From: Bacteroidota bacterium | Lineage (GTDB): Bacteria; Bacteroidota; Bacteroidia; 2-12-FULL-35-15 | Length of the DNA stretch: 64,000 bases | Assembly: GCA_021323165.1 (NCBI GenBank) | Contig: JAJTCJ010000005.1 | Span: 3,056 to 67,055, forward strand | Direction of reading: 5' to 3' | Shown here: piece after piece, positions 1 through 64,000 of the stretch | Layout of the letters: every line of letters begins with the position of its first letter | Position numbering within the stretch: position 1 is the first letter of the stretch | Position numbers and translations under genes: made by a program | The notes under the pieces: generated by a model | What the model was told of the DNA's origin: nothing | Databases searched by the model: none | Seen by the model: only the letters and a program-made list of their open reading frames with translations

Positions 1-129
1 ATGAAAGGGAAAAGCATCCTTAAGGTATTTTATTATCACCTTGCCTTCATTTTTATCAAATTCACCATCTACCTGCGACAGTATCATAAGCATATGATAA
101 CCCGCCATCACTTTATTCATTTTCGCCAT
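1..129 (-). CDS. 5' end of a hypothetical protein gene running off the left edge (43 codons visible)
   Basis: Reverse-strand ATG at 129..127 opens an uninterrupted frame to position 1 (MAKMNKVMAGYHMLMILSQVDGEFDKNEGKVIIKYLKDAFPFH). It is too short for the ORF track. No family assigned. Confidence 0.35.
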   Translation of the reverse strand, partial: MAKMNKVMAGYHMLMILSQVDGEFDKNEGKVIIKYLKDAFPFH

Positions 130-763
130 TTTTTCTGTGTGTTAACCTATGTAAATATACGGTTTTGAATAATAAATAAGCTTAAAACTATACGTTTTTT
201 CAGAAGGTTTTAAACCTGATAAACCTTAAAAAGCATTTTTGTCAACAACAAGTTTCTTTTATTGGGATCAGCTCGGGAAATGAAGAGGTAAAAGAATTTG
301 AGGGACTTGAACTTGTGAAGACCTTACCTGAAGCCTTTTGATACCAAAAATATGGTATCATTAATTAATAAGCACTTGCTTTAGTAAGTTAGCTTGTTTG
401 AGTACAATTCAAATATCCCTTTTAAATTCCCCACACAAATTATATTCCAGCATCAGGTTTTATTTCAGAATAAAATGAAATAAATCTGTTTTAATAAGAT
501 CAAATTCTCCAAGAATCCTTTTCCTGTTTCATTCTTCTTAATATTTTATTTCCAATGGATTATCTGCAAAATCTATTGGATGTATTTGCTGTTTTATAAT
601 TAACGGATGGCTTTATTTTTTAATTAATGTTTTGAGATAATGAATTCAAAAAGTTCGACAAATAAAATTGTTTTACTAATGAAATCTAAAATCAACATGA
701 TGAATAAAAATTGGCTTGCATTGAACATGATAATAAGTAAAACTCATAATAACACAAACCGTT

Positions 764-3700
764 ATGGATAACAATCACAACTATTTACCAAAAAGCATTT
801 TAACTATTCTTTTTGTGCTAATGGGTCTCTTTAGTCAGAGTCATACTTTTGCTCGAAATGCTGATTTAAGCTCCGCATTTATTAGCGATTCGCTTCCCTT
901 TCCTACTATTACTTCAGATCAGGATGATTATCCGCCCCTGAGTGATGCCTATTTATCCGGCAGAGGTTTTCACCCCTTAGAAAATGTCATTGTCCGGGTC
1001 GTTCAATTTGATGAAAATCATCCAGATGGTGTGAACAGCGGAACCTGGAGTGTTACTGCAGACTCCGCAGGTAATTTTGAAACTTACTGGCAGGTTTGTA
1101 ATTGTATAGGTGCTACTCTGAAAGCATCTGCTGACGGACAAACTTCCGGCTTACATGCAGAAACCATATTTACGGATGCTGATCTTACTGTTTCAATCTC
1201 CGGAGCAAGTTCAATTTGTACCGGAACAACTACTAATTATTCCGCTAATCCTAGCTCAGGAGGTGGCTCCTACCAATGGAGAAGGAACGGCACCAATATA
1301 GGAGGAGCTACAAGTTCTAATTATACAGCTTCCCTTGCAGGCACATACGATGTGGTATATATCAAAAGCGGAGTTTCTGCTTTTTCAAACACCATTACCT
1401 TAACAATCATTAATCCTGTTCTCTTCAGTGTTACCGGAGGAGGTACGTTTTGTACAGGTGGTGCAGGTGTGGCTGTTGGCCTAAGTGGTTCCGAAACTGG
1501 TTTAAGTTATCAGCTAAAAAGAAACGGTAGCAACGTAGGTTCCCCGGTGGCAGGCACGGGAGCTGCATTATCATTTGGCAACCAGCTATTGGCGGGAACT
1601 TATACTGTTACTGTTGTAGGATGCGCTACCACCATGTCCGGAAATGCTTCTATCACTATAAGCTCCAGACCGACTGCTACAATTACGAGTTCAAGCACTG
1701 CAATTTGTAACGGAAGCAGCGTGAATATAACAGGTAATGTAACCGCCACAGGCAGCTGGTCACTAACTTTAAATGGTGATGGTGTGGTCACAGGTTCAGG
1801 AAACGGCTCTTTCACAAAAAACCTGAGTCCTTCATCTACCACTACATATTCGATCGCATCACTTGCTGATGCAGCCTGCAGCTCGCTCTCTTCTGATCTT
1901 AGCGGCTCAACCACTGTTACGGTTAATCAAAGGCCTACTGCAGTCATTACAAGCACCGATAAGGATCTCTGCAATGGCGGAAGCACTAATATAACAGGAA
2001 ATGTGGTGGCGAGCGGACACTGGACATTATCTTTAAATGGTGATGGTACTGTAACTGGAAATGGAAATGGAACTTTTTCAAAAAGTGTTACACCTTCAAA
2101 TACTACAACTTACACCATAGGTACATTAAGTGATGCTAAATGTACTGCTATAGCAGCTGATCTTAGCGGTTCTACAACCATAACTGTGGTTCAGTTATCG
2201 GCAGCTACTGCAACTCCTTCATCTCAAACCATCTGTTCAGGTGATACAATTACTCCCATTGTTTTAAGCGGAGCATCCTCCTATTCATGGACACGTACCA
2301 ACATGGCAAATGTGTTAGGAATTCCAACAAGCGGAACAGGAAATATCAGCGGAATCCTGAACAACAATACCACATCTGCAAGAACGGTTACATTTACAAT
2401 AACACCTACTCTAAGCGGATGCACAGGCGACCCTATCACCGCAACTGTTACCGTAAATCCTTTACCTGTTGTTACAGCTCAACCGGCAAATCAAAGCATT
2501 ACGTATGGTTCAGGTGCAAGCTTTACTGTTGCCGCTGCCGGAATGGTATCCGCTTATCAATGGCAGGAGTATGCTGGCTCAACATGGATTAATGTGACAG
2601 ATGGCGGGATCTATTCAGGAACTAACACCCCGACTCTGTCATTATCACTTCCAACCGCATCCATGAATAATTATAAGTACCGCTGCATTGTTTCAGGATC
2701 TTGTCCACCCAATGCTATCAGTAATGAAGCTTTATTAAATGTGAGTCAACGACCGATCACCGTAACAGTTGATCCCGGTCAGACAAAAGTTTACGGACAA
2801 AGTGATCCGGCATCATTTGCTTACCAGTTAACTTCAGGTACTCTTTTAAGCGGTGATGCATTGAGCGGTACTTTAAGCCGTACTGCAGGTGAAGATGTTA
2901 ATATATATGCGATTAATCAGAATACATTAACTGCCGGACCCAATTATCTGATCACTTTTATCTCCGATAATTTTTCAATCACACATTTAAATATTACAGG
3001 AGATTTTACTGTCGCTGATAAAATTTATGACGGCAATACAAATGCAACTATTCTTACTCGAACTCTAATAGGAAATCTTCCCGGTGATGATGTTTCTTTA
3101 ATGGGCGGTTCAGCAACCTTCGATAATATGAATGTTGGAAACGGCAAAGTAGTTACATTAACAGGAATGAGTCTTTCAGGAGCAAAAGCATTAAATTATA
3201 ATTTGTTATCCGTTGATACTGCATCGGCAGATATTACTCTGCGATCGTTAACAATTACAGTTGATCCCGGCCAGACAAAAGTTTACGGACAAATTAATCC
3301 GGCTTCTTACACTTACCAGATAACTGCAGGATCATTAGTAACGGGAGATACATTAAGCGGAGCATTAAGTCGTGCTCCCGGTGAAGATGTAAATACTTAT
3401 GCGATCACTCAAAATAGTTTAAGTGCCGGTTCAAATTATCTGATCACTTTTAATCCTGATAATTTCTCCATCACACATTTAAATATTACAGGAGATTTTA
3501 CTGCCGCTGATAAAATTTATGACGGCAATGCAACTGCAACTATTCTTACTCGAACTCTAATTGGAAATCTTCCCGGTGATGATGTTTCTTTAACTGGCGG
3601 TTCGGCATCCTTTGAGAATATGAATGTTGGAAACGGCAAAATGGTCACTTCAACAGCTATGAGTCTTTCAGGAGCAAAAGCATTAAATTATAATTTGTTA

Positions 3701-6028
3701 TCCGTTGATACTGCATCGGCAGATATTACTCTGCGATCGTTAACAATTACTGTTGATCCCGGTCAGACAAAAGTTTACGGACAAATTAATCCGGCTTCCT
3801 ACACTTACCAGATAACTTCAGGCACGTTGGTGACAGGGGATACATTAAGCGGAGCATTAAGTCGTGCTCCCGGTGAAGATGTAAATACTTATGCGATCAC
3901 TCAGAATAGTTTAAGTGCCGGTTCAAATTATCTGATCAGTTTTAATCCTGATAATTTTTCAATCACACATTTAAATATTACAGGAGATTTTACTGCTGCG
4001 AATAAAATGTATGACGGCAATGCAACTGCAACCATTCTAACACGCACCCTTATAGGAAATCTTCCCGGTGATGATGTTTCTTTAACGGGCGGTTCAGCAA
4101 ACTTTGATAACAAGAATGTTGGAAACGGAAAAGTGGTTACCTTTACAGGAATGAGCCTTTCAGGAACAAAAGCATTAAATTATAATTTATTATCAGTTGA
4201 TACGGCATCAGCCAATATAACAGCTAAACCGGCATCAGTAAGTCCGACAGCAACAAGCAAAACCTATGGCGCAAGTGATCCGGCATTAACAGGAGTGCTG
4301 TCCGGTTTCATTTCAGGAGACGGCATTACAGCTATCTACACCAGGGTTGAAGGTGAAACAGTATCAGGCAGTCCTTATTTGATCACTGCGGATTTAAATC
4401 CGGACAGTGCATTATCAAATTATACTATAACATATAATACCGCAAATTTCACTATCAACCCTGCATCGGTAAGTCCTGTTATAACTTTTTCAGTAAATCC
4501 TCAGCAATACAGTGATACTGAAACATTCACCTTAACCATTCCCGGAGGAGCGCCATTAATAAGCGGGGGGCCGCAGGCCGCTCAAAGCGCAAGCTTTTAT
4601 ATCGGAACACAGAGCCTAGGAAATGCCAACCTTATCATATCCGGATCAGACCTGGTTGCAACATTAAGTAATATTCCACTGCTGGAACCTACTCCATTCG
4701 GAACAGCACCGGTCGGACAAATGGCTCCGGGAGCACGAACCGTAAAAGCAGTTATCAATAACCCGGATAATAATTATTCATTCAGCACTTTAGAACCTAC
4801 AGCGGTTTTAAATATCAGCAAAGAGAATTCAGCTGCATATTATACCGGAGGAGAATTTGCAAGCACAGGAACTGCAACTGCTACTACAGCTAATATTCGT
4901 TTATCGGCAACAGTAATTGATACTGCTGATTCAAACAGAGGAGACATCAGGAATGCACTTGTGCGTTTTAAGATCCAACCTTACAATTGCGATATTTCAA
5001 TGACTCCGGGTGCTGTTATTTATACCCGATGGAGAACCGTTTCACTTGTAAACGCATCTGATATTTCTACGGGAACCGCGGTTCTTGATACATCATTCAA
5101 CATAGGAAGCTGTGATGCAAAGATCTATGATGTTACGGTTGAAACCGGAAACTATTATACAGGCAATTCCGGTATGGCAACAATAACTGTAGCTAAGTCT
5201 CTCAACGATTTTATTACCGGTGGCGGTCATCTTATAGTGGGTGCTGGTTCCGGAAATAAAACAAGCGGTACATATAAATCAACAGACAATTCAAAAACAA
5301 ACTGGGGATTCAATGTGAAGTACAATAAAAACAAAACCAATCTCCAGGGGAATGTGAATATCATTATTCGCAGTGGCGGGAAAAGCTACCAGGTGAAAGG
5401 TATCGTTGGCGGAAGTAATGGTGCATTGAGTGTTAACACTACAGATCCATCCAATATGCGTGCAACTGTTACAGCCAAAGCAAACATGATCGATCTTTCC
5501 ACCGGACTTGCAGTAAATTACGGCAGCAACGCGACAATGGAATTAAGGATGAGCGATAAAGGTGAACCCGGAGTAAACAAAGACACCTATGGAATTACAA
5601 TTTGGGGTTCAAACAATACATTGCTTTATTCAAGCAACTGGACAGGCACCACAACAGGCGAGCTGCCTATTAACGGAGGCAACATCCAGGTGAAGAGTAC
5701 ATCCTCGGGCAGGAGTATGGAAGAATCAGAGGCAGTAACAACAATAAATGCAGATTCAGTTGACCCGGAAAAACCATTTATTATTTATCCGAATCCGAAT
5801 ACAGGAATGTTCACCGTTGAGATCTGCAGAAAAGACATAAGTGAAAGCGCCCAGATAGAAGTAACAAATTCTGTAGGTCAGCTGGTGTATACAAAAATAC
5901 CCCAAGTGCAGGATGGATGTATCAAAGAAATAATGGAGCTTGATAATTCATTACCAGATGGAATTTATTTCATTCACCTTAAAATTGGACAAAAAGATCA
6001 AATGATGAAGATGATGTTGATGAAGTAG
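764..6028 (+). CDS. Large T9SS-secreted adhesin-like surface protein with Ig-like domains and MBG/YDG repeat modules
   Basis: N-terminal signal-like segment. Repeated Cys-containing Ig-like units (TxICxGxS). Three MBG-type (VYGQxxPAxxxYQxTxG...GEDVNxYAI) plus YDG-type (ADKIYDGNxxAT) modules. C-terminal T9SS sorting domain (IIYPNPNTGMFTVEI...GIYFIHL). Confidence 0.85.
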   Translation: MDNNHNYLPKSILTILFVLMGLFSQSHTFARNADLSSAFISDSLPFPTITSDQDDYPPLSDAYLSGRGFHPLENVIVRVVQFDENHPDGVNSGTWSVTADSAGNFETYWQVCNCIGATLKASADGQTSGLHAETIFTDADLTVSISGASSICTGTTTNYSANPSSGGGSYQWRRNGTNIGGATSSNYTASLAGTYDVVYIKSGVSAFSNTITLTIINPVLFSVTGGGTFCTGGAGVAVGLSGSETGLSYQLKRNGSNVGSPVAGTGAALSFGNQLLAGTYTVTVVGCATTMSGNASITISSRPTATITSSSTAICNGSSVNITGNVTATGSWSLTLNGDGVVTGSGNGSFTKNLSPSSTTTYSIASLADAACSSLSSDLSGSTTVTVNQRPTAVITSTDKDLCNGGSTNITGNVVASGHWTLSLNGDGTVTGNGNGTFSKSVTPSNTTTYTIGTLSDAKCTAIAADLSGSTTITVVQLSAATATPSSQTICSGDTITPIVLSGASSYSWTRTNMANVLGIPTSGTGNISGILNNNTTSARTVTFTITPTLSGCTGDPITATVTVNPLPVVTAQPANQSITYGSGASFTVAAAGMVSAYQWQEYAGSTWINVTDGGIYSGTNTPTLSLSLPTASMNNYKYRCIVSGSCPPNAISNEALLNVSQRPITVTVDPGQTKVYGQSDPASFAYQLTSGTLLSGDALSGTLSRTAGEDVNIYAINQNTLTAGPNYLITFISDNFSITHLNITGDFTVADKIYDGNTNATILTRTLIGNLPGDDVSLMGGSATFDNMNVGNGKVVTLTGMSLSGAKALNYNLLSVDTASADITLRSLTITVDPGQTKVYGQINPASYTYQITAGSLVTGDTLSGALSRAPGEDVNTYAITQNSLSAGSNYLITFNPDNFSITHLNITGDFTAADKIYDGNATATILTRTLIGNLPGDDVSLTGGSASFENMNVGNGKMVTSTAMSLSGAKALNYNLLSVDTASADITLRSLTITVDPGQTKVYGQINPASYTYQITSGTLVTGDTLSGALSRAPGEDVNTYAITQNSLSAGSNYLISFNPDNFSITHLNITGDFTAANKMYDGNATATILTRTLIGNLPGDDVSLTGGSANFDNKNVGNGKVVTFTGMSLSGTKALNYNLLSVDTASANITAKPASVSPTATSKTYGASDPALTGVLSGFISGDGITAIYTRVEGETVSGSPYLITADLNPDSALSNYTITYNTANFTINPASVSPVITFSVNPQQYSDTETFTLTIPGGAPLISGGPQAAQSASFYIGTQSLGNANLIISGSDLVATLSNIPLLEPTPFGTAPVGQMAPGARTVKAVINNPDNNYSFSTLEPTAVLNISKENSAAYYTGGEFASTGTATATTANIRLSATVIDTADSNRGDIRNALVRFKIQPYNCDISMTPGAVIYTRWRTVSLVNASDISTGTAVLDTSFNIGSCDAKIYDVTVETGNYYTGNSGMATITVAKSLNDFITGGGHLIVGAGSGNKTSGTYKSTDNSKTNWGFNVKYNKNKTNLQGNVNIIIRSGGKSYQVKGIVGGSNGALSVNTTDPSNMRATVTAKANMIDLSTGLAVNYGSNATMELRMSDKGEPGVNKDTYGITIWGSNNTLLYSSNWTGTTTGELPINGGNIQVKSTSSGRSMEESEAVTTINADSVDPEKPFIIYPNPNTGMFTVEICRKDISESAQIEVTNSVGQLVYTKIPQVQDGCIKEIMELDNSLPDGIYFIHLKIGQKDQMMKMMLMK
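2749..4224 (+). repeat. Three tandem in-frame 492-bp (164-codon) MBG+YDG modules inside the adhesin gene
   Basis: Anchors gttgatcccgg at 2768 and 3260, and gcgatcgtta at 3241 and 3733, give a 492-nt period. Copies 2 and 3 differ at 2 of the first 60 nt compared. Confidence 0.85.
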
Positions 6029-6049
6029 AGTGCTTTTTCCAAATGAAAG

Positions 6050-6079
6050 ATCCCAAATGAGAATTTGGGATTTTTTTTT
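6050..6079 (+). terminator. Rho-independent terminator after the adhesin gene
   Basis: Stem atcccaaat / atttgggat with loop gaga, followed by a T9 run. Confidence 0.8.
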
Positions 6080-6175
6080 AAATGAAAAATTTTCTAACTC
6101 TTTTGCCGGAAAATCCCGATAACTGTCGATTTTCGGTATAAATCGAAATTAAGCTTCGTTTTTAACGAAAATGTT

Positions 6176-6204
6176 TTGCAGAATTAAAAAAATACTTACT
6201 TTTG
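6176..6204 (+). promoter_or_regulatory. Bacteroidota-type promoter upstream of tRNA-Gly
   Basis: TTG at 6176-6178, an 18-nt spacer, then TACTTTTG (perfect TAnnTTTG) at 6197-6204, about 44 nt upstream of the tRNA. Confidence 0.55.
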
Positions 6205-6247
6205 CAATCCATTATCCGCTATACGCTTGTATTGAAGGATAAAAAAC

Positions 6248-6320
6248 GCGAAAGTAGCTCAGTTGGTAGAGCGCGACCTTGCCAAGGTCGAGGTCGCGGG
6301 TTCGAACCCCGTCTTTCGCT
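6248..6320 (+). tRNA. tRNA-Gly (anticodon GCC)
   Basis: Cloverleaf read by eye: acceptor GCGAAAG/CTTTCGC, D arm GCTCAGTTGGTAGAGC, anticodon stem-loop CGACC-TTGCCAA-GGTCG, T arm GCGGG-TTCGAAC-CCCGT. No encoded CCA. Confidence 0.92.
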
Positions 6321-6367
6321 CTTCGTTCACTATAGCCCGTTTAGGCGAAGGTGAGCATAAGAGAAAG

Positions 6368-6397
6368 CCCTCTTTTAACCGAGAGGGTATTTTTTTA
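6368..6397 (+). terminator. Hairpin plus T-run between the two tRNA genes
   Basis: Stem ccctct / agaggg with an 8-nt loop, followed by tattttttt. Confidence 0.55.
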
Positions 6398-6435
6398 AAG
6401 ATTTCGGAATACTACCAGATCCGGAACTTATATTG

Positions 6436-6520
6436 GCCCAGGTGGTGGAACTGGTAGACACGCAGGACTTAAAATCCTGTGATCATTGCGATCGTACCGG
6501 TTCGATTCCGGTCCCGGGTA
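6436..6520 (+). tRNA. tRNA-Leu (anticodon TAA), long variable arm
   Basis: GCCCAGG acceptor, GTGGAACTGGTAGACAC D arm, CAGGA-CTTAAAA-TCCTG anticodon arm, variable-arm hairpin GATC-ATTGC-GATC, T arm ACCGG-TTCGATT-CCGGT. There is one A5:C68 acceptor mismatch. Confidence 0.88.
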
Positions 6521-6525
6521 CTAAG

Positions 6526-6555
6526 CCGGATCATTTAAACATGATCCGGTTTTTT
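6526..6555 (+). terminator. Rho-independent terminator after tRNA-Leu
   Basis: Stem ccggatcat / atgatccgg with loop ttaaac, then T6. Confidence 0.8.
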
Positions 6556-6813
6556 GTTTCTCTTCCTCAATAAAATCAAGGGTTTCAGTTTAAAATTCAG
6601 ATTCGATATTTTAGTGGTTAAATTATTCGAATTTCAATTCGCATTGAGAATGAATTAATTGCGAGTTCGAGTACGGTTCACCCTAAAAATTCAAAATATG
6701 AGTAACTACAAACGATTAAGTATTGAGGAATTGAAAGCATTTCCCGGCTTTGAAAATCACACAGATGAAATGGCAAATGAAACAATAGCAACTCTGCTTG
6801 TCTATTTTGTTCT

Positions 6814-8286
6814 ATGAACTATACCAAAAATCTCTTTCTGAGGAAGAAATCAACGCTACTCAATAGTAAATTTTGTATATTTAATACAATGAGACTTTCG
6901 ACATTCATATTGTTTCTCTTTACTTTTCTGTTATTTAGCGGAAAGGCGCAAAAAGAAATTGCCCAATCAACCGAACAAGATGGATATGTTCAGGATTTTA
7001 ACATCCTTACTACGAGTATGCGTGAACTTTACCCTATGTTTTACACGGTTCAAGGGAAAGAGAAAGTCGAGCAAGCAATTAAAGAAACCTTTGTAAAACT
7101 TTCTACTGCAAAGACGAAACACGAAGCGTTGTATATAATTCAACGCTTTCTTTATGGGTTTTCAGACGTTCACGCTTCACTTATGATATATGGTGATCTC
7201 TTGGTCGAAAAAGCACTGCCTTTCAAAGTACAGATTATTAAGGATGAACTTTATATCAAAAATTTTCCGGCCAATCCGTTACTGAATGGAGCAAAAATTA
7301 ATGCAATTGATTCTCATAATACAAAAAATGTCATTGATAGTTTAAAAGTTCTATATCCAGTAGATGGAAATAATGTAATGGGTCTCGTCATCCAACCGTT
7401 ATTTAATTCCTTCTATGGGGCTTTCATTGAACAACGAGATTCCTTCTCTATTAATACAGATAAAGGGATAATAACAGTTCCATGTCTAAAAAGAAGTGAT
7501 CCGACATTCAACGACATTATCCGCAATTCTTGGATGAGCTATATGGTCACTGACAAAGATTGGATGAAAAAGGAAGTCACTGATCAATATGGGTACTTTA
7601 GACTTCTTAGTTTCGATAAAAAAGTAAATGGCTTTAAAATAGAGAATGAGTTCAATAGTCTTATTGCGGAACTTAATAAACGAAAAGTACCAAATTTGAT
7701 TATTGATTTAAGGTACAATTCCGGAGGCGATCCTTATATGGCAGGCAGAATAGCTTCCTTGCTCATAGATCAACCGATAAAAGTATTTGAAAAACTTATT
7801 GTTGTTAAACCAGAGGCTCCGAGTTTCAGCCAATATCTAAAAATTAAATATCCAGGTAGGACTAAAGGAGTTATTAAGGTTAGCGATCACTATGAAAAGG
7901 TTTCAGGAGATAAAGGACTTGTTGCAATCAACCCTTCAAAAGACCAGTATAAGGGAAAAATTTATGTTATTACAGGTGCTATGACGGAATCTACTTCTAC
8001 GATGTTATGTAAATATTTAAAAGGCAGAAAAGATGTAATTTTTGTGGGATCGGAAACACCGGGTGCAATTAATTATTTTTGCGCTCATAACCATTGTGAA
8101 GTTACCTTACCTAATATAGGCTTCATTGCAGGATTTGGCATGCAGCTTATAGAACTGGAAAATGGCTCAAGTGCAGATCAAAAGCCTCAAGGGGTAAAGC
8201 CTGATGTGGCCGTTGATTATAATATTGAAGAGGCTTTGTTGAAAAAGGACAAGGAAATGGAATGGATTCTTAATAAGCTAAAATGA
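6814..8286 (+). CDS. S41-family (C-terminal processing / tail-specific type) peptidase-like secreted protein
   Basis: Motifs IIDLRYNSGGDPYMA and VITGAMTESTSTML are typical of peptidase S41. A signal peptide (MRLSTFILFLFTFLLFSGKAQ) starts at the internal ATG at 6889, which is the more likely start. Confidence 0.7.
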   Translation: MNYTKNLFLRKKSTLLNSKFCIFNTMRLSTFILFLFTFLLFSGKAQKEIAQSTEQDGYVQDFNILTTSMRELYPMFYTVQGKEKVEQAIKETFVKLSTAKTKHEALYIIQRFLYGFSDVHASLMIYGDLLVEKALPFKVQIIKDELYIKNFPANPLLNGAKINAIDSHNTKNVIDSLKVLYPVDGNNVMGLVIQPLFNSFYGAFIEQRDSFSINTDKGIITVPCLKRSDPTFNDIIRNSWMSYMVTDKDWMKKEVTDQYGYFRLLSFDKKVNGFKIENEFNSLIAELNKRKVPNLIIDLRYNSGGDPYMAGRIASLLIDQPIKVFEKLIVVKPEAPSFSQYLKIKYPGRTKGVIKVSDHYEKVSGDKGLVAINPSKDQYKGKIYVITGAMTESTSTMLCKYLKGRKDVIFVGSETPGAINYFCAHNHCEVTLPNIGFIAGFGMQLIELENGSSADQKPQGVKPDVAVDYNIEEALLKKDKEMEWILNKLK

Positions 8287-8392
8287 AAGAAAGCAAAGCC
8301 CTTTTAAGTCGTTTGTTTGCAAAGGTGGCGTAACAGGCCAGATTGGAGAAATTCTCCTCATAGGTGGGCAATGGATCATGAGGATTCTAAGT

Positions 8393-8437
8393 CGCTGTAA
8401 ATCATCCAAAAAGTTCGATATTTGCAACCCGTAGGGT
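8393..8437 (+). repeat. Copy 1 of a 45-nt intergenic repeat (CGCTGTAAATCATCCAAAAAGTTCGATATTTGCAACC(C)GTAGGGT)
   Basis: Identical to 12011-12054 except for one extra C. It contains GATATTTG, one mismatch from the TAnnTTTG -7 box. A hairpin plus T7 (ccttgc tac gcaagg) follows near 8450-8475. Confidence 0.8.
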
Positions 8438-8532
8438 ACTCTTTTAAAGCCTTGCTACGCAAGGCTTTTTTTATTCCCTATATTATTATAAGTTCCCTAT
8501 ATCAACACTGTGGAAAGACAAAAGCTTCATTC

Positions 8533-9096
8533 CTACTGAAACCAATGACGAGGTCCAACCCGAAAGAAAGTGGCAAGAGTACAATCGCCTTCTATGACAC
8601 AAAGCAAACAACAATGAACCTTATTCTTTTTCAACTTCTTTGTCTTAACCTTTTTTTTCGTCAAGGACCCACTAACATCAAACACATTATTCAAAGACAA
8701 TAAATTCTGAATTTTAGTGGAATCGGAACCATTGTAAATTGTACGCTGTGAAATTTTTTGTGCTTTTCCGGCAGATTTAATGTTTAGTCTTCCTGACGGC
8801 AAATATTTGCGCATATCAGCCTGCAATTTTTTTATTCGTTTTTGTGTTAATTGCTCTGTTTCACTACTGTCACGGTAAATATCTAGGCTATATAAATCTT
8901 TTATATTAGCCGCGATATATTTAAAACACGAATCAACACTATAGGGCATTTCGGCATACTCGATGGAATTATGTTTAAAATAAATGTTGGGGTAGGTCAT
9001 CGTGAGACCAGCAACCTGTCCGCTGTTTCTTTGGCCATGAAGAGATAGTGTGCAAACAAGAAGGATCAATAGTGTTTTCACGGTTCTTAGCTGCAT
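8533..9096 (-). CDS. Hypothetical secreted protein
   Basis: N-terminal signal peptide (MQLRTVKTLLILLVCTLSLHGQ). No family recognised. The lysine-rich, odd C-terminal tail makes the true stop and extent uncertain. Confidence 0.5.
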   Translation of the reverse strand: MQLRTVKTLLILLVCTLSLHGQRNSGQVAGLTMTYPNIYFKHNSIEYAEMPYSVDSCFKYIAANIKDLYSLDIYRDSSETEQLTQKRIKKLQADMRKYLPSGRLNIKSAGKAQKISQRTIYNGSDSTKIQNLLSLNNVFDVSGSLTKKKVKTKKLKKNKVHCCLLCVIEGDCTLATFFRVGPRHWFQ

Positions 9097-9159
9097 GGTA
9101 ACATAAAGATACTACACCTATCCAAATAAATCTCTGTCCTTTTACTTATATTTACTCTT

Positions 9160-10659
9160 ATGAAAAGACTACTATCCTTTCTCATTTTATTGACATCACT
9201 GCTACTATTTCAATCGTGGGTAACTTCGATATCCAAAAAGCCTAAAAAAACGGATCCGGACACTTTAAGAACGAGTGATTTCTTTAAGAAATATTCTATA
9301 AGTGAACAACAGGAGGACTTAAAATTACTGAAGGAAGCGTTAGAAAAAATGCACCCGGATTTATATTGGCATGTAACAAAAGAAGACCTTGATAAGGAAT
9401 ACGCCACTCTTTTAAACGGTATTACCAGTGAAAAAACAGCTTATCAATACGCTTATTATATTAGAAGTTTGATTGCTAAAATTCGCTGTGGTCATACAGC
9501 AATTAGTTCGCCTCCATTTACAGATGAAATTAAAAAGAATAACCAACCCTGCCTGCCATTTAATGTAAAAGTAATTGATGATAAGCTTTACATTAAAGAC
9601 AACTTTACAGAAGACAGTTTATTTAACACTGGGGCGGAAATAATAAGTATCAATGGAGTAAAGTCAGTAGATCTGGTAAATGAATATCTACCAAAAGTGC
9701 ATAATGATGGTTTTAATCAGCAGGCCAAAATAGGTCGTGTTGAATTTTATTTTAAAATGTTGACTGAATTTAAATTTGATTTTCCTTCTTTCTATGTAAT
9801 GGAAGTCCTTACTGCCAGCGGCAATTATGCAAAAAGAAATGCAATGGGAATAAGTTTATCATTGATTGAAGCTAAATATGAGAAGAAATACCCGAATCAA
9901 GAAAATCCTTCACTTAAAATTATCGATTCATTAAAGACGGCAGTATTGACCTTCCCCACATTTGAAAATGAAACCTGGCGTACATTCTTAGACCCAAGCT
10001 TTAAAAAAATAAAAAAGAAAAAAATTGAAAACCTGATTATTGATTTGAGAAATAATTTAGGCGGTCGCGACCTATATAGTTCTAATTTATACGCCTATTT
10101 AGCAGCGGGACCATACAACTTTTATCATCACATTGAAATGCGGTTAGATAGTCTGGATGACCCCTTTTTAAAATACGGAGAATTAGACACCACAGAACTT
10201 GCACCTTTCGTTGGTAAGAATTATTTAAAGAAAATGCCTAACGGGAATTATATTGTAGACAAGAGCGCACATGCGATTACAGCTGAAGCGCCTTTAGCAC
10301 CTGACGGAGACTATAATTTCAAAGGTAAAGTTTTCATATTAATTAATGACGGAACATCATCGACAGCAGCCGCATTTTGTGCTATAAGTCAGTTTAATAA
10401 AAGAGCTACATTTATTGGGCAAGAGACAGGTGGCGGTAGTTGTGGAGATGCCGCAGGCATTTATTTTATTTTAAATTTGTCAAACACCAAAACCAAGGTT
10501 GTTATTCCTATAATGAGATTTTATAATTCGATGGATAATTGCCAAAGCCAGGGAGGGATAAAACCTGATTACGAGATCAAACCGGATTTGACCGACCTAA
10601 ATCCCACCATAGATCGTGAAATGAAAACTACATTAGATTTAATTAAAAAACAGCAATAG
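9160..10659 (+). CDS. S41-family peptidase-like secreted protein (paralog of 6814..8286)
   Basis: Signal peptide. Motifs IIDLRNNLGGRDLY and ILINDGTSSTAAAF. Same overall layout as the upstream paralog. Confidence 0.7.
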   Translation: MKRLLSFLILLTSLLLFQSWVTSISKKPKKTDPDTLRTSDFFKKYSISEQQEDLKLLKEALEKMHPDLYWHVTKEDLDKEYATLLNGITSEKTAYQYAYYIRSLIAKIRCGHTAISSPPFTDEIKKNNQPCLPFNVKVIDDKLYIKDNFTEDSLFNTGAEIISINGVKSVDLVNEYLPKVHNDGFNQQAKIGRVEFYFKMLTEFKFDFPSFYVMEVLTASGNYAKRNAMGISLSLIEAKYEKKYPNQENPSLKIIDSLKTAVLTFPTFENETWRTFLDPSFKKIKKKKIENLIIDLRNNLGGRDLYSSNLYAYLAAGPYNFYHHIEMRLDSLDDPFLKYGELDTTELAPFVGKNYLKKMPNGNYIVDKSAHAITAEAPLAPDGDYNFKGKVFILINDGTSSTAAAFCAISQFNKRATFIGQETGGGSCGDAAGIYFILNLSNTKTKVVIPIMRFYNSMDNCQSQGGIKPDYEIKPDLTDLNPTIDREMKTTLDLIKKQQ

Positions 10660-10882
10660 TATATAGTTATACGTCTTGTAATAGGTGACCGTACAAATCC
10701 CAAATCCGAGCAAGATCCCTTGTATCTTCAAGGATCTCGTTCATGTTTGGTCTGAAAGGGGGTACAAATGAACGATATTGACCTTTATTGAACCAAATTA
10801 GACGGCATTGGCCGATAAAAACGAAAGGTTTGCTTTAATATGGCAACCCTTTTTTTATTGATATTTTTGTAAAATAATTTTT

Positions 10883-11401
10883 ATGGAAGATATCAAAATA
10901 AAAAAAGCAACAGTAAGCGATATAAATGAACTCCAAGCAATCGGGAGGCAAACGTTTTTCGAGACTTTTGCATCAGGAAACACGGAGGAGAACATGGCCA
11001 AGTATCTCGAAGAAGGTTTTTCTAAAGAGAAATTAACTGCCGAGCTTTCTAATAAAAACTCTGAAATATACTTCGCGATTTTGGAAGACAAGGTCATTGG
11101 GTATTTGAAACTGAACTTGGGGGAATCACAAACGGAATTAAAAGATAATACTGCACTGGAAATTGAACGTATCTATGTCCTGAAGGAATTTCACGGAAAA
11201 AGTGTCGGCCAGGTGCTTTATGAAAAAGCGATTGAGATCGCACATGAGAAAAAGGCGGAATATGTTTGGTTAGGTGTGTGGGAGGAAAACCCACGAGCCA
11301 TAAGCTTCTATAAAAAGAACGGATTCCAAGAATTTGATAAACACATCTTTAAGTTGGGTGACGATGAGCAAACTGATATTATGATGAAATTGAGATTATA
11401 G
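10883..11401 (+). CDS. GNAT-family N-acetyltransferase
   Basis: IERIYVLKEFHGKSVGQVLYEKAIEIA...NPRAISFYKKNGFQEF matches the GNAT acetyl-CoA-binding core. Confidence 0.85.
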   Translation: MEDIKIKKATVSDINELQAIGRQTFFETFASGNTEENMAKYLEEGFSKEKLTAELSNKNSEIYFAILEDKVIGYLKLNLGESQTELKDNTALEIERIYVLKEFHGKSVGQVLYEKAIEIAHEKKAEYVWLGVWEENPRAISFYKKNGFQEFDKHIFKLGDDEQTDIMMKLRL

Positions 11402-11526
11402 TGCGGTTCTATTTTATGAACTACATCAAAAATGTATTTCTGAAAGCGGAAAGCTTTCCGAGAAAGTAGGTTAAACTATGCCCTTTTCTTTATATTTACA
11501 TGAAGCAACTTTAATTTAAACACTTA

Positions 11527-11931
11527 ATGAAAAAGATTATTTCAATTGCAACATCAATATTAATTATTTGCGGATCGTTAAACGCTCAGGACAATGGAAT
11601 GCTTGTCCGTATCTCCGAAATTGAAATTCATGCTGATAGTTTGGTAAGTTACAAAGCTATTCTCAAAGAAGAAGCTGAGGCATCGGTAAGGTTAGAACCT
11701 GGAGTAATCTTGATTTTTCCAATGTATCAGAAAAGCGATTCAACGCAGATCAGAATATTAGAGATTTATGCCAGCAAGGAAGCATACCAGTTGCATATTA
11801 AGTCGCCTCATTTCCTTCAGTATAAAACCACAACCCTTAGCATGGTAAAATCACTTAAATTGATAGATATGACAGCTATTGACCTGCAGACGATGGAGAA
11901 AATATTTGTCAAGAAGACTGTTAAGAAATAG
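11527..11931 (+). CDS. ABM-domain (antibiotic biosynthesis monooxygenase-like) protein with signal peptide
   Basis: About 100-aa ferredoxin-like ABM pattern (IRILEIYASKEAYQLHIKSPHFLQY) after an N-terminal signal sequence. Confidence 0.6.
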   Translation: MKKIISIATSILIICGSLNAQDNGMLVRISEIEIHADSLVSYKAILKEEAEASVRLEPGVILIFPMYQKSDSTQIRILEIYASKEAYQLHIKSPHFLQYKTTTLSMVKSLKLIDMTAIDLQTMEKIFVKKTVKK

Positions 11932-12010
11932 ACGACCTGTTCTTAGGATATTAAGAACAGGCTTCCGATCATTTTTGAACGGAAGTCAATTGTTCTTCAG
12001 AATGCTAATG

Positions 12011-12054
12011 CGCTGTAAATCATCCAAAAAGTTCGATATTTGCAACCGTAGGGT
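12011..12054 (+). repeat. Copy 2 of the 45-nt intergenic repeat
   Basis: Same 37-nt core and GTAGGGT tail as 8393-8437. A hairpin plus T7 (ggtcac attaa gtgacc) follows at about 12108-12131. Confidence 0.8.
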
Positions 12055-12173
12055 GCAAGTGAGTAGTTAACGAACTTTTCAGGAAGTTAACTGATATAAA
12101 GTTAGAAAGGTCACATTAAGTGACCTTTTTTTATACAATTAATATGCTTGATTACCAATTTGTTATGCAAATA

Positions 12174-12209
12174 AACTATAATTATAGTTACTAAACTATA
12201 ATTATAGTT
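12174..12209 (+). promoter_or_regulatory. Candidate BlaI/MecI-type operator: two tandem perfect 16-bp palindromes
   Basis: AACTATAATTATAGTT occurs at 12174-12189 and again at 12194-12209 (20-bp period), about 50 nt upstream of the repressor ATG. Confidence 0.6.
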
Positions 12210-12259
12210 GTATGGACTAAACAAATCGTTTACATTTGCATAAAATAAATTATAACATC

Positions 12260-12637
12260 ATGAATGAACTAACCAAAGCAGAAGAACAAATCATGCAAAT
12301 TCTGTGGGAAAAGGAAAAAGCTTTTGTCAAAGATATTGTTGATGAAATACCTAAACCAAAACCTGCCTATAATACTGTTTCAACAATTATAAGGACATTA
12401 GAACGAAAAAAATTCGTTGATCATAAAAGTTATGGGAACTCACACCAATATTTTCCAATTGTTGAGAAAATCGAATACACTAAATTGTTTATGAAACGTG
12501 TTATCAATAACTATTTTGACAATTCCCTTCATCAAATGGTCTCTTTTTTTTCAAAAGAGAACGACCTGAATATTAATGAAGTAGAAGAGGCTATTAAATT
12601 AATGCAGGAAATTAAAAAACAAAAAAAACATGGATAA
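12260..12637 (+). CDS. BlaI/MecI/CopY-family winged-helix transcriptional repressor
   Basis: LTKAEEQIMQILWEKEKAFVKDIVDEI...AYNTVSTIIRTLERKKFV is the family N-terminal HTH. The ORF-track start at 12236 is TTG; the in-frame ATG at 12260 is preferred. The stop overlaps the next gene (ATGGATAA). Confidence 0.85.
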   Translation: MNELTKAEEQIMQILWEKEKAFVKDIVDEIPKPKPAYNTVSTIIRTLERKKFVDHKSYGNSHQYFPIVEKIEYTKLFMKRVINNYFDNSLHQMVSFFSKENDLNINEVEEAIKLMQEIKKQKKHG

Positions 12638-14921
12638 ATTTATTATTTACTCTGTAGAGATAGCACTTAGTCTTGCTTTGTTTTATTCAGCATACTGGAT
12701 ATTCTTAAAAAATGAGACTTTTTTTAAATTAAACCGGTTTTACCTGATCTTCTCGGTGGTGATTTCCCTATTAACGCCATTGCTGAATATTACAATTGGC
12801 GGAGATTCATTTATAACTAAGAACCTGATATCACCAATTGAACTATACGAACAAAGTATGTTTCAAAATACTGATGGTGAAAACATTCCAACACGAAACG
12901 GAATGATCCCTCAGGGAAATGACGGAAACATTGCAGGAAACAAGGTAGCAAACATTGATCACGAAACCGGCAAACCGGATCCTGAACAAACGGCCTCCGT
13001 AAATTCATCTGAAGCAAGCAGTGCTGACACAAAAACAAACTGGTTGACAGTGGCATTAGTGATTTACCTTATTGGTGCGTCTCTATTCTTGATTCGTTTT
13101 ATTGCAAATTTCATTTTGATTTTCAGCTATACGATAAGACACAAGCAGGAACAAATATTCGGAATGAATGTGATCAGATTTGAAAAAAACATTTCACCTT
13201 TTTCTTTTCTAAATCTAATATTTATTAGAAACATAGAATATCCGGAAGCTGAACTAACCAAAATAATTTCCCACGAAAAAGTACACATCAGACAAAAACA
13301 TTCAATAGACCTTATTCTCTTCGAATTGTTGTTCGTTTTTCAGTGGTTCAATCCTTTTGTCTGGCTTTATAAACGTGCGATTAAAATTACTCACGAGTAC
13401 TTGGCAGACCAAGGGACTTTAAAATCAGGAGTAGATCTGCCGGACTATCAATACTCATTGCTAAATCAGGTGCTCCGTGAAAATAATTTTGAAATTGCAA
13501 GTAATTATAATTTATCCATTAAAAAACGAATTGAAATGATGATGAAAAAACGATCCCCCAAATTATCTGCGCTGAAATTAACTATCGCTCTGCCGATACT
13601 TGTTTTTCTATTTGTTGCATTTGCTTTTACTTCTAAAAAGGATATTGGTCAGACCAATATTGAGCGAAATGAATTAAAAGCAGAGCCCGATTCCACAATC
13701 AAAAAAGTAAATGTTCCTATTGAGTATTTAAAGATGCTGGAAGGCGAATATGTTTCATCCAATGACCCCAACAGGGTGAGGAAGATTAAGTTCGTGGAGG
13801 TGCTGGGGGTATTGGTCGGTAACGATGCCGGCTACCGATACAAAATAATCCCGCTTGGGGATGGAAAATTTATCAATCCGGATGATGGAGCTTCATTAAT
13901 CTTCGATACCAAAGACAAAAATGCAATATCATTATTACTTTTCGGAAAGATCAATTTAAAGAAGGTGAAGGAATCCGGGGACTTTCCAAAAAAATCTGTC
14001 GCTTTTTCTTTGGCAAATACGATGGCCAAAGATGGCATCCCGGCCGCGCTATCAAATTATAAAGAAGTCAAAAACTCTGGTAATTATGATCTAAATGAAA
14101 GCGAGATGAATATTGTAGGATATCAGTTATTAGAATCAGGGAAAACAAAGGAGGCGGCAGCCATTTTTAAGTTAAGCACCGAAGCATTCCCTAATTCATT
14201 TAATGTTTATGATAGTTATGGAGAGGTGCTAATGGCTCTTGGAGACAAAACGCAGGCTATCGAAAACTATAAGAAATCTGTCCGCTTAAATCCAGGAAGC
14301 AGAAATGGATTAAAAGTGTTGAAAGAAGCAGGGATAGATACAGATACCCTTATCAAAAAAATAAAACTTCCTGATGGGTATTTGAAATCATTAGAAGGCG
14401 AATACAAGTCAACCAATGAACCCCATGGAGTGAGGATAATCAAATTTATAGAGGAGGAAGGTGTACTGTTTGGCAACGATAATGGTTACAGGTACGACTT
14501 AATTCCGATGGGAGAAGGTAAATTCATTAACCCGGATGATGGAGCCTCTTTGGTATTTGATACCAAAAACAAGAATGCAATAACCCTATTGCTTTTTGGA
14601 ACCGTAAATTTAAAGAAAGTGAGTGAATTGAAAGAGTCAGATAGAATAAAAAAAGTAGAAGTTCCTATTGAGTATTTGAAGCAATTGGAAGGGGAATACC
14701 ATTCAACCGATGATCCTAAGGGGGTAAGGAAGATCATCTTTACCGTGGAAGATGGTGTATTATACGGTAATGACAATGGATATCGATATAAACTGGTTCC
14801 TGGTGGAGACGGGAAATTTACAAATCCGGATGATGGAGCTCCATTGGTATTTGATACCAAAGACAAGAATGCAATCACCTTATTGCTCTTCGGAAGGATC
14901 AATTTAAAGAAGGTGAAGTAA
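12630..14921 (+). CDS. BlaR1/M56-family membrane metalloprotease-type signal transducer with C-terminal TPR and three ~90-aa repeat domains
   Basis: N-terminal TM helices plus the HExxH motif (SHEKVHIRQKHS) and downstream THEYLADQG typical of peptidase M56. The C-terminal half has three copies of EGEY...GVR.I.F....GVL.GND.GYRY.L.P.G.GKF.NPDDGA.L.FDTK.KNAI.LLLFG..NLKKV, with a TPR-like segment between copies 1 and 2. Confidence 0.85.
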   Translation: MDKFIIYSVEIALSLALFYSAYWIFLKNETFFKLNRFYLIFSVVISLLTPLLNITIGGDSFITKNLISPIELYEQSMFQNTDGENIPTRNGMIPQGNDGNIAGNKVANIDHETGKPDPEQTASVNSSEASSADTKTNWLTVALVIYLIGASLFLIRFIANFILIFSYTIRHKQEQIFGMNVIRFEKNISPFSFLNLIFIRNIEYPEAELTKIISHEKVHIRQKHSIDLILFELLFVFQWFNPFVWLYKRAIKITHEYLADQGTLKSGVDLPDYQYSLLNQVLRENNFEIASNYNLSIKKRIEMMMKKRSPKLSALKLTIALPILVFLFVAFAFTSKKDIGQTNIERNELKAEPDSTIKKVNVPIEYLKMLEGEYVSSNDPNRVRKIKFVEVLGVLVGNDAGYRYKIIPLGDGKFINPDDGASLIFDTKDKNAISLLLFGKINLKKVKESGDFPKKSVAFSLANTMAKDGIPAALSNYKEVKNSGNYDLNESEMNIVGYQLLESGKTKEAAAIFKLSTEAFPNSFNVYDSYGEVLMALGDKTQAIENYKKSVRLNPGSRNGLKVLKEAGIDTDTLIKKIKLPDGYLKSLEGEYKSTNEPHGVRIIKFIEEEGVLFGNDNGYRYDLIPMGEGKFINPDDGASLVFDTKNKNAITLLLFGTVNLKKVSELKESDRIKKVEVPIEYLKQLEGEYHSTDDPKGVRKIIFTVEDGVLYGNDNGYRYKLVPGGDGKFTNPDDGAPLVFDTKDKNAITLLLFGRINLKKVK

Positions 14922-15074
14922 TTTTGGCTGAATGCCAACAATTTTTACAATCAGTTAAAGATCTCCCAAATTGCGAAAAGTTAGGTGTGGAATTCAAGTG
15001 GGGAAAATGTATAATTTTGCTGATTTTTGATTAAAAATGCGCCTGTTTTCAGGCGTTTCAGGGGCGTCAGCTGC

Positions 15075-15132
15075 ACTTAAAATCCTGTGATCATTGCGAT
15101 CGTACCGGCTCGATTCCGGCCCGGCTACTAAG
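15075..15132 (+). repeat. Degenerate direct copy of the 3' half of tRNA-Leu (anticodon loop to 3' end plus 5 nt)
   Basis: Aligns to 6467-6525 with two substitutions and one 1-nt deletion. The sequence just upstream has no resemblance to the tRNA 5' half. Confidence 0.85.
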
Positions 15133-15176
15133 GCTAAAACACGCACACATAGCGAATTTTAGCGAGTATTTAAACT

Positions 15177-15208
15177 AAAAAAGCCTCTCAGAAATGAGAG
15201 GCTTTTTT
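15177..15208 (+). terminator. Terminator hairpin of the recurrent AGCCTYTC-AGAAAT-GARAGGCT family
   Basis: aaaaaagcctctc agaaat gagaggctttttt, flanked by aaacta / tagttt arms that extend the stem. Confidence 0.75.
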
Positions 15209-15361
15209 AGTTTAAGCAGGATTTAGGAGGAATTTTCAATTACCTGATAACCTTTTCCTCCCTAAATGCTCAATTTTTGTATCTTATTATTATTTTTAAA
15301 TACTCAAATTTGAGTTGCCATATGATTCTGGTTATCATTTTTTTCACTTAAATCATTATGA

Positions 15362-17221
15362 ATGAGTAAAAACGCTAGACATTCAACTAGAAGTGTAAAA
15401 AAAGAAATAAAAACTGATAACGCTTTTACTATATTTATTTTAGGATCAATAATATTTGTATTCGCTTATACGCTTTACTCTAATACTTTAAAACACGATT
15501 ATGTTTATGACGACTTTTCAGTTTTAAAAGAAAATAGAATAGTAAAAAATGGTATTAATGGCCTTTCTGATATTTTCACATCTTCTTATCGTCATGGTTC
15601 ATTAGAGAAATCAGAAGATTTATACAGGCCTCTGTCTTTAGCAATGTTTGCGATTGAGTGGGAGCTATCTCCGGATAATCCTGTTTTAAGTCACTTTATG
15701 AATATTTTGCTATATGCGATAACCGTTTTATGTCTGTTTTTAACTCTAAGAAAAATCTTTTCAAAGTTTAATATTGTTTTCCCTTTTATTATTTGTATCC
15801 TTTTTAGTGCCCACCCTATTCATACCGAAGTTGTTGCCAATATTAAAAGTCGGGATGAGATCATGTCGTTTTTATTCATGGTGTTATCATTAAAATATCT
15901 CTGGGAATATTTAAACAACAAATTACTCAAGAATGTGATCATTTCGGTTTGTTTATATTTTTTCGCGCTTTTATCCAAAGAAAGCGCGGTTATGTTTGTG
16001 CTAATAGTTCCTTTAATTATTTACTTTTTTACAAATGTATCTTTGAAAGAGAATTTAAAGACTGCTGCATTCTTTCTCATTCCATTGATTTTAATTTTAC
16101 TATTGCGGAATTCAGTTATAGGTAATTTTGCAACTTCCGCTTCGCCTTCCGAAATTGATAATATTTTAATTGCAGCTCCCGACCTATTCTCACGTTATGC
16201 AACTGCCATGTTGATCCTTGGGAAATATTTAGCGAAACTTTTTTTTCCATATTCTTTGGTTTCAGATTATTCATTTAATCAAATCCCAATTGTTCCATGG
16301 TCCAATTTCTCTGTCATTGCCTCCTTAATAACATATTCAGGCATGTTAATCTTTTCGTTGATCGCTATAAAGGGTAAAAATATTTATTCATTTATAATAT
16401 TGTTATTTCTGATCACCATCTCTGTTTATAGTAATTTATTTTTGACAATTGGCAGCTCCTTTGGAGAAAGATTCTTGTATTTACCCTCCCTGGCCTTTTG
16501 TATTGGTATTGCTTACTTCATTCTGGTTTTATTTAAAACAGATCTCCAATCGGTTGAGATTCCCGGATTTCAATTTTTTCTGTCTAAATTTAAAAACCCA
16601 TTATTAATTTCGGGAGCCCTTGTTCTGTTCTACTCCTTTAAAACATATTCAAGAAACGCAGAATGGGAAAGCAATTATTCTCTTTATAGTGCGGATGTAA
16701 AAAGGTCACCTGAAAGCGCGCGTCTCCACTTTAATTATGGGGTTTCACTATTAAACAAAGTTTACGAAGCTACCTCTGTTCAACAAAAACAACAATTTGA
16801 AACCTTGGCAATCTATGAATTAAAAAAGGCTATTACAATCTATCCAAAATATGCTGAAGCACATGAAAGATTAGCATCAGTATTTCTTAAGCAGGAAAAT
16901 AATACAGAGGCGCTTAAACATTTTGAACTTGCTTTACAATACGATCCTGGCAGGGCAATTACTTATAGTAATATTGGGATGATCTATTTTAATAAAGGAC
17001 AATTTAAAAAGGCAATAGATTTTTACAGCAAAGCAGTTTCGCTTGATAGTAGTTTCGCAGATGCTTATATGAATTTAGGAAGTTCCTACGGAATGTTAAA
17101 AGATTATGAAAAAGCAATAGAATGTTTCAGGCGATGTCTAAGTTTACAACCTGATAATGCAAATGCTAAACGCTACCTTGAACTTGCAATTCAAATGAAT
17201 AATAAGATGAAACAGCAATAA
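15362..17221 (+). CDS. Polytopic membrane protein (GT-C / PMT-ArnT/TMTC-like) with C-terminal TPR repeats
   Basis: About 11 predicted TM helices, an early YRPLSLAMFAIEW loop motif, and a C-terminal ~170 aa of TPR repeats (AEAHERLASVFLKQ..., ADAYMNLGSSYGML...). Confidence 0.6.
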   Translation: MSKNARHSTRSVKKEIKTDNAFTIFILGSIIFVFAYTLYSNTLKHDYVYDDFSVLKENRIVKNGINGLSDIFTSSYRHGSLEKSEDLYRPLSLAMFAIEWELSPDNPVLSHFMNILLYAITVLCLFLTLRKIFSKFNIVFPFIICILFSAHPIHTEVVANIKSRDEIMSFLFMVLSLKYLWEYLNNKLLKNVIISVCLYFFALLSKESAVMFVLIVPLIIYFFTNVSLKENLKTAAFFLIPLILILLLRNSVIGNFATSASPSEIDNILIAAPDLFSRYATAMLILGKYLAKLFFPYSLVSDYSFNQIPIVPWSNFSVIASLITYSGMLIFSLIAIKGKNIYSFIILLFLITISVYSNLFLTIGSSFGERFLYLPSLAFCIGIAYFILVLFKTDLQSVEIPGFQFFLSKFKNPLLISGALVLFYSFKTYSRNAEWESNYSLYSADVKRSPESARLHFNYGVSLLNKVYEATSVQQKQQFETLAIYELKKAITIYPKYAEAHERLASVFLKQENNTEALKHFELALQYDPGRAITYSNIGMIYFNKGQFKKAIDFYSKAVSLDSSFADAYMNLGSSYGMLKDYEKAIECFRRCLSLQPDNANAKRYLELAIQMNNKMKQQ

Positions 17222-17295
17222 ATGGTAAGTATTCATCTTGATATGCTCATTCATTAATAAATCACTAGATTTGTTTATATTCTAATCTCTGAAAC

Positions 17296-20200
17296 ATGAA
17301 AAAAATTTTATTTACTCTACTGCTTTTGTGGGTTGGTAATTCATACTCCCAACAATTCTTGCAAATAAGTACTACCAATTTTTTTGGAAACTCCAGCGCT
17401 TCAGCAGGAAGTTGTCGATCTGTGTGGGGTGATTATAATAATGATGGGTTGCTCGATTTTATTTTCATAGGGGCTCAGGTAGGAAGTTCAACCCGGTTAT
17501 ATAAAAACAATGGTAATCAAACCTTCACAGAGCAAACAAGTATGGTTTTTCCCGCAGCAAGTGCAGTAGGATGGGGAGATTATAATAATGATGGTTTTAT
17601 TGACTTGGCTCTTTCAGCAGGTGGAACTCCTGGCAATACGTACATCTTTAAAAACAATGGTGGAACCTCTTTTACAAATCAAACAGGAATTAATTTGCCG
17701 GGGATTCAATTCAGTACATTGCAGTGGGCCGACCTAAATAATGATGGAAACTTAGATCTCGTTATTGCCGGAGGATACAATATAAGCTCCTTAATATTTA
17801 TGAATAATGGGGACAATACATTTACCGAATCATTTGGTGTTACATTAACAGGGATCACTCCAGGTTCCTCATCCTCTCACAACCAGTTAGCAACCGGAGA
17901 TTATGACAATGATGGTGATGTTGATATATTAACTTCAAAGATCTATGAAAATAACGGAAATCAAACTTTCACTGAGCAAACCTCTAATGGATTGCCTAAT
18001 ATGAGTTTAAAATCATGTGCATTTGGAGACTACAATAATGATGGTTTTCTGGATGCAGTTCTGGTTGGAAATGTGAATTCAACTAATGTTGCGAAAATCT
18101 ATAAGAACAATGGAAACAGCACCTTTTCTGAGCAAACAGGTATTAATAATTTGCCAGGTTTGGTCAACAGTTCTGTAGCATGGGGTGATTATGATAATGA
18201 TGGACAATTGGATCTGTTAATGTCCGGCTATTTGGGTACTCCTGTTACTAAATTATTTAAAAATAACGGGAACAACACTTTCACTGAGCAATCTCTCACT
18301 GTTCAAGGAATTGAACGAGGTACGGTAACCTGGGGTGATTATAATAATGATGGCCAATTAGATATTCTTTCCACCGGCTTTTATGACTGGAGTAATGCAA
18401 CTATAAAGATTTATAAAAACAATTTACTAAATGTAAATACTGCACCATCACCACCTTCAGGTTTAACCGCAACTGTTAATACTAATAATGTTGTTTTTCG
18501 CTGGCAACGCTCTACAGATTCAGAAACTCCAATACCAGGCTTAAGTTACAATATGTATGTTGGTTCTACTGCTGGTTCCGATAACAATGTTTCATCCCAT
18601 GCAAATATGAGTTCGGGCTTTAGAAAGATAGCCCAGCTAGGAAATACTTTCATGGATACAACATGGGCCATTGATCGTGATGTTTTAACTGCAGGTTCTA
18701 ATTATTGGAGTGTTCAAGCAATTGACAATGCTTTTAAAGGTTCCGCATTTGCTGCGGAAGGTACCTTCTTTATTCCCTTGGAAATTGAGGCAGGTAATGA
18801 TGTAAGTATAGTTTGTGGGGGAAGTACTCAATTAAATGTTTCATCTGATAATTTAAGTGCCGGAACCTTTACATACTCTTGGAGTCCTGCCGCAGGTCTA
18901 AACGCAAGTAACATTGCAAACCCCATCGCTTCTCCGATTCAAACAACAACATACACTGTAGAAGTTTCAAATGGCAGCCTTACTGCTATAGATTCGGTTA
19001 CAGTAGTTGTAAATTCTTTTACTGCGAATGCAGGTTCTGATAAAACAGTTGTGTGTGGCGGTGATGCATACTTAAGTAACGTAATAACAAATTACACTGG
19101 TTCGGGTTCATTAAATTATTCTTGGTCACCATCAACCGGACTGAATAATGTAAATAGTGCTAGTCCAATTAGTAATGTTATAGTACCCACCGGATACACA
19201 GTAACTGTCACCACTGATAATGGTTGTGTAGCCTCTGATGCGGTAAATGTCAATATTAATCCTCTTATAGTTAATGCAGGGATGGATAAGATTACGAGTT
19301 GCTTTTCTTCTATACCATTAAATATGGTTACTTCGAATTATACTGGTGCCGGAACGCTTGCGTATTCATGGTCAAATGCTCCCTTTCTTAATAATCCATC
19401 TTCTCAGCAGCCAATAGCAACTTTAAGTAGTAATACAACATTTTCAGTTACAGCTACAACAAACAATGGTTGTTCTGCAACTGATAATATAACCGTGTTT
19501 CTTGAGCCCTTATCTGCTCCTTCCATTTGTTTAATCAGCATTGACACTTTAAATAAGAACAATGTAATATGGGAAAAGCAAGTAACAAATGTGGTGGATT
19601 CTTTTTGTATTTATCGGGAAACCTCAATTACAAATATCTACGAAAAAATTGGAGTGGTTTCTTATGATTCGATGTCAATTTTTATTGATAACACATCACT
19701 TCCAAGTGTTGTTTCTAACCGATACAAAATTTCTATAAAAGATAAATGTGGATTAGAATCCAGCATGAGCTTAGCTCATAAAACTATGCACTTGTCAATT
19801 AACCAGGGTTCGGGAAATGCATGGAATCTAATATGGGAACAATACGATGGTTTCCCGGTTTCGTCTTACAGAATCTATCGTGGGACTGCTTCAAATAACA
19901 TGCAGCTTATTGGATCTACATCAGGAATAAATTCTTCATATAGTGATTTTTCTGCACCAGCAGGTATAATTTATTACCAGGTCGAAGTTATTAGTCCATA
20001 CGTATGTACTCCAACACGGGTTTATAACACTTCACGGTCAAATGTGGCTACAAATAATCCTATTGGTATAAATGAGGAAACCTTTGATAACTCTGTTCGT
20101 TTTTACCCAAATCCGACAATGGGACAATTAACGATGGAAATACCCGCAAGATCAATAGTTGAAATAATAAATTTACAAGGACAAACTGTAAAACATCTGA

Positions 20201-20313
20201 GTCTGATAAATTCACTAAATACTATTGATTTAGATGAATTAACAGCCGGGGTATATTCTGTTAGAATAATAACGGATAAAAAAACTATTGTCAGAAAACT
20301 TGTAAAACAATAA
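17296..20313 (+). CDS. FG-GAP/VCBS-repeat secreted protein with T9SS C-terminal sorting domain
   Basis: At least 8 repeats of GDYNNDGxLD...YKNNGNxTFTEQT. Central Ig-like/FN3-like segments. C-terminus RFYPNPTMGQLTMEI...GVYSVRI. Confidence 0.8.
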   Translation: MKKILFTLLLLWVGNSYSQQFLQISTTNFFGNSSASAGSCRSVWGDYNNDGLLDFIFIGAQVGSSTRLYKNNGNQTFTEQTSMVFPAASAVGWGDYNNDGFIDLALSAGGTPGNTYIFKNNGGTSFTNQTGINLPGIQFSTLQWADLNNDGNLDLVIAGGYNISSLIFMNNGDNTFTESFGVTLTGITPGSSSSHNQLATGDYDNDGDVDILTSKIYENNGNQTFTEQTSNGLPNMSLKSCAFGDYNNDGFLDAVLVGNVNSTNVAKIYKNNGNSTFSEQTGINNLPGLVNSSVAWGDYDNDGQLDLLMSGYLGTPVTKLFKNNGNNTFTEQSLTVQGIERGTVTWGDYNNDGQLDILSTGFYDWSNATIKIYKNNLLNVNTAPSPPSGLTATVNTNNVVFRWQRSTDSETPIPGLSYNMYVGSTAGSDNNVSSHANMSSGFRKIAQLGNTFMDTTWAIDRDVLTAGSNYWSVQAIDNAFKGSAFAAEGTFFIPLEIEAGNDVSIVCGGSTQLNVSSDNLSAGTFTYSWSPAAGLNASNIANPIASPIQTTTYTVEVSNGSLTAIDSVTVVVNSFTANAGSDKTVVCGGDAYLSNVITNYTGSGSLNYSWSPSTGLNNVNSASPISNVIVPTGYTVTVTTDNGCVASDAVNVNINPLIVNAGMDKITSCFSSIPLNMVTSNYTGAGTLAYSWSNAPFLNNPSSQQPIATLSSNTTFSVTATTNNGCSATDNITVFLEPLSAPSICLISIDTLNKNNVIWEKQVTNVVDSFCIYRETSITNIYEKIGVVSYDSMSIFIDNTSLPSVVSNRYKISIKDKCGLESSMSLAHKTMHLSINQGSGNAWNLIWEQYDGFPVSSYRIYRGTASNNMQLIGSTSGINSSYSDFSAPAGIIYYQVEVISPYVCTPTRVYNTSRSNVATNNPIGINEETFDNSVRFYPNPTMGQLTMEIPARSIVEIINLQGQTVKHLSLINSLNTIDLDELTAGVYSVRIITDKKTIVRKLVKQ

Positions 20314-20390
20314 ATTAACCGGTCAAAATGGAGGGTAATATTTGTTTCTTACAACCGACTTCATTGAGCTACCCGCAGGGTAATAAACTA

Positions 20391-20419
20391 AAAAGCCTTT
20401 CAGAAATGAAAGGCTTTTT
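20391..20419 (+). terminator. Terminator hairpin, same family as 15177
   Basis: aaaagcctttc agaaat gaaaggctttt. Flanks aaacta / tagttt extend the stem to about 17 bp. Confidence 0.75.
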
Positions 20420-20457
20420 AGTTTATTATATAATGGAATTAAACGTTCTTTTCAATA

Positions 20458-20793
20458 TTATTTAACAATGACTCTTTTAGTAACTGTTACATTCCCCGTA
20501 ATTACATTTAGCAAATATATTCCCTTACTAAAGGCTGAAAGATCAAAATTCTCTTTTCTAGTTTCCTTGCTCAGATCCTTTTCCAACAATTTCTCTCCAA
20601 GAGCATTATAAATTGAAACCGTTGCTTTTTCTTTCGAAAGCATTGCTAGATCTACCCTAATACAATAGAGTAAATTAATAATTTTCTCTTTTTTAGAGTT
20701 TTCCTTACTTTTACTTGTAATCTTGTAACGCATAAAAAAATGGAAACCGAGCCAAGACACCAATGCCTGATCTATGAAGGAGTTCCTTCTCAA
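20458..20793 (-). pseudogene. Probable remnant of a T9SS cargo gene (only the distal part of a type A C-terminal sorting domain is recognisable)
   Basis: The last ~60 aa (ATVSIYNALGEKLLEKDLS...SKGIYLLNVITGNVTVTKRVIVK) match a T9SS CTD. The N-terminal part of the ORF is low-complexity, and there is no signal peptide or passenger domain. Confidence 0.45.
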
Positions 20794-21221
20794 AAACTTC
20801 CACTCTTAGCGGCAATCATACAACGAAAAATGGATGAGGCTACCGATTCATGTACTTTAATAGCCCACCAATGGTAACAGGTATGGCTTCAACTCCTTCA
20901 GCTATTGGTATAGGTGCGGTTTCTGAAAACTGTACCGTATGGGATGCAAATATTCAATTTTTTTAGATGATAAACAGTGACTTCGAATCTTGATGAAGTG
21001 CCGAGATTTAAGTCTCGGCTTTTTTATGGATTGAAATGGCAAGTGAGGAACAGGTAATAAAGAACCCGTCAACCGAAAAACTGGAAAGAGAAACGATTGC
21101 CGGGTCCTCACTATATAGAATACAGTATTACAAAAATAAATAATATTCGTAAAATATAAAGTGACAATTATCAATTTTTTGAACTGAAGGATTGCTTATT
21201 TTTATATTATATATATAATAT

Positions 21222-21419
21222 ATGTCGATACGATATCAATTAATAGCCGGATTCACAATTCTGATCATGATATTTATTATGGATTTTTTTGTAAATCAAC
21301 GACTTTCCAATGAAGTACTGCAAAACACTTCATATATAAGTAACTCGGAATCAGTTATCCGTAATTCAAATATGTTGCATAAAGAAATGATCGAAATGTC
21401 AATTTACTTGATTCCATAA
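21222..21419 (+). pseudogene. N-terminal (TM1 plus start of sensor domain) fragment of the downstream histidine kinase, separated by a frameshift
   Basis: MSIRYQLIAGFTILIMIFIMDFFV is a TM helix. The frame closes at 21417-21419, while the kinase frame is open from 21383. A 1-nt indel near 21405-21412 would fuse them. Confidence 0.5.
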
Positions 21420-21532
21420 ATCTAACCCATAAACTCTGGGTTGATTATGCCACTGATTTAATTAATTATCGTTTAGATACATTCCCCGAATCCAGTAAAA
21501 AGTATAAAGAGCTTTTTGAAACTAAACTTCGA

Positions 21533-22549
21533 ATGGAAGTTGGTAAAAAGCTGAATGATAAAATCAAAGTCATCTTTTCAAACTTTGACAATAATGAGTA
21601 TAAGCTTAGGCAGGAAAGACGGAGTAAGTTGCAGTTATCAATTGAAAGTACCCGAAAAATAACGCTTTCTTTGACCTTAATATCCATTTTACTTGCTGTA
21701 ATTTCAAGCCAATACTTTATTAGAACTATTACAAAAAGAATATCTAAAATGGTAGTGTTAGCAGATCGTATATCGAAAGGTTTTTTTACTACCATGAAGG
21801 ACGATAAAAGAGACGAATTGAATGAGTTGTGTTTGTCACTAAACAGTATGTCCGAAACTCTTGAAAAAAACTTCAAAGACTTGACGACCAAAAACAAGGA
21901 GTTGGACCAATTTGCATATGTAGTTTCACATGATTTAAAAGCTCCATTACGGGGAATTACGAATATTATTGGGTGGATTGAAGAAGATCATGAAAATGAA
22001 ATTACTCCTGGAGTAAAACAGAATTTAGAATTGATTAAAGGAAGAACCAACCGGCTTGAAAACATGATCAACGGACTTCTGGAATATGCAAGGGTTGGTA
22101 AGATTAAAAAAGGACATGTGAAAGTTAATACAGATCTTTTGGTACGCGACCTTTTGAATTTTCTTGTTCCAAAAAATTTCATGATAACAATTGTTGGCAA
22201 ACTTCCTGTTCTGACAACCGAAAAACTACATTTAGAACAAGTGTTTTCTAATTTAATAAGTAATGCTGTAAAGTATAATAAAAATGTACAACCAAAAATC
22301 TCAATCTTTACAGAAGAACTTGAGAACTATTACAAATTCACCATAAAAGATAATGGGTCCGGTATAGAAAAAGAATACTTTGAAAAAATATTTATTATTT
22401 TTCAAACATTGCAGGAACGTGATGCCTTTGAAAGTACTGGTGTAGGATTAGCAATAGTCAAACGAATCGTTGAGGATTATAAAGGAACAATATATGTAGA
22501 ATCCGAGATTGGAAAAGGTTCTCGTTTCATTTTTACCTGGCCTAAATAA
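21533..22549 (+). CDS. Sensor histidine kinase (TM, HAMP-like, HisKA, HATPase_c)
   Basis: TM helix ITLSLTLISILLAVISSQYFI. H-box FAYVVSHDLKAPLRGI. N/G boxes NLISNAVKYN, DNGSGIEKEY, GVGLAIVKRIV. The upstream in-frame sequence is open back to 21383. Confidence 0.85.
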   Translation: MEVGKKLNDKIKVIFSNFDNNEYKLRQERRSKLQLSIESTRKITLSLTLISILLAVISSQYFIRTITKRISKMVVLADRISKGFFTTMKDDKRDELNELCLSLNSMSETLEKNFKDLTTKNKELDQFAYVVSHDLKAPLRGITNIIGWIEEDHENEITPGVKQNLELIKGRTNRLENMINGLLEYARVGKIKKGHVKVNTDLLVRDLLNFLVPKNFMITIVGKLPVLTTEKLHLEQVFSNLISNAVKYNKNVQPKISIFTEELENYYKFTIKDNGSGIEKEYFEKIFIIFQTLQERDAFESTGVGLAIVKRIVEDYKGTIYVESEIGKGSRFIFTWPK

Positions 22550-22563
22550 TAAAAACAAAACAA

Positions 22564-22971
22564 ATGAAAGTAAAAAACATATTATTAGTAGAAGATGATT
22601 ATCTGGATATTGAAAGCGTTAAAAGAGCGCTTAAAAAATTGAAGATCGAGCACAATCTGATGATCGCGCATAACGGAGTTGATGCACTTGGTATTCTAAC
22701 CTCAGAAGACACAAAGGTGACACCAGATGTAATTCTGCTGGACTTAAATATGCCGAAAATGAACGGAATGGAAGTTCTAACAATAATCAAAAATTATTAT
22801 AGCTTAAAAAACATTAAGACGTTTATTATAACTACTTCAGGAGAAGAATACGAACGGATGGCAGCACAAAATCTTGGAGTCACCGGTTATATTATTAAAC
22901 CCCTAAGCTTCAAAGAGCCTATGAGTGATGATGTTGCGCTGCTTTTGAAAGAATTAACGAGCGAAATTTAA
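22564..22971 (+). CDS. Stand-alone response-regulator receiver (CheY-like) protein
   Basis: ILLVEDDYLD...DVILLDLNMPKMNGMEVL...IITTSG...GYIIKP are the receiver-domain acidic pocket, phospho-Asp, Thr and Lys positions. Confidence 0.9.
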   Translation: MKVKNILLVEDDYLDIESVKRALKKLKIEHNLMIAHNGVDALGILTSEDTKVTPDVILLDLNMPKMNGMEVLTIIKNYYSLKNIKTFIITTSGEEYERMAAQNLGVTGYIIKPLSFKEPMSDDVALLLKELTSEI

Positions 22972-24746
22972 AGAGAAGACTGTAGTTCTGTCCTATATTT
23001 AGTTAAAATGCTCGATTTGGAAAGAAAACCGATGTATTTGCCTTTGTTAGTCACCGGTAAATTCCATTGAGAAGATTCGTCAAATTTCTTCATTATTGTA
23101 AATATGTCATCCTGTATTTTAATTGAGCTACTCTGTTTATGCATTAACTCCTTAGCAATTATTTTATCGTAAAGTTCATGATTAAAAACTTCTTCTCTGA
23201 TATCATCAAGGAAAATAACACCAATTAAATTGTCAGATGCGTCAATAACAGGAAAAGTATTCCTCTTAGAATGTTTCACCGCCTCTACCACCAGTCTTAA
23301 TGTATCGTCCTGATTAATTTTTGAAAAGTCTTTTTCGATAAGCGCTTCAACATTTATCTTACCTAATATATTTATATCCTTATCTTCGGAGATAACAGTC
23401 CCTCGCTTTTTCAGCTTCTTTACATCTAGCGAATCCGGATGAAAGTATTTTACTACAATATAGCTAATGGAAGAAACGATCATTAAAGGAATAATTAGTT
23501 CATAGCCGCCCGTAATTTCAGCAATTAAAAATATACCGGTTAAAGGTGCATGGAATACTCCGGTTAAAATACCAGCCATCGCAACCAGTGTCAAATTGCC
23601 TATTGGTACATTATCAAAACCAAGTAGCTTTAGAACGCTTGCAAACACAAAGCCCAGGTATGCGCCCACAAATAAAGAAGGTGCGAAATTCCCACCATTT
23701 CCCCCACTGCCAAGAGTTATTCCCACAGCAACAGCCTTAAACATCATTGCCAATAAAACAAATATGATTATCCATATTTCATCTTTAAATAAAATATTTA
23801 GAATACTATCTCTATAAACCAATTCCGGCTGATGATCAGCCAATTGTTTAATACTATCATAACCTTCACCGAATAATGATGGGAAAACAGAAACCATGAT
23901 TGCTAAGAAAATGCCGCCTAAAAGCCATTTCCAATAAATGGATTTTATTTTACGAAACTTTCGTTCAACATTATCAAATAAAAAAATATAATACAGAGAA
24001 AGAAATCCCGCAAGAAAGCCTAAAACGATATAAAAGGGAAGATTATAATAGTCAAATGGTTGTCTAAGTTTAAAGGACAGTAGGATATTTTCTTCTAAAA
24101 TAATTTTTGAAATCAATGCACCCGAGGCAGAAGCAATAAGTAATGGAATGAATGCTGTTATATTGACTCCTACGAGTAATACTTCCAGAGCAAACAAAAC
24201 GCCCGCAATAGGTGCGTTAAAAGCTCCGGCAATACCTCCTGCAGCCCCTGCTGCCAATAGCAAGGTTCTGTCCTTATAAGAGAGCTTGTATCGCTGAGCA
24301 TAATTCGAACCAATTGCTGATCCGGTACTTACTATAGGTGATTCTAATCCCGCAGAACCTCCAAAACCCACAGTAATTCCACTTGTAATAATATGTGAAT
24401 AAATATGTCTGAAAGGCAGAAAACTCCCTTTTTTCGCGATTGAATAAAGTATATTGGATGTTCCCCGTAAAAGCTTTCCTTTAAAAAACCGTTGGACAAT
24501 CAATACAGTAATTCCAATCCCTACAAGTGGCATTAAAAGGTAGATGTATTTGAAATCAATACGGAATAAATGACTTTCCAGTATTGAATGCCGTATAAAA
24601 TGCACAAATAACTTTAATAAAACAGCAGCCACTCCGGCACTAACACCAACCAGAATGCTGGAAAAAATTAAAAACTGCTTATCATTTACACGACTATGGA
24701 TCCAGTCAATGCCTTTTTCAATAAAACTTATTTTAAATAAACTCAT
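22968..24746 (-). CDS. ClC-family chloride channel/antiporter with C-terminal CBS pair
   Basis: GSAGLESPIV, GAFNAPIAGVLFALE and GGNFAPSLFVGA are ClC selectivity-region motifs. The C-terminal ~140 aa resembles a tandem CBS. Confidence 0.85.
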   Translation of the reverse strand: MSLFKISFIEKGIDWIHSRVNDKQFLIFSSILVGVSAGVAAVLLKLFVHFIRHSILESHLFRIDFKYIYLLMPLVGIGITVLIVQRFFKGKLLRGTSNILYSIAKKGSFLPFRHIYSHIITSGITVGFGGSAGLESPIVSTGSAIGSNYAQRYKLSYKDRTLLLAAGAAGGIAGAFNAPIAGVLFALEVLLVGVNITAFIPLLIASASGALISKIILEENILLSFKLRQPFDYYNLPFYIVLGFLAGFLSLYYIFLFDNVERKFRKIKSIYWKWLLGGIFLAIMVSVFPSLFGEGYDSIKQLADHQPELVYRDSILNILFKDEIWIIIFVLLAMMFKAVAVGITLGSGGNGGNFAPSLFVGAYLGFVFASVLKLLGFDNVPIGNLTLVAMAGILTGVFHAPLTGIFLIAEITGGYELIIPLMIVSSISYIVVKYFHPDSLDVKKLKKRGTVISEDKDINILGKINVEALIEKDFSKINQDDTLRLVVEAVKHSKRNTFPVIDASDNLIGVIFLDDIREEVFNHELYDKIIAKELMHKQSSSIKIQDDIFTIMKKFDESSQWNLPVTNKGKYIGFLSKSSILTKYRTELQSSL

Positions 24747-24761
24747 AAATCTGAATCTGAA

Positions 24762-27002
24762 TTAATCAATTAAAAGATCAACGGATGAATTGATTAACTT
24801 ATGGAGGAGAGCTATGACATCTTTTTGATGTTTGAGATTAAACCGGGACACGCTTTGAGCTAAGCCGACTCTAATAGAATACTCAGTTGGAGGAATAACT
24901 CTGAATAAATCCTCATCAGTTTTGTCATCTCCTATACCAAGAATAAAACTGTATTTTTTTTGTTTTAGCCAGATAGAAGCTGCCGATCCTTTATCAACAC
25001 CTCTTGCCCTTGTTTCAATGACCTTGTTTCCCTCAATAACCTGGAAATTTAAATGAGAGGATATTTCAACAAGAGAATTAATAAGTTCTCTTGATCTCAG
25101 GAAACCCAGGTCTTTTCCTGCATTCCTGTAATGCCAGGCAAGGGAAAGTGCTTTTTCTTCAACGAAAGATCCGGGGCAACGCTCAGTAAAAAGTTGCAAA
25201 ACTTGCATAACTTCTGATTTCCAATCAGCATTAACCTGTACCGTTTGAAGCCATCGTGCATCTCGCTTTTTATAAAACGCACCATGCTCTGCAACCAAAT
25301 TAACATTTAAATTGCCAAACCAGTTTTCAAGAACATTCACTGGTCTTCCACTGATCAAAACCACTTCGTTCTTTTCGTCTGACGATAACATTTTAATAAG
25401 TGATAATAACTCCGCATCCGGGATTGCCAGATGTGGCAGAGCAGCAATCGGAGCCAACGTGCCATCGTAGTCGAGCAAAATCAATCGATTCGCGGCCTTT
25501 TCGTATCGTTCCAGAATCTGATTTTGTATAACTTCATTAACTATCTTCACCTTTAATTTCTCCTGCTTTAATTTTTTCTGATCAAGCTGAGTTAAAAAGT
25601 CTTCTGCCCATTTCATTACATCATACTCGCGTAATCTTTGCTGCATCGTTTCATTTCTTTTAATTTGTTCTTCAATCGGCATGTCTAATGAAAGTGCTAT
25701 TGCGTCCGCAATTTCCTGATGATCCGTTGGATTCACAAGAATTGCTTCACCTAATTCAGACGATGCCCCTGCAGTTTCAGCAAGAATAAGAACTCCACGC
25801 TTATCTGCCCTGGTCGCAATAAATTCCTTTGCCACCAGATTCATTCCGTCACGCATAGGTGTAATTAAAGCTACATCCGCGGCAAGATAAAGACCAGCAA
25901 GTTTTTTAAAATCCAGGGGCTTATATTGATAAATAATGGGCGTCCATCCTAACGTACCATATTTCCCATTAATCCTACTCACTAAGCCTTCTATTTCTTT
26001 CTTTGTTTCCGCATACTTTGTAATAATATCTCTTGATGGAACTACCAACAGGACATAGGTTACATTGGCTCTGTGCAATGGATATTTTTCCAGAAAGAAT
26101 TCGAAACTTTCCAAACGATTAACAAGTCCCTTTGCATAGTCTAATCGATCAACCGAGATGATTACTTTAACATTATGTAATCCTTCTTTTATAATACTCT
26201 TTTCTGAACAGATCTGAACATCCGTTGATGCCTTGTTGAACTTGGAGAAATCAATACTGATTGGAAAAGTATCAACAGTGACACTTCTATCAGGCGTACT
26301 AATCACCCGTAATGTATTATCATATCCGAGTATTTCTCTGATAGACTTTAAAAAATGTTGTACATAATCATTAGTATGAAAACCTACTAAATCTGCTCCA
26401 AGCAACCCGGAAAGAAGTTCCTTTCTCCACTTACTGGGGATTAAACGAAACAGTTCAAAAGAAGGAAATGGTATATGGAGAAAGAATCCTATTGCTGCAT
26501 CCGGAAGATGCTTTCTCAATAATCCGGGCAGTAACAGTAAATGATAATCATGCACCCAGATAATATCCCCTGGCTTGTACACTTTTAAAACCTTATCACA
26601 GAAAATATTATTTGCTTGTACATAATTTGTAAAATACTCATCGGGGAACTTTGCATATGAAGGGAAATAATGAAAAAGAGGCCATATTGTATCATTACAG
26701 AAACCATTGTAATATTTATCATACATTGCGGGCGGTATAAACACAGGAGACAGCTCGAAATCATCATGATACAGATTCCCTGTTTCATGCAATTTCATGA
26801 ATCTCTCTTCTGAAACATCAGCTGTACCAATCCACAGAGGTGGTTCTATAGCAGAAAGATCCGTCAACGTCTTGCTTTTTTCTACATAAGACTTTATACT
26901 GGAAACCAAGCCTCCTGCACTAGGTACAAAATCAATCTTACCATCTTTTTCAATGATATTAAACGGCAGTCGGTTTGAAATTAATATAAGTCTCTTTTTC
27001 AT
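24762..27002 (-). CDS. Bifunctional trehalose-6-phosphate synthase (GT20, OtsA-like) / trehalose-6-phosphate phosphatase (OtsB-like) fusion
   Basis: N-terminal LILISNRLPF...PSAGGLVS plus the GT20 body. C-terminal HAD motif LLDYDGTLAP and GDDKTDEDLF. Confidence 0.88.
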   Translation of the reverse strand: MKKRLILISNRLPFNIIEKDGKIDFVPSAGGLVSSIKSYVEKSKTLTDLSAIEPPLWIGTADVSEERFMKLHETGNLYHDDFELSPVFIPPAMYDKYYNGFCNDTIWPLFHYFPSYAKFPDEYFTNYVQANNIFCDKVLKVYKPGDIIWVHDYHLLLLPGLLRKHLPDAAIGFFLHIPFPSFELFRLIPSKWRKELLSGLLGADLVGFHTNDYVQHFLKSIREILGYDNTLRVISTPDRSVTVDTFPISIDFSKFNKASTDVQICSEKSIIKEGLHNVKVIISVDRLDYAKGLVNRLESFEFFLEKYPLHRANVTYVLLVVPSRDIITKYAETKKEIEGLVSRINGKYGTLGWTPIIYQYKPLDFKKLAGLYLAADVALITPMRDGMNLVAKEFIATRADKRGVLILAETAGASSELGEAILVNPTDHQEIADAIALSLDMPIEEQIKRNETMQQRLREYDVMKWAEDFLTQLDQKKLKQEKLKVKIVNEVIQNQILERYEKAANRLILLDYDGTLAPIAALPHLAIPDAELLSLIKMLSSDEKNEVVLISGRPVNVLENWFGNLNVNLVAEHGAFYKKRDARWLQTVQVNADWKSEVMQVLQLFTERCPGSFVEEKALSLAWHYRNAGKDLGFLRSRELINSLVEISSHLNFQVIEGNKVIETRARGVDKGSAASIWLKQKKYSFILGIGDDKTDEDLFRVIPPTEYSIRVGLAQSVSRFNLKHQKDVIALLHKLINSSVDLLID

Positions 27003-27004
27003 CT

Positions 27005-28180
27005 TTATTTAAATTCGTTAATTAAACGGAGAAAAATTGCATTGGTCCATCCAAATCCAAATTGGGTCGGATATCTTGATGGATTGTAAATTCCTATTTC
27101 ACATTTAACCACATCATGCTTTTCCCAAAACTTGCCCGTTTCCATAAATAGTTTATGATTCATATCAAGCCATTTCCTTGCGATGCGCATCGCATCATCT
27201 GAATATCCATAATTCAGAAGTCCTTTTATTACTATCCATTGCTGATGCGGCCAGCCATTAGGAAAATCATGCTGTTTAAGATCAGAAGATAATCTATGTT
27301 GCTGTGTGTTAACTACTCCCCCATCATATTCAAACATCGGTAAAATGTATTCTTTGATTGATGCAGCTTGTTCTGGACTCGCTAAACCTGCCCACATTGG
27401 ATAAAACCCCGCAACAGAAATGAACTTACTTTGTACTTTCTTCTTATAATCATAATCATAATAGAACTTTTTCTTCTTGTTCCACATTAATTTATCTATT
27501 TCAGTTCTTCTCCTTTCAGCCATATCAAAATACATTTTTGATTTCCTCGGATTTTTATACTCTTTGAAAAATTTTGCTAAGTCCATTTCGTACTTATACA
27601 AACATGAATTGAGATCTATAGGCAAATAATCAAGGCAACGATCTTTAAATCGCGATGTCATATCCCAACCCGATTCATGTTCTGAACCAAGGTGTGTTAT
27701 AAAATGATCACAATAACGGGAAAGGCCATTATAAACAATATGAGTTTCAGTGAGTGACTCATTCTTCCAGTATTTTTTTAATTCCTTTTCAGCCACATTC
27801 ATTACTTTATTTAACCATAATATGTCTTTGTCATAAGAAAATACTTCTAATGCCATTGAAGTTAAAAAGGGTGGCTGTGACGTTCCCAAATTATAATACC
27901 TGTTACGCATAGGGATAATTCCAAACCGATCAAACAAATAGCAAAAATTATCTACCATTCCTTTGGCCAGATTATTCTTATTTGCTTTAACTAACCCAAG
28001 AATTGTAAAGTATGAATCCCAATAAAACTGATCATTCTTAAAAATTATATTGTTAGGTGAAATGAATTTATTAGGAAGCCCCAAATGCAGTTGCTTGTCA
28101 TGTGGGTGATAACAGGTTATTTTTTTCCAATAATTTTTTATATACAACAGGCTTTCTTTATACTCCTCGCTATTGATCAT
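27005..28180 (-). CDS. GH37-family trehalase-like glycosidase (cytoplasmic, no signal peptide)
   Basis: DQFYWDSYF and QHDFPNGWPHQQW resemble the two GH37 trehalase signatures. It lies 2 nt upstream of the OtsAB fusion. Confidence 0.7.
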   Translation of the reverse strand: MINSEEYKESLLYIKNYWKKITCYHPHDKQLHLGLPNKFISPNNIIFKNDQFYWDSYFTILGLVKANKNNLAKGMVDNFCYLFDRFGIIPMRNRYYNLGTSQPPFLTSMALEVFSYDKDILWLNKVMNVAEKELKKYWKNESLTETHIVYNGLSRYCDHFITHLGSEHESGWDMTSRFKDRCLDYLPIDLNSCLYKYEMDLAKFFKEYKNPRKSKMYFDMAERRRTEIDKLMWNKKKKFYYDYDYKKKVQSKFISVAGFYPMWAGLASPEQAASIKEYILPMFEYDGGVVNTQQHRLSSDLKQHDFPNGWPHQQWIVIKGLLNYGYSDDAMRIARKWLDMNHKLFMETGKFWEKHDVVKCEIGIYNPSRYPTQFGFGWTNAIFLRLINEFK

Positions 28181-28314
28181 TTTTTTGTATATTCAAATTG
28201 ATTTTTCTTTTGCTTTTTTAACCTCTTTCTTAACCAATAAGCAATAAAAAGAAGTATACTTAATATGATTAAAACAAGAAATACAACTATCGCAACCAAT
28301 CCTAGATAAACCAT
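28177..28314 (-). CDS. Unannotated 45-codon single-TM small ORF, translationally coupled to the trehalase gene
   Basis: Hand translation gives MVYLGLVAIVVFLVLIILSILLFIAYWLRKRLKKQKKNQFEYTKK. Its TGA overlaps the trehalase ATG (ATGA at 28180-28177). It is below the ORF-track size cutoff. Confidence 0.45.
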   Translation of the reverse strand: MVYLGLVAIVVFLVLIILSILLFIAYWLRKRLKKQKKNQFEYTKK

Positions 28315-28367
28315 TTTGCTATGAGCTTAAGTTCATTGCAAAGATCGATATTCAGGAAAGTTGCTTC

Positions 28368-28385
28368 AATGACAATTGTCAATTT
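28368..28385. promoter_or_regulatory. Crp/Fnr-type palindromic box 1 (core TGACAATTGTCA) abutting a minus-strand promoter for the trehalose operon
   Basis: CAATGACAATTGTCAATT. On the minus strand it is followed directly by TTG (28369-28367), a 20-nt spacer, and GATCTTTG (28346-28339, one mismatch from TAnnTTTG). Confidence 0.55.
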
Positions 28386-28434
28386 TAAACTTTATTTATC
28401 TAACTTGATTGTCCTTTATTCAATAGCATAAATG

Positions 28435-28470
28435 AAAAAAACCTGCCAAATGTTAAAACACATGACAGGT
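28435..28470 (-). terminator. Minus-strand rho-independent terminator inside the divergent intergenic region
   Basis: The minus strand reads acctgtca-(14-nt loop)-tggcaggt followed by T6-7. It sits between the two palindromic boxes. Confidence 0.6.
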
Positions 28471-28524
28471 TCGGAGATATATAAATTATTTACAGGTCAA
28501 AGATAGTAATTGCGACTCCAGGCA

Positions 28525-28544
28525 AAATTGACAATTGTCAATTT
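28525..28544. promoter_or_regulatory. Crp/Fnr-type palindromic box 2, a perfect 20-bp palindrome
   Basis: AAATTGACAATTGTCAATTT is its own reverse complement. It matches the TTGA-N6-TCAA FNR/CRP-family layout and lies 32 nt upstream of the Crp-family gene ATG at 28576. Confidence 0.65.
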
Positions 28545-28575
28545 CAATTCTTATAAAAACATATATTATTACTTA

Positions 28576-29271
28576 ATGGAATATAATATTGAAAATTATC
28601 ACCTGAAATCTTCTTCGCTTTTCGATTTTCTTTCCAGCGAGGAAACTAAGCTTGTTAAAGGCAAAATGGTCCGAAAGGAATATGACAGAGGGGAATATCT
28701 ATTTAAAGAACAAAGCTTTTCTCGCGGGATTTATATTATTAGAAAAGGAAAGGTGAAGATATTTCAAACAAACAACGAAGGGAAACAAAGTATTGTTTAC
28801 ATATATAAAAAAGGTGAATATTTTGGATACCGGCCAATACTTGCTAAAGAGCCACACCCGGTGTCTGCGGTAGCCATGGACAATGTTGTTATTTCTTTCA
28901 TCTCCAAAGATTTATTCCTTAATCTTTTGGAGGGCTCTTCGACTTTGGCTAACGAATTACTGTATACCTTGTCAAAAGAATTTTCAGTGTGGGTAAATAA
29001 AATGACAATATTTTCTCAATACGGGGTAAAAGAAAGGGTAGCCTTAAGTCTTTTGATACTAAACCAAGTTTATCAACAAAACGATGAAAAAAATAAGCCT
29101 GTTTTAATAGCTATCAATAGAGAAGATTTTGCGGGATTCGTAGGCACTGCCAAAGAAACGCTTGTAAGAATGCTTCGCATCTTTAAAGATGAAAAAATTA
29201 TAACAACAAGGGGGACAAAAATAATTATCTTAAAACCGAAAGTGCTGTTAAATATGATAGCCACATTTTGA
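28576..29271 (+). CDS. Crp/Fnr-family transcriptional regulator (cNMP-binding domain plus C-terminal HTH)
   Basis: RGIYIIRKGKVKIF beta-roll segment and C-terminal REDFAGFVGTAKETLVRMLRIFKDEKII HTH. The ORF-track start at 28510 would include palindrome box 2, so the ATG at 28576 is preferred. Confidence 0.85.
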   Translation: MEYNIENYHLKSSSLFDFLSSEETKLVKGKMVRKEYDRGEYLFKEQSFSRGIYIIRKGKVKIFQTNNEGKQSIVYIYKKGEYFGYRPILAKEPHPVSAVAMDNVVISFISKDLFLNLLEGSSTLANELLYTLSKEFSVWVNKMTIFSQYGVKERVALSLLILNQVYQQNDEKNKPVLIAINREDFAGFVGTAKETLVRMLRIFKDEKIITTRGTKIIILKPKVLLNMIATF

Positions 29272-29384
29272 TTTTTCCTATAAATTATACTTTCAGTCAT
29301 TTCAGAGTTAAAATCCTGAGCATTATTAAACGCAAGATTAGCTTACAAAAAGAAACCAGCAACCTTTTTTATTGGTATTTTTAG

Positions 29385-29951
29385 ATGGTGAAAGAATTGC
29401 TTGAACATATCAAAACCATCTATCCACTTTCTGCTGAATCTCAATCAGCCTTATCAGAGATCTGCAAAGAAATCAAATTCACTAAAGGAGAGAACATTCA
29501 GGATATTGGCCATACCTGCAAAACCATTTACTTCGTTAAAAAAGGTGTTGTACGTATCTATTACTTCAAAGATGCCACTGACATCACTGAAAGTTTTGAG
29601 TTTGAAAATTCATTTGTCGCGAGAGCAGAAAGCTTATTTACCGGCAAACCTTCAAGAAAAGCAATACAGGCAATTGAAGACACCACTCTCATCGCTATTG
29701 ACTCCAACAAGCTTTTTAAATTCTTTAATTCTTATTCAGATCTCGAACGTATGTTCAGGAAAATAATAGAGTCTTCGTATGTGAATACAGTAAATCGTAT
29801 TGAAAGTCTGCAGTTCAATACAGCAGAAGAGCGTTATAAGTCTTTACTCAAAGATGCACCCGACACTCTTAAACGCATTCCCCTAAAATACATAGCCTCT
29901 TATCTGGGGATCACCCAGGTAAGTTTAAGCCGGATCAGAGGCCTTAAGTGA
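29385..29951 (+). CDS. Crp/Fnr-family transcriptional regulator
   Basis: cNMP-binding-like N-terminal domain (TIYFVKKGVVRIYY) and C-terminal HTH (LKYIASYLGITQVSLSRIRG). Confidence 0.8.
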   Translation: MVKELLEHIKTIYPLSAESQSALSEICKEIKFTKGENIQDIGHTCKTIYFVKKGVVRIYYFKDATDITESFEFENSFVARAESLFTGKPSRKAIQAIEDTTLIAIDSNKLFKFFNSYSDLERMFRKIIESSYVNTVNRIESLQFNTAEERYKSLLKDAPDTLKRIPLKYIASYLGITQVSLSRIRGLK

Positions 29952-29953
29952 TT

Positions 29954-29971
29954 ATTTATCATATGATAAAT
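29954..29971. promoter_or_regulatory. Perfect 18-bp palindrome upstream of the MFS-rhodanese-DsrE genes (candidate operator)
   Basis: ATTTATCATATGATAAAT is self-complementary. It lies 3 nt after the regulator stop and 44 nt before the MFS start. Confidence 0.45.
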
Positions 29972-30014
29972 TTTATCCTGAATGGTAGCCATAGCTTTGC
30001 TGTAAATAAAGCAA

Positions 30015-31325
30015 GTGATGAATACCGTAAAGCTAGGTCTTAAAGAAAACAGGACGCAATTTATATTGCTAGTAATTGTTAATGCTTTTGTTGGCGGCAT
30101 GATTGGACTTGAAAGATCAATACTTCCAAAAATTGCTGAAGCCGAATTTCATCTCGCAGCAAAAACTGCTATACTGTCTTTTATTGTGGTATTTGGTATT
30201 GTAAAGGCAATCACTAATTTTTATGCAGGAACATTTGCAAATAAGTTTGGTCGCAAAAATTTGCTGGTGACAGGCTGGATCATTGCATTGCCAATACCGT
30301 TCATTCTGATGCTCGCTCCAAACTGGAACTGGATAATTGCTGCAAATATCTTATTGGGCTTGAGCCAGGGATTGACCTGGTCAAGCACCGTTGTAATGAA
30401 GATCGACCTGGTTGGAGAAAAGGAGCGTGGTTTTGCAATGGGCTTAAATGAATTTGCCGGTTACCTGGCTGTCGCGATAGTCGCTTTTATTACCGGTTGG
30501 ATCGCAGGGAACATAGGATTGCGTCCATATCCGTTTTATATTGGCATAGCTTTGTCATTTCTCGGATTGATCATTAGCTGGATTTTTATAAAGGATACCA
30601 AACATCATGTTGCTAAAGAAGCAGAAACAAATAGCATCCGCAAACTGAAAAACATTTTTTGGGACACAACGATCTTTGATGCCAATCTTGGTTCTGTCAC
30701 ACAAGCCGGGTTGATCAATAATTTAAATGATGGGATGGTATGGGGACTCTTCCCTATCATTCTTTATCAAAAGCACTTTAACCTTTTTGAAATTGGGATC
30801 ATTACAGCTATTTATCCTGCTGTATGGGGGCTTGGACAACTATTTACAGGGAAAATGGCGGATAAATTCTGTAAAAAAAATGTGCTCTTCTGGGGAATGT
30901 TGCTGCAAGGTATCGCACTCATCTTTTTGATCTCAGCAAATACTTTTCTTCATTTTGCAATCATTTCGGTAGTGCTTGGCTGGGGCACCGCAATGGTCTA
31001 TCCCACTTTCCTCGCTACTGTTGCAGAATACACGCACCCGCATGATCGCGCAAAGAGTTTAGGGACATTCAGATTGTGGAGAGATCTGGGATATGCATTC
31101 GGAGCAATTCTAACTGGAATAATAGCGGATGCATTTAACATCAACACTTCCATAATTATTATTGCGCTGCTAACCATTGGATCCGCATACATCATCGAAT
31201 ACAGGATGAGATGTAAACCTCATGCGATCAAACTGACTGATTGGCTTTTCAATAAACTAACAAGAAATAAAAATGGAGCAAAAAACATCCATAAGCTCTG
31301 CGGAACTGAAAAAACTGCTTGCTGA
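30015..31325 (+). CDS. MFS transporter
   Basis: About 12 TM helices. The loop 2-3 motif GTFANKFGRKN is MFS-like, and a second half-repeat is present. Confidence 0.8.
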   Translation: MMNTVKLGLKENRTQFILLVIVNAFVGGMIGLERSILPKIAEAEFHLAAKTAILSFIVVFGIVKAITNFYAGTFANKFGRKNLLVTGWIIALPIPFILMLAPNWNWIIAANILLGLSQGLTWSSTVVMKIDLVGEKERGFAMGLNEFAGYLAVAIVAFITGWIAGNIGLRPYPFYIGIALSFLGLIISWIFIKDTKHHVAKEAETNSIRKLKNIFWDTTIFDANLGSVTQAGLINNLNDGMVWGLFPIILYQKHFNLFEIGIITAIYPAVWGLGQLFTGKMADKFCKKNVLFWGMLLQGIALIFLISANTFLHFAIISVVLGWGTAMVYPTFLATVAEYTHPHDRAKSLGTFRLWRDLGYAFGAILTGIIADAFNINTSIIIIALLTIGSAYIIEYRMRCKPHAIKLTDWLFNKLTRNKNGAKNIHKLCGTEKTAC

Positions 31326-31572
31326 AAATAATAATGTCCGGATTCTTGATGTAAGAACCGAAGCTGAATTCAATGAGCTTCACCTACCAAGGGCAATTAA
31401 TATTACAGAAGATAAAATCGAATTCTTCGAAATATTTAAAGATGAAATAATTATAACCACCTGCGGAAAAGGGGGAGGAAGATCCGAAAAAGCAGCGAAA
31501 CTGATTCGAAACAAAACAAAGAACAAGGTTTATTTTCTTGAAAATGGTACATTTGGATGGTATTCAAAATAA
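31273..31572 (+). CDS. Single-domain rhodanese-like sulfurtransferase
   Basis: ILDVRTEAEFNELHLPRAINI and active-site loop CGKGGGRS. The 5' end overlaps the MFS gene by 53 nt. Confidence 0.8.
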   Translation: MEQKTSISSAELKKLLAENNNVRILDVRTEAEFNELHLPRAINITEDKIEFFEIFKDEIIITTCGKGGGRSEKAAKLIRNKTKNKVYFLENGTFGWYSK

Positions 31573-31577
31573 ATAAA

Positions 31578-31931
31578 ATGAAAGCACTATTTATTATTAA
31601 TGAAGCTCCTTCGGGCAACGAAAAAATTTACAATGCCTTGAGGACAGCGCGACAATTACAAAAAGATTTTCAGGATTGCGAGATCCGAATGTATCTTCTG
31701 GCTGATGGCGTGTTTTGTACTCTTCCAAATAAAGGCATGCCTGCCGGAGTTTATAATATTTCACAAATGATGACAGACTTTATTACTGCTGGCGGCAAGG
31801 TGAAGATGTGCACTTCCTGCGGAGAATCAAGAGGTCTGAAAGAAATGAAGTTACTTGAATCTATGGAATGGGGTAATTTAAAAGACCTAACATCATGGAT
31901 CGCTGACAGCGACAAAATCCTGACGTATTAA
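31578..31931 (+). CDS. DsrE/DsrF-family sulfur-relay-like protein
   Basis: ALFIINEAPSGNEKIYNALR...YLLADGV...MCTSCGESRG matches the DsrE-like fold pattern. The ATG at 31578 is preferred over the TTG at 31557, which overlaps the rhodanese stop. Confidence 0.7.
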   Translation: MKALFIINEAPSGNEKIYNALRTARQLQKDFQDCEIRMYLLADGVFCTLPNKGMPAGVYNISQMMTDFITAGGKVKMCTSCGESRGLKEMKLLESMEWGNLKDLTSWIADSDKILTY

Positions 31932-31947
31932 GATCGCTCATTAATCT

Positions 31948-31974
31948 CAAAGCCTTTCAGAAATGAAAGGCTTT
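31948..31974 (+). terminator. Terminator hairpin, same family as 15177 and 20391
   Basis: aaagcctttc agaaat gaaaggcttttc. Confidence 0.75.
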
Positions 31975-32155
31975 TCTCTTGTTCAATGTTTCACACATCA
32001 TTCTGAATAATTATAACTCCCGATAAACATGACGTGTGAATCATGCAAGTCTTCCCTACAATTGTGTAACAGAAAAAAATGAATGCTTCTCATCTTTGTA
32101 TCGTGAAAACAATTCACATCTGTCCGCCAGCAGCGGAAATTAATAAAAATAAAAA

Positions 32156-33238
32156 ATGATAAAATATAAAAAAATGTTTTCGGTGTTTGCAGCAGCAGCC
32201 GTGTTATTAACAGCAGCTTGTAAAAAAGAAGAATCAAACGGACCAGCAACTGTTCCTTCAACTCCCTCAATAACTGCAAAAAGTCCGGCAGCAAATGCAA
32301 GCAATGTTTCCCTTAATAAAGTAATATCTGTAACCTTTAGTGAGGCAATGGATGCTTCAACAATTAATACGACCAATTTCACTTTAAAACAGGGAACACT
32401 AAACATAAGCGGTATAGTCGCATATGAGGGAACAACGGCCACTTTCAAACCAACAGCCCTTTTAACTGCAGGAACTACTTATTCCGTTTTGATTACAACA
32501 AACATCAAAAGTTCCCAAGGTATTGCGATCGCTGCCGAAAACTCCTGGACATTTTCAACAGGCACCAATGCAACCGGACTGACACCTGTCAACCTTGGAT
32601 CAGCAGACAATTATGTTATACTTGCTAAAACGGCAATAAATAACAGCCCTACATCAACCATCACAGGAGATTTAGGACTAAGCCCTGCAGCAACATCGTA
32701 TATTACAGGCTTCTCCATAACCAATGCAACAGGTTATGCAACTTCAGCACAGGTGACTGGTAAATTATATGCAGCAGACATGGTAAGCCCTACACCAATT
32801 AATCTTACTACCGCTGTAAATGATATGATCACTGCTTATAATGATGCAGCAGGTCGTACTTCACCGGATTTTTCTCAACTTGGAGCGGGAAATATAGGTA
32901 GCAAAACACTTACAGAAGGACTTTACAAATGGACGAATACTGTGACAGCACCTACAAACCTAATAATTTCAGGAAGTTCAACTGATGTTTGGATATTCCA
33001 GATTGCAGGAAACCTTTCAGTAAGTTCTAATGTGAAAATAACATTGAGCGGAGGAGCTCAGGCCAAAAATATTTTCTGGCAGGTAGCAGGTACTGTTACA
33101 ATTGGTACTGGAGCTCAATTTAAAGGAGTTATCTTATCGCAGACAGGAGTTACTTTAAGAACAGGAGCATCACTTAGCGGACGTGCATTGGCTCAAACAG
33201 CTGTTATTCTTGATAAGAATGTTGTAACACAACCATAA
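32156..33238 (+). CDS. Ice-binding-family (DUF3494) lipoprotein with N-terminal Ig-like (Big_5/SbsA-type) domain
   Basis: Lipobox LLTAAC. The Ig-like segment is NASNVSLNKVISVTFSEAMD...TNFTL. The DUF3494 body is LGSADNYVILAKTAI...ITGDLGLSP...AYNDAAGR...LTEGLYKW...DVWIFQIAG...NIFWQVAG...GRALAQTAVILDKN. Confidence 0.8.
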   Translation: MIKYKKMFSVFAAAAVLLTAACKKEESNGPATVPSTPSITAKSPAANASNVSLNKVISVTFSEAMDASTINTTNFTLKQGTLNISGIVAYEGTTATFKPTALLTAGTTYSVLITTNIKSSQGIAIAAENSWTFSTGTNATGLTPVNLGSADNYVILAKTAINNSPTSTITGDLGLSPAATSYITGFSITNATGYATSAQVTGKLYAADMVSPTPINLTTAVNDMITAYNDAAGRTSPDFSQLGAGNIGSKTLTEGLYKWTNTVTAPTNLIISGSSTDVWIFQIAGNLSVSSNVKITLSGGAQAKNIFWQVAGTVTIGTGAQFKGVILSQTGVTLRTGASLSGRALAQTAVILDKNVVTQP

Positions 33239-33264
33239 TTTATTTAGAAAGTAATTATACTAAT

Positions 33265-33300
33265 AGACCGCCTCAGAAGTAAAATTCTGAGGCGGTCTTT
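33265..33300 (+). terminator. Rho-independent terminator after the ice-binding gene
   Basis: 14-bp stem agaccgcctcagaa / ttctgaggcggtct with loop gtaaaa, then ttt. Confidence 0.75.
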
Positions 33301-33354
33301 ACTTATGTAAATCTTTAACTTTTTTGCCGAAAAATATAAATTCAATTCTTTTTT

Positions 33355-33535
33355 CTTTTTGTCTTGAAACAAAAAGAAACAAAAAGTTCAAGGCTGAACG
33401 ACTCCCTCCCGCTCTGCCATTTTCACGAAAAACCTAAAGCAAAAAAACTAAAGTTTTTGCTAAGGTTTTCAATGAAAATGACATTCACATCTTAACGACA
33501 TCGCGTTCAGCCAAGCCTCACGCGCGTCTTCGAAC
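33355..33535 (+). repeat. Left copy of a diverged inverted pair of a structured (candidate ncRNA or hairpin) element
   Basis: Hairpin A is 33355-33376 (ctttttgt/acaaaaag, loop cttgaa). A rod-like hairpin B is closed by 33392-33400 ggctgaacg with 33504-33512 cgttcagcc. Its inner stems are 33415-33425 with 33473-33483, and 33439-33445 with 33454-33460 (loop aactaaag). Confidence 0.7.
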
Positions 33536-33689
33536 TATGATATTTCTATCATTAATGATATTAGAATTCAAAATGGAGATTCTGCTCTTAGGGTGAGGTT
33601 TTGAGCCTGTATAGCGATAGCGGAAATGAACGCTATTGAAAATTAATCTTTCGTTAACATACCAGATCATTAATAATTAACAAATTATA

Positions 33690-33875
33690 GTTACGAAGCC
33701 GCGCGTTAGGTTTGATCAGGCGCGATGTCGTGTAGCGGTGAACAGTATTTTTCAAGAAAATCTAGGCAAGAGCTTTAGTTCTCTTGACTTTAGATTTCCT
33801 GAAAAATGCTGAGAGGCGGGAAGCAATCGCCTGATCTTGATTTTTTTGTAACTTTTTTTATCAAGAAAAAAAGTT
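33690..33875 (-). repeat. Right copy (reverse orientation) of the same structured element
   Basis: Read on the minus strand it aligns with the left copy. Hairpin A' is 33850-33875 (loop cttgat). The closing stem is 33828-33836 with 33714-33722 (gatcaggcg/cgcctgatc). The inner stems are 33798-33811 with 33743-33756, and 33781-33786 with 33767-33772, with an identical aactaaag loop. Confidence 0.7.
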
Positions 33876-33946
33876 AAACATCAAAAAAAATTCAATGTGA
33901 GATCGCTGAACCGGTTATTCCAAAGAAATAACTAATTTAGTCCTTA

Positions 33947-34414
33947 ATGCAACTCCTTAATAAATACAAAGAAACCATCATCTTTGGCATCTCCATGGCA
34001 GCATTGCTGATCCTTCTTAAATTGCTGGAGGCTAATTTCATTGTTTTTAATTACAGATTAGATTTCTTTATTGGTGCCATTGCTATCATATTTACAGTTT
34101 TAGGAATCTGGCTGGCACTTAAGCTTGTTAAACCGAAAATAGAAACCCGGATTATTGAAAAGGAAGTTTATATCAATACTCCGGTTCAAAAGGAAATTGA
34201 TCTAGGGGAAATTGAAAAACTGGGCTTAAGCAAGCGCGAACTGGATGTTTTAAATTTAATGGCAACCGGATTAAGCAATGAGGAAATTGCCGGGAAATTA
34301 TTTATAGGTGTAAATACGGTTAAAACACATTCTTCCAATATTTTTGTGAAACTGGATGTCAAAAGACGGACACAGGCGGTCGAAAAAGCTAAACGGCTGA
34401 ATATCATACAGTAG
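33947..34414 (+). CDS. Membrane-anchored LuxR/GerE-family HTH regulator
   Basis: Two N-terminal TM helices, then LSKRELDVLNLMATGLSNEEIAGKLFIGVNTVKTHSSNIFVKLDV, the LuxR C-terminal HTH. Confidence 0.85.
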   Translation: MQLLNKYKETIIFGISMAALLILLKLLEANFIVFNYRLDFFIGAIAIIFTVLGIWLALKLVKPKIETRIIEKEVYINTPVQKEIDLGEIEKLGLSKRELDVLNLMATGLSNEEIAGKLFIGVNTVKTHSSNIFVKLDVKRRTQAVEKAKRLNIIQ

Positions 34415-34534
34415 ACTCTCTCCTACTTTAGTATGAAAAGTGGAATTGGTATTAAAATCACCCGAAAGAGTGAAGGAAAGTGAAGATTTCAGGGCGACTT
34501 TTGCGGCATAATTAATTTAAAAAAACAAAACATT

Positions 34535-35080
34535 ATGAAAAGAAACATTTTAGTATTCGGAACAATTTCAGGAGTGATCATCAGCGTATTTATGGGAATT
34601 TCTATGGCAATTATGAATTGCGGAAGCGGTGATGCCGATGGCGGAACAACAAGTATGATCATCGGCTTTAGTGCCATGGCTGCAGCATTCTCATTTATTT
34701 TTGTTGGTATTAAGAACTACCGTGACAAACAAAATAGCGGGACAATTACCTTTGGGAAGGCTTTTGTTATTGGATTTATGATAAGCCTGATAGCCTCTAC
34801 CCTATATGTTCTTACCTGGGCGGTCGAATTTCATTTCTTTATGCCTGATTTTATTGATAAGTATTCCGCAATGCAGGTTCAGCAAATGCATGATAGTGGT
34901 ATGTCCGGACCGGCACTTGACGAAGCTCTTAAAAACATAGAAACTACCAGCTATAATTATAAGAACAATCCTTTTTTCTTTGCAGCTTACACTTATATGG
35001 AAATACTTCCGGTTGGAGTTTTAATTACTTTGATCAGTGCGTTGATCCTGAAGAGAAAAACACCTGTTGTTATAGCGTAA
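34535..35080 (+). CDS. Small polytopic membrane protein, DUF4199-like
   Basis: Four predicted TM helices in ~180 aa, with size and layout typical of Bacteroidota DUF4199 proteins. The family assignment is from memory only. Confidence 0.5.
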   Translation: MKRNILVFGTISGVIISVFMGISMAIMNCGSGDADGGTTSMIIGFSAMAAAFSFIFVGIKNYRDKQNSGTITFGKAFVIGFMISLIASTLYVLTWAVEFHFFMPDFIDKYSAMQVQQMHDSGMSGPALDEALKNIETTSYNYKNNPFFFAAYTYMEILPVGVLITLISALILKRKTPVVIA

Positions 35081-35102
35081 TATTATAATATACCTAACCC
35101 AA

Positions 35103-35531
35103 ATGGAAGACAAAAAAACTCAAACAGAATCATCAGCCGCGGCTGACAATACACCGAAAGTGACCGGAATAGGCGGTGTTTTCTTTTGCTCTGAAAACCC
35201 GAAAGAAGTAAATGAATGGTACACCAAAAATTTAGGGATTGAGATCAACTCCTGGGGTTCCAGCAGTTTTGAATCCAGGAACATTAACAACCCTGAAGAA
35301 GTGAATTCTCTTCAATGGAAGACTTTCAAAAAGGGAGATCCATCCTTTGCTCCTTCTAAAAAAGAATTCATGATCAATTACCGTGTTCAAAACCTTGACG
35401 GATTATTAACCAAACTAAAAGCAAACGGTGTAACTATTGTTGATGATGTTGCAACTTATGACTTTGGGAAGTTTGTTCACATTATGGATGCGGAAGGAAA
35501 TAAGATCCAGTTGTGGGAGCCAAAAGAATAA
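35103..35531 (+). CDS. VOC (glyoxalase/bleomycin-resistance/dioxygenase) family protein
   Basis: VTGIGGVFFCSENPKEVNEWYTKNLGI...FVHIMDAEGNKIQLWEP fits the paired beta-alpha-beta-beta-beta VOC pattern. Confidence 0.7.
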   Translation: MEDKKTQTESSAAADNTPKVTGIGGVFFCSENPKEVNEWYTKNLGIEINSWGSSSFESRNINNPEEVNSLQWKTFKKGDPSFAPSKKEFMINYRVQNLDGLLTKLKANGVTIVDDVATYDFGKFVHIMDAEGNKIQLWEPKE

Positions 35532-35548
35532 ATAATCTCTCTATTATG

Positions 35549-35580
35549 AAAAAAGCCTTTCAGAAATGATAGGCTTTTTT
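35549..35580 (+). terminator. Terminator hairpin, same family (one stem mismatch)
   Basis: aaaaaagcctttc agaaat gataggctttttt. Confidence 0.7.
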
Positions 35581-35832
35581 GTTTTAATGGCTTATTCACT
35601 TAAATGATTTTTTAAGATTAAAAACAAGGTTCTTAAAACAACAAACTTTGAATCGATAAAAATTGAATGATTTTAAACCTGTAAGTAAGTTTTACAGACT
35701 TCTTGGCAGATAAAAAGACCTCGTTTATCTAAATAAGCCGTATCCTTGTAGCCGAATAACTAATTCATTATTAAGATTATATCCCAATTAATAGGGCAAA
35801 CTTAATTTCGTTTAAGTTATCACACTTTCGTA

Positions 35833-38800
35833 ATGAGGAAAAAACATTTACTTTATCTAATATTCATAGTCTTAGGAAGTTTTCATACAACTGCTCAGCC
35901 TCCCTGTGCACTCAACCTCACACCTTCCAGCGCCACAATTTGTTCCGGCACTTCTGTTGCATTAACGGCCTCCGGTGGCTCTTCATATACGTGGTCTCCA
36001 TCCACTGGCTTAAGTGCGACTAACCTTGCGACTGTTACTGCTAATCCTGTTGTTACTACCACATACATGGTTATTGCTGATTGCGGTGCCGGACAAAAAG
36101 ACACCAATTACATTACAGTAACAGTTAATCCAATACCGAATAGCCCTCCTATTACCGTAACAAATAATAACACTTGTGGCGGTACTTCTATGAGTTTTTC
36201 AACTCCTGCACAAGCCGGAGTTTCTTTTGCATGGGGATTTGGAGATGCTACAGCTGCAAATGGAGCTAGTGTTACTCACATCTATAACCCTAGTCCGGGT
36301 GATGGTAATCAATCTTTTACTGCAAGCGTAGTTGCAACCAATTCTTTTGGTTGTTCTAATTCAACATCACAGGTGATAACCGTAAAACAACGGCCCGATG
36401 CTTCAATAAGCGACTTTACCAGTGATGTTGCATTTACAAATTGTGGGAATACTGATTTTGATCTGATCATTGATAATACATCAACAACAACTGCTACAAA
36501 TTCTTTGTATCAAATTAATTGGGGGGATGGGTCGCCTGTATTTTCTACAGCTAATTTACCTTCCACCGGAACAACGCATACATACACTTCTCAGGGTTAT
36601 TTCACACTTACCTTAACTGTTACAGGATTAAATGGCTGTATCTCAACGAAAACTTATTCGGTATATAATGGTGGGAATCCCGCTGTTGGTTTAGGTAACC
36701 CGGGAGCAACAGTAGAACTTTGTCTGCCTTTTTCACTTACCTTTCCTATTACAGGAACTTCATCGAATCCTGCAGGTACAACGTATACAATTACCACAAA
36801 CACTGGAGCACCCTCTGTAACATACTCACACCCTCCACCAGCCAGTTATACTCATGTTTTTAATACAACGTCCTGTGGAGCAACCGGTGCAAATACACCT
36901 AACTCATTTTATGTTAGAATAAAAGTTGAAAATCCCTGTGGCTTTTCTGAATCTACTGTATCTCCGATTACTACCGCATCAAAGCCAGTTGCTCTATTTT
37001 CAGTCTCGCCTGACAGTATAGCCTGTGTCAACTCACTTGTTACATTTACCAATTTAACTACACCAAGCATTCTTGTTACAAACAATGGGGTGTGTGATGG
37101 CACAACAAAAATAAATTGGTTAATATCACCGGGGACGGGATGGGCTGTAAGTACTGGTACGCTAGGAAATGCAAGTCCGAATATTAATAATCCGGCAACA
37201 TGGGGCTCTAATGCTTTAGGTGTTACTTTTTCAGTTCCAGGTCAGTATGTTATAACTTTAATTACAGCAGGAAAAAAATGCGGGAATGATACGCTCAGAA
37301 AAACGATTTGCATTCAAGGTCCTCCCGCACCATCCTTTACTGCAACTCCATTGATCGGTTGCACTCCATTGGTTTCAAATTTCACAAATACTTCAACTGG
37401 CGTTCCTACCTGCGGACCAACAATACGATTGTGGGTTGTCACTAAAACCAGCTCTAACTGTATTGCAGATTCAACATCAGATTACACTTTTATTTCTGGT
37501 ACAAACTCCAGCTCAGTAAATCCTGTAATTCGATTTAATAACCAGGGAACATATAATGTAACACTTTCTCTTACGAATAGATGCGGTACATTCATCTCAA
37601 CGCCCACAACTTTTACCGTAAAGCGAAAGCCACAGGTAGCAATTACGATACCTCCTAATATTTGTGCAGGTCAAACTTTATCAGCTACATCAACAGTGAC
37701 AAATTGTGCAGATAATCCATTAACATATTTATGGAGTTTTGCGGGTGGAACTCCTGCGAGTTCAACGTTAGCTACTCCTCCTCCAATTTCATTTTCTACT
37801 TCAGGTTCTCATTTAATATCCTTGTCTGTTACTAATGAATGCGGTACGGGCACAGTCTCCTCCTCTGTAAATGTTTTAACCATACCAATTGCAAATGCCG
37901 GTACAGACAAACAAATTTGTTCAGGCGCCAGCACAACTTTGGGAAGTGCTTCAACTGCTGGCCTAACTTATCAATGGTCGCCAACTACAGGTTTAAGTTC
38001 TTCAACAATTTCAAATCCAACTGTTACGATTTCTAATGGAGGTATTAGTCCTCTTGTTTCCACATATTCTTTAACCGTTACTAATGCAGCTAATTGTTCG
38101 GCTACAGACGTAGTGGATGTTACAGTCAATCCTATTCCCGCAATGACAAACACGACCAGTGTTACTATATGCAGTGGAGGATCGTTAAATATTCCTTTAA
38201 CAAGTACAGTAGCCTCAGCTTATAGTTGGATGGCAGGCGATAATCCGAGTACAGCGGGTGAAAGCTTAACTGCACAAGCAACATCTACTATCAATAACAC
38301 CATCACAAATTCAACTGCAACATCACAAATTGTTACTTATTCAGTAACTCCTGTCAGCTCTGCCGGCAGTTGCACCGGAAGCTCTCAAACTATTACTGTT
38401 ACTGTGTTACCTGTGCCAGTGGTTACAAGTGCTACAACTGCAACAATTTGCAGCGGGAATACTTTAAATGTTTCCATAACAAGTAATGTAACATCAACCT
38501 ATTCCTGGATCGCGACAAACAACGCAAATACAACAGGAGAAAGTTTAACGGCTCAATCAACCGGTGTTATTAATAACACGATCATAAACAACACATCCAA
38601 CAACCAAACGGTTAACTATTCAATTACTCCAACTTCAACAACCGGAAGTTGTTTGGGAAATTCACAAGCATTGGTGGTTACGGTAAATCCGAGTCCAACT
38701 ATGACAAGTGCTGTCTCTGCATCTGTTTGCAGTGGAACCTCTTTAAACATACCTCTTTCCAGTGATCTTCCTTCGACCTACAGTTGGGTTGCAACTGATA

Positions 38801-41800
38801 ATGTGAATACCACAGGTGAGAGCCTTACAGCTCAATCAGGATCGAGTATTAATAATACGGTTATAAATAATTCAGCAACTGCACAAACAATCAACTACAG
38901 TATTACTCCTGTTTCAACAGCCGGATCTTGTGCAGGTACTCCACAAATTGTTGCTGTTACAATTAATCCAGCCCCGACTATGACGAGTGCTTCTTCTGCA
39001 ACAATATGCAGTGGAGCTTCGGTAACTATTCCTTTAACGAGTAACATGACTTCAACATATACCTGGATCGCTGGTAATAATCCAGGTACAAATGGAGAAA
39101 GTATTGCCCTTCAAAACTCCGGTACATTAAGTAATACGATAACTAATTCTACTCAAACAGTACAAACAGTAACATACACTGTAACGCCAAATGCGACAGC
39201 AGGAAGCTGTGTTGGAAATACGCAAACTGTCACTGTAGATGTTATTCCTGTACCGACAATGACCAATGCAGCTACAGCAACAATTTGCAGTGGAGCGGCA
39301 CTCAACATCTCATTAACCAGTAATATTCCTAGTGCTTATACTTGGATAGCCTCAGACAACGCAAGCACATCCGGTGAAAGTTTAACTCTTCAAACTACAG
39401 GCATCATCAACAATACAATAATCAACAATACTGCTGCAGTACAAACAGTAACATATACCGCTACTCCTACTTCAACTACGGGAACTTGTAGTGGTACTCC
39501 TCAAACAATTATAGTAACTGTAAATCCGGCACCAGCCATGACAAGTGCAACCTCAGCAACTATATGCAGTGGTGGAAGTTTAAACATTCCCTTAACAAGT
39601 GATTTACCTTCGACCTATGTATGGATTGCAGCTGACAATATTAATACAACAGGTGAAAGCCTTTTAATTCAAAACTCTAATCTGATAAACAACACCATTT
39701 TAAATAACACAGCAAGTGCTCAAATACTTACTTATTCAGTAACACCTACTTCAAGCACCGGAGCTTGCATTGGTGCTCAACAAATAGTTTCTGTTACCGT
39801 TAATCCTGCTCCTACTATGACGAGCGTTTCTTCTGCTACGATATGCAGTGGGGCCTCAGTAAATATTCCTTTAACCAGTAATATGCCTTCAACATATACC
39901 TGGATCGCTGGTGATAATCCTGGTACAAATGGAGAAAGTATAGTTATACAAAACTCCGGCACATTAAATAACACAATAACGAATAACACTCAAACAGTAC
40001 AAACCGTAACATATACTGTAACGCCAAATGCGACAGCAGGAAGCTGTGTTGGAAATACGCAAACTGTCATTGTAGATGTTATTCCTGTGCCGACAATGAC
40101 CAATGCAGCTACAGCAACAATTTGCAGTGGAGCGGCACTCAACATCTCATTAGCCAGTAATATTCCTAGTGCTTATAGCTGGATTGCTTCAGACAACGCA
40201 GGCACTTCCGGTGAAAGTTTAACTCTTCAAACTACAGGCATCATCAACAATACAATAATTAACAACACTGCTACAGTACAAACAGTAACATATACAGCAA
40301 CTCCTACTTCTACCACGGGAACATGCAGTGGTATTCCTCAAACAATAATAGTAACTGTAAATCCTGCACCAGCTATGACAAGTGCAACTACAGCAACTAT
40401 TTGCAGTGGTGAAAGTTTGAACATTTCCTTAACAAGTGATTTACCTTCTACCTATACCTGGATTGCAACGGATAATATTAATACAACAGGAGAAATCCTT
40501 GTAATTCAAAACTCCGGTCTGATAAACAACACAATTATAAATAACACATCCAGTGCTCAAATACTTACTTATTCAGTAACACCTACTTCAAGCACCGGAG
40601 CTTGTATTGGTTCTTCACAAATAGTTACTGTTACCGTTAATCCTACACCGGTAATGACGCCACCTGCCAGCGTTACTCAATGTGCAGGAGTAAGCACATC
40701 AGCAATCATTTTCAATAGCAATCCAGGCGGAACATCTTATAATTGGACAAACAGCAATACTTCAATTGGATTGGCTGCTAATGGAGTTGGAAACATTACA
40801 AGCTTTACTACTTCTAATTTAACCAATGCTGCCATAAGTGGAACTATCAGTGTTACATCAACTCTGAATGGTTGTGTAAGTTCACCTTCTGCTTTTACCA
40901 TAACAGTTAACCCAATTCCAACTGCTACAGCTTCACCGGGCAATTCAACTATTTGTTCCGGAATTCAAACCAACATTAACATAGCATCAAATGTTGCAGG
41001 CACTACATTTTCCTGGACAGCAAATTCTCCGGCAAGCGTTAGCGGTGCTGCAAATGGAAATGGTAATTCCATTCAGCAAACATTGAGCAACACAAGTTCG
41101 GCTATTGAATTGGTGACTTATATAATTGTTCCTACAGCAAATAACTGTATTGGATCTCCAATAATTGATTCTGTTTTTGTTAATCCCGGAGTTACCATTA
41201 GCTTCTCTCCTTCTTCACAGACCTTGTGCTCAAATCAAACATCACAAGTAGTAACAATCTCAAGTGCCACAACAGGCTTAATTTACAGTTGGACGGCCCA
41301 GGCGAATGGAGCCGGTGGAGTTACAGGTTCAGGATCAAATACAATTCCTCCACAGGTATTAACTAATTCAACCAATTCACCTATTCAGGTGGTATACTCT
41401 ACAACCGCAACATTTGCTGGTTGCCCTACTCCTCCTTTCTTATATTCAATAACTGTTAATCCTCTTCCATCCATTGTTTTACCTGCTAATCAAACAGTAT
41501 GCTCTTCAGTTTCAACTGCGGCAGTAAATATTTCTTCACCGGTAGCGGGCACCACATTCACCTGGACTGCGACATCTACAAATGGGATCACAGGATTTCC
41601 TGCAAATGGATCTTCTTCAAGCATCCCTGCTTTCATTCCTAATAATCCCGGAAATACAGCCGGAACTATAGACTATACGATCACGCCTATTGCTAACAAT
41701 TGTCCCGGCCTGCCAGTCAATTACACTTATACAGTTAATCCTATTCCGGTAATAAGCAGTATTCCATCTCAAACAATTTGTAGCGGCCAGACAACAACAA

Positions 41801-44800
41801 TGGTATCACCTGTTTCTGCAGTTGCAGGAAGTACTTTTAGCTGGAGCTCTGCAACCGGTCCTAATATTTCAGGTAATACTGTTTCAGGTGCAGGGAATAT
41901 ACCTCCGGAAACGTTAAACAACTCCAATGCTTTCGCAGAAACAGCTACTTACACTATAATTTCAAATGCGAATAACTGCACTTCAAGTTCAACATTTATA
42001 GTTAACGTAAATCCAAGTCCGGCAGCTGCATTTTCAATTGCTCCGCAAATTATTTGTTCAGGTGAAAATACCCAACAAGTAAATTTAAGTTCAGGCACTC
42101 CCGGAGCAAGTATTAGCTGGAACGCGACTATCCCGCCAGGAATTAGTGGGGGCGCAACTTCCGGAACAACTACAATCCCTCAGCAAACGTTAATCAACAG
42201 TACTAATCAACCATTAACTATTATTTACGATGCTCAGGCTGCAACAACCGGAACTGCAATTTGTCCGGGCACAACCACCACTTACTCTATAACAATAAAT
42301 CCTACTCCTGATGTAATTGTTACCCCCGGACAAACAACTATTTGTTCAGGTATACAAACCAATATCTCTCTTACATCAAATGTTGCAGGCACTACATTCA
42401 GCTGGACAGTGAGTGCGCCTTCAACAATTACCGGAGCATCAAACGGCAGCGGGAATACTATTCAACAAACTCTTTCTAACAATGATATAATAAGTCAAAA
42501 CGTTACTTATACAATTATTCCATCAGCGAATAATTGTCCGGGAAATCCTGTTACCGTTACCATAACAGTTCATCCCGTTCCCACAATAAATTTCTCACCG
42601 GTATCACAAGCTTTATGTTCAGGGGAAACTTCACAAGTGGTTACTGTTACTAGTCCGACAACAGGCGTGTCATTTAACTGGACAGCGTCCGCAAGCAGCG
42701 GAAGTGTTAATGGATTTACAACAAATGGATCAGGTAACCTTCCGGCTCAAACTTTATTTAATTCATCTACTTCAATTCAAACTGTAGATTATATTGTAGA
42801 TGCAGGATTTTCCGGATGCCCGGGCCTTTCCAATACTTACACTATAACCATACATCCTTTACCAATAGTAAATTTTACATTTGATTCAATTGATTGCGTG
42901 AATGTACCTCTAACATTCACGGTAAATCCGGCCCTGGCAAATAATTATACATGGGATTTCGGTGATGGAAACACTACAGGCAACACTACGGGAAATGCGA
43001 TTCATACTTATTCTTTGAGCGGTAATTATAACATAAGCCTTATTGAAGCTACTGCATTTGGTTGTATTGATTCTTTAAGCAAATCAATAGAAATCATTGA
43101 TCCTCCTACCGCTGATTTTACTACTCTACCCGATTCAGGTTGCGCACCTTTAAATGTAGCCTTTGTGAATAATTCAACCGGAAGTTATACTTCCTTCAAC
43201 TGGGATTTTGGGAATGGTAATTCAACAATACTTTTCTCACCGTTGAATCAAACATATCAGCAGGGATTATACGATACTACCTACCAGGTAGAATTAACTG
43301 TTACTAATCAATGTGGTGTTAGTACCTTGATCAAGCCAGTTGTAGTTAAACCGAAGCCTGTTGTATCATTAGGAACAAACTTCGATTCCGGCTGTTCTCC
43401 ATTCCATCTGATTATAAATAATACTTCCACAGGAAATGCCACTCAATATATAATGGATTTTGGCGATGGCAGTCCATTACTTATCACTCCAACAAGAGAT
43501 TCGATCAGTCACTTATATTACACGGGAACACAGGACACAACATATACGATAACCTTGATTGGAATAAATTCATGTGGAAACGATACGATAACAAAAACAA
43601 TATTAGTGCATCCACATGATGTTATCGCATTGTTTAATACCAGCTCTGTTTCAGGATGCGCACCTTACGCTATTACATTCACTGATGCATCATCCGGAGC
43701 AACATTTACATCATGGGATTTCGGAGACGGGAATGTTTCGACTACTCTTAGCGTAACGCATACATACCAAAATCCGGGAACATATACGTGCTATGAATAT
43801 GTTAATAATGGTTGTAGTTACGACACAACCTCTGTAACAATTACAATTCATCCTTCACCAACTTTATCCTTCACTTCTGACGGACCATCAGCTTGTGTGA
43901 ATCAACCGGTTGCATTTACAAACACTTCTTCAAATTCTGTCAACTACAGTTGGAACTTTGGCGATGGAACATATTCCTATCTTACAGATCCAATACATAA
44001 CTATAGTTCTGCAGGTACATATATTATTACATTAACCGGAACATCGGCTGTATATGGTTGTATTGACAGTGTATCCCACTCTATTATAATTGACTCTCTT
44101 CCTGTCCCACAAGCCTCATCCAGTGTACTGTTTGGATGTGCACCCTTAAATGTCGCTTTTACGAATACATCAACTAATTCTAATTTTTATTCCTGGAACT
44201 TTGGTGATGGTAATACATCCTCTACGCCTTCACCGAGCAATTTGTTTGTTGCGCCAGGAATTTATAACGTACAACTAATTGCCGTGAACTTGAATAATTG
44301 CAAAGATTCAATTCAACTTCAGATCAATGTAAATCCAAAACCCGTGGCAGCTTTTAGTATGTCTTCTACCTACAGTTGCTCGGCTCCGGCACCGGTAATT
44401 TTTACAAATAATTCCACAGGAGCAGTAGGCTACTTGTGGGACTTTGGGAACGGTACTACTTCAACAATGAATAATCCTTCCGTTACCTACTCTACTTTTA
44501 ATCAATACCCAATTTCACTTGTAGCATCTAATATATATGGATGTAAGGATACTGTTACTGATATCTATAATGTGTATCAACCTCTTGTTGCTTCATTCAG
44601 CTCTGATGTTCAATCAGGTTGCGAGCCTCTTAATGTTACATTCACTCCGTTTCAAAGTGGTAATATTTATAATTGGAACTTTGGGGATTCCACTTTCTCT
44701 AATGCGAATATTCCATCTCACATATATCCGAATGCAGGAAATTATTATGTTTCTGTAACTGTGACATCCTCAAGCACTCCCTGCACCAGTTCTTATACTA

Positions 44801-45408
44801 TTACAAACCCTATTAAAGTTTTACCTACTCCGACAGCAGAGTTTAATGCCACTCAGATATATGTAGACGGACTACCTGATGGCACTATGAGCTTTCAGAA
44901 TTTGTCAATTGATTCGACATTGATAAATTCATATTATTGGAATTTTGGTGACGGAATGAATTCATTACAAACCCATCCTATACATCAATACCAGGGTGTT
45001 GGAACGTATTCAACAACATTGATTGCAGCATACCCTAATGGCTGTAAGGACACCATAGAACATGATATAACACCCGATTATTTCCAGGGTTTATTTGTGC
45101 CAAATGCAATGGTTCCATTAGACGCAACGAATGAGGCCCGCCTGTTTCTTCCAAAAGGAAGATCGATAAAAAAATATCATTTACAGATCTTCAATACATG
45201 GGGAACCCTGCTATTCGAATCTACTGAGCTGGATGCAAACGGAAGTCCTGCTGTTGGCTGGGATGGTTATTTTAATGGAGAGCTTTGCCAGCAGGACGTA
45301 TATGTATGGAAAATTGAAGCAATATTTATGAATGGAAGTGTTTGGCAAGGAAAAAAATATGCTGATGGAAAAATTAAGCCGACAGGAACTGTTACCCTTA
45401 TAAAATAA
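35833..45408 (+). CDS. Giant (3191 aa) cell-surface protein with Ig-like/PKD-like repeats and a T9SS type B (gliding-motility-associated, CHU_C-type) C-terminal domain
   Basis: Signal peptide. Dozens of TxICSGxS-type Ig-like domains. About 12 PKD-like units (WDFGDGN...). The C-terminal ~95 aa, FVPNAMVPLDATNEARLFLPKG...LQIFNTWGTLLFES...GWDGYFNGELCQQDVYVWKIE, is typical of type B sorting domains. Confidence 0.9.
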   Translation: MRKKHLLYLIFIVLGSFHTTAQPPCALNLTPSSATICSGTSVALTASGGSSYTWSPSTGLSATNLATVTANPVVTTTYMVIADCGAGQKDTNYITVTVNPIPNSPPITVTNNNTCGGTSMSFSTPAQAGVSFAWGFGDATAANGASVTHIYNPSPGDGNQSFTASVVATNSFGCSNSTSQVITVKQRPDASISDFTSDVAFTNCGNTDFDLIIDNTSTTTATNSLYQINWGDGSPVFSTANLPSTGTTHTYTSQGYFTLTLTVTGLNGCISTKTYSVYNGGNPAVGLGNPGATVELCLPFSLTFPITGTSSNPAGTTYTITTNTGAPSVTYSHPPPASYTHVFNTTSCGATGANTPNSFYVRIKVENPCGFSESTVSPITTASKPVALFSVSPDSIACVNSLVTFTNLTTPSILVTNNGVCDGTTKINWLISPGTGWAVSTGTLGNASPNINNPATWGSNALGVTFSVPGQYVITLITAGKKCGNDTLRKTICIQGPPAPSFTATPLIGCTPLVSNFTNTSTGVPTCGPTIRLWVVTKTSSNCIADSTSDYTFISGTNSSSVNPVIRFNNQGTYNVTLSLTNRCGTFISTPTTFTVKRKPQVAITIPPNICAGQTLSATSTVTNCADNPLTYLWSFAGGTPASSTLATPPPISFSTSGSHLISLSVTNECGTGTVSSSVNVLTIPIANAGTDKQICSGASTTLGSASTAGLTYQWSPTTGLSSSTISNPTVTISNGGISPLVSTYSLTVTNAANCSATDVVDVTVNPIPAMTNTTSVTICSGGSLNIPLTSTVASAYSWMAGDNPSTAGESLTAQATSTINNTITNSTATSQIVTYSVTPVSSAGSCTGSSQTITVTVLPVPVVTSATTATICSGNTLNVSITSNVTSTYSWIATNNANTTGESLTAQSTGVINNTIINNTSNNQTVNYSITPTSTTGSCLGNSQALVVTVNPSPTMTSAVSASVCSGTSLNIPLSSDLPSTYSWVATDNVNTTGESLTAQSGSSINNTVINNSATAQTINYSITPVSTAGSCAGTPQIVAVTINPAPTMTSASSATICSGASVTIPLTSNMTSTYTWIAGNNPGTNGESIALQNSGTLSNTITNSTQTVQTVTYTVTPNATAGSCVGNTQTVTVDVIPVPTMTNAATATICSGAALNISLTSNIPSAYTWIASDNASTSGESLTLQTTGIINNTIINNTAAVQTVTYTATPTSTTGTCSGTPQTIIVTVNPAPAMTSATSATICSGGSLNIPLTSDLPSTYVWIAADNINTTGESLLIQNSNLINNTILNNTASAQILTYSVTPTSSTGACIGAQQIVSVTVNPAPTMTSVSSATICSGASVNIPLTSNMPSTYTWIAGDNPGTNGESIVIQNSGTLNNTITNNTQTVQTVTYTVTPNATAGSCVGNTQTVIVDVIPVPTMTNAATATICSGAALNISLASNIPSAYSWIASDNAGTSGESLTLQTTGIINNTIINNTATVQTVTYTATPTSTTGTCSGIPQTIIVTVNPAPAMTSATTATICSGESLNISLTSDLPSTYTWIATDNINTTGEILVIQNSGLINNTIINNTSSAQILTYSVTPTSSTGACIGSSQIVTVTVNPTPVMTPPASVTQCAGVSTSAIIFNSNPGGTSYNWTNSNTSIGLAANGVGNITSFTTSNLTNAAISGTISVTSTLNGCVSSPSAFTITVNPIPTATASPGNSTICSGIQTNINIASNVAGTTFSWTANSPASVSGAANGNGNSIQQTLSNTSSAIELVTYIIVPTANNCIGSPIIDSVFVNPGVTISFSPSSQTLCSNQTSQVVTISSATTGLIYSWTAQANGAGGVTGSGSNTIPPQVLTNSTNSPIQVVYSTTATFAGCPTPPFLYSITVNPLPSIVLPANQTVCSSVSTAAVNISSPVAGTTFTWTATSTNGITGFPANGSSSSIPAFIPNNPGNTAGTIDYTITPIANNCPGLPVNYTYTVNPIPVISSIPSQTICSGQTTTMVSPVSAVAGSTFSWSSATGPNISGNTVSGAGNIPPETLNNSNAFAETATYTIISNANNCTSSSTFIVNVNPSPAAAFSIAPQIICSGENTQQVNLSSGTPGASISWNATIPPGISGGATSGTTTIPQQTLINSTNQPLTIIYDAQAATTGTAICPGTTTTYSITINPTPDVIVTPGQTTICSGIQTNISLTSNVAGTTFSWTVSAPSTITGASNGSGNTIQQTLSNNDIISQNVTYTIIPSANNCPGNPVTVTITVHPVPTINFSPVSQALCSGETSQVVTVTSPTTGVSFNWTASASSGSVNGFTTNGSGNLPAQTLFNSSTSIQTVDYIVDAGFSGCPGLSNTYTITIHPLPIVNFTFDSIDCVNVPLTFTVNPALANNYTWDFGDGNTTGNTTGNAIHTYSLSGNYNISLIEATAFGCIDSLSKSIEIIDPPTADFTTLPDSGCAPLNVAFVNNSTGSYTSFNWDFGNGNSTILFSPLNQTYQQGLYDTTYQVELTVTNQCGVSTLIKPVVVKPKPVVSLGTNFDSGCSPFHLIINNTSTGNATQYIMDFGDGSPLLITPTRDSISHLYYTGTQDTTYTITLIGINSCGNDTITKTILVHPHDVIALFNTSSVSGCAPYAITFTDASSGATFTSWDFGDGNVSTTLSVTHTYQNPGTYTCYEYVNNGCSYDTTSVTITIHPSPTLSFTSDGPSACVNQPVAFTNTSSNSVNYSWNFGDGTYSYLTDPIHNYSSAGTYIITLTGTSAVYGCIDSVSHSIIIDSLPVPQASSSVLFGCAPLNVAFTNTSTNSNFYSWNFGDGNTSSTPSPSNLFVAPGIYNVQLIAVNLNNCKDSIQLQINVNPKPVAAFSMSSTYSCSAPAPVIFTNNSTGAVGYLWDFGNGTTSTMNNPSVTYSTFNQYPISLVASNIYGCKDTVTDIYNVYQPLVASFSSDVQSGCEPLNVTFTPFQSGNIYNWNFGDSTFSNANIPSHIYPNAGNYYVSVTVTSSSTPCTSSYTITNPIKVLPTPTAEFNATQIYVDGLPDGTMSFQNLSIDSTLINSYYWNFGDGMNSLQTHPIHQYQGVGTYSTTLIAAYPNGCKDTIEHDITPDYFQGLFVPNAMVPLDATNEARLFLPKGRSIKKYHLQIFNTWGTLLFESTELDANGSPAVGWDGYFNGELCQQDVYVWKIEAIFMNGSVWQGKKYADGKIKPTGTVTLIK
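38128..40638 (+). repeat. Nine tandem 279-nt (93-codon) domain repeats; the last six form a near-identical 837-bp tandem duplication (38965-39801 and 39802-40638)
   Basis: Anchors actatgacgag at 38977/39814, acctggatcg at 39061/39898 and gtaacgccaa at 39181/40018 all give an 837-nt offset. The 60 nt starting at 39181 and at 40018 differ at one position. Confidence 0.9.
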
Positions 45409-45438
45409 AACATCAATTGATTTAAATAATTTTTATCA

Positions 45439-46548
45439 ATGAAAAGGATTGCACTATTTACTTTTTTATTAATACAATTGGTCACAAAGGCTCAGGATCC
45501 TGTGTCTTCTCAATTTTATTTCAATCAATTGTATCTTAATCCGGCATTTGCAGGAATTAATCACAGCGCACGATTCGGAGGAACATACCGGAATCAATGG
45601 ACTGCGATCCCAAGCAAATTTGTAACCTATAATTGCTGGGCCGACATTTATACACCTTCTATGTTTCAGGGTGGCCTGGGCATTATGGCCATGCAAGACA
45701 TTTCCGGAGAAGGATTTCTCAAAACTACCAGTGTTGGTATAATCCAATCATACGAATTTATTCTTCCCAATAAAATTGCAAGATTACGAACAGGATACAA
45801 TGTTACTATTACTAACAAAAAAATAGATTGGAGTAAATTGGTTTTTAGCGACCAGCTGGATGGTATTCATGGCAATGTAAACACATCAAGCGTTTCAGCG
45901 GGCAATCCGGATGGTAAGACCTTTGCGGACATTGATGCAGGTTTAATACTTGAGTTTAGGAAAATTCAAAAGGAAAAGTTTATCGTTACACAAAGTGCCG
46001 GTTATGCCGCAAATCATTTAACACAACCAAATGAATCTCTGCTTGGAACAGAATATAATATTCTACCCATGAAACACACGATGCATTATACCTTAATGAT
46101 TGAATTAAGAGATGATAAGAGTCCATGGTTTGTTTCTCCAAATATTATTTACGAGCGTCAGGGAACTACACCTGAAAAAGGAGTTTTTCCTTACAACAAG
46201 AAATCTCAATTTTCAACTTTGAACCTGGGTATATATTTAATGCACAAACCTTTGGTAACAGGCTTTTTCTACAGAAAAAGATCGATAGCAAAAACGAAAG
46301 ACCGGGATTCCTTTATTTGTTTCCTGGGAGTTTATTTAGAAACTTCAAAAACCTCTATTGTCAAGATTGGCTACAGCTACGATTTCACAATAAACAATCT
46401 AGCTTCTAACACTTCCGGATCTCATGAAATAAGCTTGTCAATGGAGTTTAAGGATTTTAAACTTATCAGTAAAAAGGCCCAGATGCGGAAGAGAAACAAA
46501 CGGGTAATGGACTGTACTGATTTTGGAGATCATACAATGTTATTTTAA
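45439..46548 (+). CDS. PorP/SprF-family T9SS outer-membrane protein
   Basis: The N-terminus AQDPVSSQFYFNQLYLNPAFAG is the family hallmark. It lies immediately downstream of a type B CTD cargo gene, the usual pairing. Confidence 0.85.
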   Translation: MKRIALFTFLLIQLVTKAQDPVSSQFYFNQLYLNPAFAGINHSARFGGTYRNQWTAIPSKFVTYNCWADIYTPSMFQGGLGIMAMQDISGEGFLKTTSVGIIQSYEFILPNKIARLRTGYNVTITNKKIDWSKLVFSDQLDGIHGNVNTSSVSAGNPDGKTFADIDAGLILEFRKIQKEKFIVTQSAGYAANHLTQPNESLLGTEYNILPMKHTMHYTLMIELRDDKSPWFVSPNIIYERQGTTPEKGVFPYNKKSQFSTLNLGIYLMHKPLVTGFFYRKRSIAKTKDRDSFICFLGVYLETSKTSIVKIGYSYDFTINNLASNTSGSHEISLSMEFKDFKLISKKAQMRKRNKRVMDCTDFGDHTMLF

Positions 46549-46852
46549 ATAGCCTTGAGAGTGCTTATTGGAAAAGGTTATATAAGAATGTTATCATCAG
46601 AATATCTTTTACACCGAGTAAGATTTAAGACTAAACTGTAAATCTAAAATTGAGTTTCTTGTTTAGGCGGATTAGTCTAACTCAGGGCTGCTGAGATCTA
46701 ATAAATAAACTTAATAAGTATTCATACAAAAAAATCAACTCTGTCTCCGAATCCCCGGAATTATTAACATTACAAGTAGTTTAAAGAAAATAATCTTATA
46801 TTTATGTTCCTTTTTTCAAACCCTGAACAATCTATAATACATATTCATTTAA

Positions 46853-48742
46853 ATGAACTCCGACCAGCGTAACGCATTACCATTTTTTGAGCAATTAATA
46901 AAATTCATGATAAAAATCAAACCCTCTATCTTTTCTATTCTAATTCTTTTACAGTTCACGCTGGCGCAATCATCTTACAGCCAATTCACAAAACTACATG
47001 ACTTTGCGGGATCTCCGGATGGAAAGACGGCACTCAGCGATTTCTTTTTCGATGGAACATATCTTTATGGCTCCACTCAGTTAGGCGGAATAAATAATGT
47101 TGGAACCATTTATAAAATTAAAACTGACGGAACAGGCTATGTCAAACTTTTCGATTTTAGCGATACAATTGGGAAATTTCCCAGAGGAACATTTTCCTTC
47201 GATGGCCTTTATCTATATGGAACCACAACTCAGGGTGGGATTTATGGTTTCGGAACGATTTATAAGATAAAACCAGATGGCACCGGGCATTCCAAACTCA
47301 TGGATTTTGACGGAATATTTCCCGGACCAACCTATCTATGGGGAGGTCTTGTCTACGATGGGACTTATTTATACGGATGCAGTGGAAATGGTGGAATCAG
47401 TAGTTATGGAACTGTTTTCAAAATAAAACCTGATGGTTCAGACTATCAGACACTTTTTGACTTTAATGGCTTAGTTAATGGCAAATATCCACGAGGACTC
47501 TATTGTAATAATGGTTTTTTGTATGGTACAACCTATAGTGGCGGCATGCACGATGGTGGTGTATTATTTAAAATAAAAACAGATGGAACTAATTTTACGA
47601 AACTTTTTACTTTTGACCAGGGAGTATCCGGAATAAACCCACTAGCCACTTTAATTTATGACGGAACTTATTTATATGGATCAACTGTATACGGATACTA
47701 CGGTTCCGGAACAATCTTTAAAATAAAACCTGATGGAAGTGATTTTTCAATCGTATATGCTTTTACAGGTCCAAACGGAGCTTATCCATATAGTACTCTT
47801 ATCTTAGAAGGCGGTTATTTGTATGGCACAACTAACAATGGTGGGATTCATAATTCAGGAACTGTATTTAAGATAAAACCTGACGGAAGTAATTTCTTAA
47901 AAATCTTTGATTTTGATTATGGTACAAGCAGTGGATCAGGACCAAGTTGCGCTCTCTATAAAGACGGACCTTTTCTTTATGGAACAAATACATTTGCGGG
48001 AGCTAATAACTTCGGAGCCATATTCAAGCTCTGTAATCCTCAAGTAGTAGCATCATCTACCTCAATGGCGATTTGTGAAGGTGACAGCATTACACTATCC
48101 GGTTCCGGGGCCGATGTATATTATTGGTCAGGTGGAGTTACGGACGGTGTGCCATTTTCTCCTGCTGCATCAACAACATATATTCTTAGTGGAATGATCG
48201 GATCATGTATTGCATATGACACACTAAATATAGTTGTTCATTCTCCAGTTGTAAACTTAACAGCTTACGATCCAATCTGCACGTATAGTCAGGACCTGGC
48301 ATTATCCGGAGGAACTCCAACCGGAGGATACTATTCCGGTCCACACGTTTCTGGTAATACTTTTAATGCTGACAATGCAGGAATTGGTTCATTTCTGATC
48401 ACGTATAACTTTACTGATGTGAACAACTGCTCCAATTCTGATACTGCTTCAATTCAGGTTATATCATGTACAGATGTCAATACTATCGAGTATTCCAAAA
48501 ACCTTAGTGTATTTCCTAATCCCTTTAATAATAGTGTTTCATTCAGGATTGCAAATGGAATTATTCTGAAAAATGCTTCGATGGAAATTTATGACTCATT
48601 GGGAGAGATAGTATATTCCTTGAAAAACATAACCGAATATGAATTTCATATCTATAGAAATAATTTGTCCTCCGGAATTTACTTTTATCATTTTATAAAT
48701 GATAATAATTTAAGTTCCTCAGGCAAACTAGTTGTTGACTAA
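46853..48742 (+). CDS. Beta-propeller repeat (GloVer-type tandem repeat) secreted protein with T9SS type A C-terminal domain
   Basis: About 8 repeats of LYGTTxxGGxxxxGTIFKIKPDGSxFxxLxDF. Ig-like Cys-rich segment. C-terminus LSVFPNPFNNSVSFRI...GIYFYHF. A signal-peptide-like start at the internal ATG at 46907 is more likely. Confidence 0.65.
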   Translation: MNSDQRNALPFFEQLIKFMIKIKPSIFSILILLQFTLAQSSYSQFTKLHDFAGSPDGKTALSDFFFDGTYLYGSTQLGGINNVGTIYKIKTDGTGYVKLFDFSDTIGKFPRGTFSFDGLYLYGTTTQGGIYGFGTIYKIKPDGTGHSKLMDFDGIFPGPTYLWGGLVYDGTYLYGCSGNGGISSYGTVFKIKPDGSDYQTLFDFNGLVNGKYPRGLYCNNGFLYGTTYSGGMHDGGVLFKIKTDGTNFTKLFTFDQGVSGINPLATLIYDGTYLYGSTVYGYYGSGTIFKIKPDGSDFSIVYAFTGPNGAYPYSTLILEGGYLYGTTNNGGIHNSGTVFKIKPDGSNFLKIFDFDYGTSSGSGPSCALYKDGPFLYGTNTFAGANNFGAIFKLCNPQVVASSTSMAICEGDSITLSGSGADVYYWSGGVTDGVPFSPAASTTYILSGMIGSCIAYDTLNIVVHSPVVNLTAYDPICTYSQDLALSGGTPTGGYYSGPHVSGNTFNADNAGIGSFLITYNFTDVNNCSNSDTASIQVISCTDVNTIEYSKNLSVFPNPFNNSVSFRIANGIILKNASMEIYDSLGEIVYSLKNITEYEFHIYRNNLSSGIYFYHFINDNNLSSSGKLVVD

Positions 48743-48833
48743 CAAAAAAAAATATCATTGGTGGAGGAAAACACTCTGCTGTTTTTATTAAAAATCCGAA
48801 GCCAGCTGCTTCAAAATAAAATGCATCTACTCA

Positions 48834-49997
48834 TTGAAACACACTTACGCTTTAATACAGAATTACTTCCTGAACAGTGCATACTCATTTGTTCTATTCG
48901 GCATTTATGCAGTGACAGTTGCTCCTTTCATAAATAATTTTATTGAATTTGGTGAACCTAACACTTTTGTCGGACTCTTTGGTTTCACTGTTCTTATTGC
49001 GGAATTCTTCGCGCTGAAATATAAAATAAAGATCATCAGGGTACGGACACAGCTTAAGCGGCTTGAGTATAAAAAGCAAACAGGAATTGATGTGATCCCT
49101 ACAATCACACCAAGTGTACTGTTTGGTTTATTTACAAGACTTGTATTTCATGTGATCCTGATCATGATCTGCATGAGCTCGCTTGGGTTTGAATGTGACG
49201 AAAGACATATGTCACCGGCAGGTGTGTTTGCCATCATGGGAGGCTTTCTGCTGGAAATTGGAGGCATCACCTATTTCTTTATCAAACAGGACATCTATAC
49301 TGATATTCCGGAAAGCAAAAAGCTTTTCCGTGCGGAAGTAAAAGAGGACAACGATTGGGCTGCAGAGAATCTTTTAAATGAACTGAATAAATATTCATAC
49401 AAAAAAGAATTTGCTGCGAATATCATACTGCAGATATTTTCCTGTATGCTATTTACAACCTTCTGGCAATACCTGAATACAAATGGGATTGACAGGATCA
49501 TTTCCATTTATGAACACGACAGCGGAGCTATGGGCGCTATAGGAACACTTTTTATTATGGTTCCGGTAATGGTGGCAACAATTATAGTAGGATTAAGGCC
49601 AATGCAAATAGCGTACTGGATAGAAAGTTCATTGCAGGCTTTCAGCTCAAAAGAAAAAACGAAGAACTGGATCATCTTTTCAACGGTAGGAGTCTTTGCC
49701 TGTGCACCAACCATCATAAAGTATTTCGAGATCTTTATATTCAGAATTCCCGGCAGTGCAACACCTGACTTTCCGGAATACCTTCAGTACTTTATTTCAT
49801 TTGTTTTGTTTATTGCTGTGTTAATGATAGAGCTCAAAATGCTGGAGAAGAAAGATAAAGCTAATACAGAAACAACTCCATTAACTCCTCAGTCTGTTGA
49901 AAGTATGATACGCGATATTGTTGACGGACAGAATAATCATGTAGAAAAACAGACAGTGAGGTTTACACCGAACAAAGAAAGAATCAGTAAAAAATAA
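48834..49997 (+). CDS. Hypothetical polytopic membrane protein
   Basis: About 8 hydrophobic helices. No motif recognised. The start codon is uncertain (the ORF-track start is TTG). Confidence 0.5.
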   Translation: MKHTYALIQNYFLNSAYSFVLFGIYAVTVAPFINNFIEFGEPNTFVGLFGFTVLIAEFFALKYKIKIIRVRTQLKRLEYKKQTGIDVIPTITPSVLFGLFTRLVFHVILIMICMSSLGFECDERHMSPAGVFAIMGGFLLEIGGITYFFIKQDIYTDIPESKKLFRAEVKEDNDWAAENLLNELNKYSYKKEFAANIILQIFSCMLFTTFWQYLNTNGIDRIISIYEHDSGAMGAIGTLFIMVPVMVATIIVGLRPMQIAYWIESSLQAFSSKEKTKNWIIFSTVGVFACAPTIIKYFEIFIFRIPGSATPDFPEYLQYFISFVLFIAVLMIELKMLEKKDKANTETTPLTPQSVESMIRDIVDGQNNHVEKQTVRFTPNKERISKK

Positions 49998-50000
49998 AAT

Positions 50001-50423
50001 ATGGGAGCCTGGGGAATAAACAACTTTGATAATGATGGCGCAATGGACTTTAGCTCTGATGTGGTTGAAGGAGATAGATCATTCATTAAAGACGCCATAC
50101 TTAAAGTAACGAACACTGGCGATGACGACTACCTCGAAGCACCGGATTGTGAAAACGCTTTGGCTGCAATAGAATTTATTGCTGCACAAAAAGGGAAACC
50201 CTCTCCTGATTTTCCTGAAGAAGCACAAGCATGGATCAAAAATAATGACCTGCTTAATTTCACGAGCGGACTCTTCAGAAAACGCATTGATATCACCGGA
50301 ATATCTTTACAGGCAATTGAAAGAATTGGAAGCAACTCCGAACTGCAGGAATTATGGGAAGAAGGTGATGAATATGAAGATTGGCTTAAAGTATTGGAAG
50401 ATTTGAAAAACCGTATTAAGTAA
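50001..50423 (+). CDS. DUF4259-like small cytoplasmic protein
   Basis: The N-terminus MGAWGINNFDNDGAMDF matches my memory of the DUF4259 signature. It starts 3 nt after the preceding stop. Confidence 0.55.
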   Translation: MGAWGINNFDNDGAMDFSSDVVEGDRSFIKDAILKVTNTGDDDYLEAPDCENALAAIEFIAAQKGKPSPDFPEEAQAWIKNNDLLNFTSGLFRKRIDITGISLQAIERIGSNSELQELWEEGDEYEDWLKVLEDLKNRIK

Positions 50424-50426
50424 ACA

Positions 50427-50456
50427 AAAAAGCCTGTTTTAAAAACAGGCTTTCTT
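50427..50456. terminator. Bidirectional terminator between convergent genes
   Basis: aaaaaagcctgtttt aaaaacaggctttct is an A-run / hairpin / T-rich arrangement usable on both strands. Confidence 0.65.
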
Positions 50457-50462
50457 TCTTTC

Positions 50463-51686
50463 TTATTTAGATGTTGACACTACCACTTTACGTCTGAAAC
50501 CTTCCTCATTGTTTCCTATCACATAATAAACGCCACTTTTAAGATCAGGGATAGTGACCGAATAATTATTATTTTCATTCAATTGAAATATCTGAATTGT
50601 TTGGCCTAATTGATTTATAATTAAGAAATCACCAGGAGCAGTCCCACTTATTGTAAAAAGACTATTGCTCGGATTGGGATACACGATCATAGTATTTTCA
50701 TCAATTTCAGTTTCTGCAATTCCAACAGAACTGCCAGCGCCCCCTGTTTTGATAATTAACCCATAAGAAGTACGGCCGACTGCATAACCTATATTAGGTG
50801 CGGGGAAAAAAACAGAATGTAAATAGGTCCATGTATTATTACTAACCTGGAGATTCCAGTTCAAACCACCATTAATAGTTTTAAAAATGGTGCCACTATT
50901 CCCTACAACATACCCGGTATCCTTGTCTATAAAATGTACAGAATTTAAAACCTTAATAGTCGCGGCAGTTTGTGGAGACCAATTAATTCCACCGTCTGTA
51001 GTTTTTAAGATAAGTGAATTATTAAAACTTCCGGCAGCCCCTCCAACAACATATCCGGTATCCGCAGAGGTAAAATATACAGCATTAAGAGAGTTGTTAT
51101 TTGCAGAGTTATAACCTATGACACTCCACGTAATTCCACCATTTGTAGTCTTGCGCATAACACCATCCATCCCGCTTTTGCCTACAACGTAACCTGTAAG
51201 TTTGTCCGTAAAGTAAACAGATTTATAAAATATTGTAGAGCCGTATGTTTGTACTAGCCAATTATCTCCGCCATTAATAGTTTTTAATATTTGCATGTCT
51301 TCTCCAACAGCATAACCAGTATCTGCATCTACAAAGTAGACTCCATTTAAAGGATAGCCGATTCCACTTGTCTGGGAGATCCAATTAGCGCCCTGATCAG
51401 CGGTCTTTAATATTTTACCTCCTCTGCCAACTATAAAACCAATACTATCAGTAGCAAAAAAAACAGAGTTCAATTGATCGGTAAGTCCACTAGCTTGCGT
51501 ATTCCAGGTCACTCCTCCATCAACCGTTTGTATAATTTTACCATTATTCCCCACCGCATATCCGGTGTCCACACTTGTAAAAAAAACTGATCTTAATTCA
51601 GGAAGGCTGCCTGGAGTTATAACATTCCATTGCGCGTTCGCTTTTATACAAAAAAAAATGAATGCAAATAAGATTATTTTTTTCAT
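50463..51686 (-). CDS. BNR/Asp-box (Ycf48/sortilin-like) beta-propeller protein with T9SS type A C-terminal domain
   Basis: Repeated TxDGGxTWxxQ Asp-box motifs (TVDGGVTWNTQ, TADQGANWISQ, TINGGDNWLVQ, TTNGGITWSV, TTDGGINWSPQ, TINGGLNWNLQ). C-terminus MIVYPNPSNSLFTI...GVYYVIG. Confidence 0.75.
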   Translation of the reverse strand: MKKIILFAFIFFCIKANAQWNVITPGSLPELRSVFFTSVDTGYAVGNNGKIIQTVDGGVTWNTQASGLTDQLNSVFFATDSIGFIVGRGGKILKTADQGANWISQTSGIGYPLNGVYFVDADTGYAVGEDMQILKTINGGDNWLVQTYGSTIFYKSVYFTDKLTGYVVGKSGMDGVMRKTTNGGITWSVIGYNSANNNSLNAVYFTSADTGYVVGGAAGSFNNSLILKTTDGGINWSPQTAATIKVLNSVHFIDKDTGYVVGNSGTIFKTINGGLNWNLQVSNNTWTYLHSVFFPAPNIGYAVGRTSYGLIIKTGGAGSSVGIAETEIDENTMIVYPNPSNSLFTISGTAPGDFLIINQLGQTIQIFQLNENNNYSVTIPDLKSGVYYVIGNNEEGFRRKVVVSTSK

Positions 51687-51823
51687 TATTAATCTGGTAT
51701 ATTTTATTTAATTTTTAAATTACTTTTTGGGGTATTTATATTGAGTAACTTCCTTTATTATTTTGAAATATATAAAGCAATGGACTTCAAAGAATAAATA
51801 CCTTCTAAAAATCAATTGTCGTT

Positions 51824-53473
51824 TTATTGTAATACTAACTTACTCCATTTAATTTCACCGTCCTTTGATAACACCTCCAGAAAATAGATCCCTTTGTCAA
51901 ATCCGTTGAGATCAATAATCGCTGTTCTGTCTTTAATATCAAATGCAATGATTTTCTTTCCACTCATATCAAACACGAAAGCTTTTTCTCCATAAATATT
52001 ATCGCAATGAAAAATACCATTGCCTGGATTTGGATAAACATTGATCATATTTTCACTAACATTTTCCTCAATCATCACTCCCAACTGATTTAATCGTGTT
52101 ACAAAAACATCTGATTCGAAAGTGGAGGGTTTAGTAAGTGTTATACTACCAAATGAAACAGAAGAACTAATAAAAATACCAGAAAAGTAAATTTGTTGAC
52201 TTGATCCAATTTTTACAGACGAACCGGCTGCGTATACATTTCCCGAAGGACCATTTGCCCACAAAGGAATTCCACTTGAATTATACTTCACAACGAATGC
52301 ATTACTATTACCGCCAATCGCATTAGTTAAAGTCACGCCCGGACTAAAAACAATGTTATTTCCTGAATAAGACCCTGCACAATAAATGTTTTCATATATA
52401 TCTGTACATACGGACATACCGCCCTCATTATAATTACCTCCTGCAGTTTTTACCCAGAGAAGATTACCTGAACCATTATATTTTGCGACAAAAAAATCAT
52501 TTCCTGTTAATACACTGTTTTGAACTGACACGGTATCAAACTGACAATTTCTCCCAAGGAAGTTACCGGTTATAATAACATTCCCGGTGATATCTGTTGT
52601 AATTCCGTAAGCATAATCCTGATTCTCACTGTGTACACTTTTAGCCCAAACAAAATTTCCATTTGTGTCGAATTTGCTCAAATAAATATCATGTGTGCCT
52701 ATACTATCATTCAATAAAACTGTGTTTCCTATCGTAAATGCTGAATCGGTAAACGTTCCTGTCATAAAAACATCACCTGCAGGGTCAACATCAATTTGAT
52801 TAAGCAATACGTTTGCACTACTTTTAATTGCCCATAATTCGTTGCCGGTTGCATCTAATTTCAGAAGGTAGGTACCTAACCCAGTTGTGTTTAATGTAAT
52901 AGAACCAAATGTAATGGTATTTGCAAAATACCCTCCAACATATACATTCCCGTTAATATCATTACTAATAGCCTGGGCATCTTCATTACCGGCAGTTCCA
53001 TATTGTTTAGCCCATAATACGGTACCCGATGAAGAATATTTAACAGTGAAAACATCATATCCAAAACTATTATTGGTCATTGTAAATGATCCAAAGGTTA
53101 AAGTAGGGCTGGTAAAACGGCCAGTGATGTATACATTGCCACTTGCATCTACACTAAGATCATTGATGATTTCACGATCCGGACCGGTAATGTTTTTTGC
53201 CCATACTACAGATCCGCCACTGCTATATTTCACTAGAAACGCATCCAGGGAGAAAGCGGAAGGGTCTCCATTTGTTAGTGTAAATGAACCAAACGTAATG
53301 GTGGGACTGTAATACCATCCGGCAACATAGTAATACCCATTTTGATCAGTACCGGAACAGGTGATATAATCATCTTCGCTACCAATGCTCTTTCGCGCCC
53401 AGCTCCATGTTGATTGAGCATTAATAACAATTGAAAGTAAAAGGAAAACAGTAATAGATAAAAATCGTTTCAT
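51824..53473 (-). CDS. SBBP-type beta-propeller repeat protein with T9SS type A C-terminal domain
   Basis: Repeats of DxxGNxYxxGxFxxxxxFGSxTLT...DxFxxKYxSSGxxLWAK. C-terminus INVYPNPGNGIFHC...GIYFLEV. Confidence 0.65.
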   Translation of the reverse strand: MKRFLSITVFLLLSIVINAQSTWSWARKSIGSEDDYITCSGTDQNGYYYVAGWYYSPTITFGSFTLTNGDPSAFSLDAFLVKYSSGGSVVWAKNITGPDREIINDLSVDASGNVYITGRFTSPTLTFGSFTMTNNSFGYDVFTVKYSSSGTVLWAKQYGTAGNEDAQAISNDINGNVYVGGYFANTITFGSITLNTTGLGTYLLKLDATGNELWAIKSSANVLLNQIDVDPAGDVFMTGTFTDSAFTIGNTVLLNDSIGTHDIYLSKFDTNGNFVWAKSVHSENQDYAYGITTDITGNVIITGNFLGRNCQFDTVSVQNSVLTGNDFFVAKYNGSGNLLWVKTAGGNYNEGGMSVCTDIYENIYCAGSYSGNNIVFSPGVTLTNAIGGNSNAFVVKYNSSGIPLWANGPSGNVYAAGSSVKIGSSQQIYFSGIFISSSVSFGSITLTKPSTFESDVFVTRLNQLGVMIEENVSENMINVYPNPGNGIFHCDNIYGEKAFVFDMSGKKIIAFDIKDRTAIIDLNGFDKGIYFLEVLSKDGEIKWSKLVLQ

Positions 53474-53683
53474 GAGTTAAGATGCAAAGGATAAAACAAA
53501 ACATTTAATTGATTATTAGAAAACCATCAATCTTTAATATCCTTCTCAATAAAACGAATTCGAAAAAAGTAGCGGAAACTCTAAAATTTAGCAAACAAAG
53601 ATAAGACAAATTTCACATTCAGCATCTCAGCCCTTTAAAATTGGGCAAATAAGCAAATCATTTAAGGTTAGAAAATAGTTTTA

Positions 53684-54757
53684 TTACTGAGGCGCAACTT
53701 CTTCTTCTTTTGTAATTTTAAGATCTACGGGTAAATATCCAGCATTCATGATATTCACAAGATCCTCCGCTTCCTCCCTCGTAAAAGCTCCGGTAATAGA
53801 AGACATTCCTCCGCTGATTTCACCTTGTACTACCGGGTAACAAACTACATGATCATCCAGGGTAATGGCAATAGAACGCCCAATGTTTGCAGCAGTAATG
53901 CGTTTCCATGCCAGGGCAGGCTCCGGGTTAAACTCCATGGATATTTGCGGTCGTCCTCCATCCGGAGTATCATATACTAATCTAGCTTTTTTTACCAGGT
54001 CACCTGACAGAGCAGGTTCTCCTTTACTATTAATTCTGACCGCTAACAAACTGAATGATTGTATATGCTCTGCAGGCTTAAATGTCCAAATGAATTTAAC
54101 ATAAGGACCGAATATATTCTTTGCTGTTTCACTTCTCATGAAAACATTCACCTTTGCAGTATCTACAGAATAACCAACCACAGGCCCCTCCGCAAGAATG
54201 TATTCTCCGTTTGAGTTTGCATACATTGCAGCACTTAAAACAGCGAACAAAGGATTTTCATTAATTAATTCCTCTTTTGACTTTTGAGGAGCATCCGTTT
54301 TTTTTAACTGCTCTCTTAATGAATTCCCTTCCTCTTCTTTTGGTTCTTCCTTAGGCACTTCTTTTTTCAGGCCTCCCTCTTCTACCAAGGCTGTATTAAG
54401 CTTATCCAGGTTGGGATACATCTCAGCATTGTCATACGTTTCATAAAATGATAATCTTGCAGAGTTTTGCAAAACCATTCTTAAACGTGACATATCATTT
54501 TTACCGGGAATCTCAATTATTATTTCATTTGGCTTATTACCATCCTTAACACTTGCTGAAGAAATTCCAAACTGATCCAGGCGCTTTTGTAAAACTGTTT
54601 CACTTTGTCTTCTAAGTTCAGTTAGGTCTCCCTCATGATGTTCTACTTCAAGGATCATGCGAACGCCACCATCTTTTTTGAAATCTGGTTGTTGGGCGCA
54701 GGAAGAAATTAATACCCAAAGTCCTATAACATTAACGAATGCAATCTTCATTCTCAT
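53684..54757 (-). CDS. Lipoprotein resembling the periplasmic P1-head region of SecD, without the membrane domain
   Basis: Lipobox LISSC. LDQFGISSASVKDGNKPNEIIIEIPG and GRPQISMEFNPEPALAWKRITAANIGRSIAITLDDHVVCYPVVQGEISGGMSSITGAFTREEAEDLVNIMNAGYLPVDLKI parallel the SecD periplasmic segments. No TM helices follow. Confidence 0.55.
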   Translation of the reverse strand: MRMKIAFVNVIGLWVLISSCAQQPDFKKDGGVRMILEVEHHEGDLTELRRQSETVLQKRLDQFGISSASVKDGNKPNEIIIEIPGKNDMSRLRMVLQNSARLSFYETYDNAEMYPNLDKLNTALVEEGGLKKEVPKEEPKEEEGNSLREQLKKTDAPQKSKEELINENPLFAVLSAAMYANSNGEYILAEGPVVGYSVDTAKVNVFMRSETAKNIFGPYVKFIWTFKPAEHIQSFSLLAVRINSKGEPALSGDLVKKARLVYDTPDGGRPQISMEFNPEPALAWKRITAANIGRSIAITLDDHVVCYPVVQGEISGGMSSITGAFTREEAEDLVNIMNAGYLPVDLKITKEEEVAPQ

Positions 54758-54806
54758 GCCTTTATTTATTTAAAAAATTCTTTGTCCATTCATTAAAATT
54801 CTGGTT

Positions 54807-55937
54807 CTACTTCATAAACTTAAATTCTGTCCGTCTGTTAAGACGATGCTCTGCCTCAGAGCAATCTACATTATTCGAGCATCGATTTTTTAGTTGGGTT
54901 TCTCCAAATCCTTTTGATGTCAATCGTGACTTATCTACACCTTTTGAAATAAAGTAATCCATCACCTTTTGTGCTCTGTCTTGTGAAAGCTTCATATTAG
55001 AAGCATCATCTCCTCGTGCATCAGTGTGGCTATTGATAATCAATTTCAATGATTTATTGGTAGCCATTGAAGCTATTATTTTATCAAGTTTGGGAATAGA
55101 AGCTTCTTTAATTTCTGATGAGCCCGCACTATAATAAATATCCTGATCAACAATTAATTCGGCCTTAGATGAAGCAGCAAAATCTTTAATGGCCAATACA
55201 GGATCCACTTCGTTTTCTTTTGCTAAGGACACCAGTTCGGCAGGTAATAATTCATAAACGAATGAATTACCTGCTTTCTTGAATTGCTTAATAATAGTCC
55301 CATCCGTTTTTGCCATGTACAATTTAGCTCCCTTTAACAGCGAATTATATATCGCAACCTTTTCTTTGTACTCTTCCATTGCCGGTTTAAAATCCTTCTC
55401 CTCCAGCACGGGATACACCACCATGGAAACTTTCTTATCCTTTCTTTCCAGAATCATTTCATAATTTCCATTCTTAGGTCCGGGCACGATCTTCACTGAA
55501 TTCCACTGAATAGTGTAATATGATTTATCAAAATTTGTGTTTTCAGAACCTACATCGAAAATAGTTCCTTTGTATGTAGAAAGCTCAGGGAATTCAGCGG
55601 CAGAGAAGTCGATATTAAAACTGTGTTTAGCTGTATCATGCAACATTGGCTTAGTAAGGAGAAGTGAATCGACAGATATCTCCATCTTATAGGTTACGTT
55701 CACATCCAAGCCTTTAAATTCAAAATCACCATACTTATCTGTTGTGGCGTTGAAAGTTTTTGAACTTAAAGGATCTTTCAAAACTACTTTCTGGTTTTTC
55801 AGAGGCTGTTTCTTTTCTCCGTAAAGTAATTTCCGTGCATAATTAACCGGAGAGGATTTAACAGGAGTAATTTTTTTCTCCTGACCATACGATGACAATG
55901 AGAAAATGATTAATAATAAAATTGTTATTTTTTTCAT
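54807..55937 (-). CDS. OmpA-family protein (N-terminal carboxypeptidase-regulatory-like domain, C-terminal OmpA peptidoglycan-binding domain)
   Basis: C-terminal INSHTDARGDDASNMKLSQDRAQKVMDYFISKGV...NRRTEFKF. Signal peptide. Confidence 0.85.
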   Translation of the reverse strand: MKKITILLLIIFSLSSYGQEKKITPVKSSPVNYARKLLYGEKKQPLKNQKVVLKDPLSSKTFNATTDKYGDFEFKGLDVNVTYKMEISVDSLLLTKPMLHDTAKHSFNIDFSAAEFPELSTYKGTIFDVGSENTNFDKSYYTIQWNSVKIVPGPKNGNYEMILERKDKKVSMVVYPVLEEKDFKPAMEEYKEKVAIYNSLLKGAKLYMAKTDGTIIKQFKKAGNSFVYELLPAELVSLAKENEVDPVLAIKDFAASSKAELIVDQDIYYSAGSSEIKEASIPKLDKIIASMATNKSLKLIINSHTDARGDDASNMKLSQDRAQKVMDYFISKGVDKSRLTSKGFGETQLKNRCSNNVDCSEAEHRLNRRTEFKFMK

Positions 55938-55967
55938 GTATCTTATATTTAATAATAAATCAATTAT

Positions 55968-57467
55968 CTATTTCTTATTTAATGATTGTATAATAGCTCT
56001 GAAACTCTCCAAGCCCGCTTCCAAATTCTCTACAATATCATTTGCCAATACATCAGGATCAGGAAGGTTATCTAAATCCGCTAATGACTTATCCTTTAAC
56101 CAGGTAATATCCAATGATGTTTTATCTCTTGCAATGATCTCCTCATATTTAAACTTTCTCCAGCGACCTTCAGGATTTGTTTTCTCATTGTAGGTTTCCT
56201 TACGCTTGTTACGATTCTTTGGGTTGTAAAGCGTAATGAAATCCTTCAGATCTTCCAGCTTTAATGGATTCTTCTTTAATGTGTGGTGAATGTTGGTGCG
56301 GTAATCATATACCCAGACTTCCTTGGTCCATGGGTTTTTACTGGATGGCTTTCCATCAAAGAAAAGCACATTTGCTTTTACTCCATTGGCATAGAAAATA
56401 CCGGTAGGCAAACGAAGGATAGTATGCAGGTCCGTTGTTTCCAAAAGCTTCTTGCGGACAGTTTCACCAACCCCACCTTCAAACAAAACATTATCCGGTA
56501 ATACAACCGCTGCCATACCGGTTGACTTTAACATGGTGCGGATATGTTGCACAAAGTTCAATTGCTTGTTGCTGGTAGTTACCCAGAAATCCTGCCTGTT
56601 ATAAGTAAGGTCTTCTTTCTCCTGCTCTCCTTCTTCATTGGTGAAGGTCATGCTGCTCTTTTTACCGAAAGGCGGATTAGCAAGCACATAATCATAGCGG
56701 GTACCGGAATCTGTTATAAGGGAATCATTTGGAGAGATGAAATTATCTGAATCTATATCTCCAATGTTATGAAGGAATAAGTTCATTAAAGCCAAACGCC
56801 TGGTGCTGGCAACTATCTCATTTCCAAAGAAGGTTTCATATTTTAAGAATTTCTTGGCTTCTTTATCCAGATCCTGGTTTTCTGTGATCCAGTCATAAGC
56901 AGCTAAAAAGAAACCGCCTGTACCGCATGCAGGGTCTGCAATGGTTTTCATTGGTTCAGGGCGGATACATTCTACCATTGCTTTAATTAAAGGACGCGGA
57001 GTAAAGTATTGTCCTGCTCCACTCTTGGTATCTTCTGCATTCTTTTCTAAAAGGCCTTCATAAATATCCCCTTTATCTTTTACCCCCATTAAGATCCAGT
57101 TCTCTGCATTGATAAGCGCAATAAGCTTATATAATTTCGCGGGATCCTGAATTTCATTCCTGCTTTTTAAAAAGATCTGACCGAGAATTCCTTTTTCCTT
57201 AGCAAGCTCACGTAACATTTCATTATAATGGGTTTCAAGCTCTGAACCGCTTTTACCTAATAATGTTTCCCATGTATATTTTTTAGGGATTGGCATTTTA
57301 CGGTTATGCGGTGGCTTGCTGTATTCATCTGCCATTTTTAAAAACAGCAGATAAGTTAATTGCTGAAGGTATTCTCCGTAACCTACACCATCATCACGGA
57401 GTGTTTGGCAGAAAGCCCAGACTTTGCTTACTATACTGGAAGTGTTTGCTGAATTATTGTTGCTCAT
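55968..57467 (-). CDS. hsdM: Type I restriction-modification system, DNA methyltransferase subunit M
   Basis: HsdM N-terminal domain, motif I DPACGTGGFF, motif IV NPPFG (VLANPPFGKKS). Confidence 0.92.
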   Translation of the reverse strand: MSNNNSANTSSIVSKVWAFCQTLRDDGVGYGEYLQQLTYLLFLKMADEYSKPPHNRKMPIPKKYTWETLLGKSGSELETHYNEMLRELAKEKGILGQIFLKSRNEIQDPAKLYKLIALINAENWILMGVKDKGDIYEGLLEKNAEDTKSGAGQYFTPRPLIKAMVECIRPEPMKTIADPACGTGGFFLAAYDWITENQDLDKEAKKFLKYETFFGNEIVASTRRLALMNLFLHNIGDIDSDNFISPNDSLITDSGTRYDYVLANPPFGKKSSMTFTNEEGEQEKEDLTYNRQDFWVTTSNKQLNFVQHIRTMLKSTGMAAVVLPDNVLFEGGVGETVRKKLLETTDLHTILRLPTGIFYANGVKANVLFFDGKPSSKNPWTKEVWVYDYRTNIHHTLKKNPLKLEDLKDFITLYNPKNRNKRKETYNEKTNPEGRWRKFKYEEIIARDKTSLDITWLKDKSLADLDNLPDPDVLANDIVENLEAGLESFRAIIQSLNKK

Positions 57468-57469
57468 TT

Positions 57470-58087
57470 TTATTTAAATTTCAATATATTTAATATTCGC
57501 TCCCTAATCATTTGACGTTGTCGATAATTCGACAATTTATTTTCAAACATAACTTGCTTCGCCCTCGCAAGCGTATGAGCTTCGGAATCTAACTCAAATA
57601 AACTAATTGAATAGGTTGCTTCGTTTGTAACAGCTGAAATAAGAATTTTATATTTCCCTTTTGACCAATTATAATGATTTTGGGGATTATCATTATATGG
57701 ATGCACAATTTTAAAAATACAATTATCATAATTTGCAAGATCAACGTGCGATAAAACATCATCCTGCCCTTTTTTAGATGAACTATTGCAATATTGGCAT
57801 GCAATCGCTAAATTTTTGGGAGTAAAAATAAATGCTGTATAAGCAGGACGTTTAGGCCCCCCCTTTTTTGCAATGTGGTCTACTTCTGCTCTTCCACCTT
57901 CATTAACTTTTAAACCACAGTAGCAACAGTTGTTATTCTGAATAGCCAATAATTGATTATGAATTGCTGTTTTTATAACGGCCACGTCTTTTCTATCCCA
58001 AGCTCCAGGTCTCAAAGGCATAAGAGATTGTAGAAATAATTCTTGTGCTGGTAAAAGGCTATATGTGTTAGGTATTTGATTAATCAT
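57470..58087 (-). CDS. HNH-family endonuclease (PtuB-like, Septu-type partner)
   Basis: CCYCG...EVDHIAKKG...NLAIACQYCNSSSKKG gives a CxxC / DH / N / CxxC HNH layout. The start overlaps the upstream ATPase stop (ATGA at 58087-58084). Confidence 0.7.
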   Translation of the reverse strand: MINQIPNTYSLLPAQELFLQSLMPLRPGAWDRKDVAVIKTAIHNQLLAIQNNNCCYCGLKVNEGGRAEVDHIAKKGGPKRPAYTAFIFTPKNLAIACQYCNSSSKKGQDDVLSHVDLANYDNCIFKIVHPYNDNPQNHYNWSKGKYKILISAVTNEATYSISLFELDSEAHTLARAKQVMFENKLSNYRQRQMIRERILNILKFK

Positions 58088-59670
58088 ATTGTTTTAAGAT
58101 ATGCATTCGCTTCTTCAATAACTGCATTTAAAGGATCATTGGAAGAAATATCTATTGCTTTAATTGTTTCTAATAATTTTTCAATTTGAGTCTTTTCTTT
58201 AGAATTTTCTGAAATTAAACCTAACAAATCTGTTAAATCTGCTTCTAAATAATAATTTCTAACGGTTTTCAATTTAAAAACATTATAAAGAACTTCTTCT
58301 GCCGACCATCCAAAAGTATCCTGACCTTCTAGAAGCTTTGCTCCAAGCTGCCCATTTTCATTGTTTCTAGATAAAGCGGTTACTGAGGAACTATCTCCTT
58401 CTAAGTCAGAAACTAAAAAATGAGAATGAGTTGTAAGAATGAAATGACAGCTAGAAAATTTTGAAAACACTTTTTTTAAAAAAGAAACATACTTCATTTG
58501 CCAATTAGGATGCAAGCTAATTTCTGGTTCATCGATGAGTATTAAACTGTTATCCGAAATATTCGCAAACATTCCAATAAGTGAAATCAAAAGGTGATAT
58601 TCGCCTGAGCTTATTTCATTAATTGAAAGATTGGAAATACTTTTTTGAACTTTTATTCCATTAAGGTTAATAATATCTAGATTCTCTAAATGACCAATCA
58701 TTTTTAAATCATATGCTGAAATATTATTGGAAAAGAGGTCTATTGATAATATTTTAGAGGATGATTTTGCCTTATGTTGCAAATACCGGTTGTCAGCAGA
58801 GATTTTATTTAAATAAGCTACAAGTTCAACGGTTAAAGATTCGTTTTCCTTAAAATTATTATTATAATATGGTATGCTCCATAAAGGATTTTCCTTTTTA
58901 CGATTTGTGAAAGTAAATTTTTCATCCCACCATTCCTCAAAATATTTTTTAAAATCCTCTACTTTAAGTGTGTTTGCAAAAAACAACTTATTTATTTTTG
59001 TAGTATACTCAACTTTAAAGCTTTCTTCAAATCCTAAAAAAATCAATAATTCTTTTAGACTACCGTCAAAATCAATACTTTCATTGGAAGCATTAAATAA
59101 GTGTTTAATAGTTCTCTTTACAGATGATTTTGTACTTGTTGAGCTAGAAGTGCTTCTAGCACCAAGATATTGATAGAAATCATCAGGTTTTGTGTCTTTA
59201 TAAACAAACCTATCAGTATGTAAAATAGAATTAACTAAAACTTTTTCAGGGTATTCCAATTCATTGGATAATGATTCAAATCCCGTAATTATTTCAAAAC
59301 CTTTTGAGTCAAAGAATATTTTTTCTTCAGGTCTATTTTTATAAAAAAGGTATTCTCTTCTTTTGTTTTTATCAAGCACCTTCAATTTACGAGTAACGAT
59401 TTCATATGTATTATGATAATACTGATATCTTAAATGAATATCAAATGGAAGATTAAACTCTTTTTGATCAGTTCTAGAAAATTCTTTAAATTGTCTGAAA
59501 ATTTCAGCTATTGTACGCAAAATAAAACTCTTACCTGTTCCATTGGGACCAATTATTACAGAAGTGTAAGGCTTAATGACATTTTTAATTTCATTTGCTT
59601 CAGAAAGTAATAAGTCAATATCTCCAAGTTGTGGATGTCCTTTTAATTTAAGATATTCAATTCTAAACAT
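58084..59670 (-). CDS. ABC/SMC-like AAA ATPase (PtuA-like, Septu-type partner)
   Basis: Walker A GPNGTGKS, signature-like SSGEYHLL, Walker B LILIDEPEISLHP, H-loop TTHSHF, with a long helical insert between the lobes. Confidence 0.7.
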   Translation of the reverse strand: MFRIEYLKLKGHPQLGDIDLLLSEANEIKNVIKPYTSVIIGPNGTGKSFILRTIAEIFRQFKEFSRTDQKEFNLPFDIHLRYQYYHNTYEIVTRKLKVLDKNKRREYLFYKNRPEEKIFFDSKGFEIITGFESLSNELEYPEKVLVNSILHTDRFVYKDTKPDDFYQYLGARSTSSSTSTKSSVKRTIKHLFNASNESIDFDGSLKELLIFLGFEESFKVEYTTKINKLFFANTLKVEDFKKYFEEWWDEKFTFTNRKKENPLWSIPYYNNNFKENESLTVELVAYLNKISADNRYLQHKAKSSSKILSIDLFSNNISAYDLKMIGHLENLDIINLNGIKVQKSISNLSINEISSGEYHLLISLIGMFANISDNSLILIDEPEISLHPNWQMKYVSFLKKVFSKFSSCHFILTTHSHFLVSDLEGDSSSVTALSRNNENGQLGAKLLEGQDTFGWSAEEVLYNVFKLKTVRNYYLEADLTDLLGLISENSKEKTQIEKLLETIKAIDISSNDPLNAVIEEANAYLKTI

Positions 59671-59698
59671 TAGTATTTTTAATATTAAGTTTATATTT

Positions 59699-60889
59699 TT
59701 ATATTAGCTTCCCTTCAAACGCCTTTTTTAAAATACTCTGCCTTAAAGCTTCAGCTTGTTTTAAACTATCATTTATACTTTCTTCCATTTTATCTGCTAC
59801 ACTTAAACGATTCTCGATTTCTTGAACAATTAATTTTTGTTCTTCCATTTTTGGAAGCGGAATATTTACGTTAGAAACGTCAGTTTGATTAATACTAGCT
59901 TGGTTAACAGCTTGTTTTGCATTTTTCCTTAATTCTTTCAAACCCCTTTGAGAAGAAAGATAGATCGCAACATATTCTGGGAAAGCCATTTTTAAATCAA
60001 CTTTTACCTTCATAATATTACTCTCAAAAACAGTTCTCTCTTTTAAGTGTTTAACAATTCCACATTTTCCCAGATATGGCATACTATTCACTCTATTAAC
60101 TAAAATATCTCCTTCTACAATTTCATATTTTTCTATTTCCTCTTTTGTTAATCTAACTCTCTTGTACTCGTAATCTGATAAAATAGCTCCCTCATAAAAC
60201 CCATCGATTCTTATAATTGGAGTGCCACTACCATATTCAGTCGATGCTTTATACAATCCATTTTGAGGAGTAGTTGAGAAAATCTCACCGAAACGTAAAA
60301 ATTTCCATGTTTCTGGCAATTCCACATCCTTCACATTCTCATTCGTCAACTTGCCTTCAAAAGCCCATTTCAAAACAGCTTGCCTATAAACCTTTAATTG
60401 CTGCTGTGCTGTTTTTAAATTTTTTATTCCTATATCTAACTCAGAAAAAAGTTCTTCGATTTTGGAAACGATAGCTAATTGAAAATTATCTTCGGGAACT
60501 GAAATCTCATAATCTGTAAAGTTTCCCATTCGGATATAATTCGTTGCTGATCCAAATTGTTTATCCTGATTCCTTTTTCTCCAATTACCTAACAAATGAT
60601 AGTATAAATACTTAGGATATATATTTATTTTATTTAAAACATAGGTTCTTTGATAAGCATCAAAATCCCCATTATAGTAAAAAACTTCTCCGACATTAGC
60701 TCCATTGCCAGGCAATATTATACATTCACCACTGAAGCGTTTTGTTTCACAATACATATATTCAAATGCGCAAGTATAAAAACGATACTTACCATTGGGC
60801 TTTTCGTGATTTGCATCGTATTTGCCAGTTTGTATATTGCATACATCAGAAAGCTTTAACAGCTTGAATCTAGTGAGTATATTCTTCAT
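59699..60889 (-). CDS. hsdS: Type I restriction-modification system, specificity subunit S (two TRDs)
   Basis: Two target-recognition halves are each followed by the conserved helical spacer (LKVYRQAVLKWAFEGKL and LRQSILKKAFEGKLI). Confidence 0.9.
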   Translation of the reverse strand: MKNILTRFKLLKLSDVCNIQTGKYDANHEKPNGKYRFYTCAFEYMYCETKRFSGECIILPGNGANVGEVFYYNGDFDAYQRTYVLNKINIYPKYLYYHLLGNWRKRNQDKQFGSATNYIRMGNFTDYEISVPEDNFQLAIVSKIEELFSELDIGIKNLKTAQQQLKVYRQAVLKWAFEGKLTNENVKDVELPETWKFLRFGEIFSTTPQNGLYKASTEYGSGTPIIRIDGFYEGAILSDYEYKRVRLTKEEIEKYEIVEGDILVNRVNSMPYLGKCGIVKHLKERTVFESNIMKVKVDLKMAFPEYVAIYLSSQRGLKELRKNAKQAVNQASINQTDVSNVNIPLPKMEEQKLIVQEIENRLSVADKMEESINDSLKQAEALRQSILKKAFEGKLI

Positions 60890-60894
60890 TTACA

Positions 60895-62664
60895 TTATAA
60901 CTTGGAAATTATTTTAGAGAAACGATCAAAGGTTTCTGCACTTAATTCAACCTTTTCTTTGGAAATAAATAACATTTGAACCGCCTTATTAAATTTTGTT
61001 TTATCAAATTTAATAGCAGTTTTATCAAATTTCTTAGTGATAATAAGACGTTCCTCGTCAGTAAATAACAATTCGGTTGGGAAGTTAAATGTCGAATCAA
61101 TATCTTTAAGAGTAAAGATCTTATCTTTCAACAAAACGCCAAACTCTTCCAAATACCTCTCCTTAGCTCTAATCCCGTGATCATCTCCATCCAATAGAAC
61201 TTTAAATTTTCTATTCCAAGCTAAATACAAGGCTATAACATCTCTGTTCTTATCAGCACCCATACCAGGATAAAAATTTATTATTTTGTCGCCTCCAATT
61301 ATAATTTCATGCAAATATCTCAACGTGTAATAATCATATTTCCCTTCAGTAATTACAATATCAGGTACTTTTTCTAACAATCCTGGTTGATATTCTATAC
61401 TATCCAAAATGGGTTGAAAATAAGTTTGTTGCTCAGGATACTTTGCCGCGAATTGATTATACTGCATCGCTTCAACTTCGGTTTTTCTAGAATCAAAACT
61501 CATTTCATCATTATAATCAAGGTTTTTGTTTCTTATTATATATGCTCCTGATAACCAATCTGGATTAATTAGATGATGACTATGTGTTGTATAAATAAGC
61601 TTACACTTATCAGCCAGTTTCTCAAACGTTTTTAATAGATTTTTTTGAGCAGTTGAATGAAGATTTGATGCAGGTTCGTCTAGTAAAAAAAGAATTTCTC
61701 CATTATCAGAGGATCTCATTTTTCGAAATTCGGTAAAAAGCAAAAAGGTGAAGAACCATTTAAAACCTAAACTTCTTTCAGCAATCTGAAATTGTTGTGC
61801 ACCTTCTTTTAATCGCACTTCTAAATAATATTTCGTTGGATCGCCTTTCTCAACATTCGGTTTTAAAATAATTTCTTTTCCTTTAGACTCAAACAGGGTT
61901 TCCCAAGCTTGAAATACAGTTTTAGAAACTTTTTCACTCATTAAATTAATAGTAGAATCTAACGCTTCTCTGACATCTTCACTCTCTACTTTCATGCGTT
62001 CAATTAGGTGACTTTTAATATTATAATTACCTCCCAAAGAATCCAAAATATCACTTATAACCTCTCGATATGTTTCTTGCTCTTCAGTTTCATCTGGATA
62101 TTTTTCTAAGTAAATCTTTGAAGGAAAATCAAATAAGAAGTCTGGATAATAAATTATTGGAGGAATTAAATTATTTTGAATATAATCGGTGATTTTGGCC
62201 CACTCCTCTGATTTATGGTTTAAAGTACCTTTCCTAGAAGTTCCAACTACTGATCCTTTGATTGTAAGTGCCCAAGTACTACTCGATTCAGCTTTATCAT
62301 AGACAGAATTTTTAAAACACTTAATACGTTCGATTTCAATCTCTCCTATTGTGTCTGTGATTAAAAAATTTATCGTTTTAGCATATAATTTAATTAATTT
62401 TTCATCCTTAGCATTTAATTTTAAAATTGCCTTTACAGTAACATTATCATTAAAGTTCGACTTGTGATTTTTAGGTATTAATTTATGACTATCTGCTTCA
62501 TTGGTATCATTTTCAAATAAATCAATTGCTTCTAAAATTGAAGTTTTTCCACTCTCGTTTAATCCAACTAATGTTAGTATTTTTGATTTGGGCTCTTTTT
62601 CAAGATCAATTGTAATATTTTTAATCCCTTTATAATTCTGAATAATAAATTTTGAGTAATGCAT
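60895..62664 (-). CDS. Single-polypeptide ABC-type ATPase fused to a TOPRIM-like nuclease domain (OLD-family / fused PARIS-like / orphan GajA-like)
   Basis: Walker A GLNESGKTS, SLGFKWFFTFLLF signature-region motif, Walker B ILFLLDEPASNLH, H-loop YTTHSHH. The C-terminal IVITEGKYDYY (TOPRIM Glu) and LLDGDDHG (DxD) follow. Confidence 0.65.
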   Translation of the reverse strand: MHYSKFIIQNYKGIKNITIDLEKEPKSKILTLVGLNESGKTSILEAIDLFENDTNEADSHKLIPKNHKSNFNDNVTVKAILKLNAKDEKLIKLYAKTINFLITDTIGEIEIERIKCFKNSVYDKAESSSTWALTIKGSVVGTSRKGTLNHKSEEWAKITDYIQNNLIPPIIYYPDFLFDFPSKIYLEKYPDETEEQETYREVISDILDSLGGNYNIKSHLIERMKVESEDVREALDSTINLMSEKVSKTVFQAWETLFESKGKEIILKPNVEKGDPTKYYLEVRLKEGAQQFQIAERSLGFKWFFTFLLFTEFRKMRSSDNGEILFLLDEPASNLHSTAQKNLLKTFEKLADKCKLIYTTHSHHLINPDWLSGAYIIRNKNLDYNDEMSFDSRKTEVEAMQYNQFAAKYPEQQTYFQPILDSIEYQPGLLEKVPDIVITEGKYDYYTLRYLHEIIIGGDKIINFYPGMGADKNRDVIALYLAWNRKFKVLLDGDDHGIRAKERYLEEFGVLLKDKIFTLKDIDSTFNFPTELLFTDEERLIITKKFDKTAIKFDKTKFNKAVQMLFISKEKVELSAETFDRFSKIISKL

Positions 62665-62680
62665 AATTTAAATTTTTCAT

Positions 62681-64000
62681 TTACGCTGCTAACACTTCAT
62701 TTAACTCATTAATAATTTCATCTGTTTGTTCACCAAACAAAGACCAGATCTTGCTTAAACCACCATTTTTATTAAAAGGATCAAGATCAAAATCATCTTT
62801 CTCAAGGTGGAAGCTGCTGGCGATGTAATCCTTCATCATACGGAGCCATTGCATTTGTTCCTCGGAAAACTTTATAGTATTTCCTTGCTGCTTTTTCCAA
62901 ACCCAGTCAGCAAAATTTGTATCCACTGTTTTATCGTAAGATGTTAATGTACTGTCAATACCGCTTACTCTTCTTATCAGTGAAACCAAAGCTATCAGTT
63001 CATTCTTTGCTGAACCGTTTGTTTTCTCCAATTGTTCATAAGCCCGCCATACATTCATTGGAGCAAGTAAAGGCTTTTCAGTCTTTAACTTTTCGCAAAG
63101 GTCTTTGATCATTTTATAGGAGAACCCTCTTCTTCTATAGGGTTGCCCGTAAAAGATCTGCAAGGCTGTAATTTCATCCTTGTTGTTTTCAATCCAAGCC
63201 TTAAAATCAGTAATTGTATTTGTGGCGGAAGCAGCCTGGTCTTTTACCCAGCCTATTTTAGTTACTGTATCCATATTAACTACATCAATCACCTGGTCGT
63301 ACTTCTTGCGGATGTCAACAATAAAATCACGCAGTTCAGGATTATGAAATACTGCAACAGCATTTTCAATTAATTTAGCATGTTCTTTTTTTATTGCCGC
63401 TTCTTTCTCAACCGGTGCAGCCCCGGGCATAGAACTTTGAACCTGAAACTTTAAACCTTCTAAAGAATCAGGGTCATACGCATTCAACAATTGCTTTACA
63501 ATATGATTGATCGTAAATCCATTCGCCTGTTCAGAGAATCTTGTTTTGTCTTTTTCGGAGAGTTGCCTTTCCAAACGGATCAAACGGTTAGCAAGGGTAG
63601 TAAGCATATCCTCAGAAGTATTACCCATTGCAACATGCTGCAATACATCTTTCAATGAAACACCCGGAGCTTTTTCCAGGGGACGGCTGTCGGTTTTCTG
63701 TGAGCTTTCCACACCTATCGCATCAATGATCACAAAATGATCCTTGCTGAATTTAGCGGAAGGTGTTCCTTTGGCTTTTAATTCTTCCACAGAACATGTT
63801 CTCGTTCCGCGTCCTTTCATTTGCTCATAATAACTGCGGCTTTTAACATCACGCATAAAGAGCAATACTTCCAGCGGACGAATATCCGTTCCGGTTGCGA
63901 TCATGTCAACCGTTACTGCTATACGAGGATAATAATCATTACGGAATTGCTGAAGCACAGATTTTGGATCTTCTTCACTTCGGTAGGTGATCTTTTTGCA
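62681..64000 (-). CDS. hsdR: Type I restriction enzyme, R subunit, C-terminal part (gene continues beyond the right edge)
   Basis: The frame stays open from 63958 to 64000 (…CKKITYRSEEDPKSVLQQFRN). Helicase motifs VTVDMIATGTDI and QMKGRGTR. C-terminal HsdR helical domain. Confidence 0.9.
   Translation of the reverse strand, partial: CKKITYRSEEDPKSVLQQFRNDYYPRIAVTVDMIATGTDIRPLEVLLFMRDVKSRSYYEQMKGRGTRTCSVEELKAKGTPSAKFSKDHFVIIDAIGVESSQKTDSRPLEKAPGVSLKDVLQHVAMGNTSEDMLTTLANRLIRLERQLSEKDKTRFSEQANGFTINHIVKQLLNAYDPDSLEGLKFQVQSSMPGAAPVEKEAAIKKEHAKLIENAVAVFHNPELRDFIVDIRKKYDQVIDVVNMDTVTKIGWVKDQAASATNTITDFKAWIENNKDEITALQIFYGQPYRRRGFSYKMIKDLCEKLKTEKPLLAPMNVWRAYEQLEKTNGSAKNELIALVSLIRRVSGIDSTLTSYDKTVDTNFADWVWKKQQGNTIKFSEEQMQWLRMMKDYIASSFHLEKDDFDLDPFNKNGGLSKIWSLFGEQTDEIINELNEVLAA

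Follow-up and report, generated by a model that had tools for sequence, protein, structure and literature searches.

The palindromic repeats ERIC, Correia/NEMIS, RUP and REPIN/BIME are non-coding, intergenic elements made of inverted hairpin units that lie in the interval between a terminator and a promoter, and their presence varies between close strains. A single genome carries tens to hundreds of similar copies, whose ends are defined. BIMEs and REPINs combine two unit variants, inverted relative to each other, around a spacer. MITEs are likewise non-coding, and the arms of active MITEs are normally near-identical. The 6S RNAs (6S, 6S-Flavo and Bacteroidales-1) are encoded by a conserved housekeeping gene and form a rod with a closing stem, a large two-sided bubble containing conserved unpaired bases, and an apical stem-loop; hairpins in the bubble strands constitute an alternative fold.

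Here we describe a locus of a Bacteroidota bacterium that resembles both groups, analyzed within a 64-kb stretch of DNA (“the window”). It has the features of palindromic repeats listed above except for two: it was found at one locus rather than in many copies, and its ends are not sharply defined. Unlike palindromic repeats and MITEs, its arms are only 68% identical and conserved unpaired motifs lie between covarying stems. Its units, at about 200 nt, are 5-10 times the length of a REP unit.

A strain-specific non-coding element

The element and the terminator that precedes it are as follows.

33347..33887, no strand assigned: whole non-coding element, about 540 bp, delimited by the break in homology to contigs L002 and L003 and by spacer comparison
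33265..33298, + strand: terminator of the ice-binding gene (left neighbor), conserved in L002

The neighboring genes encode an ice-binding protein, a GerE/LuxR regulator, a DUF4199 protein and a glyoxalase-like protein. The same ice-binding gene and a LuxR of 97% identity are present on contigs L002 and L003; there, however, the spacer measures 206 bp, compared to 708 bp here, and the element is absent. Homology to them breaks off after the terminator (about 33300) and picks up again at about 33896, and the true ends of the element lie somewhere within 33300-33350 and 33878-33897. The element is also absent from the orthologous locus of more distant relatives. It is strain-specific and, being absent from close relatives, dispensable. 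The first-pass annotation had described the locus as free of ORFs, and we agree: the longest ORF is 50 aa, none is convincing, and the gene calls of the source assembly include no gene here.

These observations raise the possibility that a mobile DNA element, non-autonomous and of the foldback or MITE-like type, inserted in the interval from the ice-binding terminator to the LuxR promoter. Its long arms would be the ends used by a transposase or recombinase encoded elsewhere and might be recognized as folded single-stranded DNA. We regard this possibility as a serious rival to the reading that we prefer (a pair of structured RNAs, below), although a doubtful one. Its presence here and absence from close relatives, its length, its non-coding and inverted arms and its A/T-rich intergenic “safe” site all fit. 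On the other hand, the L002 comparison gives no clean empty site, because about 90 nt of unrelated sequence occupy the L002/L003 spacer where the element stands here. A scan of all possible junctions against L002 gave a target-site-duplication model no preference, and an apparent remnant of the element in the L002 spacer was not significant (156 of 500 shuffles scored equally well). We scanned 26 window ORFs of 120 aa or more; neither these nor the surroundings of the locus included a transposase, integrase or reverse transcriptase, and the same was true of replication, relaxase and phage genes. For ends of the IS200/IS605 or REPIN type, the scanned ORFs included no partner HUH transposase (TnpA/RAYT).

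Two diverged, inverted arms

The element consists of two inverted arms around a unique center. We refer to the strands that read away from the center (left −, right +) as outward and to their complements as inward.

33340..33560, − strand (the better-supported outward strand; + in the first-pass annotation): left unit (arm), from alignment and folding
33665..33895, + strand: right unit (arm), paralog of the left unit at 68% identity, from alignment and folding
33561..33664, no strand assigned: unique center, about 104 nt, lacking internal dyad symmetry
33537..33559, no strand assigned: left inner hairpin ATGATA-TTTC-TATCAT (33537-33552) and, overlapping it, the 12-bp palindrome ATCATTAATGAT (33548-33559)
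33666..33688, no strand assigned: right inner hairpin ATAATT-AACA-AATTAT (33673-33688) and, overlapping it, the near-palindrome ATCATTAATAAT (33666-33677)
33495..33505, + strand: conserved 11-mer ACGACATCGCG of the left arm (right-arm copy at 33721-33731 on the − strand)
33338..33346 and 33888-33896, + strand: 9-nt direct repeat AAATTCAAT, from the window sequence

The inverted self-match was detected by nhmmer (E = 5e-43) and by blastn (66.8% identity over 536 nt), and 150 of 221 positions (68%) were alike in a MAFFT alignment. The two diverged inverted copies reported earlier at roughly two-thirds identity are therefore real, and the coordinates and sequences given for them are correct. Their dimensions are not. 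The unit was thought to be ~120 nt and the center 154 nt; however, arm homology extends inward to 33560 and 33665, so that the unit is about 190-220 nt and the center about 104 nt. This inward extension takes in a small covarying hairpin and ATCATTAATAAT, a second near-copy of the palindrome. The center itself contains the hairpin ATAGCG-GAAATGAA-CGCTAT (33617-33636).

The divergence between the arms (32%) is far above that of the flanking non-coding DNA compared to L002, which argues that the duplication predates the strain split and that the structure has long been maintained. It also disposes of an assembly artefact, since an inverted chimera would yield identical arms. For an active MITE, 68% identity is low. 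Moreover, the arms resemble each other least at their outermost ends (58%), so there is no crisp terminal inverted repeat.

The direct repeat AAATTCAAT is present where it had been reported and, as a flanking repeat, it favors a mobile element. It does not abut the arms, however, but lies 1-10 nt outside their homology, and the probability of such a flanking position by chance is about 0.05-0.1. There are three copies in the window compared to 4.3 expected by chance, so its position is only weakly significant. The MITE-like alternative that the first-pass annotation had left open on account of this repeat thus gains from the absence of the element at the orthologous site in close relatives and loses from the repeat itself, from the lack of clean terminal inverted repeats and from the failure to find any other copy (see below).

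Three motifs, TCCCGC (33407-33412 in the left arm), TTCAC (33484-33488) and ACGACATCGCG, were said to be conserved and unpaired; all are kept in both arms and occur nowhere else in the window. The arm copies of the 11-mer are its sole exact copies there, with 0.16 expected by chance, and its matches in the literature were unrelated primer sequences only.

Compensatory changes preserve the helices of both arms

Each arm can form a structure that we call fold A, with these helices:

33392-33400 paired with 33504-33512, no strand assigned: left closing stem P1, GGCTGAACG/CGTTCAGCC; six of nine pairs doubly substituted compared to the right arm
33714-33722 paired with 33828-33836, no strand assigned: right closing stem P1, GATCAGGCG/CGCCTGATC; covaries with left P1
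33418..33480, no strand assigned: left rod, a long irregular hairpin; + strand apical loop AACTAAAG at 33446-33453
33743..33808, no strand assigned: right rod; apical stem-loop at 33767-33786, + strand loop CTTTAGTT at 33773-33780
33355..33376, no strand assigned: left outer A/T hairpin, CTTTTTGT, loop CTTGAA, ACAAAAAG
33852..33873, no strand assigned: right outer A/T hairpin, CTTTTTTT, loop ATCAAG, AAAAAAAG

Across the whole arm, all 49 predicted pairs are intact in both copies; of these, 15 have changes at both positions and one at a single position, and no pair has been lost. Controls in which the register was slid gave 1-2 double changes and 42-52% pairing, and none of 500 shuffles reached the observed values for pairing and double changes. 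Either strand of each arm folded better than shuffled sequence (z −4.5 to −6.2). Paired and unpaired columns are equally diverged (68% identity each), so the stems are not merely slow-evolving. The helices are kept by compensatory changes between the two arms.

These changes are spread over the structure. Left P1 (33392..33512) encloses a large internal loop and the rod, which on the outward strand has 24 pairs with six double changes and four one-sided changes of the G-U type. The apical stem carries two double changes around an identical 8-nt loop, the outer A/T hairpins three, and the left inner hairpin two compared to the right copy. The four helices tabulated in the first-pass annotation are present in both arms and its counts for the closing and apical stems agree with ours, whereas its middle stem exists in both arms but ends in a C/A mismatch in the right one. 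The selection on a folded unit that it proposed is supported by the preserved helices, but not at the ~120-nt length. With two sequences and no homologs in the collections searched, family-level covariation statistics are out of reach.

Could such stems arise without selection? If the element were a functionless relic of an old inverted duplication, template switching in quasi-palindromes could have kept its stems perfect. Block changes such as the six adjacent pairs of P1 come about more easily by templated events than by stepwise compensation, and a dispensable element without homologs in the collections searched would be expected of a relic. However, unpaired motifs of 5-11 nt are exactly conserved while the neighboring stems are replaced, and local template switching fails to account for covariation of long-range pairs (P1 spans 112 nt) or for the three-way covariation described below. 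A neutral 540-bp sequence is also not expected to last until its arms have diverged by 32%. We consider this explanation very unlikely.

Almost all pairs in the stems of fold A are Watson-Crick, as would equally be expected of hairpins at the DNA level. This suits the foldback element, and it suits a DNA-level functional site that a phage, a plasmid or an integrative and conjugative element (ICE) has left behind. Such a site could be a transfer origin, a recombination site or a signal for single-strand initiation or origin, and its nested hairpins would operate while the DNA is single-stranded or extruded as a cruciform. A rod-like hairpin with conserved unpaired bases is reminiscent of single-strand origins and of ssDNA promoters, and the locus is strain-specific. 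Two diverged inverted copies would nonetheless be atypical of such a site, none of the replication, relaxase, integrase or phage genes sought turned up nearby or within the 26 ORFs, and no match came from plasmid and phage records or from viral contigs. A site of this kind is improbable.

Two further systems were compared with fold A. Integron attC sites are likewise imperfect hairpins kept by structure rather than sequence, and the left GCTGAAC...GTTCAGC fits RYYYAAC / GTTRRRY at 6/7 positions each. The right arm (GATCAGG...CCTGATC), however, does not have the AAC/GTT core, and we rejected attC on this ground; in addition, there is no cassette ORF or integrase and the units are inverted rather than in a head-to-tail array. 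Retron msr-msd regions share with the element a short closing duplex (a1/a2 in retrons) around unpaired segments and a long hairpin; between our two copies, the sequence of that duplex is swapped. The unpaired 5′ segment of the element is only about 20 nt and has no msr hairpins, in contrast to a retron. A retron non-coding RNA was rejected because no reverse transcriptase is adjacent or among the scanned ORFs.

Strand bias and a competing fold

A second fold (fold B) and U-rich tracts involve these features:

33497..33528, − strand: left hairpin (a), CGCGAUGUCG pairing with CGAAGACGCGCG; its loop holds the 5′ half of P1
33690..33736, + strand: right hairpin (a), with six G-U pairs
33396..33414, − strand: left hairpin (b), GAGCGGGAGGGAGUCGUUC; two double changes and one G-U/G-C change compared to the right
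33814..33832, + strand: right hairpin (b), AGGCGGGAAGCAAUCGCCU; terminator-like by consensus scan
33837..33848, + strand: U-rich tract UUGAUUUUUUUG, directly after right P1
33370-33391, read on the − strand: U-rich tract UUGAACUUUUUGUUUCUUUUUG, the left equivalent

The outward strands contain 19 G-U pairs compared to two on the inward strands. For the left arm, the minimum free energy is −73.7 kcal/mol on the − strand (10 G-U pairs) and −51.0 on the + strand (none), and for the right arm −65.9 kcal/mol on the + strand (nine G-U pairs) and −57.8 on the − strand (two). The outward proportions, 10/75 pairs and 9/83 pairs for left and right, are RNA-like, although the excess in part reflects a G>C composition. 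One-sided changes mediated by G-U number eight outward and one inward. U-rich tracts follow P1 and hairpin (b) on the outward strands only and are comparable to the T-rich tails of genuine terminators at 33265-33298 and after DsrE.

Fold B competes with the closing stem, covaries too and is possible on the outward strands only: left hairpin (b) has two A-C mismatches on the + strand, and the six G-U pairs of right hairpin (a) restrict it to the + strand. Hairpin (b) takes up the 3′ half of P1, so the two are mutually exclusive. Here the covariation is three-way, as the P1 3′ strand (GTTC->GCCT), its P1 partner (GAAC->AGGC) and the loop segment of hairpin (b) (GAGC->AGGC) change together. Shuffle z-scores, on the other hand, showed no preference for the outward strands. 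Taken together, these data suggest that the units are probably oriented outward.

The first-pass annotation had proposed the opposite, a structured RNA pair transcribed convergently (left arm +, right arm −), and this is probably wrong. Such RNAs could be, for instance, a left arm derived from the 3′-UTR of the ice-binding gene and a right arm antisense to the LuxR upstream region. On the inward strands, P1, the rod and the outer hairpin of fold A are indeed 100% paired (z −4.8 and −5.4), and the left arm follows closely behind the ice-binding gene, on the same strand. In addition to the G-U counts, the lower stability and the restriction of fold B, however, nothing terminator-like follows P1 on the inward strands, a strong terminator separates the ice-binding gene from the left arm, and the transcripts would collide in the center. 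Convergent transcription thus seems unlikely.

The outward strands also carry two homologous mini-ORFs:

33488..33423, − strand: left mini-ORF MNVIFIENLSKNFSFFALGFS, starting at the GTG of the conserved GTGAA
33738..33812, + strand: right mini-ORF MNSIFQENLGKSFSSLDFRFPEKC, starting at the GTG of the conserved GTGAA

Both are open in the same frame, 10 of their first 14 residues are identical, and five codons differ synonymously only, as would be expected if each arm encoded a small protein. The excess of third-position changes (7:3:3) is not significant, however, the C-terminal halves and stop positions differ, and neither was called as a gene in the source. The mini-ORFs lie inside the rod, and the constraints of its stems explain the pattern. 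A small protein is thus the least credible of the explanations considered.

The element matches no known family and no further copy was found

When 32800-34400 was searched against Rfam 15 with permissive filters (E <= 10), the highest score was 25.7 bits, where the threshold is 110, and came from a plant miRNA model matching the big palindrome; at gathering thresholds, the whole window contained two tRNAs and nothing else. This agrees with the earlier failure to place the element in a known RNA family. 6S RNA was rejected since none of 6S, 6S-Flavo and Bacteroidales-1 matched at E <= 10 and the element is missing from the relatives' orthologous locus.

Neither blastn nor nhmmer detected a third copy in the 64-kb window, and a further 3 kb of the contig contained none. 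We also built R1, a covariance model of the core; with filters switched off, it likewise found no third copy in the window, the relatives' loci or the contig end. For 185,579 species genomes and for metagenome and viral collections, we used exact motif scans only. In the species genomes, TTCAC..ACGACATCGCG..ACGCGCG gave 11 matches, all in unrelated high-GC taxa. Two patterns gave 0 and 24 chance matches in the metagenome collection (which did not include the source contig), and three patterns gave chance matches only in the viral collection. When all motif matches were screened with a two-arm nhmmer profile, the source contig alone matched. BLAST of plasmid and phage records returned no match.

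As far as these searches of the window and public collections reach, the element has no homologs, an outcome that the first-pass annotation had listed as counting against its reading. It counts against the foldback element as well, and it is odd for a pair of RNAs given the age implied by paralogs that are 68% identical.

A proposed pair of structured RNAs on an acquired cassette

We favor the interpretation that the locus is a pair of paralogous structured RNAs on an acquired, strain-specific non-coding cassette, with a probability of roughly 40%. The cassette was probably acquired horizontally. Support comes from the retention of all helices through 32% divergence (15 of 49 pairs doubly changed and none broken, against 1-2 in controls), from the G-U pairs and U-rich tracts of the outward strands together with the three-way covariation, and from the lack of an ORF, transposase, integrase or reverse transcriptase nearby. 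It is weakened by the lack of a promoter consensus, since neither a sigma-70 nor a Bacteroidota −33/−7 (TTTG / TAnnTTTG) consensus was found in the center or the rest of the element, by z-scores that are neutral on strand, by the Watson-Crick character of fold A, by the absence of homologs from the collections searched, by the number of sequences (two) and by dispensability.

Under the RNA-pair interpretation, transcription would proceed outward from the ~104-nt center (left unit −, right unit +), and each RNA would begin near the small hairpin overlapping the ATCATTAATGAT palindrome. Each could take one of two mutually exclusive folds: fold A, in which the 9-bp P1 would enclose a 24-bp rod and a large, two-sided internal loop in which CGAUGUCGU, GUGAA and GCGGGA are conserved, or fold B, with the local hairpins (a) and (b) in place of P1. 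Termination would occur at the U-rich tract behind P1 and hairpin (b).

It could be speculated that these are free regulatory RNAs whose conserved loop bases bind a protein or nucleic acid, because fold A, with its stem, bubble and long stem-loop, is similar in shape to RNAs that sequester proteins, 6S RNA among them. As a rod of ~125 nt, fold A has the closing stem, bubble and apical stem-loop of 6S RNA, together with conserved unpaired bubble bases and, as its alternative, hairpins of the bubble strands. Its closing stem is only 9 bp, however, and two diverged copies at a dispensable, strain-specific locus differ from a housekeeping gene. A bolder suggestion, possible but doubtful, is either an undescribed RNA class, in which divergently transcribed paralogs on a small acquired cassette each switch between 6S-like and two-hairpin folds and act as decoys or sensors for RNA polymerase or another factor, or a new kind of foldback element with ends of ~200 nt recognized as folded single strands.

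If the units are RNAs, they would add a new structured RNA motif from the poorly studied Crocinitomicaceae-like Bacteroidota, and the evidence for alternative folds (from one paralog pair) on a dispensable cassette would suggest that regulatory RNAs move from strain to strain as small gene-free cassettes. Should the locus be mobile DNA, it would rank as a foldback element whose structured ends are unusually long. The finding will be of limited practical value until further copies or transcripts turn up.

The site upstream of LuxR is a hotspot of variation

Beyond the element lies one further feature:

33933..33940, + strand: TAATTTAG, a −7-like promoter box for LuxR, conserved in relatives

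It ends 6 nt before the LuxR ATG (33947), here as well as in relatives without the element. LuxR therefore appears to have its own promoter beyond the element, which is thus probably not a LuxR leader, and the proximity of the box to the ATG suggests that the LuxR mRNA would be leaderless. This bears on a riboswitch or attenuator, which the element resembles in that P1 and hairpin (b) share one strand and are mutually exclusive, a U-rich tract lies downstream and covarying helices frame conserved unpaired bases. Unlike these regulators, however, neither unit has a downstream gene in the same transcription unit, and the left one points at the 3′ end of an opposite-strand gene. A riboswitch or 5′ leader of LuxR was rejected, as conservation of the promoter motif puts the predicted start downstream of the element.

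Whether the units are RNA or mobile DNA, this cold-environment bacterium has a hotspot of strain-level variation upstream of the LuxR-DUF4199 pair, beside the ice-binding gene cassette. Inserts differ between relatives, as would be expected of a site that receives mobile elements. In L078 the LuxR spacer is 722 bp long, but its sequence is unrelated to the element. A near-identical strain is present in Logan sample SRR35179664, with contigs that end short of the locus, and the P0003 contig has a 746-bp gap upstream of LuxR.

Two diverged inverted arms with paired base changes

The spacer between the ice-binding-protein gene and the gene of a small membrane-anchored GerE/LuxR regulator is 708 bp long, and its longest ORF is 50 aa. 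It holds a gene-free element of ~540 bp in which two inverted arms flank a centre:

32156-33238, ice-binding-protein gene
33265-33298, ice-binding gene terminator
33340-33560, left arm (outward strand, -)
33665-33895, right arm (outward strand, +)
33947-34414, membrane-anchored GerE/LuxR regulator

To the left lie MFS, rhodanese and DsrE genes followed by the ice-binding gene, and to the right LuxR, DUF4199, a glyoxalase-like protein and a 3191-aa PKD-repeat protein. The closest named relatives of the LuxR protein are from Crocinitomicaceae. None of the 26 scanned window ORFs of at least 120 aa encoded a transposase, integrase, reverse transcriptase, Cas protein or replication protein.

The spacer matched itself in reverse complement (nhmmer E = 5e-43; blastn 66.8% identity over 536 nt), and a MAFFT alignment of 33340-33560 (+) with 33895-33665 (-) gave 150 identical positions out of 221 (68%). 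The two-arm RNAalifold consensus contained 49 pairs, and all 49 were standard pairs in each copy; 15 were altered on both sides, one on one side, and none was broken. When the 3' partners were shifted by 1-3 columns as a control, 1-2 double changes and 42-52% of the pairing were left, and 0 of 500 column shuffles matched the observed values for pairing and double changes. Paired and unpaired columns had diverged equally (68% identity each); the stems were therefore not merely conserved but mutated and then repaired. A weaker alternative is that the element is a relic, its stems held perfect through template switching.

These data bear out the first-pass annotation, which had described two diverged inverted structured copies, and every helix that it listed is present in both arms. 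The inward limits that it gave the arms were too short: the homology continues inward and takes in a small hairpin that covaries, together with another near-copy of the ATCATTAATGAT palindrome. The proposed unit of ~120 nt and centre of 154 nt thus become ~190-220 nt and, for the unique centre, ~104 nt. Immediately outside the left arm (33316-33340) is an additional A/T hairpin, TTTTTTGCCGAAAAA, that resembles the right-arm outer hairpin in direct orientation (70% identity over 30 nt), so that two such hairpins stand in tandem on the left side.

Orientation of the arms

The same annotation had read the arms convergently (left +, right -). Four lines of evidence favor the outward strands instead, by about 2:1. 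Outward RNAs fold more stably (-73.7 and -65.9 kcal/mol) than inward ones (-51.0 and -57.8), and their minimum-energy folds have 10 and 9 G-U pairs as opposed to 0 and 2, an excess due in part to a G>C composition. Eight consensus pairs differ between the arms via a G-U intermediate in the outward direction as compared to one inward. Finally, the U-rich tracts UUGAUUUUUUUG and UUGAACUUUUUGUUUCUUUUUG, similar to the tails of real terminators nearby, directly follow the closing stem on the outward strands while nothing comparable is found inward. Shuffle z-scores were alike on both strands (outward -6.2 and -4.6; inward -4.8 and -5.4).

The explanation that we favor, at a probability of roughly 0.4, is that the arms would encode two paralogous structured RNAs, with transcription running outward from the centre. 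Its weakest point is that no promoter was found in the element. That the same RNAs run convergently is unlikely in view of the strand evidence.

It could be speculated that the arms are small-protein genes, since the outward strands carry homologous mini-ORFs of 21 aa (33423-33488, -; MNVIFIENLSK...) and 24 aa (33738-33812, +; MNSIFQENLGK...), each beginning at the GTG of a conserved GTGAA motif. Several of their codon differences are synonymous. This weaker alternative is probably incorrect, as the codon-position pattern of 7:3:3 is not significant and the mini-ORFs lie inside the rod, the long irregular apical hairpin.

Competing folds

The fold that RNAalifold favored for the outward strands has two local hairpins in place of P1, the 9-bp closing stem. 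In hairpin (a) the conserved CGCGAUGUCG is paired with CGAAG-CGCGCG and the 5' half of P1 lies in the loop; in hairpin (b), the 3' half of P1 is the partner of (G/A)(A/G)GCGG. In either fold the pairing is 100% in each arm, and each fold shows covariation: between the arms there are six double changes in P1, two double changes and one G-U/G-C change in hairpin (b), and one double and three one-sided changes in hairpin (a). Because P1 and hairpin (b) both covary, the GTTC-to-GCCT segment covaries with two different partners. Such dual covariation is the expected look of a conformational switch and, at n = 2 sequences, is only suggestive of one. Coming from just one pair of sequences, this amount of covariation is striking, and the alternative folds are of interest.

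Distribution of the element

Only the two arms matched when we searched the window for a third copy with blastn, nhmmer and a covariance model with filters off, and no copy was present in the relatives' loci or the contig end. We then scanned larger collections for exact motifs built from the bases conserved between both arms and checked every match with the two-arm profile. A set of 185,579 species, each represented by one genome, yielded 11 matches, in high-GC taxa, and a metagenome collection (source contig not included) yielded 0 and 24; these, like the matches in viral contigs, were chance only. Plasmid and phage records gave no match. These searches require exact motifs or ~65% identity, such that distant relatives could escape them, and they cover the source genome as the window and contig end. 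The only known occurrence of the element is at one locus of a single metagenome-assembled genome.

Rfam 15 contained no match either. The element is therefore a candidate new structured non-coding element without similarity in the collections searched, although it falls within a general kind already known in bacteria, that of orphan structured RNA motifs or intergenic palindromic elements. Four other identities were rejected: an integron attC (the AAC/GTT cores are missing from the right arm), a retron (no adjacent reverse transcriptase), 6S RNA (no 6S-family covariance-model match) and an assembly chimera (the arms would be identical, and they share 68% identity).

Two contigs from close relatives, L002 and L003, encode a LuxR 97% identical to that of the window with the same ice-binding gene directly upstream and a spacer of just 206 bp. 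They are homologous to the window through the terminator as far as ~33300 and again from ~33896; the intervening ~90 nt have no significant similarity to the element (156 of 500 shuffles scored equally well). When every possible excision junction was scanned, the one predicted from the 9-nt flanking repeat did not stand out. The element is also absent from the more distant relatives examined, which have other genes or filler upstream of LuxR, and is thus strain-specific.

Upstream of the conserved LuxR(GerE)-DUF4199 pair, the DNA differed in every relative examined (window 32000-33950; L002, L003, L004-L008, L078, L079). The inserts include the ice-binding gene, a Polyketide_cyc2 gene, HNH/RibD_C genes, an SSB gene with 722 bp of filler and, upstream of the LuxR relative P0003 (94%), an HD-domain gene followed by a 746-bp gap. 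With such varied inserts, this region resembles a hotspot of recombination or insertion. The ice-binding gene itself, homologous between the window (31932-33300) and L002 (1369-2860), shares an upstream terminator-like hairpin (AGCCTTTCAGAAATGAAAGGCT) and its own terminator in both. Since its left neighbor is DsrE in the window and a response regulator in L002, this ~1.4-kb block of gene and two terminators has the behavior of a cassette.

The main competitor of outward structured RNAs, a mobile element of the foldback, MITE-like type, is a less probable explanation, though a better one than convergent RNAs. It accounts for the presence/absence polymorphism, for the location in a hotspot and for the 9-mer at the flanks, but clear terminal repeats are missing and it leaves the single locus, the 68% arm identity and the conserved unpaired motifs unexplained. 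A DNA-level origin or recombination site is a weaker alternative.

The arms have diverged from each other far more than the flanking non-coding DNA of the window has from L002, and the duplication therefore predates the strain split. Either the element was lost in the relatives or it was acquired here with its arms already diverged. Maintenance of the folds over so long a period argues for a function as a folded single strand.

A near-identical strain is represented by a contig in Logan SRR35179664 (L117; ~ window 27650-32089) that stops 158 bp past DsrE, just short of the ice-binding gene. For that sample there is no record of the exact ice-binding, LuxR and DUF4199 proteins, and its variable locus may be different or heterogeneous.

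A putative LuxR promoter box

A TAATTTAG box 6 nt before the LuxR ATG (33905-33949) is conserved in the window and several relatives, including ones without the element. By this conservation the LuxR mRNA would start beyond the element, which is then probably not a LuxR leader; the gene seems leaderless.

Other features of the window

A type I restriction-modification locus (55968-63958, -) consists of hsdM and hsdS, with hsdR just past the window end, and in between are two AAA_15/AAA_21 ATPase genes and an unknown gene of 205 aa (L113, L114); it may be a defence island. Its 589-aa ATPase has an identical copy on a contig from SRR35179664, which indicates a near-identical strain in another data set. 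Next to the 3191-aa PKD-repeat protein, and after it, comes a PorP/SprF type IX secretion component (35833-46548), and several nearby proteins have Por_Secre_tail domains (46853-53473). Directly after tRNA-Gly and tRNA-Leu (6248-6521) are two paralogous S41 peptidase genes (6814-10659, +; 490 and 499 aa), separated by ~870 bp in which the other strand has a 187-aa ORF.

Follow-up and report, generated by a model that had tools for sequence, protein, structure and literature searches.

A Bacteroidota Type I restriction-modification operon with two probable cargo slots, one with an OLD-like ATPase-Toprim candidate and one with a Septu pair

Layout of the operon

The window (the whole stretch of 64,000 nucleotides that was analyzed) ends in six minus-strand genes that run in one direction in the ORF list: hsdR, a gene for a 589-aa protein (hereafter X589), hsdS, genes for proteins of 528 and 205 aa, and hsdM (Table 1). 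The junction read-out gives gaps of 16, 5, 28, -4, and 2 nt in gene order from hsdR to hsdM, and all six genes have exactly the coordinates and spacings of the original prediction.

Table 1 Features of the operon in window coordinates
Feature	Coordinates	Strand	Remark
hsdR 3′ part, C-terminal 439 aa	62681..64000	-	stop at 62681; gene exceeds window
Slot 1 cargo X589, 589 aa	60895..62664	-	16-nt gap from hsdR stop
X589 C-terminal Toprim-like domain, ~residues 430-589	60898..61377	-	domain model, conserved acidic residues
hsdS	59699..60889	-	5-nt gap from X589 gene
hsdS central conserved region	60315..60476	-	blastn homology resumes here
hsdS C-terminal conserved region	59695..59865	-	blastn, second internal anchor
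Slot 2 cargo gene 1, ptuA, 528 aa	58084..59670	-	28-nt gap from hsdS
Slot 2 cargo gene 2, ptuB, 205 aa	57470..58087	-	ATGA overlap with ptuA
hsdM, 499 aa	55968..57467	-	2-nt gap from ptuB

The part of hsdR in the window matched EcoEI_R_C (Pfam, E = 6e-39), Helicase_C (Pfam), and REase_I (PADLOC, E = 3e-15); the complete gene encodes 941 aa (L001:1769-4594, in the locus's own numbering) with HSDR_N, ResIII, DEAD, Helicase_C, and EcoEI_R_C domains. HsdS, with two target-recognition domains (TRDs), matched Methylase_S over two stretches (Pfam, E = 1e-31) and Specificity_I (PADLOC, E = 5e-59). HsdM matched N6_Mtase (E = 9e-68) and HsdM_N (E = 6e-13) in Pfam and MTase_I in PADLOC (E = 2e-196), and its translation carries an NPPF motif. 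HsdM shares 76-94% identity with hundreds of HsdM proteins from Bacteroidota and HsdR 62-84% with its counterparts in relatives, whereas HsdS is only 31-42% identical to theirs. With an HsdR that has both the helicase/translocase core and the nuclease region, an HsdM, and a two-TRD HsdS, the operon is, judged by its genes, a complete Type I R-M system of a widespread Bacteroidota lineage with the native order hsdR-hsdS-hsdM, and is predicted to be active.

The hsd genes are rightly called split, as originally claimed, because they are contiguous in those relatives from this lineage whose slots are empty, with hsdR and hsdS 0-1 nt apart and hsdS and hsdM overlapping by 4 nt. The co-directional packing of the inserts into what seems a single operon with the hsd genes is likewise supported. 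To judge from spacing only, the six genes would be co-transcribed from upstream of hsdR. A terminator scan found no minus-strand terminator-like site between the genes (the sole minus-strand site lies inside hsdR; six sites in total against 4.7 expected). A Bacteroidetes-type promoter scan was uninformative, with one match against 1.5 expected, and a sigma-70 promoter scan is inapplicable to this phylum.

Identity of the two inserts

The 528-aa protein matched the PtuA model PDLC00265 (PADLOC, E = 3e-102) with residues 1-526 of 528 aligned to profile positions 1-476 of 479, and matched AAA_15 and AAA_21 in Pfam; its translation contains Walker A (GPNGTGKS) and Walker B (LILIDEPE). Among PDB sequences it matched PtuA (8ee4) and AriA (E = 2e-9), the aligned part being a C-terminal stretch only. 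The 205-aa protein matched the PtuB model PDLC00312 (PADLOC, E = 1.5e-31) and TIGR02646, “retron system putative HNH endonuclease” (NCBIfam, E = 4e-11); the HNH match in Pfam was weak and below cut-off (E = 5e-4), a CxxC...DH...N...CxxC motif is present in the translation, and no PDB sequence matched. By these matches the pair is a Septu system, with predicted activity. The original reading of this insert as an ATPase-nuclease defense module holds, and the pair is simply Septu.

X589 matched AAA_15 over residues 1-366 (Pfam, E = 2e-26) as well as AAA_21. The Walker A residues G34-K40-T41, the Walker B residues D329-E330, and H361/H363 are invariant, as are E440, G441, and D492 in the C-terminal domain, where D494 is nearly so. 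The PDB structures closest to the full-length model (pLDDT 84) are 6p74 (Thermus scotoductus OLD, E = 5e-15) and GajA (E = 7e-14). When a model of the C-terminal domain (pLDDT 88) was searched against the PDB with Foldseek, the top five matches were Toprim regions of OLD proteins, followed by DnaG and T7 primase; these five matches are weak (probability 0.82-0.99, E 0.02-0.06, TM 0.40-0.47), and the identity in X589-OLD structural alignments is only 10-15%. The C-terminal 189 aa had no Pfam or PADLOC match even at E ≤ 10, and none of the Toprim, OLD, and DUF4435 profiles matched the domain. The TOPRIM label initially given to the protein is thus supported only by the predicted fold and the conserved acidic residues, and by no sequence profile. 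X589 is best described as a candidate nuclease in which a single gene appears to fuse an ABC ATPase to an OLD-like Toprim domain.

The original prediction had compared X589 to PARIS, and it could be a fused form (AriA-AriB in one polypeptide) that would sense Ocr-like DNA mimics and cleave tRNA. Fused AriAB proteins do exist, both share the architecture of ABC ATPase plus Toprim, and the best PADLOC match of X589 is the AriA model PDLC02979 (E = 1e-27, residues 1-366). That model, however, has the range and length of the generic AAA_15 profile, and models of PtuA, AbiLi, GajA, and Old also match X589. [quoted passage not shown] We rejected X589 as a PARIS member, and consider the fused form highly improbable. 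For X589 and the 528-aa ATPase alike, no PrrC or RloC model was among the Pfam, NCBIfam, and PADLOC matches.

Weak N-terminal P-loop matches (recF, E = 4e-7; SMC_N, E = 1e-7) would also fit inserted ATPases that are housekeeping DNA repair proteins (RecF, RecN, or SbcC-like) and mere neighbors of the hsd genes. These scores are far below the cut-offs (recF 29.5 against 172 bits, SMC_N 32 against 40 bits), the PtuA and PtuB matches are full-length, and the genes lie in variable cargo slots, close relatives lack them, and their GC content is foreign. A housekeeping role is effectively refuted, and the PADLOC and Pfam searches support the earlier view that both inserts are defense-type ATPase-nuclease modules.

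The X589 family comprises 874 clusters at 50% identity. In 80 species-representative loci, a Type I operon surrounds the X589 homologue in 22 cases and Type III Mod/Res adjoins it in at least five, so that R-M genes of Type I or Type III enclose or flank it in at least 27 of the 80; the majority of homologues, about two thirds, are outside R-M loci. Apart from R-M genes, the only recurrent neighbor is a small DUF1016/YhcG nuclease cluster that is itself hsd-embedded, and the 292 neighbors of the 80 homologues include no conserved partner gene. X589 is encoded by one gene, with neither a UvrD-like helicase nor a retron next to it, and the phage and plasmid collections searched hold no close homologue. 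This family, large and unstudied, is the new part of the locus.

Cargo slots in the hsd lineage

The comparison took in 48 unique loci of this hsd lineage, all complete and of the order R-S-M, with HsdM proteins 76-94% identical. Both slots are filled in 27-28 loci (a double occupancy of 56%), slot 2 only in 10, slot 1 only in 4-5, and neither in six; ORFs of the relatives came from a simple greedy caller, which may have included some spurious small ORFs in the cargo, and a distance-based count was nearly identical. The double nest was at first thought unusual, but cargo flanks hsdS on both sides in 27 of the 48 loci, which is the majority. Close HsdM homologues are all in R-[x]-S-[y]-M frames with differing cargo. 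For example, slots 1 and 2 hold two unknown genes and DUF2971 in L083, HATPase_c_3 and four genes including GmrSD in L084, and Schlafen/AlbA_2 and DUF559 plus Fic in L085-87. Alignment with related hsd loci, a check named in the original prediction, found the inserts to be variable and absent from close relatives, in which the slots carry other cargo.

The 141 cargo proteins fall into 86 clusters, and include ABC ATPases, GmrSD, AbiEii, AbiC, AbiLi, Fic, PIN, Piwi, Cap4 nuclease, HigB, and PDC-M41, as well as toxins, pAgo, and IS200 transposases. GC content is 36.4% in the window and 39.4% in both the hsdR part and hsdM, compared with 29.8% in the X589 gene, 31.8% in hsdS, 27.9% in ptuA, and 33.2% in ptuB; the inserts and hsdS lie 6-11 GC points under hsdR and hsdM. 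The mosaic origin that GC had hinted at is therefore borne out on whole genes (28-33% in cargo and hsdS against 39.4%).

The extreme diversity of the cargo (IS200 transposases included), its low GC content pointing to foreign origin, and the existence of empty frames (6/48) would be expected if the junctions merely tolerate harmless insertions, so that transfer is linked and co-location brings no functional gain, an option discussed by Payne, Hughes, Fineran & Jackson (bioRxiv 10.1101/2024.01.29.577857; hereafter Payne et al. 2024). However, of the 143 cargo ORFs, 141 run in the direction of the hsd genes, and spacers are minimal, which points to selection for read-through expression and not to neutral insertion. 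The cargo is also overwhelmingly of defense type, and TgvAB, embedded in the VPI-2 Type I R-M operon of Vibrio cholerae, gains 10- to 100-fold in protection in the full cluster. We regard gain-free insertion as possible but rather doubtful.

Alternatively, as originally proposed, the inserts may be guards, latent back-up effectors that are physically restrained by, or monitor, the Type I complex and fire when an Ocr-, ArdA-, or Stp-like protein disables R-M. There are precedents in PrrC with EcoprrI and in PARIS, which responds to Ocr; the R-M association of X589 homologues (at least 27/80 loci) is strong, Septu recurs in slot 2 (5-6 loci of the hsd lineage) and has been reported inside Hma, a system that contains a methylase (0.7% of Septu systems; Payne et al. 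2024), and matched stoichiometry would follow from the tight operon packing. Yet the inserts lack homology to PrrC and AriB/DUF4435, and at least 86 unrelated cargo clusters occupy the same slots, which makes the slots generic. PtuA is only 30-34% identical across the Septu-bearing loci while HsdM there is 80-83% identical, and this difference indicates independent captures and not co-evolution with the complex. In addition, most Septu systems and about two thirds of the homologues of X589 have no R-M genes beside them, and the embedded TgvAB works without HsdR. The comparative evidence thus leans against obligate R-M control of the inserts, and a guard function appears unlikely.

DNA homology between the locus (L001) and eight relatives (blastn) breaks off precisely where hsdR stops and where hsdM starts. 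Within that interval it returns only in two conserved hsdS regions, a central one (72-81% identity, L001 6799-6960, with none in the flanking TRDs or slots) and a C-terminal one (69-81%, L001 7410-7580, 7/8 relatives). As one of four stretches in which homology resumes, the central region is a candidate recombination anchor. Anchor DNA identity is only 66-81% among the compared loci, and recombination through the anchors is plausible between closer relatives.

We consider it probable that the locus is a Type I R-M operon with two cargo slots, slot 1 with an OLD-like ATPase-Toprim gene and slot 2 with a Septu pair, and that both hsdS-flanking junctions act as slots for accessory anti-phage genes in this lineage. 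The three systems would then form separate layers: the Type I enzyme would cut unmethylated DNA, whereas Septu and the OLD-like protein, as nucleases gated by ATP, would respond to cues of infection by damaging tRNA or DNA. Strains may swap cargo through homologous recombination in the conserved anchors of hsdR, hsdS, and hsdM, and the same recombination may shuffle the hsdS TRDs. Embedding would bring linked transfer and shared expression; this reading allows for a back-up benefit under inhibited restriction but does not depend on one.

Comparison with known systems

The original prediction took the arrangement to be undescribed. Payne et al. (2024) had already reported that Type I R-M, BREX, DISARM, and Hma loci harbor embedded defense systems (96.7% co-oriented) and proposed a rationale of back-up, in the style of PrrC and PARIS, or of co-regulation, and TgvAB and DarTG2 are experimental cases. 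As in their embedded systems, the inserts here are flanked by genes of a known multi-gene system and share their orientation (141/143 cargo ORFs in the lineage), Septu is among them, and ABC ATPase-nuclease cargo is common. The R-S-M lineage, its two hsdS-flanking slots, and the 56% double occupancy are not singled out in that study, and the X589 C-terminal domain is outside all models of PADLOC-DB v2.0.0, which include the Payne candidates.

The slot 2 pair shares with Septu an ABC ATPase with an overlapping downstream HNH gene, full-length PADLOC matches, and the Walker and HNH residues. It differs in being highly divergent from the PtuA proteins of Septu and retrons that have been solved, and in being hsd-embedded instead of free-standing. 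Cleavage of tRNA-Tyr is the activity of an E. coli Septu and of PtuAB from retron-Eco7, which derives from Septu.

Class 1 OLD proteins (P2 Old, 6p74, Vibrio cholerae OLD) are structurally closest to X589, but its C-terminus has no Toprim, OLD, or DUF4435 profile match and only the low structural-alignment identity given above. Class 1 OLD genes have been described as not proximal to other defense genes (review PMC10568477), whereas at least a third of X589 loci are in or beside R-M operons. HEC-04, an ABC ATPase-TOPRIM fusion with experimentally shown defense that requires E319, D375, and D377 (Payne et al. 2024), is likewise a one-gene protein embedded in a methylase-containing system, and X589 has equivalents of these residues (E440, D492, and D494) at similar spacing. 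HEC-04 is apparently smaller and is not among the best PADLOC matches of X589, the C-terminus of which is unmatched; X589 is therefore a different family at the sequence level.

PrrC, the classical latent back-up effector, is also an ABC-type ATPase-nuclease gene in a Type I hsd operon (EcoprrI), and PrrC genes lie almost exclusively within Type I R-M loci (Payne et al. 2024). PrrC is unrelated in sequence to the inserts; it carries an anticodon-nuclease domain, and the R-M enzyme masks it physically. PARIS shares with X589 an ABC ATPase with a Toprim effector, and the X589 ATPase region matches AriA models, but PARIS is usually encoded by two genes, typically on phage satellites, and has the AriB/DUF4435 component that X589 lacks by profile match.

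TgvAB and DarTG2 are experimentally studied parallels to the layout, each being a second defense system inside an hsd operon and expressed with it; in EPEC, DarTG2 lies between hsdS and hsdR, a site named as a potential recombination hotspot. Both occupy a single slot, next to hsdR, in operons of the M-S-R type, and belong to other cargo families, whereas the operon described here is of the R-S-M type and carries cargo on both sides of hsdS.

Organization of the operon

The original prediction described a Type I restriction-modification (R-M) operon of six same-strand genes, split by two ATPase-nuclease modules. All six genes and every spacing were reproduced by the ORF list and by direct read-out of the junctions, and the hsd assignments are unambiguous. 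We refer to the hsdR-hsdS junction as slot 1, occupied here by a 589-aa ATPase with a Toprim-like C-terminal domain (X589), and to the hsdS-hsdM junction as slot 2.

Genes of the hsd operon in the window, from the ORF list and junction read-out
Gene	Coordinates	Strand	Junction with preceding gene
hsdR	..62681, runs off window	minus	
589-aa gene (X589)	62664..60895	minus	16-nt gap after hsdR
hsdS	60889..59699	minus	5-nt gap after 589-aa gene
528-aa gene (ptuA)	59670..58084	minus	28-nt gap after hsdS
205-aa gene (ptuB)	58087..57470	minus	ATGA overlap with 528-aa gene
hsdM	57467..55968	minus	2-nt gap after 205-aa gene

In the longer source-contig region (L001; a 426-kb Bacteroidetes MAG contig of JGI sample 3300042904), hsdR is complete (941 aa) and the contig ends 1.77 kb upstream of it; 5′ of hsdR lie two divergent ORFs (247 and 97 aa) without a Pfam match, followed by the contig end (L001:1-1769). 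Past the hsdM stop, a same-strand gene of the OmpA family follows after only 30 nt (window 55937-55968), and read-through from the operon may therefore reach it. Neither an integrase nor a tRNA was found adjoining the locus. A single transcript starting upstream of hsdR would fit the tight spacing, the common orientation and a terminator scan that found no terminator-like sites between the genes. Scanning L001 for the Bacteroidetes -33/-7 promoter motif gave one match against 1.5 expected, none of it near the operon; a sigma-70 scan was set aside as not meaningful in Bacteroidota and prone to over-calling in AT-rich DNA.

The hint of a mosaic origin, first taken from spot GC counts, holds on whole genes: GC is 39.4% in hsdM and in the available part of hsdR (window: 36.4%), against 29.8% in the 589-aa gene, 31.8% in hsdS, 27.9% in ptuA and 33.2% in ptuB. 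The contrast is larger at third codon positions (18-25% in cargo and hsdS vs. 36-39% in hsdR and hsdM).

The slot 2 pair is, by profile match, a Septu system: the 528-aa protein matches the PADLOC PtuA model over its full length (E = 3e-102) and the 205-aa protein the PtuB model (E = 1.5e-31). NCBIfam returned sub-threshold matches of the pair to retron PtuA/PtuB and to TIGR04435 ("restriction system-associated AAA family ATPase"), and a sequence search of solved structures found no match for PtuB. Neither ATPase is RecF, RecN or SbcC, since scores for such housekeeping families fell far under the cut-offs. Septu is an ATP-regulated complex of an ATPase and an HNH protein, and tRNA-Tyr is cleaved on infection by an E. 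coli Septu and by retron-Eco7.

The two-slot frame and its cargo

HsdM of the window has hundreds of Bacteroidota homologues at 90-94% identity, many of them from Flavobacterium, an unusually high conservation; the corresponding identities at these loci are 62-84% for HsdR and 31-42% for HsdS. The comparison with related hsd loci that had been proposed showed that every close relative inspected shares the R-[slot 1]-S-[slot 2]-M frame, filled with cargo of other kinds. A metagenome scan added 80 further loci, and occupancy was counted on 48 unique complete frames, twice, the second count requiring no gene calling (hence the ranges). Both slots are filled in 27-28 of the 48 (~56%), slot 2 alone in 10 and slot 1 alone in 4-5; the remaining six are empty, with R-S spacings of 0-1 nt and an S-M overlap of 4 nt. 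Slots 1 and 2 of the window (1791 and 2231 bp) are near the median sizes (1598 and 1700 bp). The double nest, which had seemed unusual, is therefore the norm in this R-S-M lineage.

Nearly all cargo ORFs (141/143) are co-directional with the operon. The 141 cargo proteins form 86 clusters, 62 of which are singletons (~45% of proteins) when relatives are sought among the surveyed cargo. Their families are typical of defence: ABC ATPases, Schlafen/AlbA_2, GmrSD, AbiEii, AbiC, AbiLi, Fic, PIN, HigB, Cap4 nuclease, Piwi, PDC-M41 and ImmA/IrrE with HTH, plus a few IS200 transposases. In the slots of L083-L167, these include three Y1 transposases of the IS200 type, and toxin-antitoxin genes occur several times (HigB, AbiEii, Fic). 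In one related locus (L112), slot 1 (3094-6116) encodes a Piwi-domain protein (664 aa, E = 3.5e-13) and a DpnII-MboI restriction-endonuclease-domain protein, apparently a prokaryotic Argonaute system inside a Type I operon; the same pair occurs in L111, and slot 2 of L112 (7341-9618) carries a Septu-like pair.

One relative (L003) repeats the whole order of the window (R, then DUF3800, a 214-aa gene and X591, then S, PtuA, PtuB and M), its X591 being 67% identical to X589. Five or six loci carry Septu in slot 2, and between them PtuA identity is only 30-34% vs. 80-83% for HsdM, indicating that Septu was captured independently in different loci. Such independent capture, and the generic nature of the slots, speak against the R-M complex controlling its inserts directly, as in the PrrC model.

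Comparison of the window locus with eight relatives (blastn) returned only four stretches of DNA homology: hsdR up to its stop codon, the central and C-terminal conserved regions of hsdS, and hsdM from its ATG. Neither the slots nor the target-recognition domains (TRDs) shared any DNA. Homologous recombination in these four anchors could exchange slot 2, TRD2 by itself, or slot 1 along with TRD1, a route already accepted for the shuffling of hsdS specificity. Because anchor DNA identity is only 66-81% among the loci compared, we regard this sequence-based route as plausible and no further.

The X589 family

AAA_15 matches residues 1-366 of X589 (E = 2e-26), and across 28 aligned homologues Walker A, Walker B and the H-loop do not vary; judged by these motifs, the ABC ATPase is intact. 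The last ~190 residues had no Pfam or PADLOC match even at E ≤ 10, and a profile search of solved structures with the C-terminal alignment gave nothing beyond DarT (E = 0.09), a spurious chance match. The whole-protein AlphaFold model (pLDDT 84) is nearest to Thermus scotoductus OLD (6p74) and GajA. For the C-terminal domain model (pLDDT 88), the top five PDB matches are all Toprim regions of OLD nucleases (probability 0.82-0.99, with weak E of 0.02-0.06 and TM of 0.40-0.47), ahead of DnaG and T7 primase; E440 and G441 are invariant in the alignment of homologues and D492/D494 form a DxD motif. On the ATPase match, the OLD-like models and these conserved residues, we describe X589 as OLD-like, an ABC ATPase joined to a Toprim domain whose assignment is supported solely by the fold. 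X589 is not a PARIS member: AriB/DUF4435 gave no match, and the AriA match covers the same range as the generic AAA_15 signal. An exhaustive search found no stand-alone AriB-like bridge to DUF4435 among the best 150 C-terminal-profile matches, almost all of which have the ~600-aa fused architecture or are fragments. X589 is, as modelled, a new family-level addition to the ABC ATPase-Toprim nucleases. A 588-aa protein in slot 2 of L091, first clustered with X589, was excluded from the family (27% identity over the ATPase part only).

A word-indexed search returned at least 3342 homologues, and species-representative genomes gave 325. With the C-terminal profile, 874 clusters (50% identity) were recovered, almost all sharing the ~600-aa architecture. 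Members come from Bacteroidota, Patescibacteria, Cyanobacteria, Acidobacteria, Proteobacteria and one archaeal MAG. The small-genome Patescibacteria (CPR) are rich in homologues (L009, L010, L017, L019, L021, L022, L024, L028-L031, L035 and others), and the archaeal member (L026, Woesearchaeota) sits in an M-AIPR-S-X-R operon, another double-nested Type I locus. A tblastn search of plasmid and phage collections found no close homologue, distant ATPase-level matches reaching at most 28.5% identity, and hence no evidence for the family on known mobile elements.

Among 80 representative loci, 22 have the X589 gene co-directional inside a Type I operon (M-S-X-R, M-X-S-R or R-X-S-..-M), and at least five more have it beside Type III Mod/Res. 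Directly downstream of Mod/Res, with an overlap or a 4-34 nt gap, it is found at L018:4739-11072, L062:4569-11809 and L056:7984-11806, so the link to R-M is not confined to Type I. The recurrent families among 292 neighbour genes are HsdS, HsdR, HsdM, DUF1016/YhcG (a small cluster, itself hsd-embedded) and Type III Mod, and no conserved partner gene emerged from these neighbours. Adjacency to hsdS was dropped as a sign because hsdS is the middle gene and any single embedded gene adjoins it. Association with R-M genes favours the PrrC model, particularly for X589, but most family members lie outside R-M loci, and we consider direct control by the R-M complex improbable.

Two loci (L005:7271-8809, L006:1991-3580) have a gene for a DUF1016/YhcG PD-(D/E)xK nuclease between hsdM and hsdS and an X589 homologue after hsdS, so M-S-R type operons unrelated to this lineage can likewise have hsdS flanked by cargo on either side. 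The M-x-S-X-R locus of Flavobacterium covae (L016; CP067379, 3035265-3057015) appears to be decaying, with fragments of the X589 homologue (503 + 71 aa), hsdS (110 + 218 aa) and hsdR (486, 173 and 325 aa). In an M-S-X-R operon (L077:7768-11167), the X589 homologue is interrupted (N-terminal 211 aa, C-terminal 387 aa) by a 507-aa ORF that may be an insertion element.

Operon function and relation to known systems

The best explanation, which we hold with fair confidence, is that three independent layers share one operon and one transfer unit. The Type I enzyme would restrict on the basis of methylation, beside Septu, and X589, by analogy with OLD or HEC-04, is probably a protein whose ATPase gates a metal-dependent Toprim nuclease. 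We doubt a joint reading in which X589 is a new, phylum-spanning, R-M-linked guard class and the R-S-M lineage a dedicated guard carrier: X589, a single polypeptide with an unrecognised Toprim variant, would sense inhibition or failure of Type I/III restriction in a PrrC- or PARIS-like manner, and the lineage would swap guards along with hsdS specificity domains at the four anchors. X589 is a testable anti-restriction-sensor candidate, since its only recurrent partners are Type I/III R-M genes and the hsd-embedded DUF1016/YhcG cluster.

Under the preferred reading of three independent layers, the locus is a clean natural example of such layering within 10 kb. Both junctions flanking hsdS in a very conserved Bacteroidota hsd lineage are apparently exchangeable, mostly filled cargo slots with breaks in homology exactly at gene boundaries, which makes the lineage a handy "bait" for new defence genes and for joint swaps of cargo and specificity, and the frame a useful discovery tool. 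X589 represents a large, uncharacterised OLD-like family. To our knowledge, a clear defence role for Class 1-like OLD proteins in bacteria is still missing. According to a review (PMC10568477), Class 1 OLD genes are not located near other defence genes; X589 departs from them in that many homologues lie in or beside R-M genes.

In the literature we found no description of this two-slot lineage with its 56% double occupancy, nor of the X589 family; neither PADLOC-DB v2.0.0 nor Pfam covers its C-terminal domain. The original prediction stands as an observation and in part as an interpretation; its view that the arrangement was undescribed does not, because Payne et al. (bioRxiv 2024) reported embedding in Hma, BREX, DISARM and Type I R-M loci, including Septu in Hma, with 96.7% co-orientation. 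Experimental cases are TgvAB, from a Type I operon of Vibrio cholerae, and DarTG2, which in EPEC lies between hsdS and hsdR. The back-up role it proposed is likewise a published hypothesis, argued by Payne et al. with reference to PrrC/Stp and PARIS/Ocr. As nested defence genes in R-M operons have already been published, this locus establishes no new category. Its arrangement is of a known kind, combining one known system, Septu, with one new family, X589, a candidate for the same architecture as HEC-04, the experimentally active ABC ATPase-TOPRIM fusion of Payne et al. (bioRxiv 2024).

Follow-up and report, generated by a model that had tools for sequence, protein, structure and literature searches.

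What kind of system is the ATPase-nuclease gene pair lodged in a Type I restriction-modification (R-M) operon of this Bacteroidota genome, and does it depend on the operon that carries it? The pair lies on the minus strand of the window, the whole 64,000-nt stretch of DNA that was analysed, as do all features placed in the window below. ptuA (58084..59670) encodes a 528-aa ABC/SMC-type ATPase, and ptuB (57470..58087), which follows directly on the same strand, encodes a 205-aa HNH nuclease; both were assigned from their open reading frames and from profiles, ptuA to Septu type I and ptuB to Septu. This order is kept in 14 related loci. The two frames overlap by the 4-nt ATGA (...ACA ATA TGA over ATG ATT AAT, by direct reading), exactly as an earlier note on this DNA had claimed. 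The position between hsdS and hsdM that the note reported is likewise borne out by direct reading: 28 nt separate the hsdS stop codon from the ptuA ATG, and 2 nt separate the ptuB TAA from the hsdM ATG.

The surrounding operon contains six genes, all on the minus strand, transcribed in the order hsdR, an ATPase-TOPRIM gene, hsdS, ptuA, ptuB and hsdM, with successive gaps of 16, 5, 28, -4 and 2 nt. The first gene runs off the window, which holds the 3′ part of hsdR (62681..64000; Pfam EcoEI_R_C, 5.9e-39; NCBIfam type I endonuclease match, 1.4e-44). Its complete reading frame of 941 aa was located in L101 (7736..10561, minus strand), where about 660 bp of non-coding DNA and then a divergent gene lie on its 5′ side. 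Between hsdR and hsdS, a 589-aa OLD-like ABC ATPase with a C-terminal TOPRIM-like region (60895..62664) matches Pfam AAA_15 (1.8e-26) and the PADLOC profiles AriA (1e-27), GajA (1.9e-13) and Old (3.8e-13). The upstream neighbour of ptuA, hsdS (59699..60889), encodes a 396-aa subunit with two target-recognition domains (Pfam Methylase_S, 1.1e-31, in two stretches; PADLOC Specificity_I, 4.7e-59). The downstream neighbour of ptuB and final gene of the operon, hsdM (55968..57467), encodes a 499-aa methylase subunit (Pfam N6_Mtase, 9.3e-68, plus HsdM_N; PADLOC MTase_I, 2.2e-196).

Septu type I PtuA and PtuB were reportedly described by Doron et al. in 2018, and the earlier note had likened the pair to them by size, order and domains. 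All motifs that it quoted are present. In the ATPase, the Walker A motif GPNGTGKS (G41-S48, with K47; 59527..59550), read from the translation, is followed by the ABC signature SSGE (S354-E357, within SSGEYHLL; 58600..58611), the Walker B motif LILIDE (L376-E381, with D380/E381, within LILIDEPE; 58528..58545) and the H-loop histidine H415 in TTHSH (58426..58428). Across 20 PtuA homologues, the invariant positions are G41, N43, G44, G46, K47 and S48 in Walker A, S354, G356 and E357 in the signature, I379, D380 and E381 in Walker B, and H415, S416 and H417 in the H-loop.

The profile comparison that the earlier note had called for returned significant similarity for both proteins. The ATPase, which also matches Pfam AAA_15/AAA_21, aligns over residues 1-526 with positions 1-476 of 479 in the PADLOC PtuA profile PDLC00265 (E 3.1e-102, 341 bits), and the best non-PtuA PADLOC profile, ATPase_I-A, reaches 1.3e-22. 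A profile of its family searched against the PDB finds a solved PtuA, 8EE4, as its best match (1.1e-13). Single-sequence phmmer matched the C-terminal ATPase half alone, on the Walker B side (2.5e-9), with AriA about equal to PtuA; this ambiguity is settled, since the profiles (PADLOC and family) and the fold search all point to PtuA. In the fold search, the AF2 model (pLDDT 81.9) retrieved PtuA chains as Foldseek matches 1-39 (E 4.6e-14 to 1.7e-8), ahead of Rad50, OLD and RecN; the TM-scores are low (0.26-0.41), likely because of flexible insert domains. AriA/PARIS, GajA and OLD were rejected as identities of the 528-aa ATPase, as it has no TOPRIM domain and scores far lower on their profiles.

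The partner protein contains an HNH core of the form C54-x2-C57 ... D70-H71 ... N92 ... C97-x2-C100-N101 (57785..57928, from the alignment), which includes the quoted CCYCG, EVDH and CQYCN. C54, C57, H71, N92, C97, C100 and N101 are invariant among 14 homologues; substitution of the catalytic His or Asn, which the earlier note had raised, was not found, and both CxxC pairs are equally intact. The equivalent HNH residues of an E. coli Septu, H75 and N91, are essential (PMC13096335). The protein matches the PADLOC PtuB profile PDLC00312 (E 1.5e-31) and NCBIfam TIGR02646 (3.6e-11), and its family profile searched against the PDB finds PtuB chains as its best matches (9VH1, 22BV and 8EE7; 1e-8 to 3e-7). 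A single-sequence phmmer search of the PDB gave no match at E <= 1. The AF2 model, built from a 14-sequence alignment, is poor (pLDDT 61.4), and its best Foldseek match, Ec83 PtuB, is non-significant (E 0.024).

No reverse transcriptase domain was found by Pfam in the six operon genes and no Rfam family at 55000-64000, which places the pair with type I rather than retron-type Septu. We consider that it is very probably an intact, stand-alone Septu type I system, carried as cargo in the Type I R-M operon and acting independently of it. The analysis itself shows how the genes are built, to which families they belong, that their catalytic motifs are intact and that cargo varies among orthologous operons; the complex, substrate, trigger and co-transcription of the pair are what we infer.

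One challenge to independence comes from the tight packing of the operon, from which the earlier note had concluded that the pair must be co-expressed with the methylase. A search by consensus matches found no terminator-like site on the minus strand between the operon genes. The Bacteroidetes-type promoter TTTG-N17-23-TAnnTTTG is absent from 55.7-64 kb and occurs no more often than by chance in the whole window, and a sigma-70 promoter scan is uninformative in such AT-rich DNA. The pair is probably transcribed together with the restriction system and passed on with it, and its co-expression with the methylase may be obligatory. Co-expression would not imply functional dependence, because hsd operons are not the only place where close relatives of the pair are found.

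A functional tie could take the form of a PrrC-like guard, in which HsdMSR keeps PtuAB inactive and, once a phage anti-restriction protein has disabled the enzyme, releases PtuAB to act as a back-up nuclease. We regard this as improbable, and equally so its corollary, that a physical or regulatory tie underlies both the conservation of the ptuB-hsdM junction in distant Bacteroidota and the final position of hsdM. Such a guard would fit the tight embedding: the gaps are of 28 and 2 nt, and no consensus terminator or promoter lies inside. It has a precedent in PrrC of EcoprrI and in the back-up role for embedded ABC ATPases discussed in Payne et al. 2024. The tight 2-nt ptuB-hsdM junction is also homologous in three distant genomes (the window, Ohtaekwangia koreensis (L003) and the metagenome contig L081), and its conservation leaves some room for coupling. 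However, PtuA relatives of 51-66% identity, each beside its own PtuB, are encoded at four loci (L083, L084, L001 and L002) where no hsd genes are present within 8 kb. The hsdR-S-M genes of Sulfurovum (L010) are uninterrupted, and a related PtuAB follows downstream, outside them. The near-exclusive embedding expected of a PrrC-type guard is therefore not seen: relatives occur outside hsd operons, and only 2 of the 33 sampled operons of the window's HsdM family carry PtuAB. Characterised Septu, moreover, functions without any R-M system (PMC13096335; PMC12819146).

Orthologous operons in the same genus, with HsdM 89-93% identical, also speak against a guard, as they hold unrelated cargo in the slot between hsdS and hsdM. 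This slot is occupied by PDC-M62A/B in G003, by a DUF6615 protein in G018 and by a SEC-C/DUF1186 protein plus a Schlafen-like protein in G017. Within one genus it can thus receive Septu or any of these, which makes the uncharacterised cargoes good defence candidates. From these comparisons, the pair seems tied to restriction by position rather than by function.

A milder reading, likewise improbable, views this hsdR-S-M operon family as a two-slot platform for cassette exchange, in which the conserved 3′ end of hsdS and 5′ end of hsdM would serve as homology arms. Stubs of the hsdM 5′ end were found in four related loci; they hint that cargo has been swapped and at the route of exchange, and on a platform they would be the scars of successive swaps. 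A module consisting of the PtuA tail and PtuB would, on the same platform, be exchanged apart from the PtuA head. The stubs, as a hint of cargo exchange, will not surprise a specialist.

We give still less weight to the idea that the pair merely resembles Septu and is instead another ABC-ATPase and HNH pair, whether of the TIGR04435, PDC-M01/PDC-M62 or RT-less retron PtuAB kind. Identity to every characterised PtuA or PtuB is low, and to the solved proteins it is only about 13-15% in structural alignments. The best NCBIfam match of the ATPase is TIGR04435, the restriction system-associated AAA ATPase (6e-26), but at 91.3 bits it falls far short of the cut-off of 300 and aligns residues 340-502 only. 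PDC-M01A and PDC-M62A match as well, at about 1e-20, but with some 70 bits compared with 341 for the PtuA profile, which spans the whole ATPase. The retron equivalogs NF041760 (67 bits, cut-off 500) and NF041761 (30 bits, cut-off 150) lie far under threshold, and neither a reverse transcriptase nor a non-coding RNA accompanies the genes. Decay of the pair into a non-functional remnant, carried along by selection on hsdM, is hardly credible: both frames are complete, every family-invariant catalytic residue is retained, there are >1,000 full-length homologues, and the GC content of the region (0.27-0.32, against 0.35-0.40 in the flanks) fits recent acquisition rather than decay.

For an independent Septu type I system, characterised Septu systems and the PtuAB of retron Eco7 suggest, by analogy, a possible mode of action. 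PtuA would oligomerise as an ABC/SMC-type ATPase and serve as scaffold and switch, with the HNH nuclease PtuB docked on its C-terminal helices. Infection would release the complex, which would then cut host tRNA-Tyr and/or nick DNA, and phage replication would stop. [quoted passage not shown] A stand-alone PtuAB nicks DNA, and ATP inhibits this activity (PMC12819146). As characterised Septu systems vary in their trigger and in their substrate, which may be tRNA or DNA, neither can be transferred with confidence to the window pair.

The docking step can be related to a region of PtuA. The C-terminal helical tail (approximately residues 451-528; 58087..58320) is a candidate PtuB docking region, with helices at residues 457-463, 473-487, 493-504 and 514-527 in the AF2 model. 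In a sliding identity analysis, this tail is 68% identical to that of L003 and 48-52% identical to those of L083 and L084, and the rest of PtuA shows the reverse. As judged from these sequences, the last ~80 residues of PtuA co-vary with PtuB, apart from the remainder of the protein. For Ec78, binding of PtuB to the C-terminal helices of PtuA has been predicted, and mutants altered at this interface are no longer toxic (PMC13376987). The tail is likely the PtuB docking region, and the co-variation provides an evolutionary hint at the interface, though not one that would surprise a specialist.

The locus offers a clear Bacteroidota case of Septu type I as well as of a Type I R-M operon that is interrupted twice, and in practice it is useful as a resource for comparison. 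The pair closely follows the E. coli Septu type I systems (structures 8EE4, 8EE7, 8EEA and 8SUX; Septu Ec-B88), with the ATPase gene preceding the HNH gene, all ABC motifs and the essential H/N residues. Profile matches are strong and full length, and the fold search places solved PtuA at the top. It differs in its Bacteroidota host and in being very divergent from the characterised E. coli proteins, and, unlike free-standing Septu type I, it lies within a Type I R-M operon.

Retron I-A, or Septu type II (Eco7/Ec78 and Ec83 PtuAB), has homologous PtuA and PtuB, and its chains supply the best PDB matches for the window PtuB and many of the best fold matches for PtuA. The window operon, in contrast, has neither the reverse transcriptase nor the msr/msd RNA, and scores on the retron equivalogs remain well below their cut-offs. 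Judged by length and alignment ranges alone, the window PtuA also does not have the retron-specific N- and C-terminal extensions (PMC12819146). PDC-M62A/B, a PADLOC candidate formed by an ABC ATPase and a partner, shares the same slot in G003 and is related in the C-terminal half of the ATPase. It is a separate family, as the window ATPase scores 69 bits on PDC-M62A and 341 on PtuA.

Defence genes inside other defence operons are a known phenomenon and the basis of 'guilt-by-embedding' discovery. Embedding in Type I R-M, BREX, DISARM and Hma systems has already been published (Payne et al. 2024, bioRxiv 10.1101/2024.01.29.577857), and the text of that preprint names Hma as a common site of embedded Septu; against this background, the window pair is sound but ordinary. 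It resembles these precedents as a self-contained cassette in a site of varying cargo, and similar arrangements include TgvAB in the V. cholerae T1RM (PMC11411939), PrrC in EcoprrI and the rlo genes of Campylobacter. Where the window operon departs from the embedded-defence precedents is in having both slots filled, between hsdR and hsdS as well as between hsdS and hsdM, with hsdM as the last gene.

On the minus strand of the window, ORF calls and translations reveal six closely packed genes, among them ptuA and ptuB, an intact pair whose translated frames overlap. The 3′ part of hsdR (62681–64000; Pfam EcoEI_R_C, 6e-39) extends beyond the window. In the whole assembly, hsdR encodes 941 aa, and upstream of it lie ~660 bp without coding sequence and a gene in divergent orientation, so that the operon begins with hsdR and ends with hsdM. 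Between hsdR and hsdS lies a 589-aa ABC ATPase (60895–62664) with a C-terminal TOPRIM-like region (VITEGKYD ... LLDGDDHG), whose top PADLOC matches are AriA (1e-27), GajA (2e-13) and Old (4e-13); no orthologue was detected at the same position in the same-genus genome G018. The operon continues with hsdS (59699–60889, 396 aa; Pfam Methylase_S, 1e-31), ptuA (58084–59670, 528 aa), ptuB (57470–58087, 205 aa) and hsdM (55968–57467, 499 aa; Pfam N6_Mtase, 9e-68; PADLOC MTase_I, 2e-196). GC content is 0.27–0.32 over ptuA, hsdS and the OLD-like ATPase gene (57500–62500) and 0.35–0.41 in hsdM, the 3′ part of hsdR and the flanks, a dip consistent with variable parts gained by horizontal transfer and flanked by better conserved hsd ends.

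The earlier note had set the pair between hsdS and hsdM, and both neighbours are confirmed by Pfam and PADLOC. Direct reading of the DNA bears out the ATGA overlap of the 528-aa and 205-aa frames, the 28 nt between the hsdS stop and the ptuA ATG, and the 2 nt between the ptuB TAA and the hsdM ATG, and every motif the note quoted is found in the translations. Given these short gaps, and since neither a minus-strand terminator-like site between the operon genes nor a Bacteroidetes-type promoter motif within the operon was found, the sequence makes it plausible that ptuAB is co-transcribed with hsdM.

The proposed Septu identity is supported by HMM profiles, profile searches of the PDB and the fold of PtuA. 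The ATPase matches the PADLOC PtuA profile PDLC00265 at 3.1e-102 (residues 1–526 on profile positions 1–476 of 479) and nine further PtuA profiles at <1e-25, while the top non-PtuA profile, ATPase_I-A, reaches merely 1.3e-22. The small protein matches the PtuB profile PDLC00312 at 1.5e-31, along with more than 20 other PtuB profiles. NCBIfam matches, all below threshold, are to retron-type PtuA/PtuB equivalogs, TIGR02646 and TIGR04435 (‘restriction system-associated AAA ATPase’). Single-sequence PDB searches of both proteins were weak or empty. With family profiles built from 20 PtuA homologues (A1) and 14 PtuB homologues (A2), E. coli Septu PtuA (8EE4) ranks first for PtuA (1.1e-13), and retron/Septu PtuB chains rank first for PtuB (1e-8 to 3e-7). 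With the ATPase modelled by AF2 (pLDDT 81.9, pTM 0.77), the 39 top Foldseek PDB matches are all PtuA chains (E 4.6e-14 to 1.7e-8), some belonging to retron I-A complexes and others to E. coli Septu (8EEA, 8EE4), and they rank above Rad50, OLD and RecN; the TM-scores are low (0.26–0.41), as would be expected with mobile inserts. For PtuB the model is of low quality (pLDDT 61) and the fold search gave nothing significant, although its top match is a PtuB.

Catalytic residues are conserved in both proteins. PtuA K47 (Walker A), S354/G356/E357 (signature), D380/E381 (Walker B) and H415 (H-loop) are invariant across the 20-sequence alignment, as are PtuB C54, C57, H71, N92, C97, C100 and N101 across 14 sequences, so that the HNH His and Asn, whose substitution would have counted against the assignment, are in place as H71 and N92. 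Defence by E. coli Septu requires the equivalent Walker and H/N residues (PMC13096335). Pfam detects no reverse-transcriptase domain in any gene of the operon, and an Rfam search of 55–64 kb gave no match, indicating a stand-alone Septu type I rather than the retron form.

The PtuA subfamily comprises more than 1,000 homologues, chiefly in Bacteroidota, and is sporadic, occurring in 4 of the 400 Bacteroidota genomes sampled (E ≤ 1e-30). Its members lie both within and outside hsd operons. A metagenome contig (L081) encodes a PtuA 71% identical to ours in the order hsdR ... hsdS ... ptuA-ptuB ... hsdM, with further inserted genes, and in Ohtaekwangia koreensis (L003) the gene order runs hsdR, SF1 helicase-REase, hsdS, ptuA, ptuB and hsdM. 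The L003 helicase (1111 aa, AAA_11/AAA_12; L003:2660-5995) occupies the hsdR–hsdS slot and is fused to an MTES_1575/DUF559 restriction-endonuclease-like domain. More distant PtuA-like/HNH pairs sit between hsdS and hsdM in Cyclobacteriaceae (L005/L104) and Crocinitomicaceae (L006) genomes, and a related pair in Sulfurovum (L010) lies downstream of an uninterrupted hsdR-S-M. Non-embedded PtuAs, 51–66% identical, occur in Flavihumibacter (L083), GCA_943372225 (L084), Mucilaginibacter (L001) and a Saprospiraceae MAG (L002). The sequenced flanks of these four loci contain no hsd genes, and other defence-type genes adjoin the pair in L083 and L084.

By family resemblance, PtuA would form an oligomer and bind ATP, its C-terminal helices would dock PtuB, and the nuclease would be switched on by infection. 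For Ec78, docking of PtuB on these helices is predicted by an AF3 model, and interface mutants lose toxicity (PMC13376987). Against the non-embedded L083 and L084, our PtuA is 65% identical overall, falling from ~80% at the N-terminus to 48–52% in the last ~80 residues, and PtuB is just 39–44% identical. The embedded L003 shows the opposite trend: the head and inserts of PtuA are 8–50% identical, whereas the last ~80 residues reach 68% and PtuB 75%. The tail (residues ~451–528; 58087–58320) thus varies in step with PtuB (57470–58087) rather than with the remainder of PtuA, suggesting that tail and PtuB travel or co-evolve as one module. Such behaviour would fit a role of the tail as docking site.

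The slot between hsdS and hsdM is itself variable. Three same-genus genomes have HsdM proteins 89–93% identical to that of the window and other cargo in this slot: PDC-M62A/B in G003 (L097); a 337-aa DUF6615 protein in G018 (L098), which has a KAP-NTPase-like 588-aa gene between hsdR and hsdS; and a 527-aa SEC-C/DUF1186 protein, a 109-aa ORF and a 492-aa Schlafen AlbA_2/HATPase_c_4 protein in G017 (L099). The G017 operon also encodes a 225-aa DUF433-containing protein. By virtue of embedding, the uncharacterised cargo of these relatives represents candidate new defence genes. The HsdM family is present in 40 of 400 phylum genomes, and we sorted 33 of its loci, the window and these relatives included, by content upstream of hsdM. 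hsdS lies directly 5′ of hsdM in ~13, an insert of 0.7–1.3 kb precedes hsdM in ~7 and one of >1.5 kb in ~12. PtuAB is carried by only two of the 33; with such variety, the slot is a cargo hotspot and Septu one among many occupants. A PrrC-like guard, in which the pair would depend on the R-M complex, is disfavoured, because close PtuAB relatives exist outside hsd operons and the cargo within them varies.

Relics of hsd genes in related loci point to how cargo may be exchanged. The window, L003 and L081 share a homologous ptuB-hsdM junction, and in L081 ptuB is followed by merely a degraded hsdM 5′ stub (codons 1–47 and beyond; L081:10208-10454), then a Schlafen-like gene and a second, complete hsdM. 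Further stubs occur in G017 (L099:6519-6584) and at L107:2-103 and L108:3829-3915 and 1166-1255; none is present in the window. These relics span 22 to about 75 codons, are 68–87% identical to the window HsdM and precede a cargo gene (Schlafen AlbA_2-type in L081 and L099) and then full hsdM, except that one in L108 follows hsdM. They resemble scars left where cassettes were inserted or exchanged at the hsdM start. The hsdS–hsdM slot of L081 and L082 retains a remnant of the conserved 3′ region of hsdS (L081:4968-5042, L082:587-661; 60% identical over 25 codons), flanked by a 167-aa ORF and the gene for a 964-aa Ppl-like ABC ATPase. Together, the hsdM stubs and hsdS relic suggest that cargo may be swapped via recombination at conserved hsd gene ends.

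The pair is a member of a known family, in a genomic arrangement of a kind already described, and its slot is an instance of the ‘embedded defence’ pattern of Payne et al. (bioRxiv 10.1101/2024.01.29.577857). According to that study, Septu is often found embedded in Hma, and BREX, DISARM and Type I R-M frequently contain embedded genes. TgvAB, within a Type I R-M system of V. cholerae, is a tested example of such embedding (PMC11411939).
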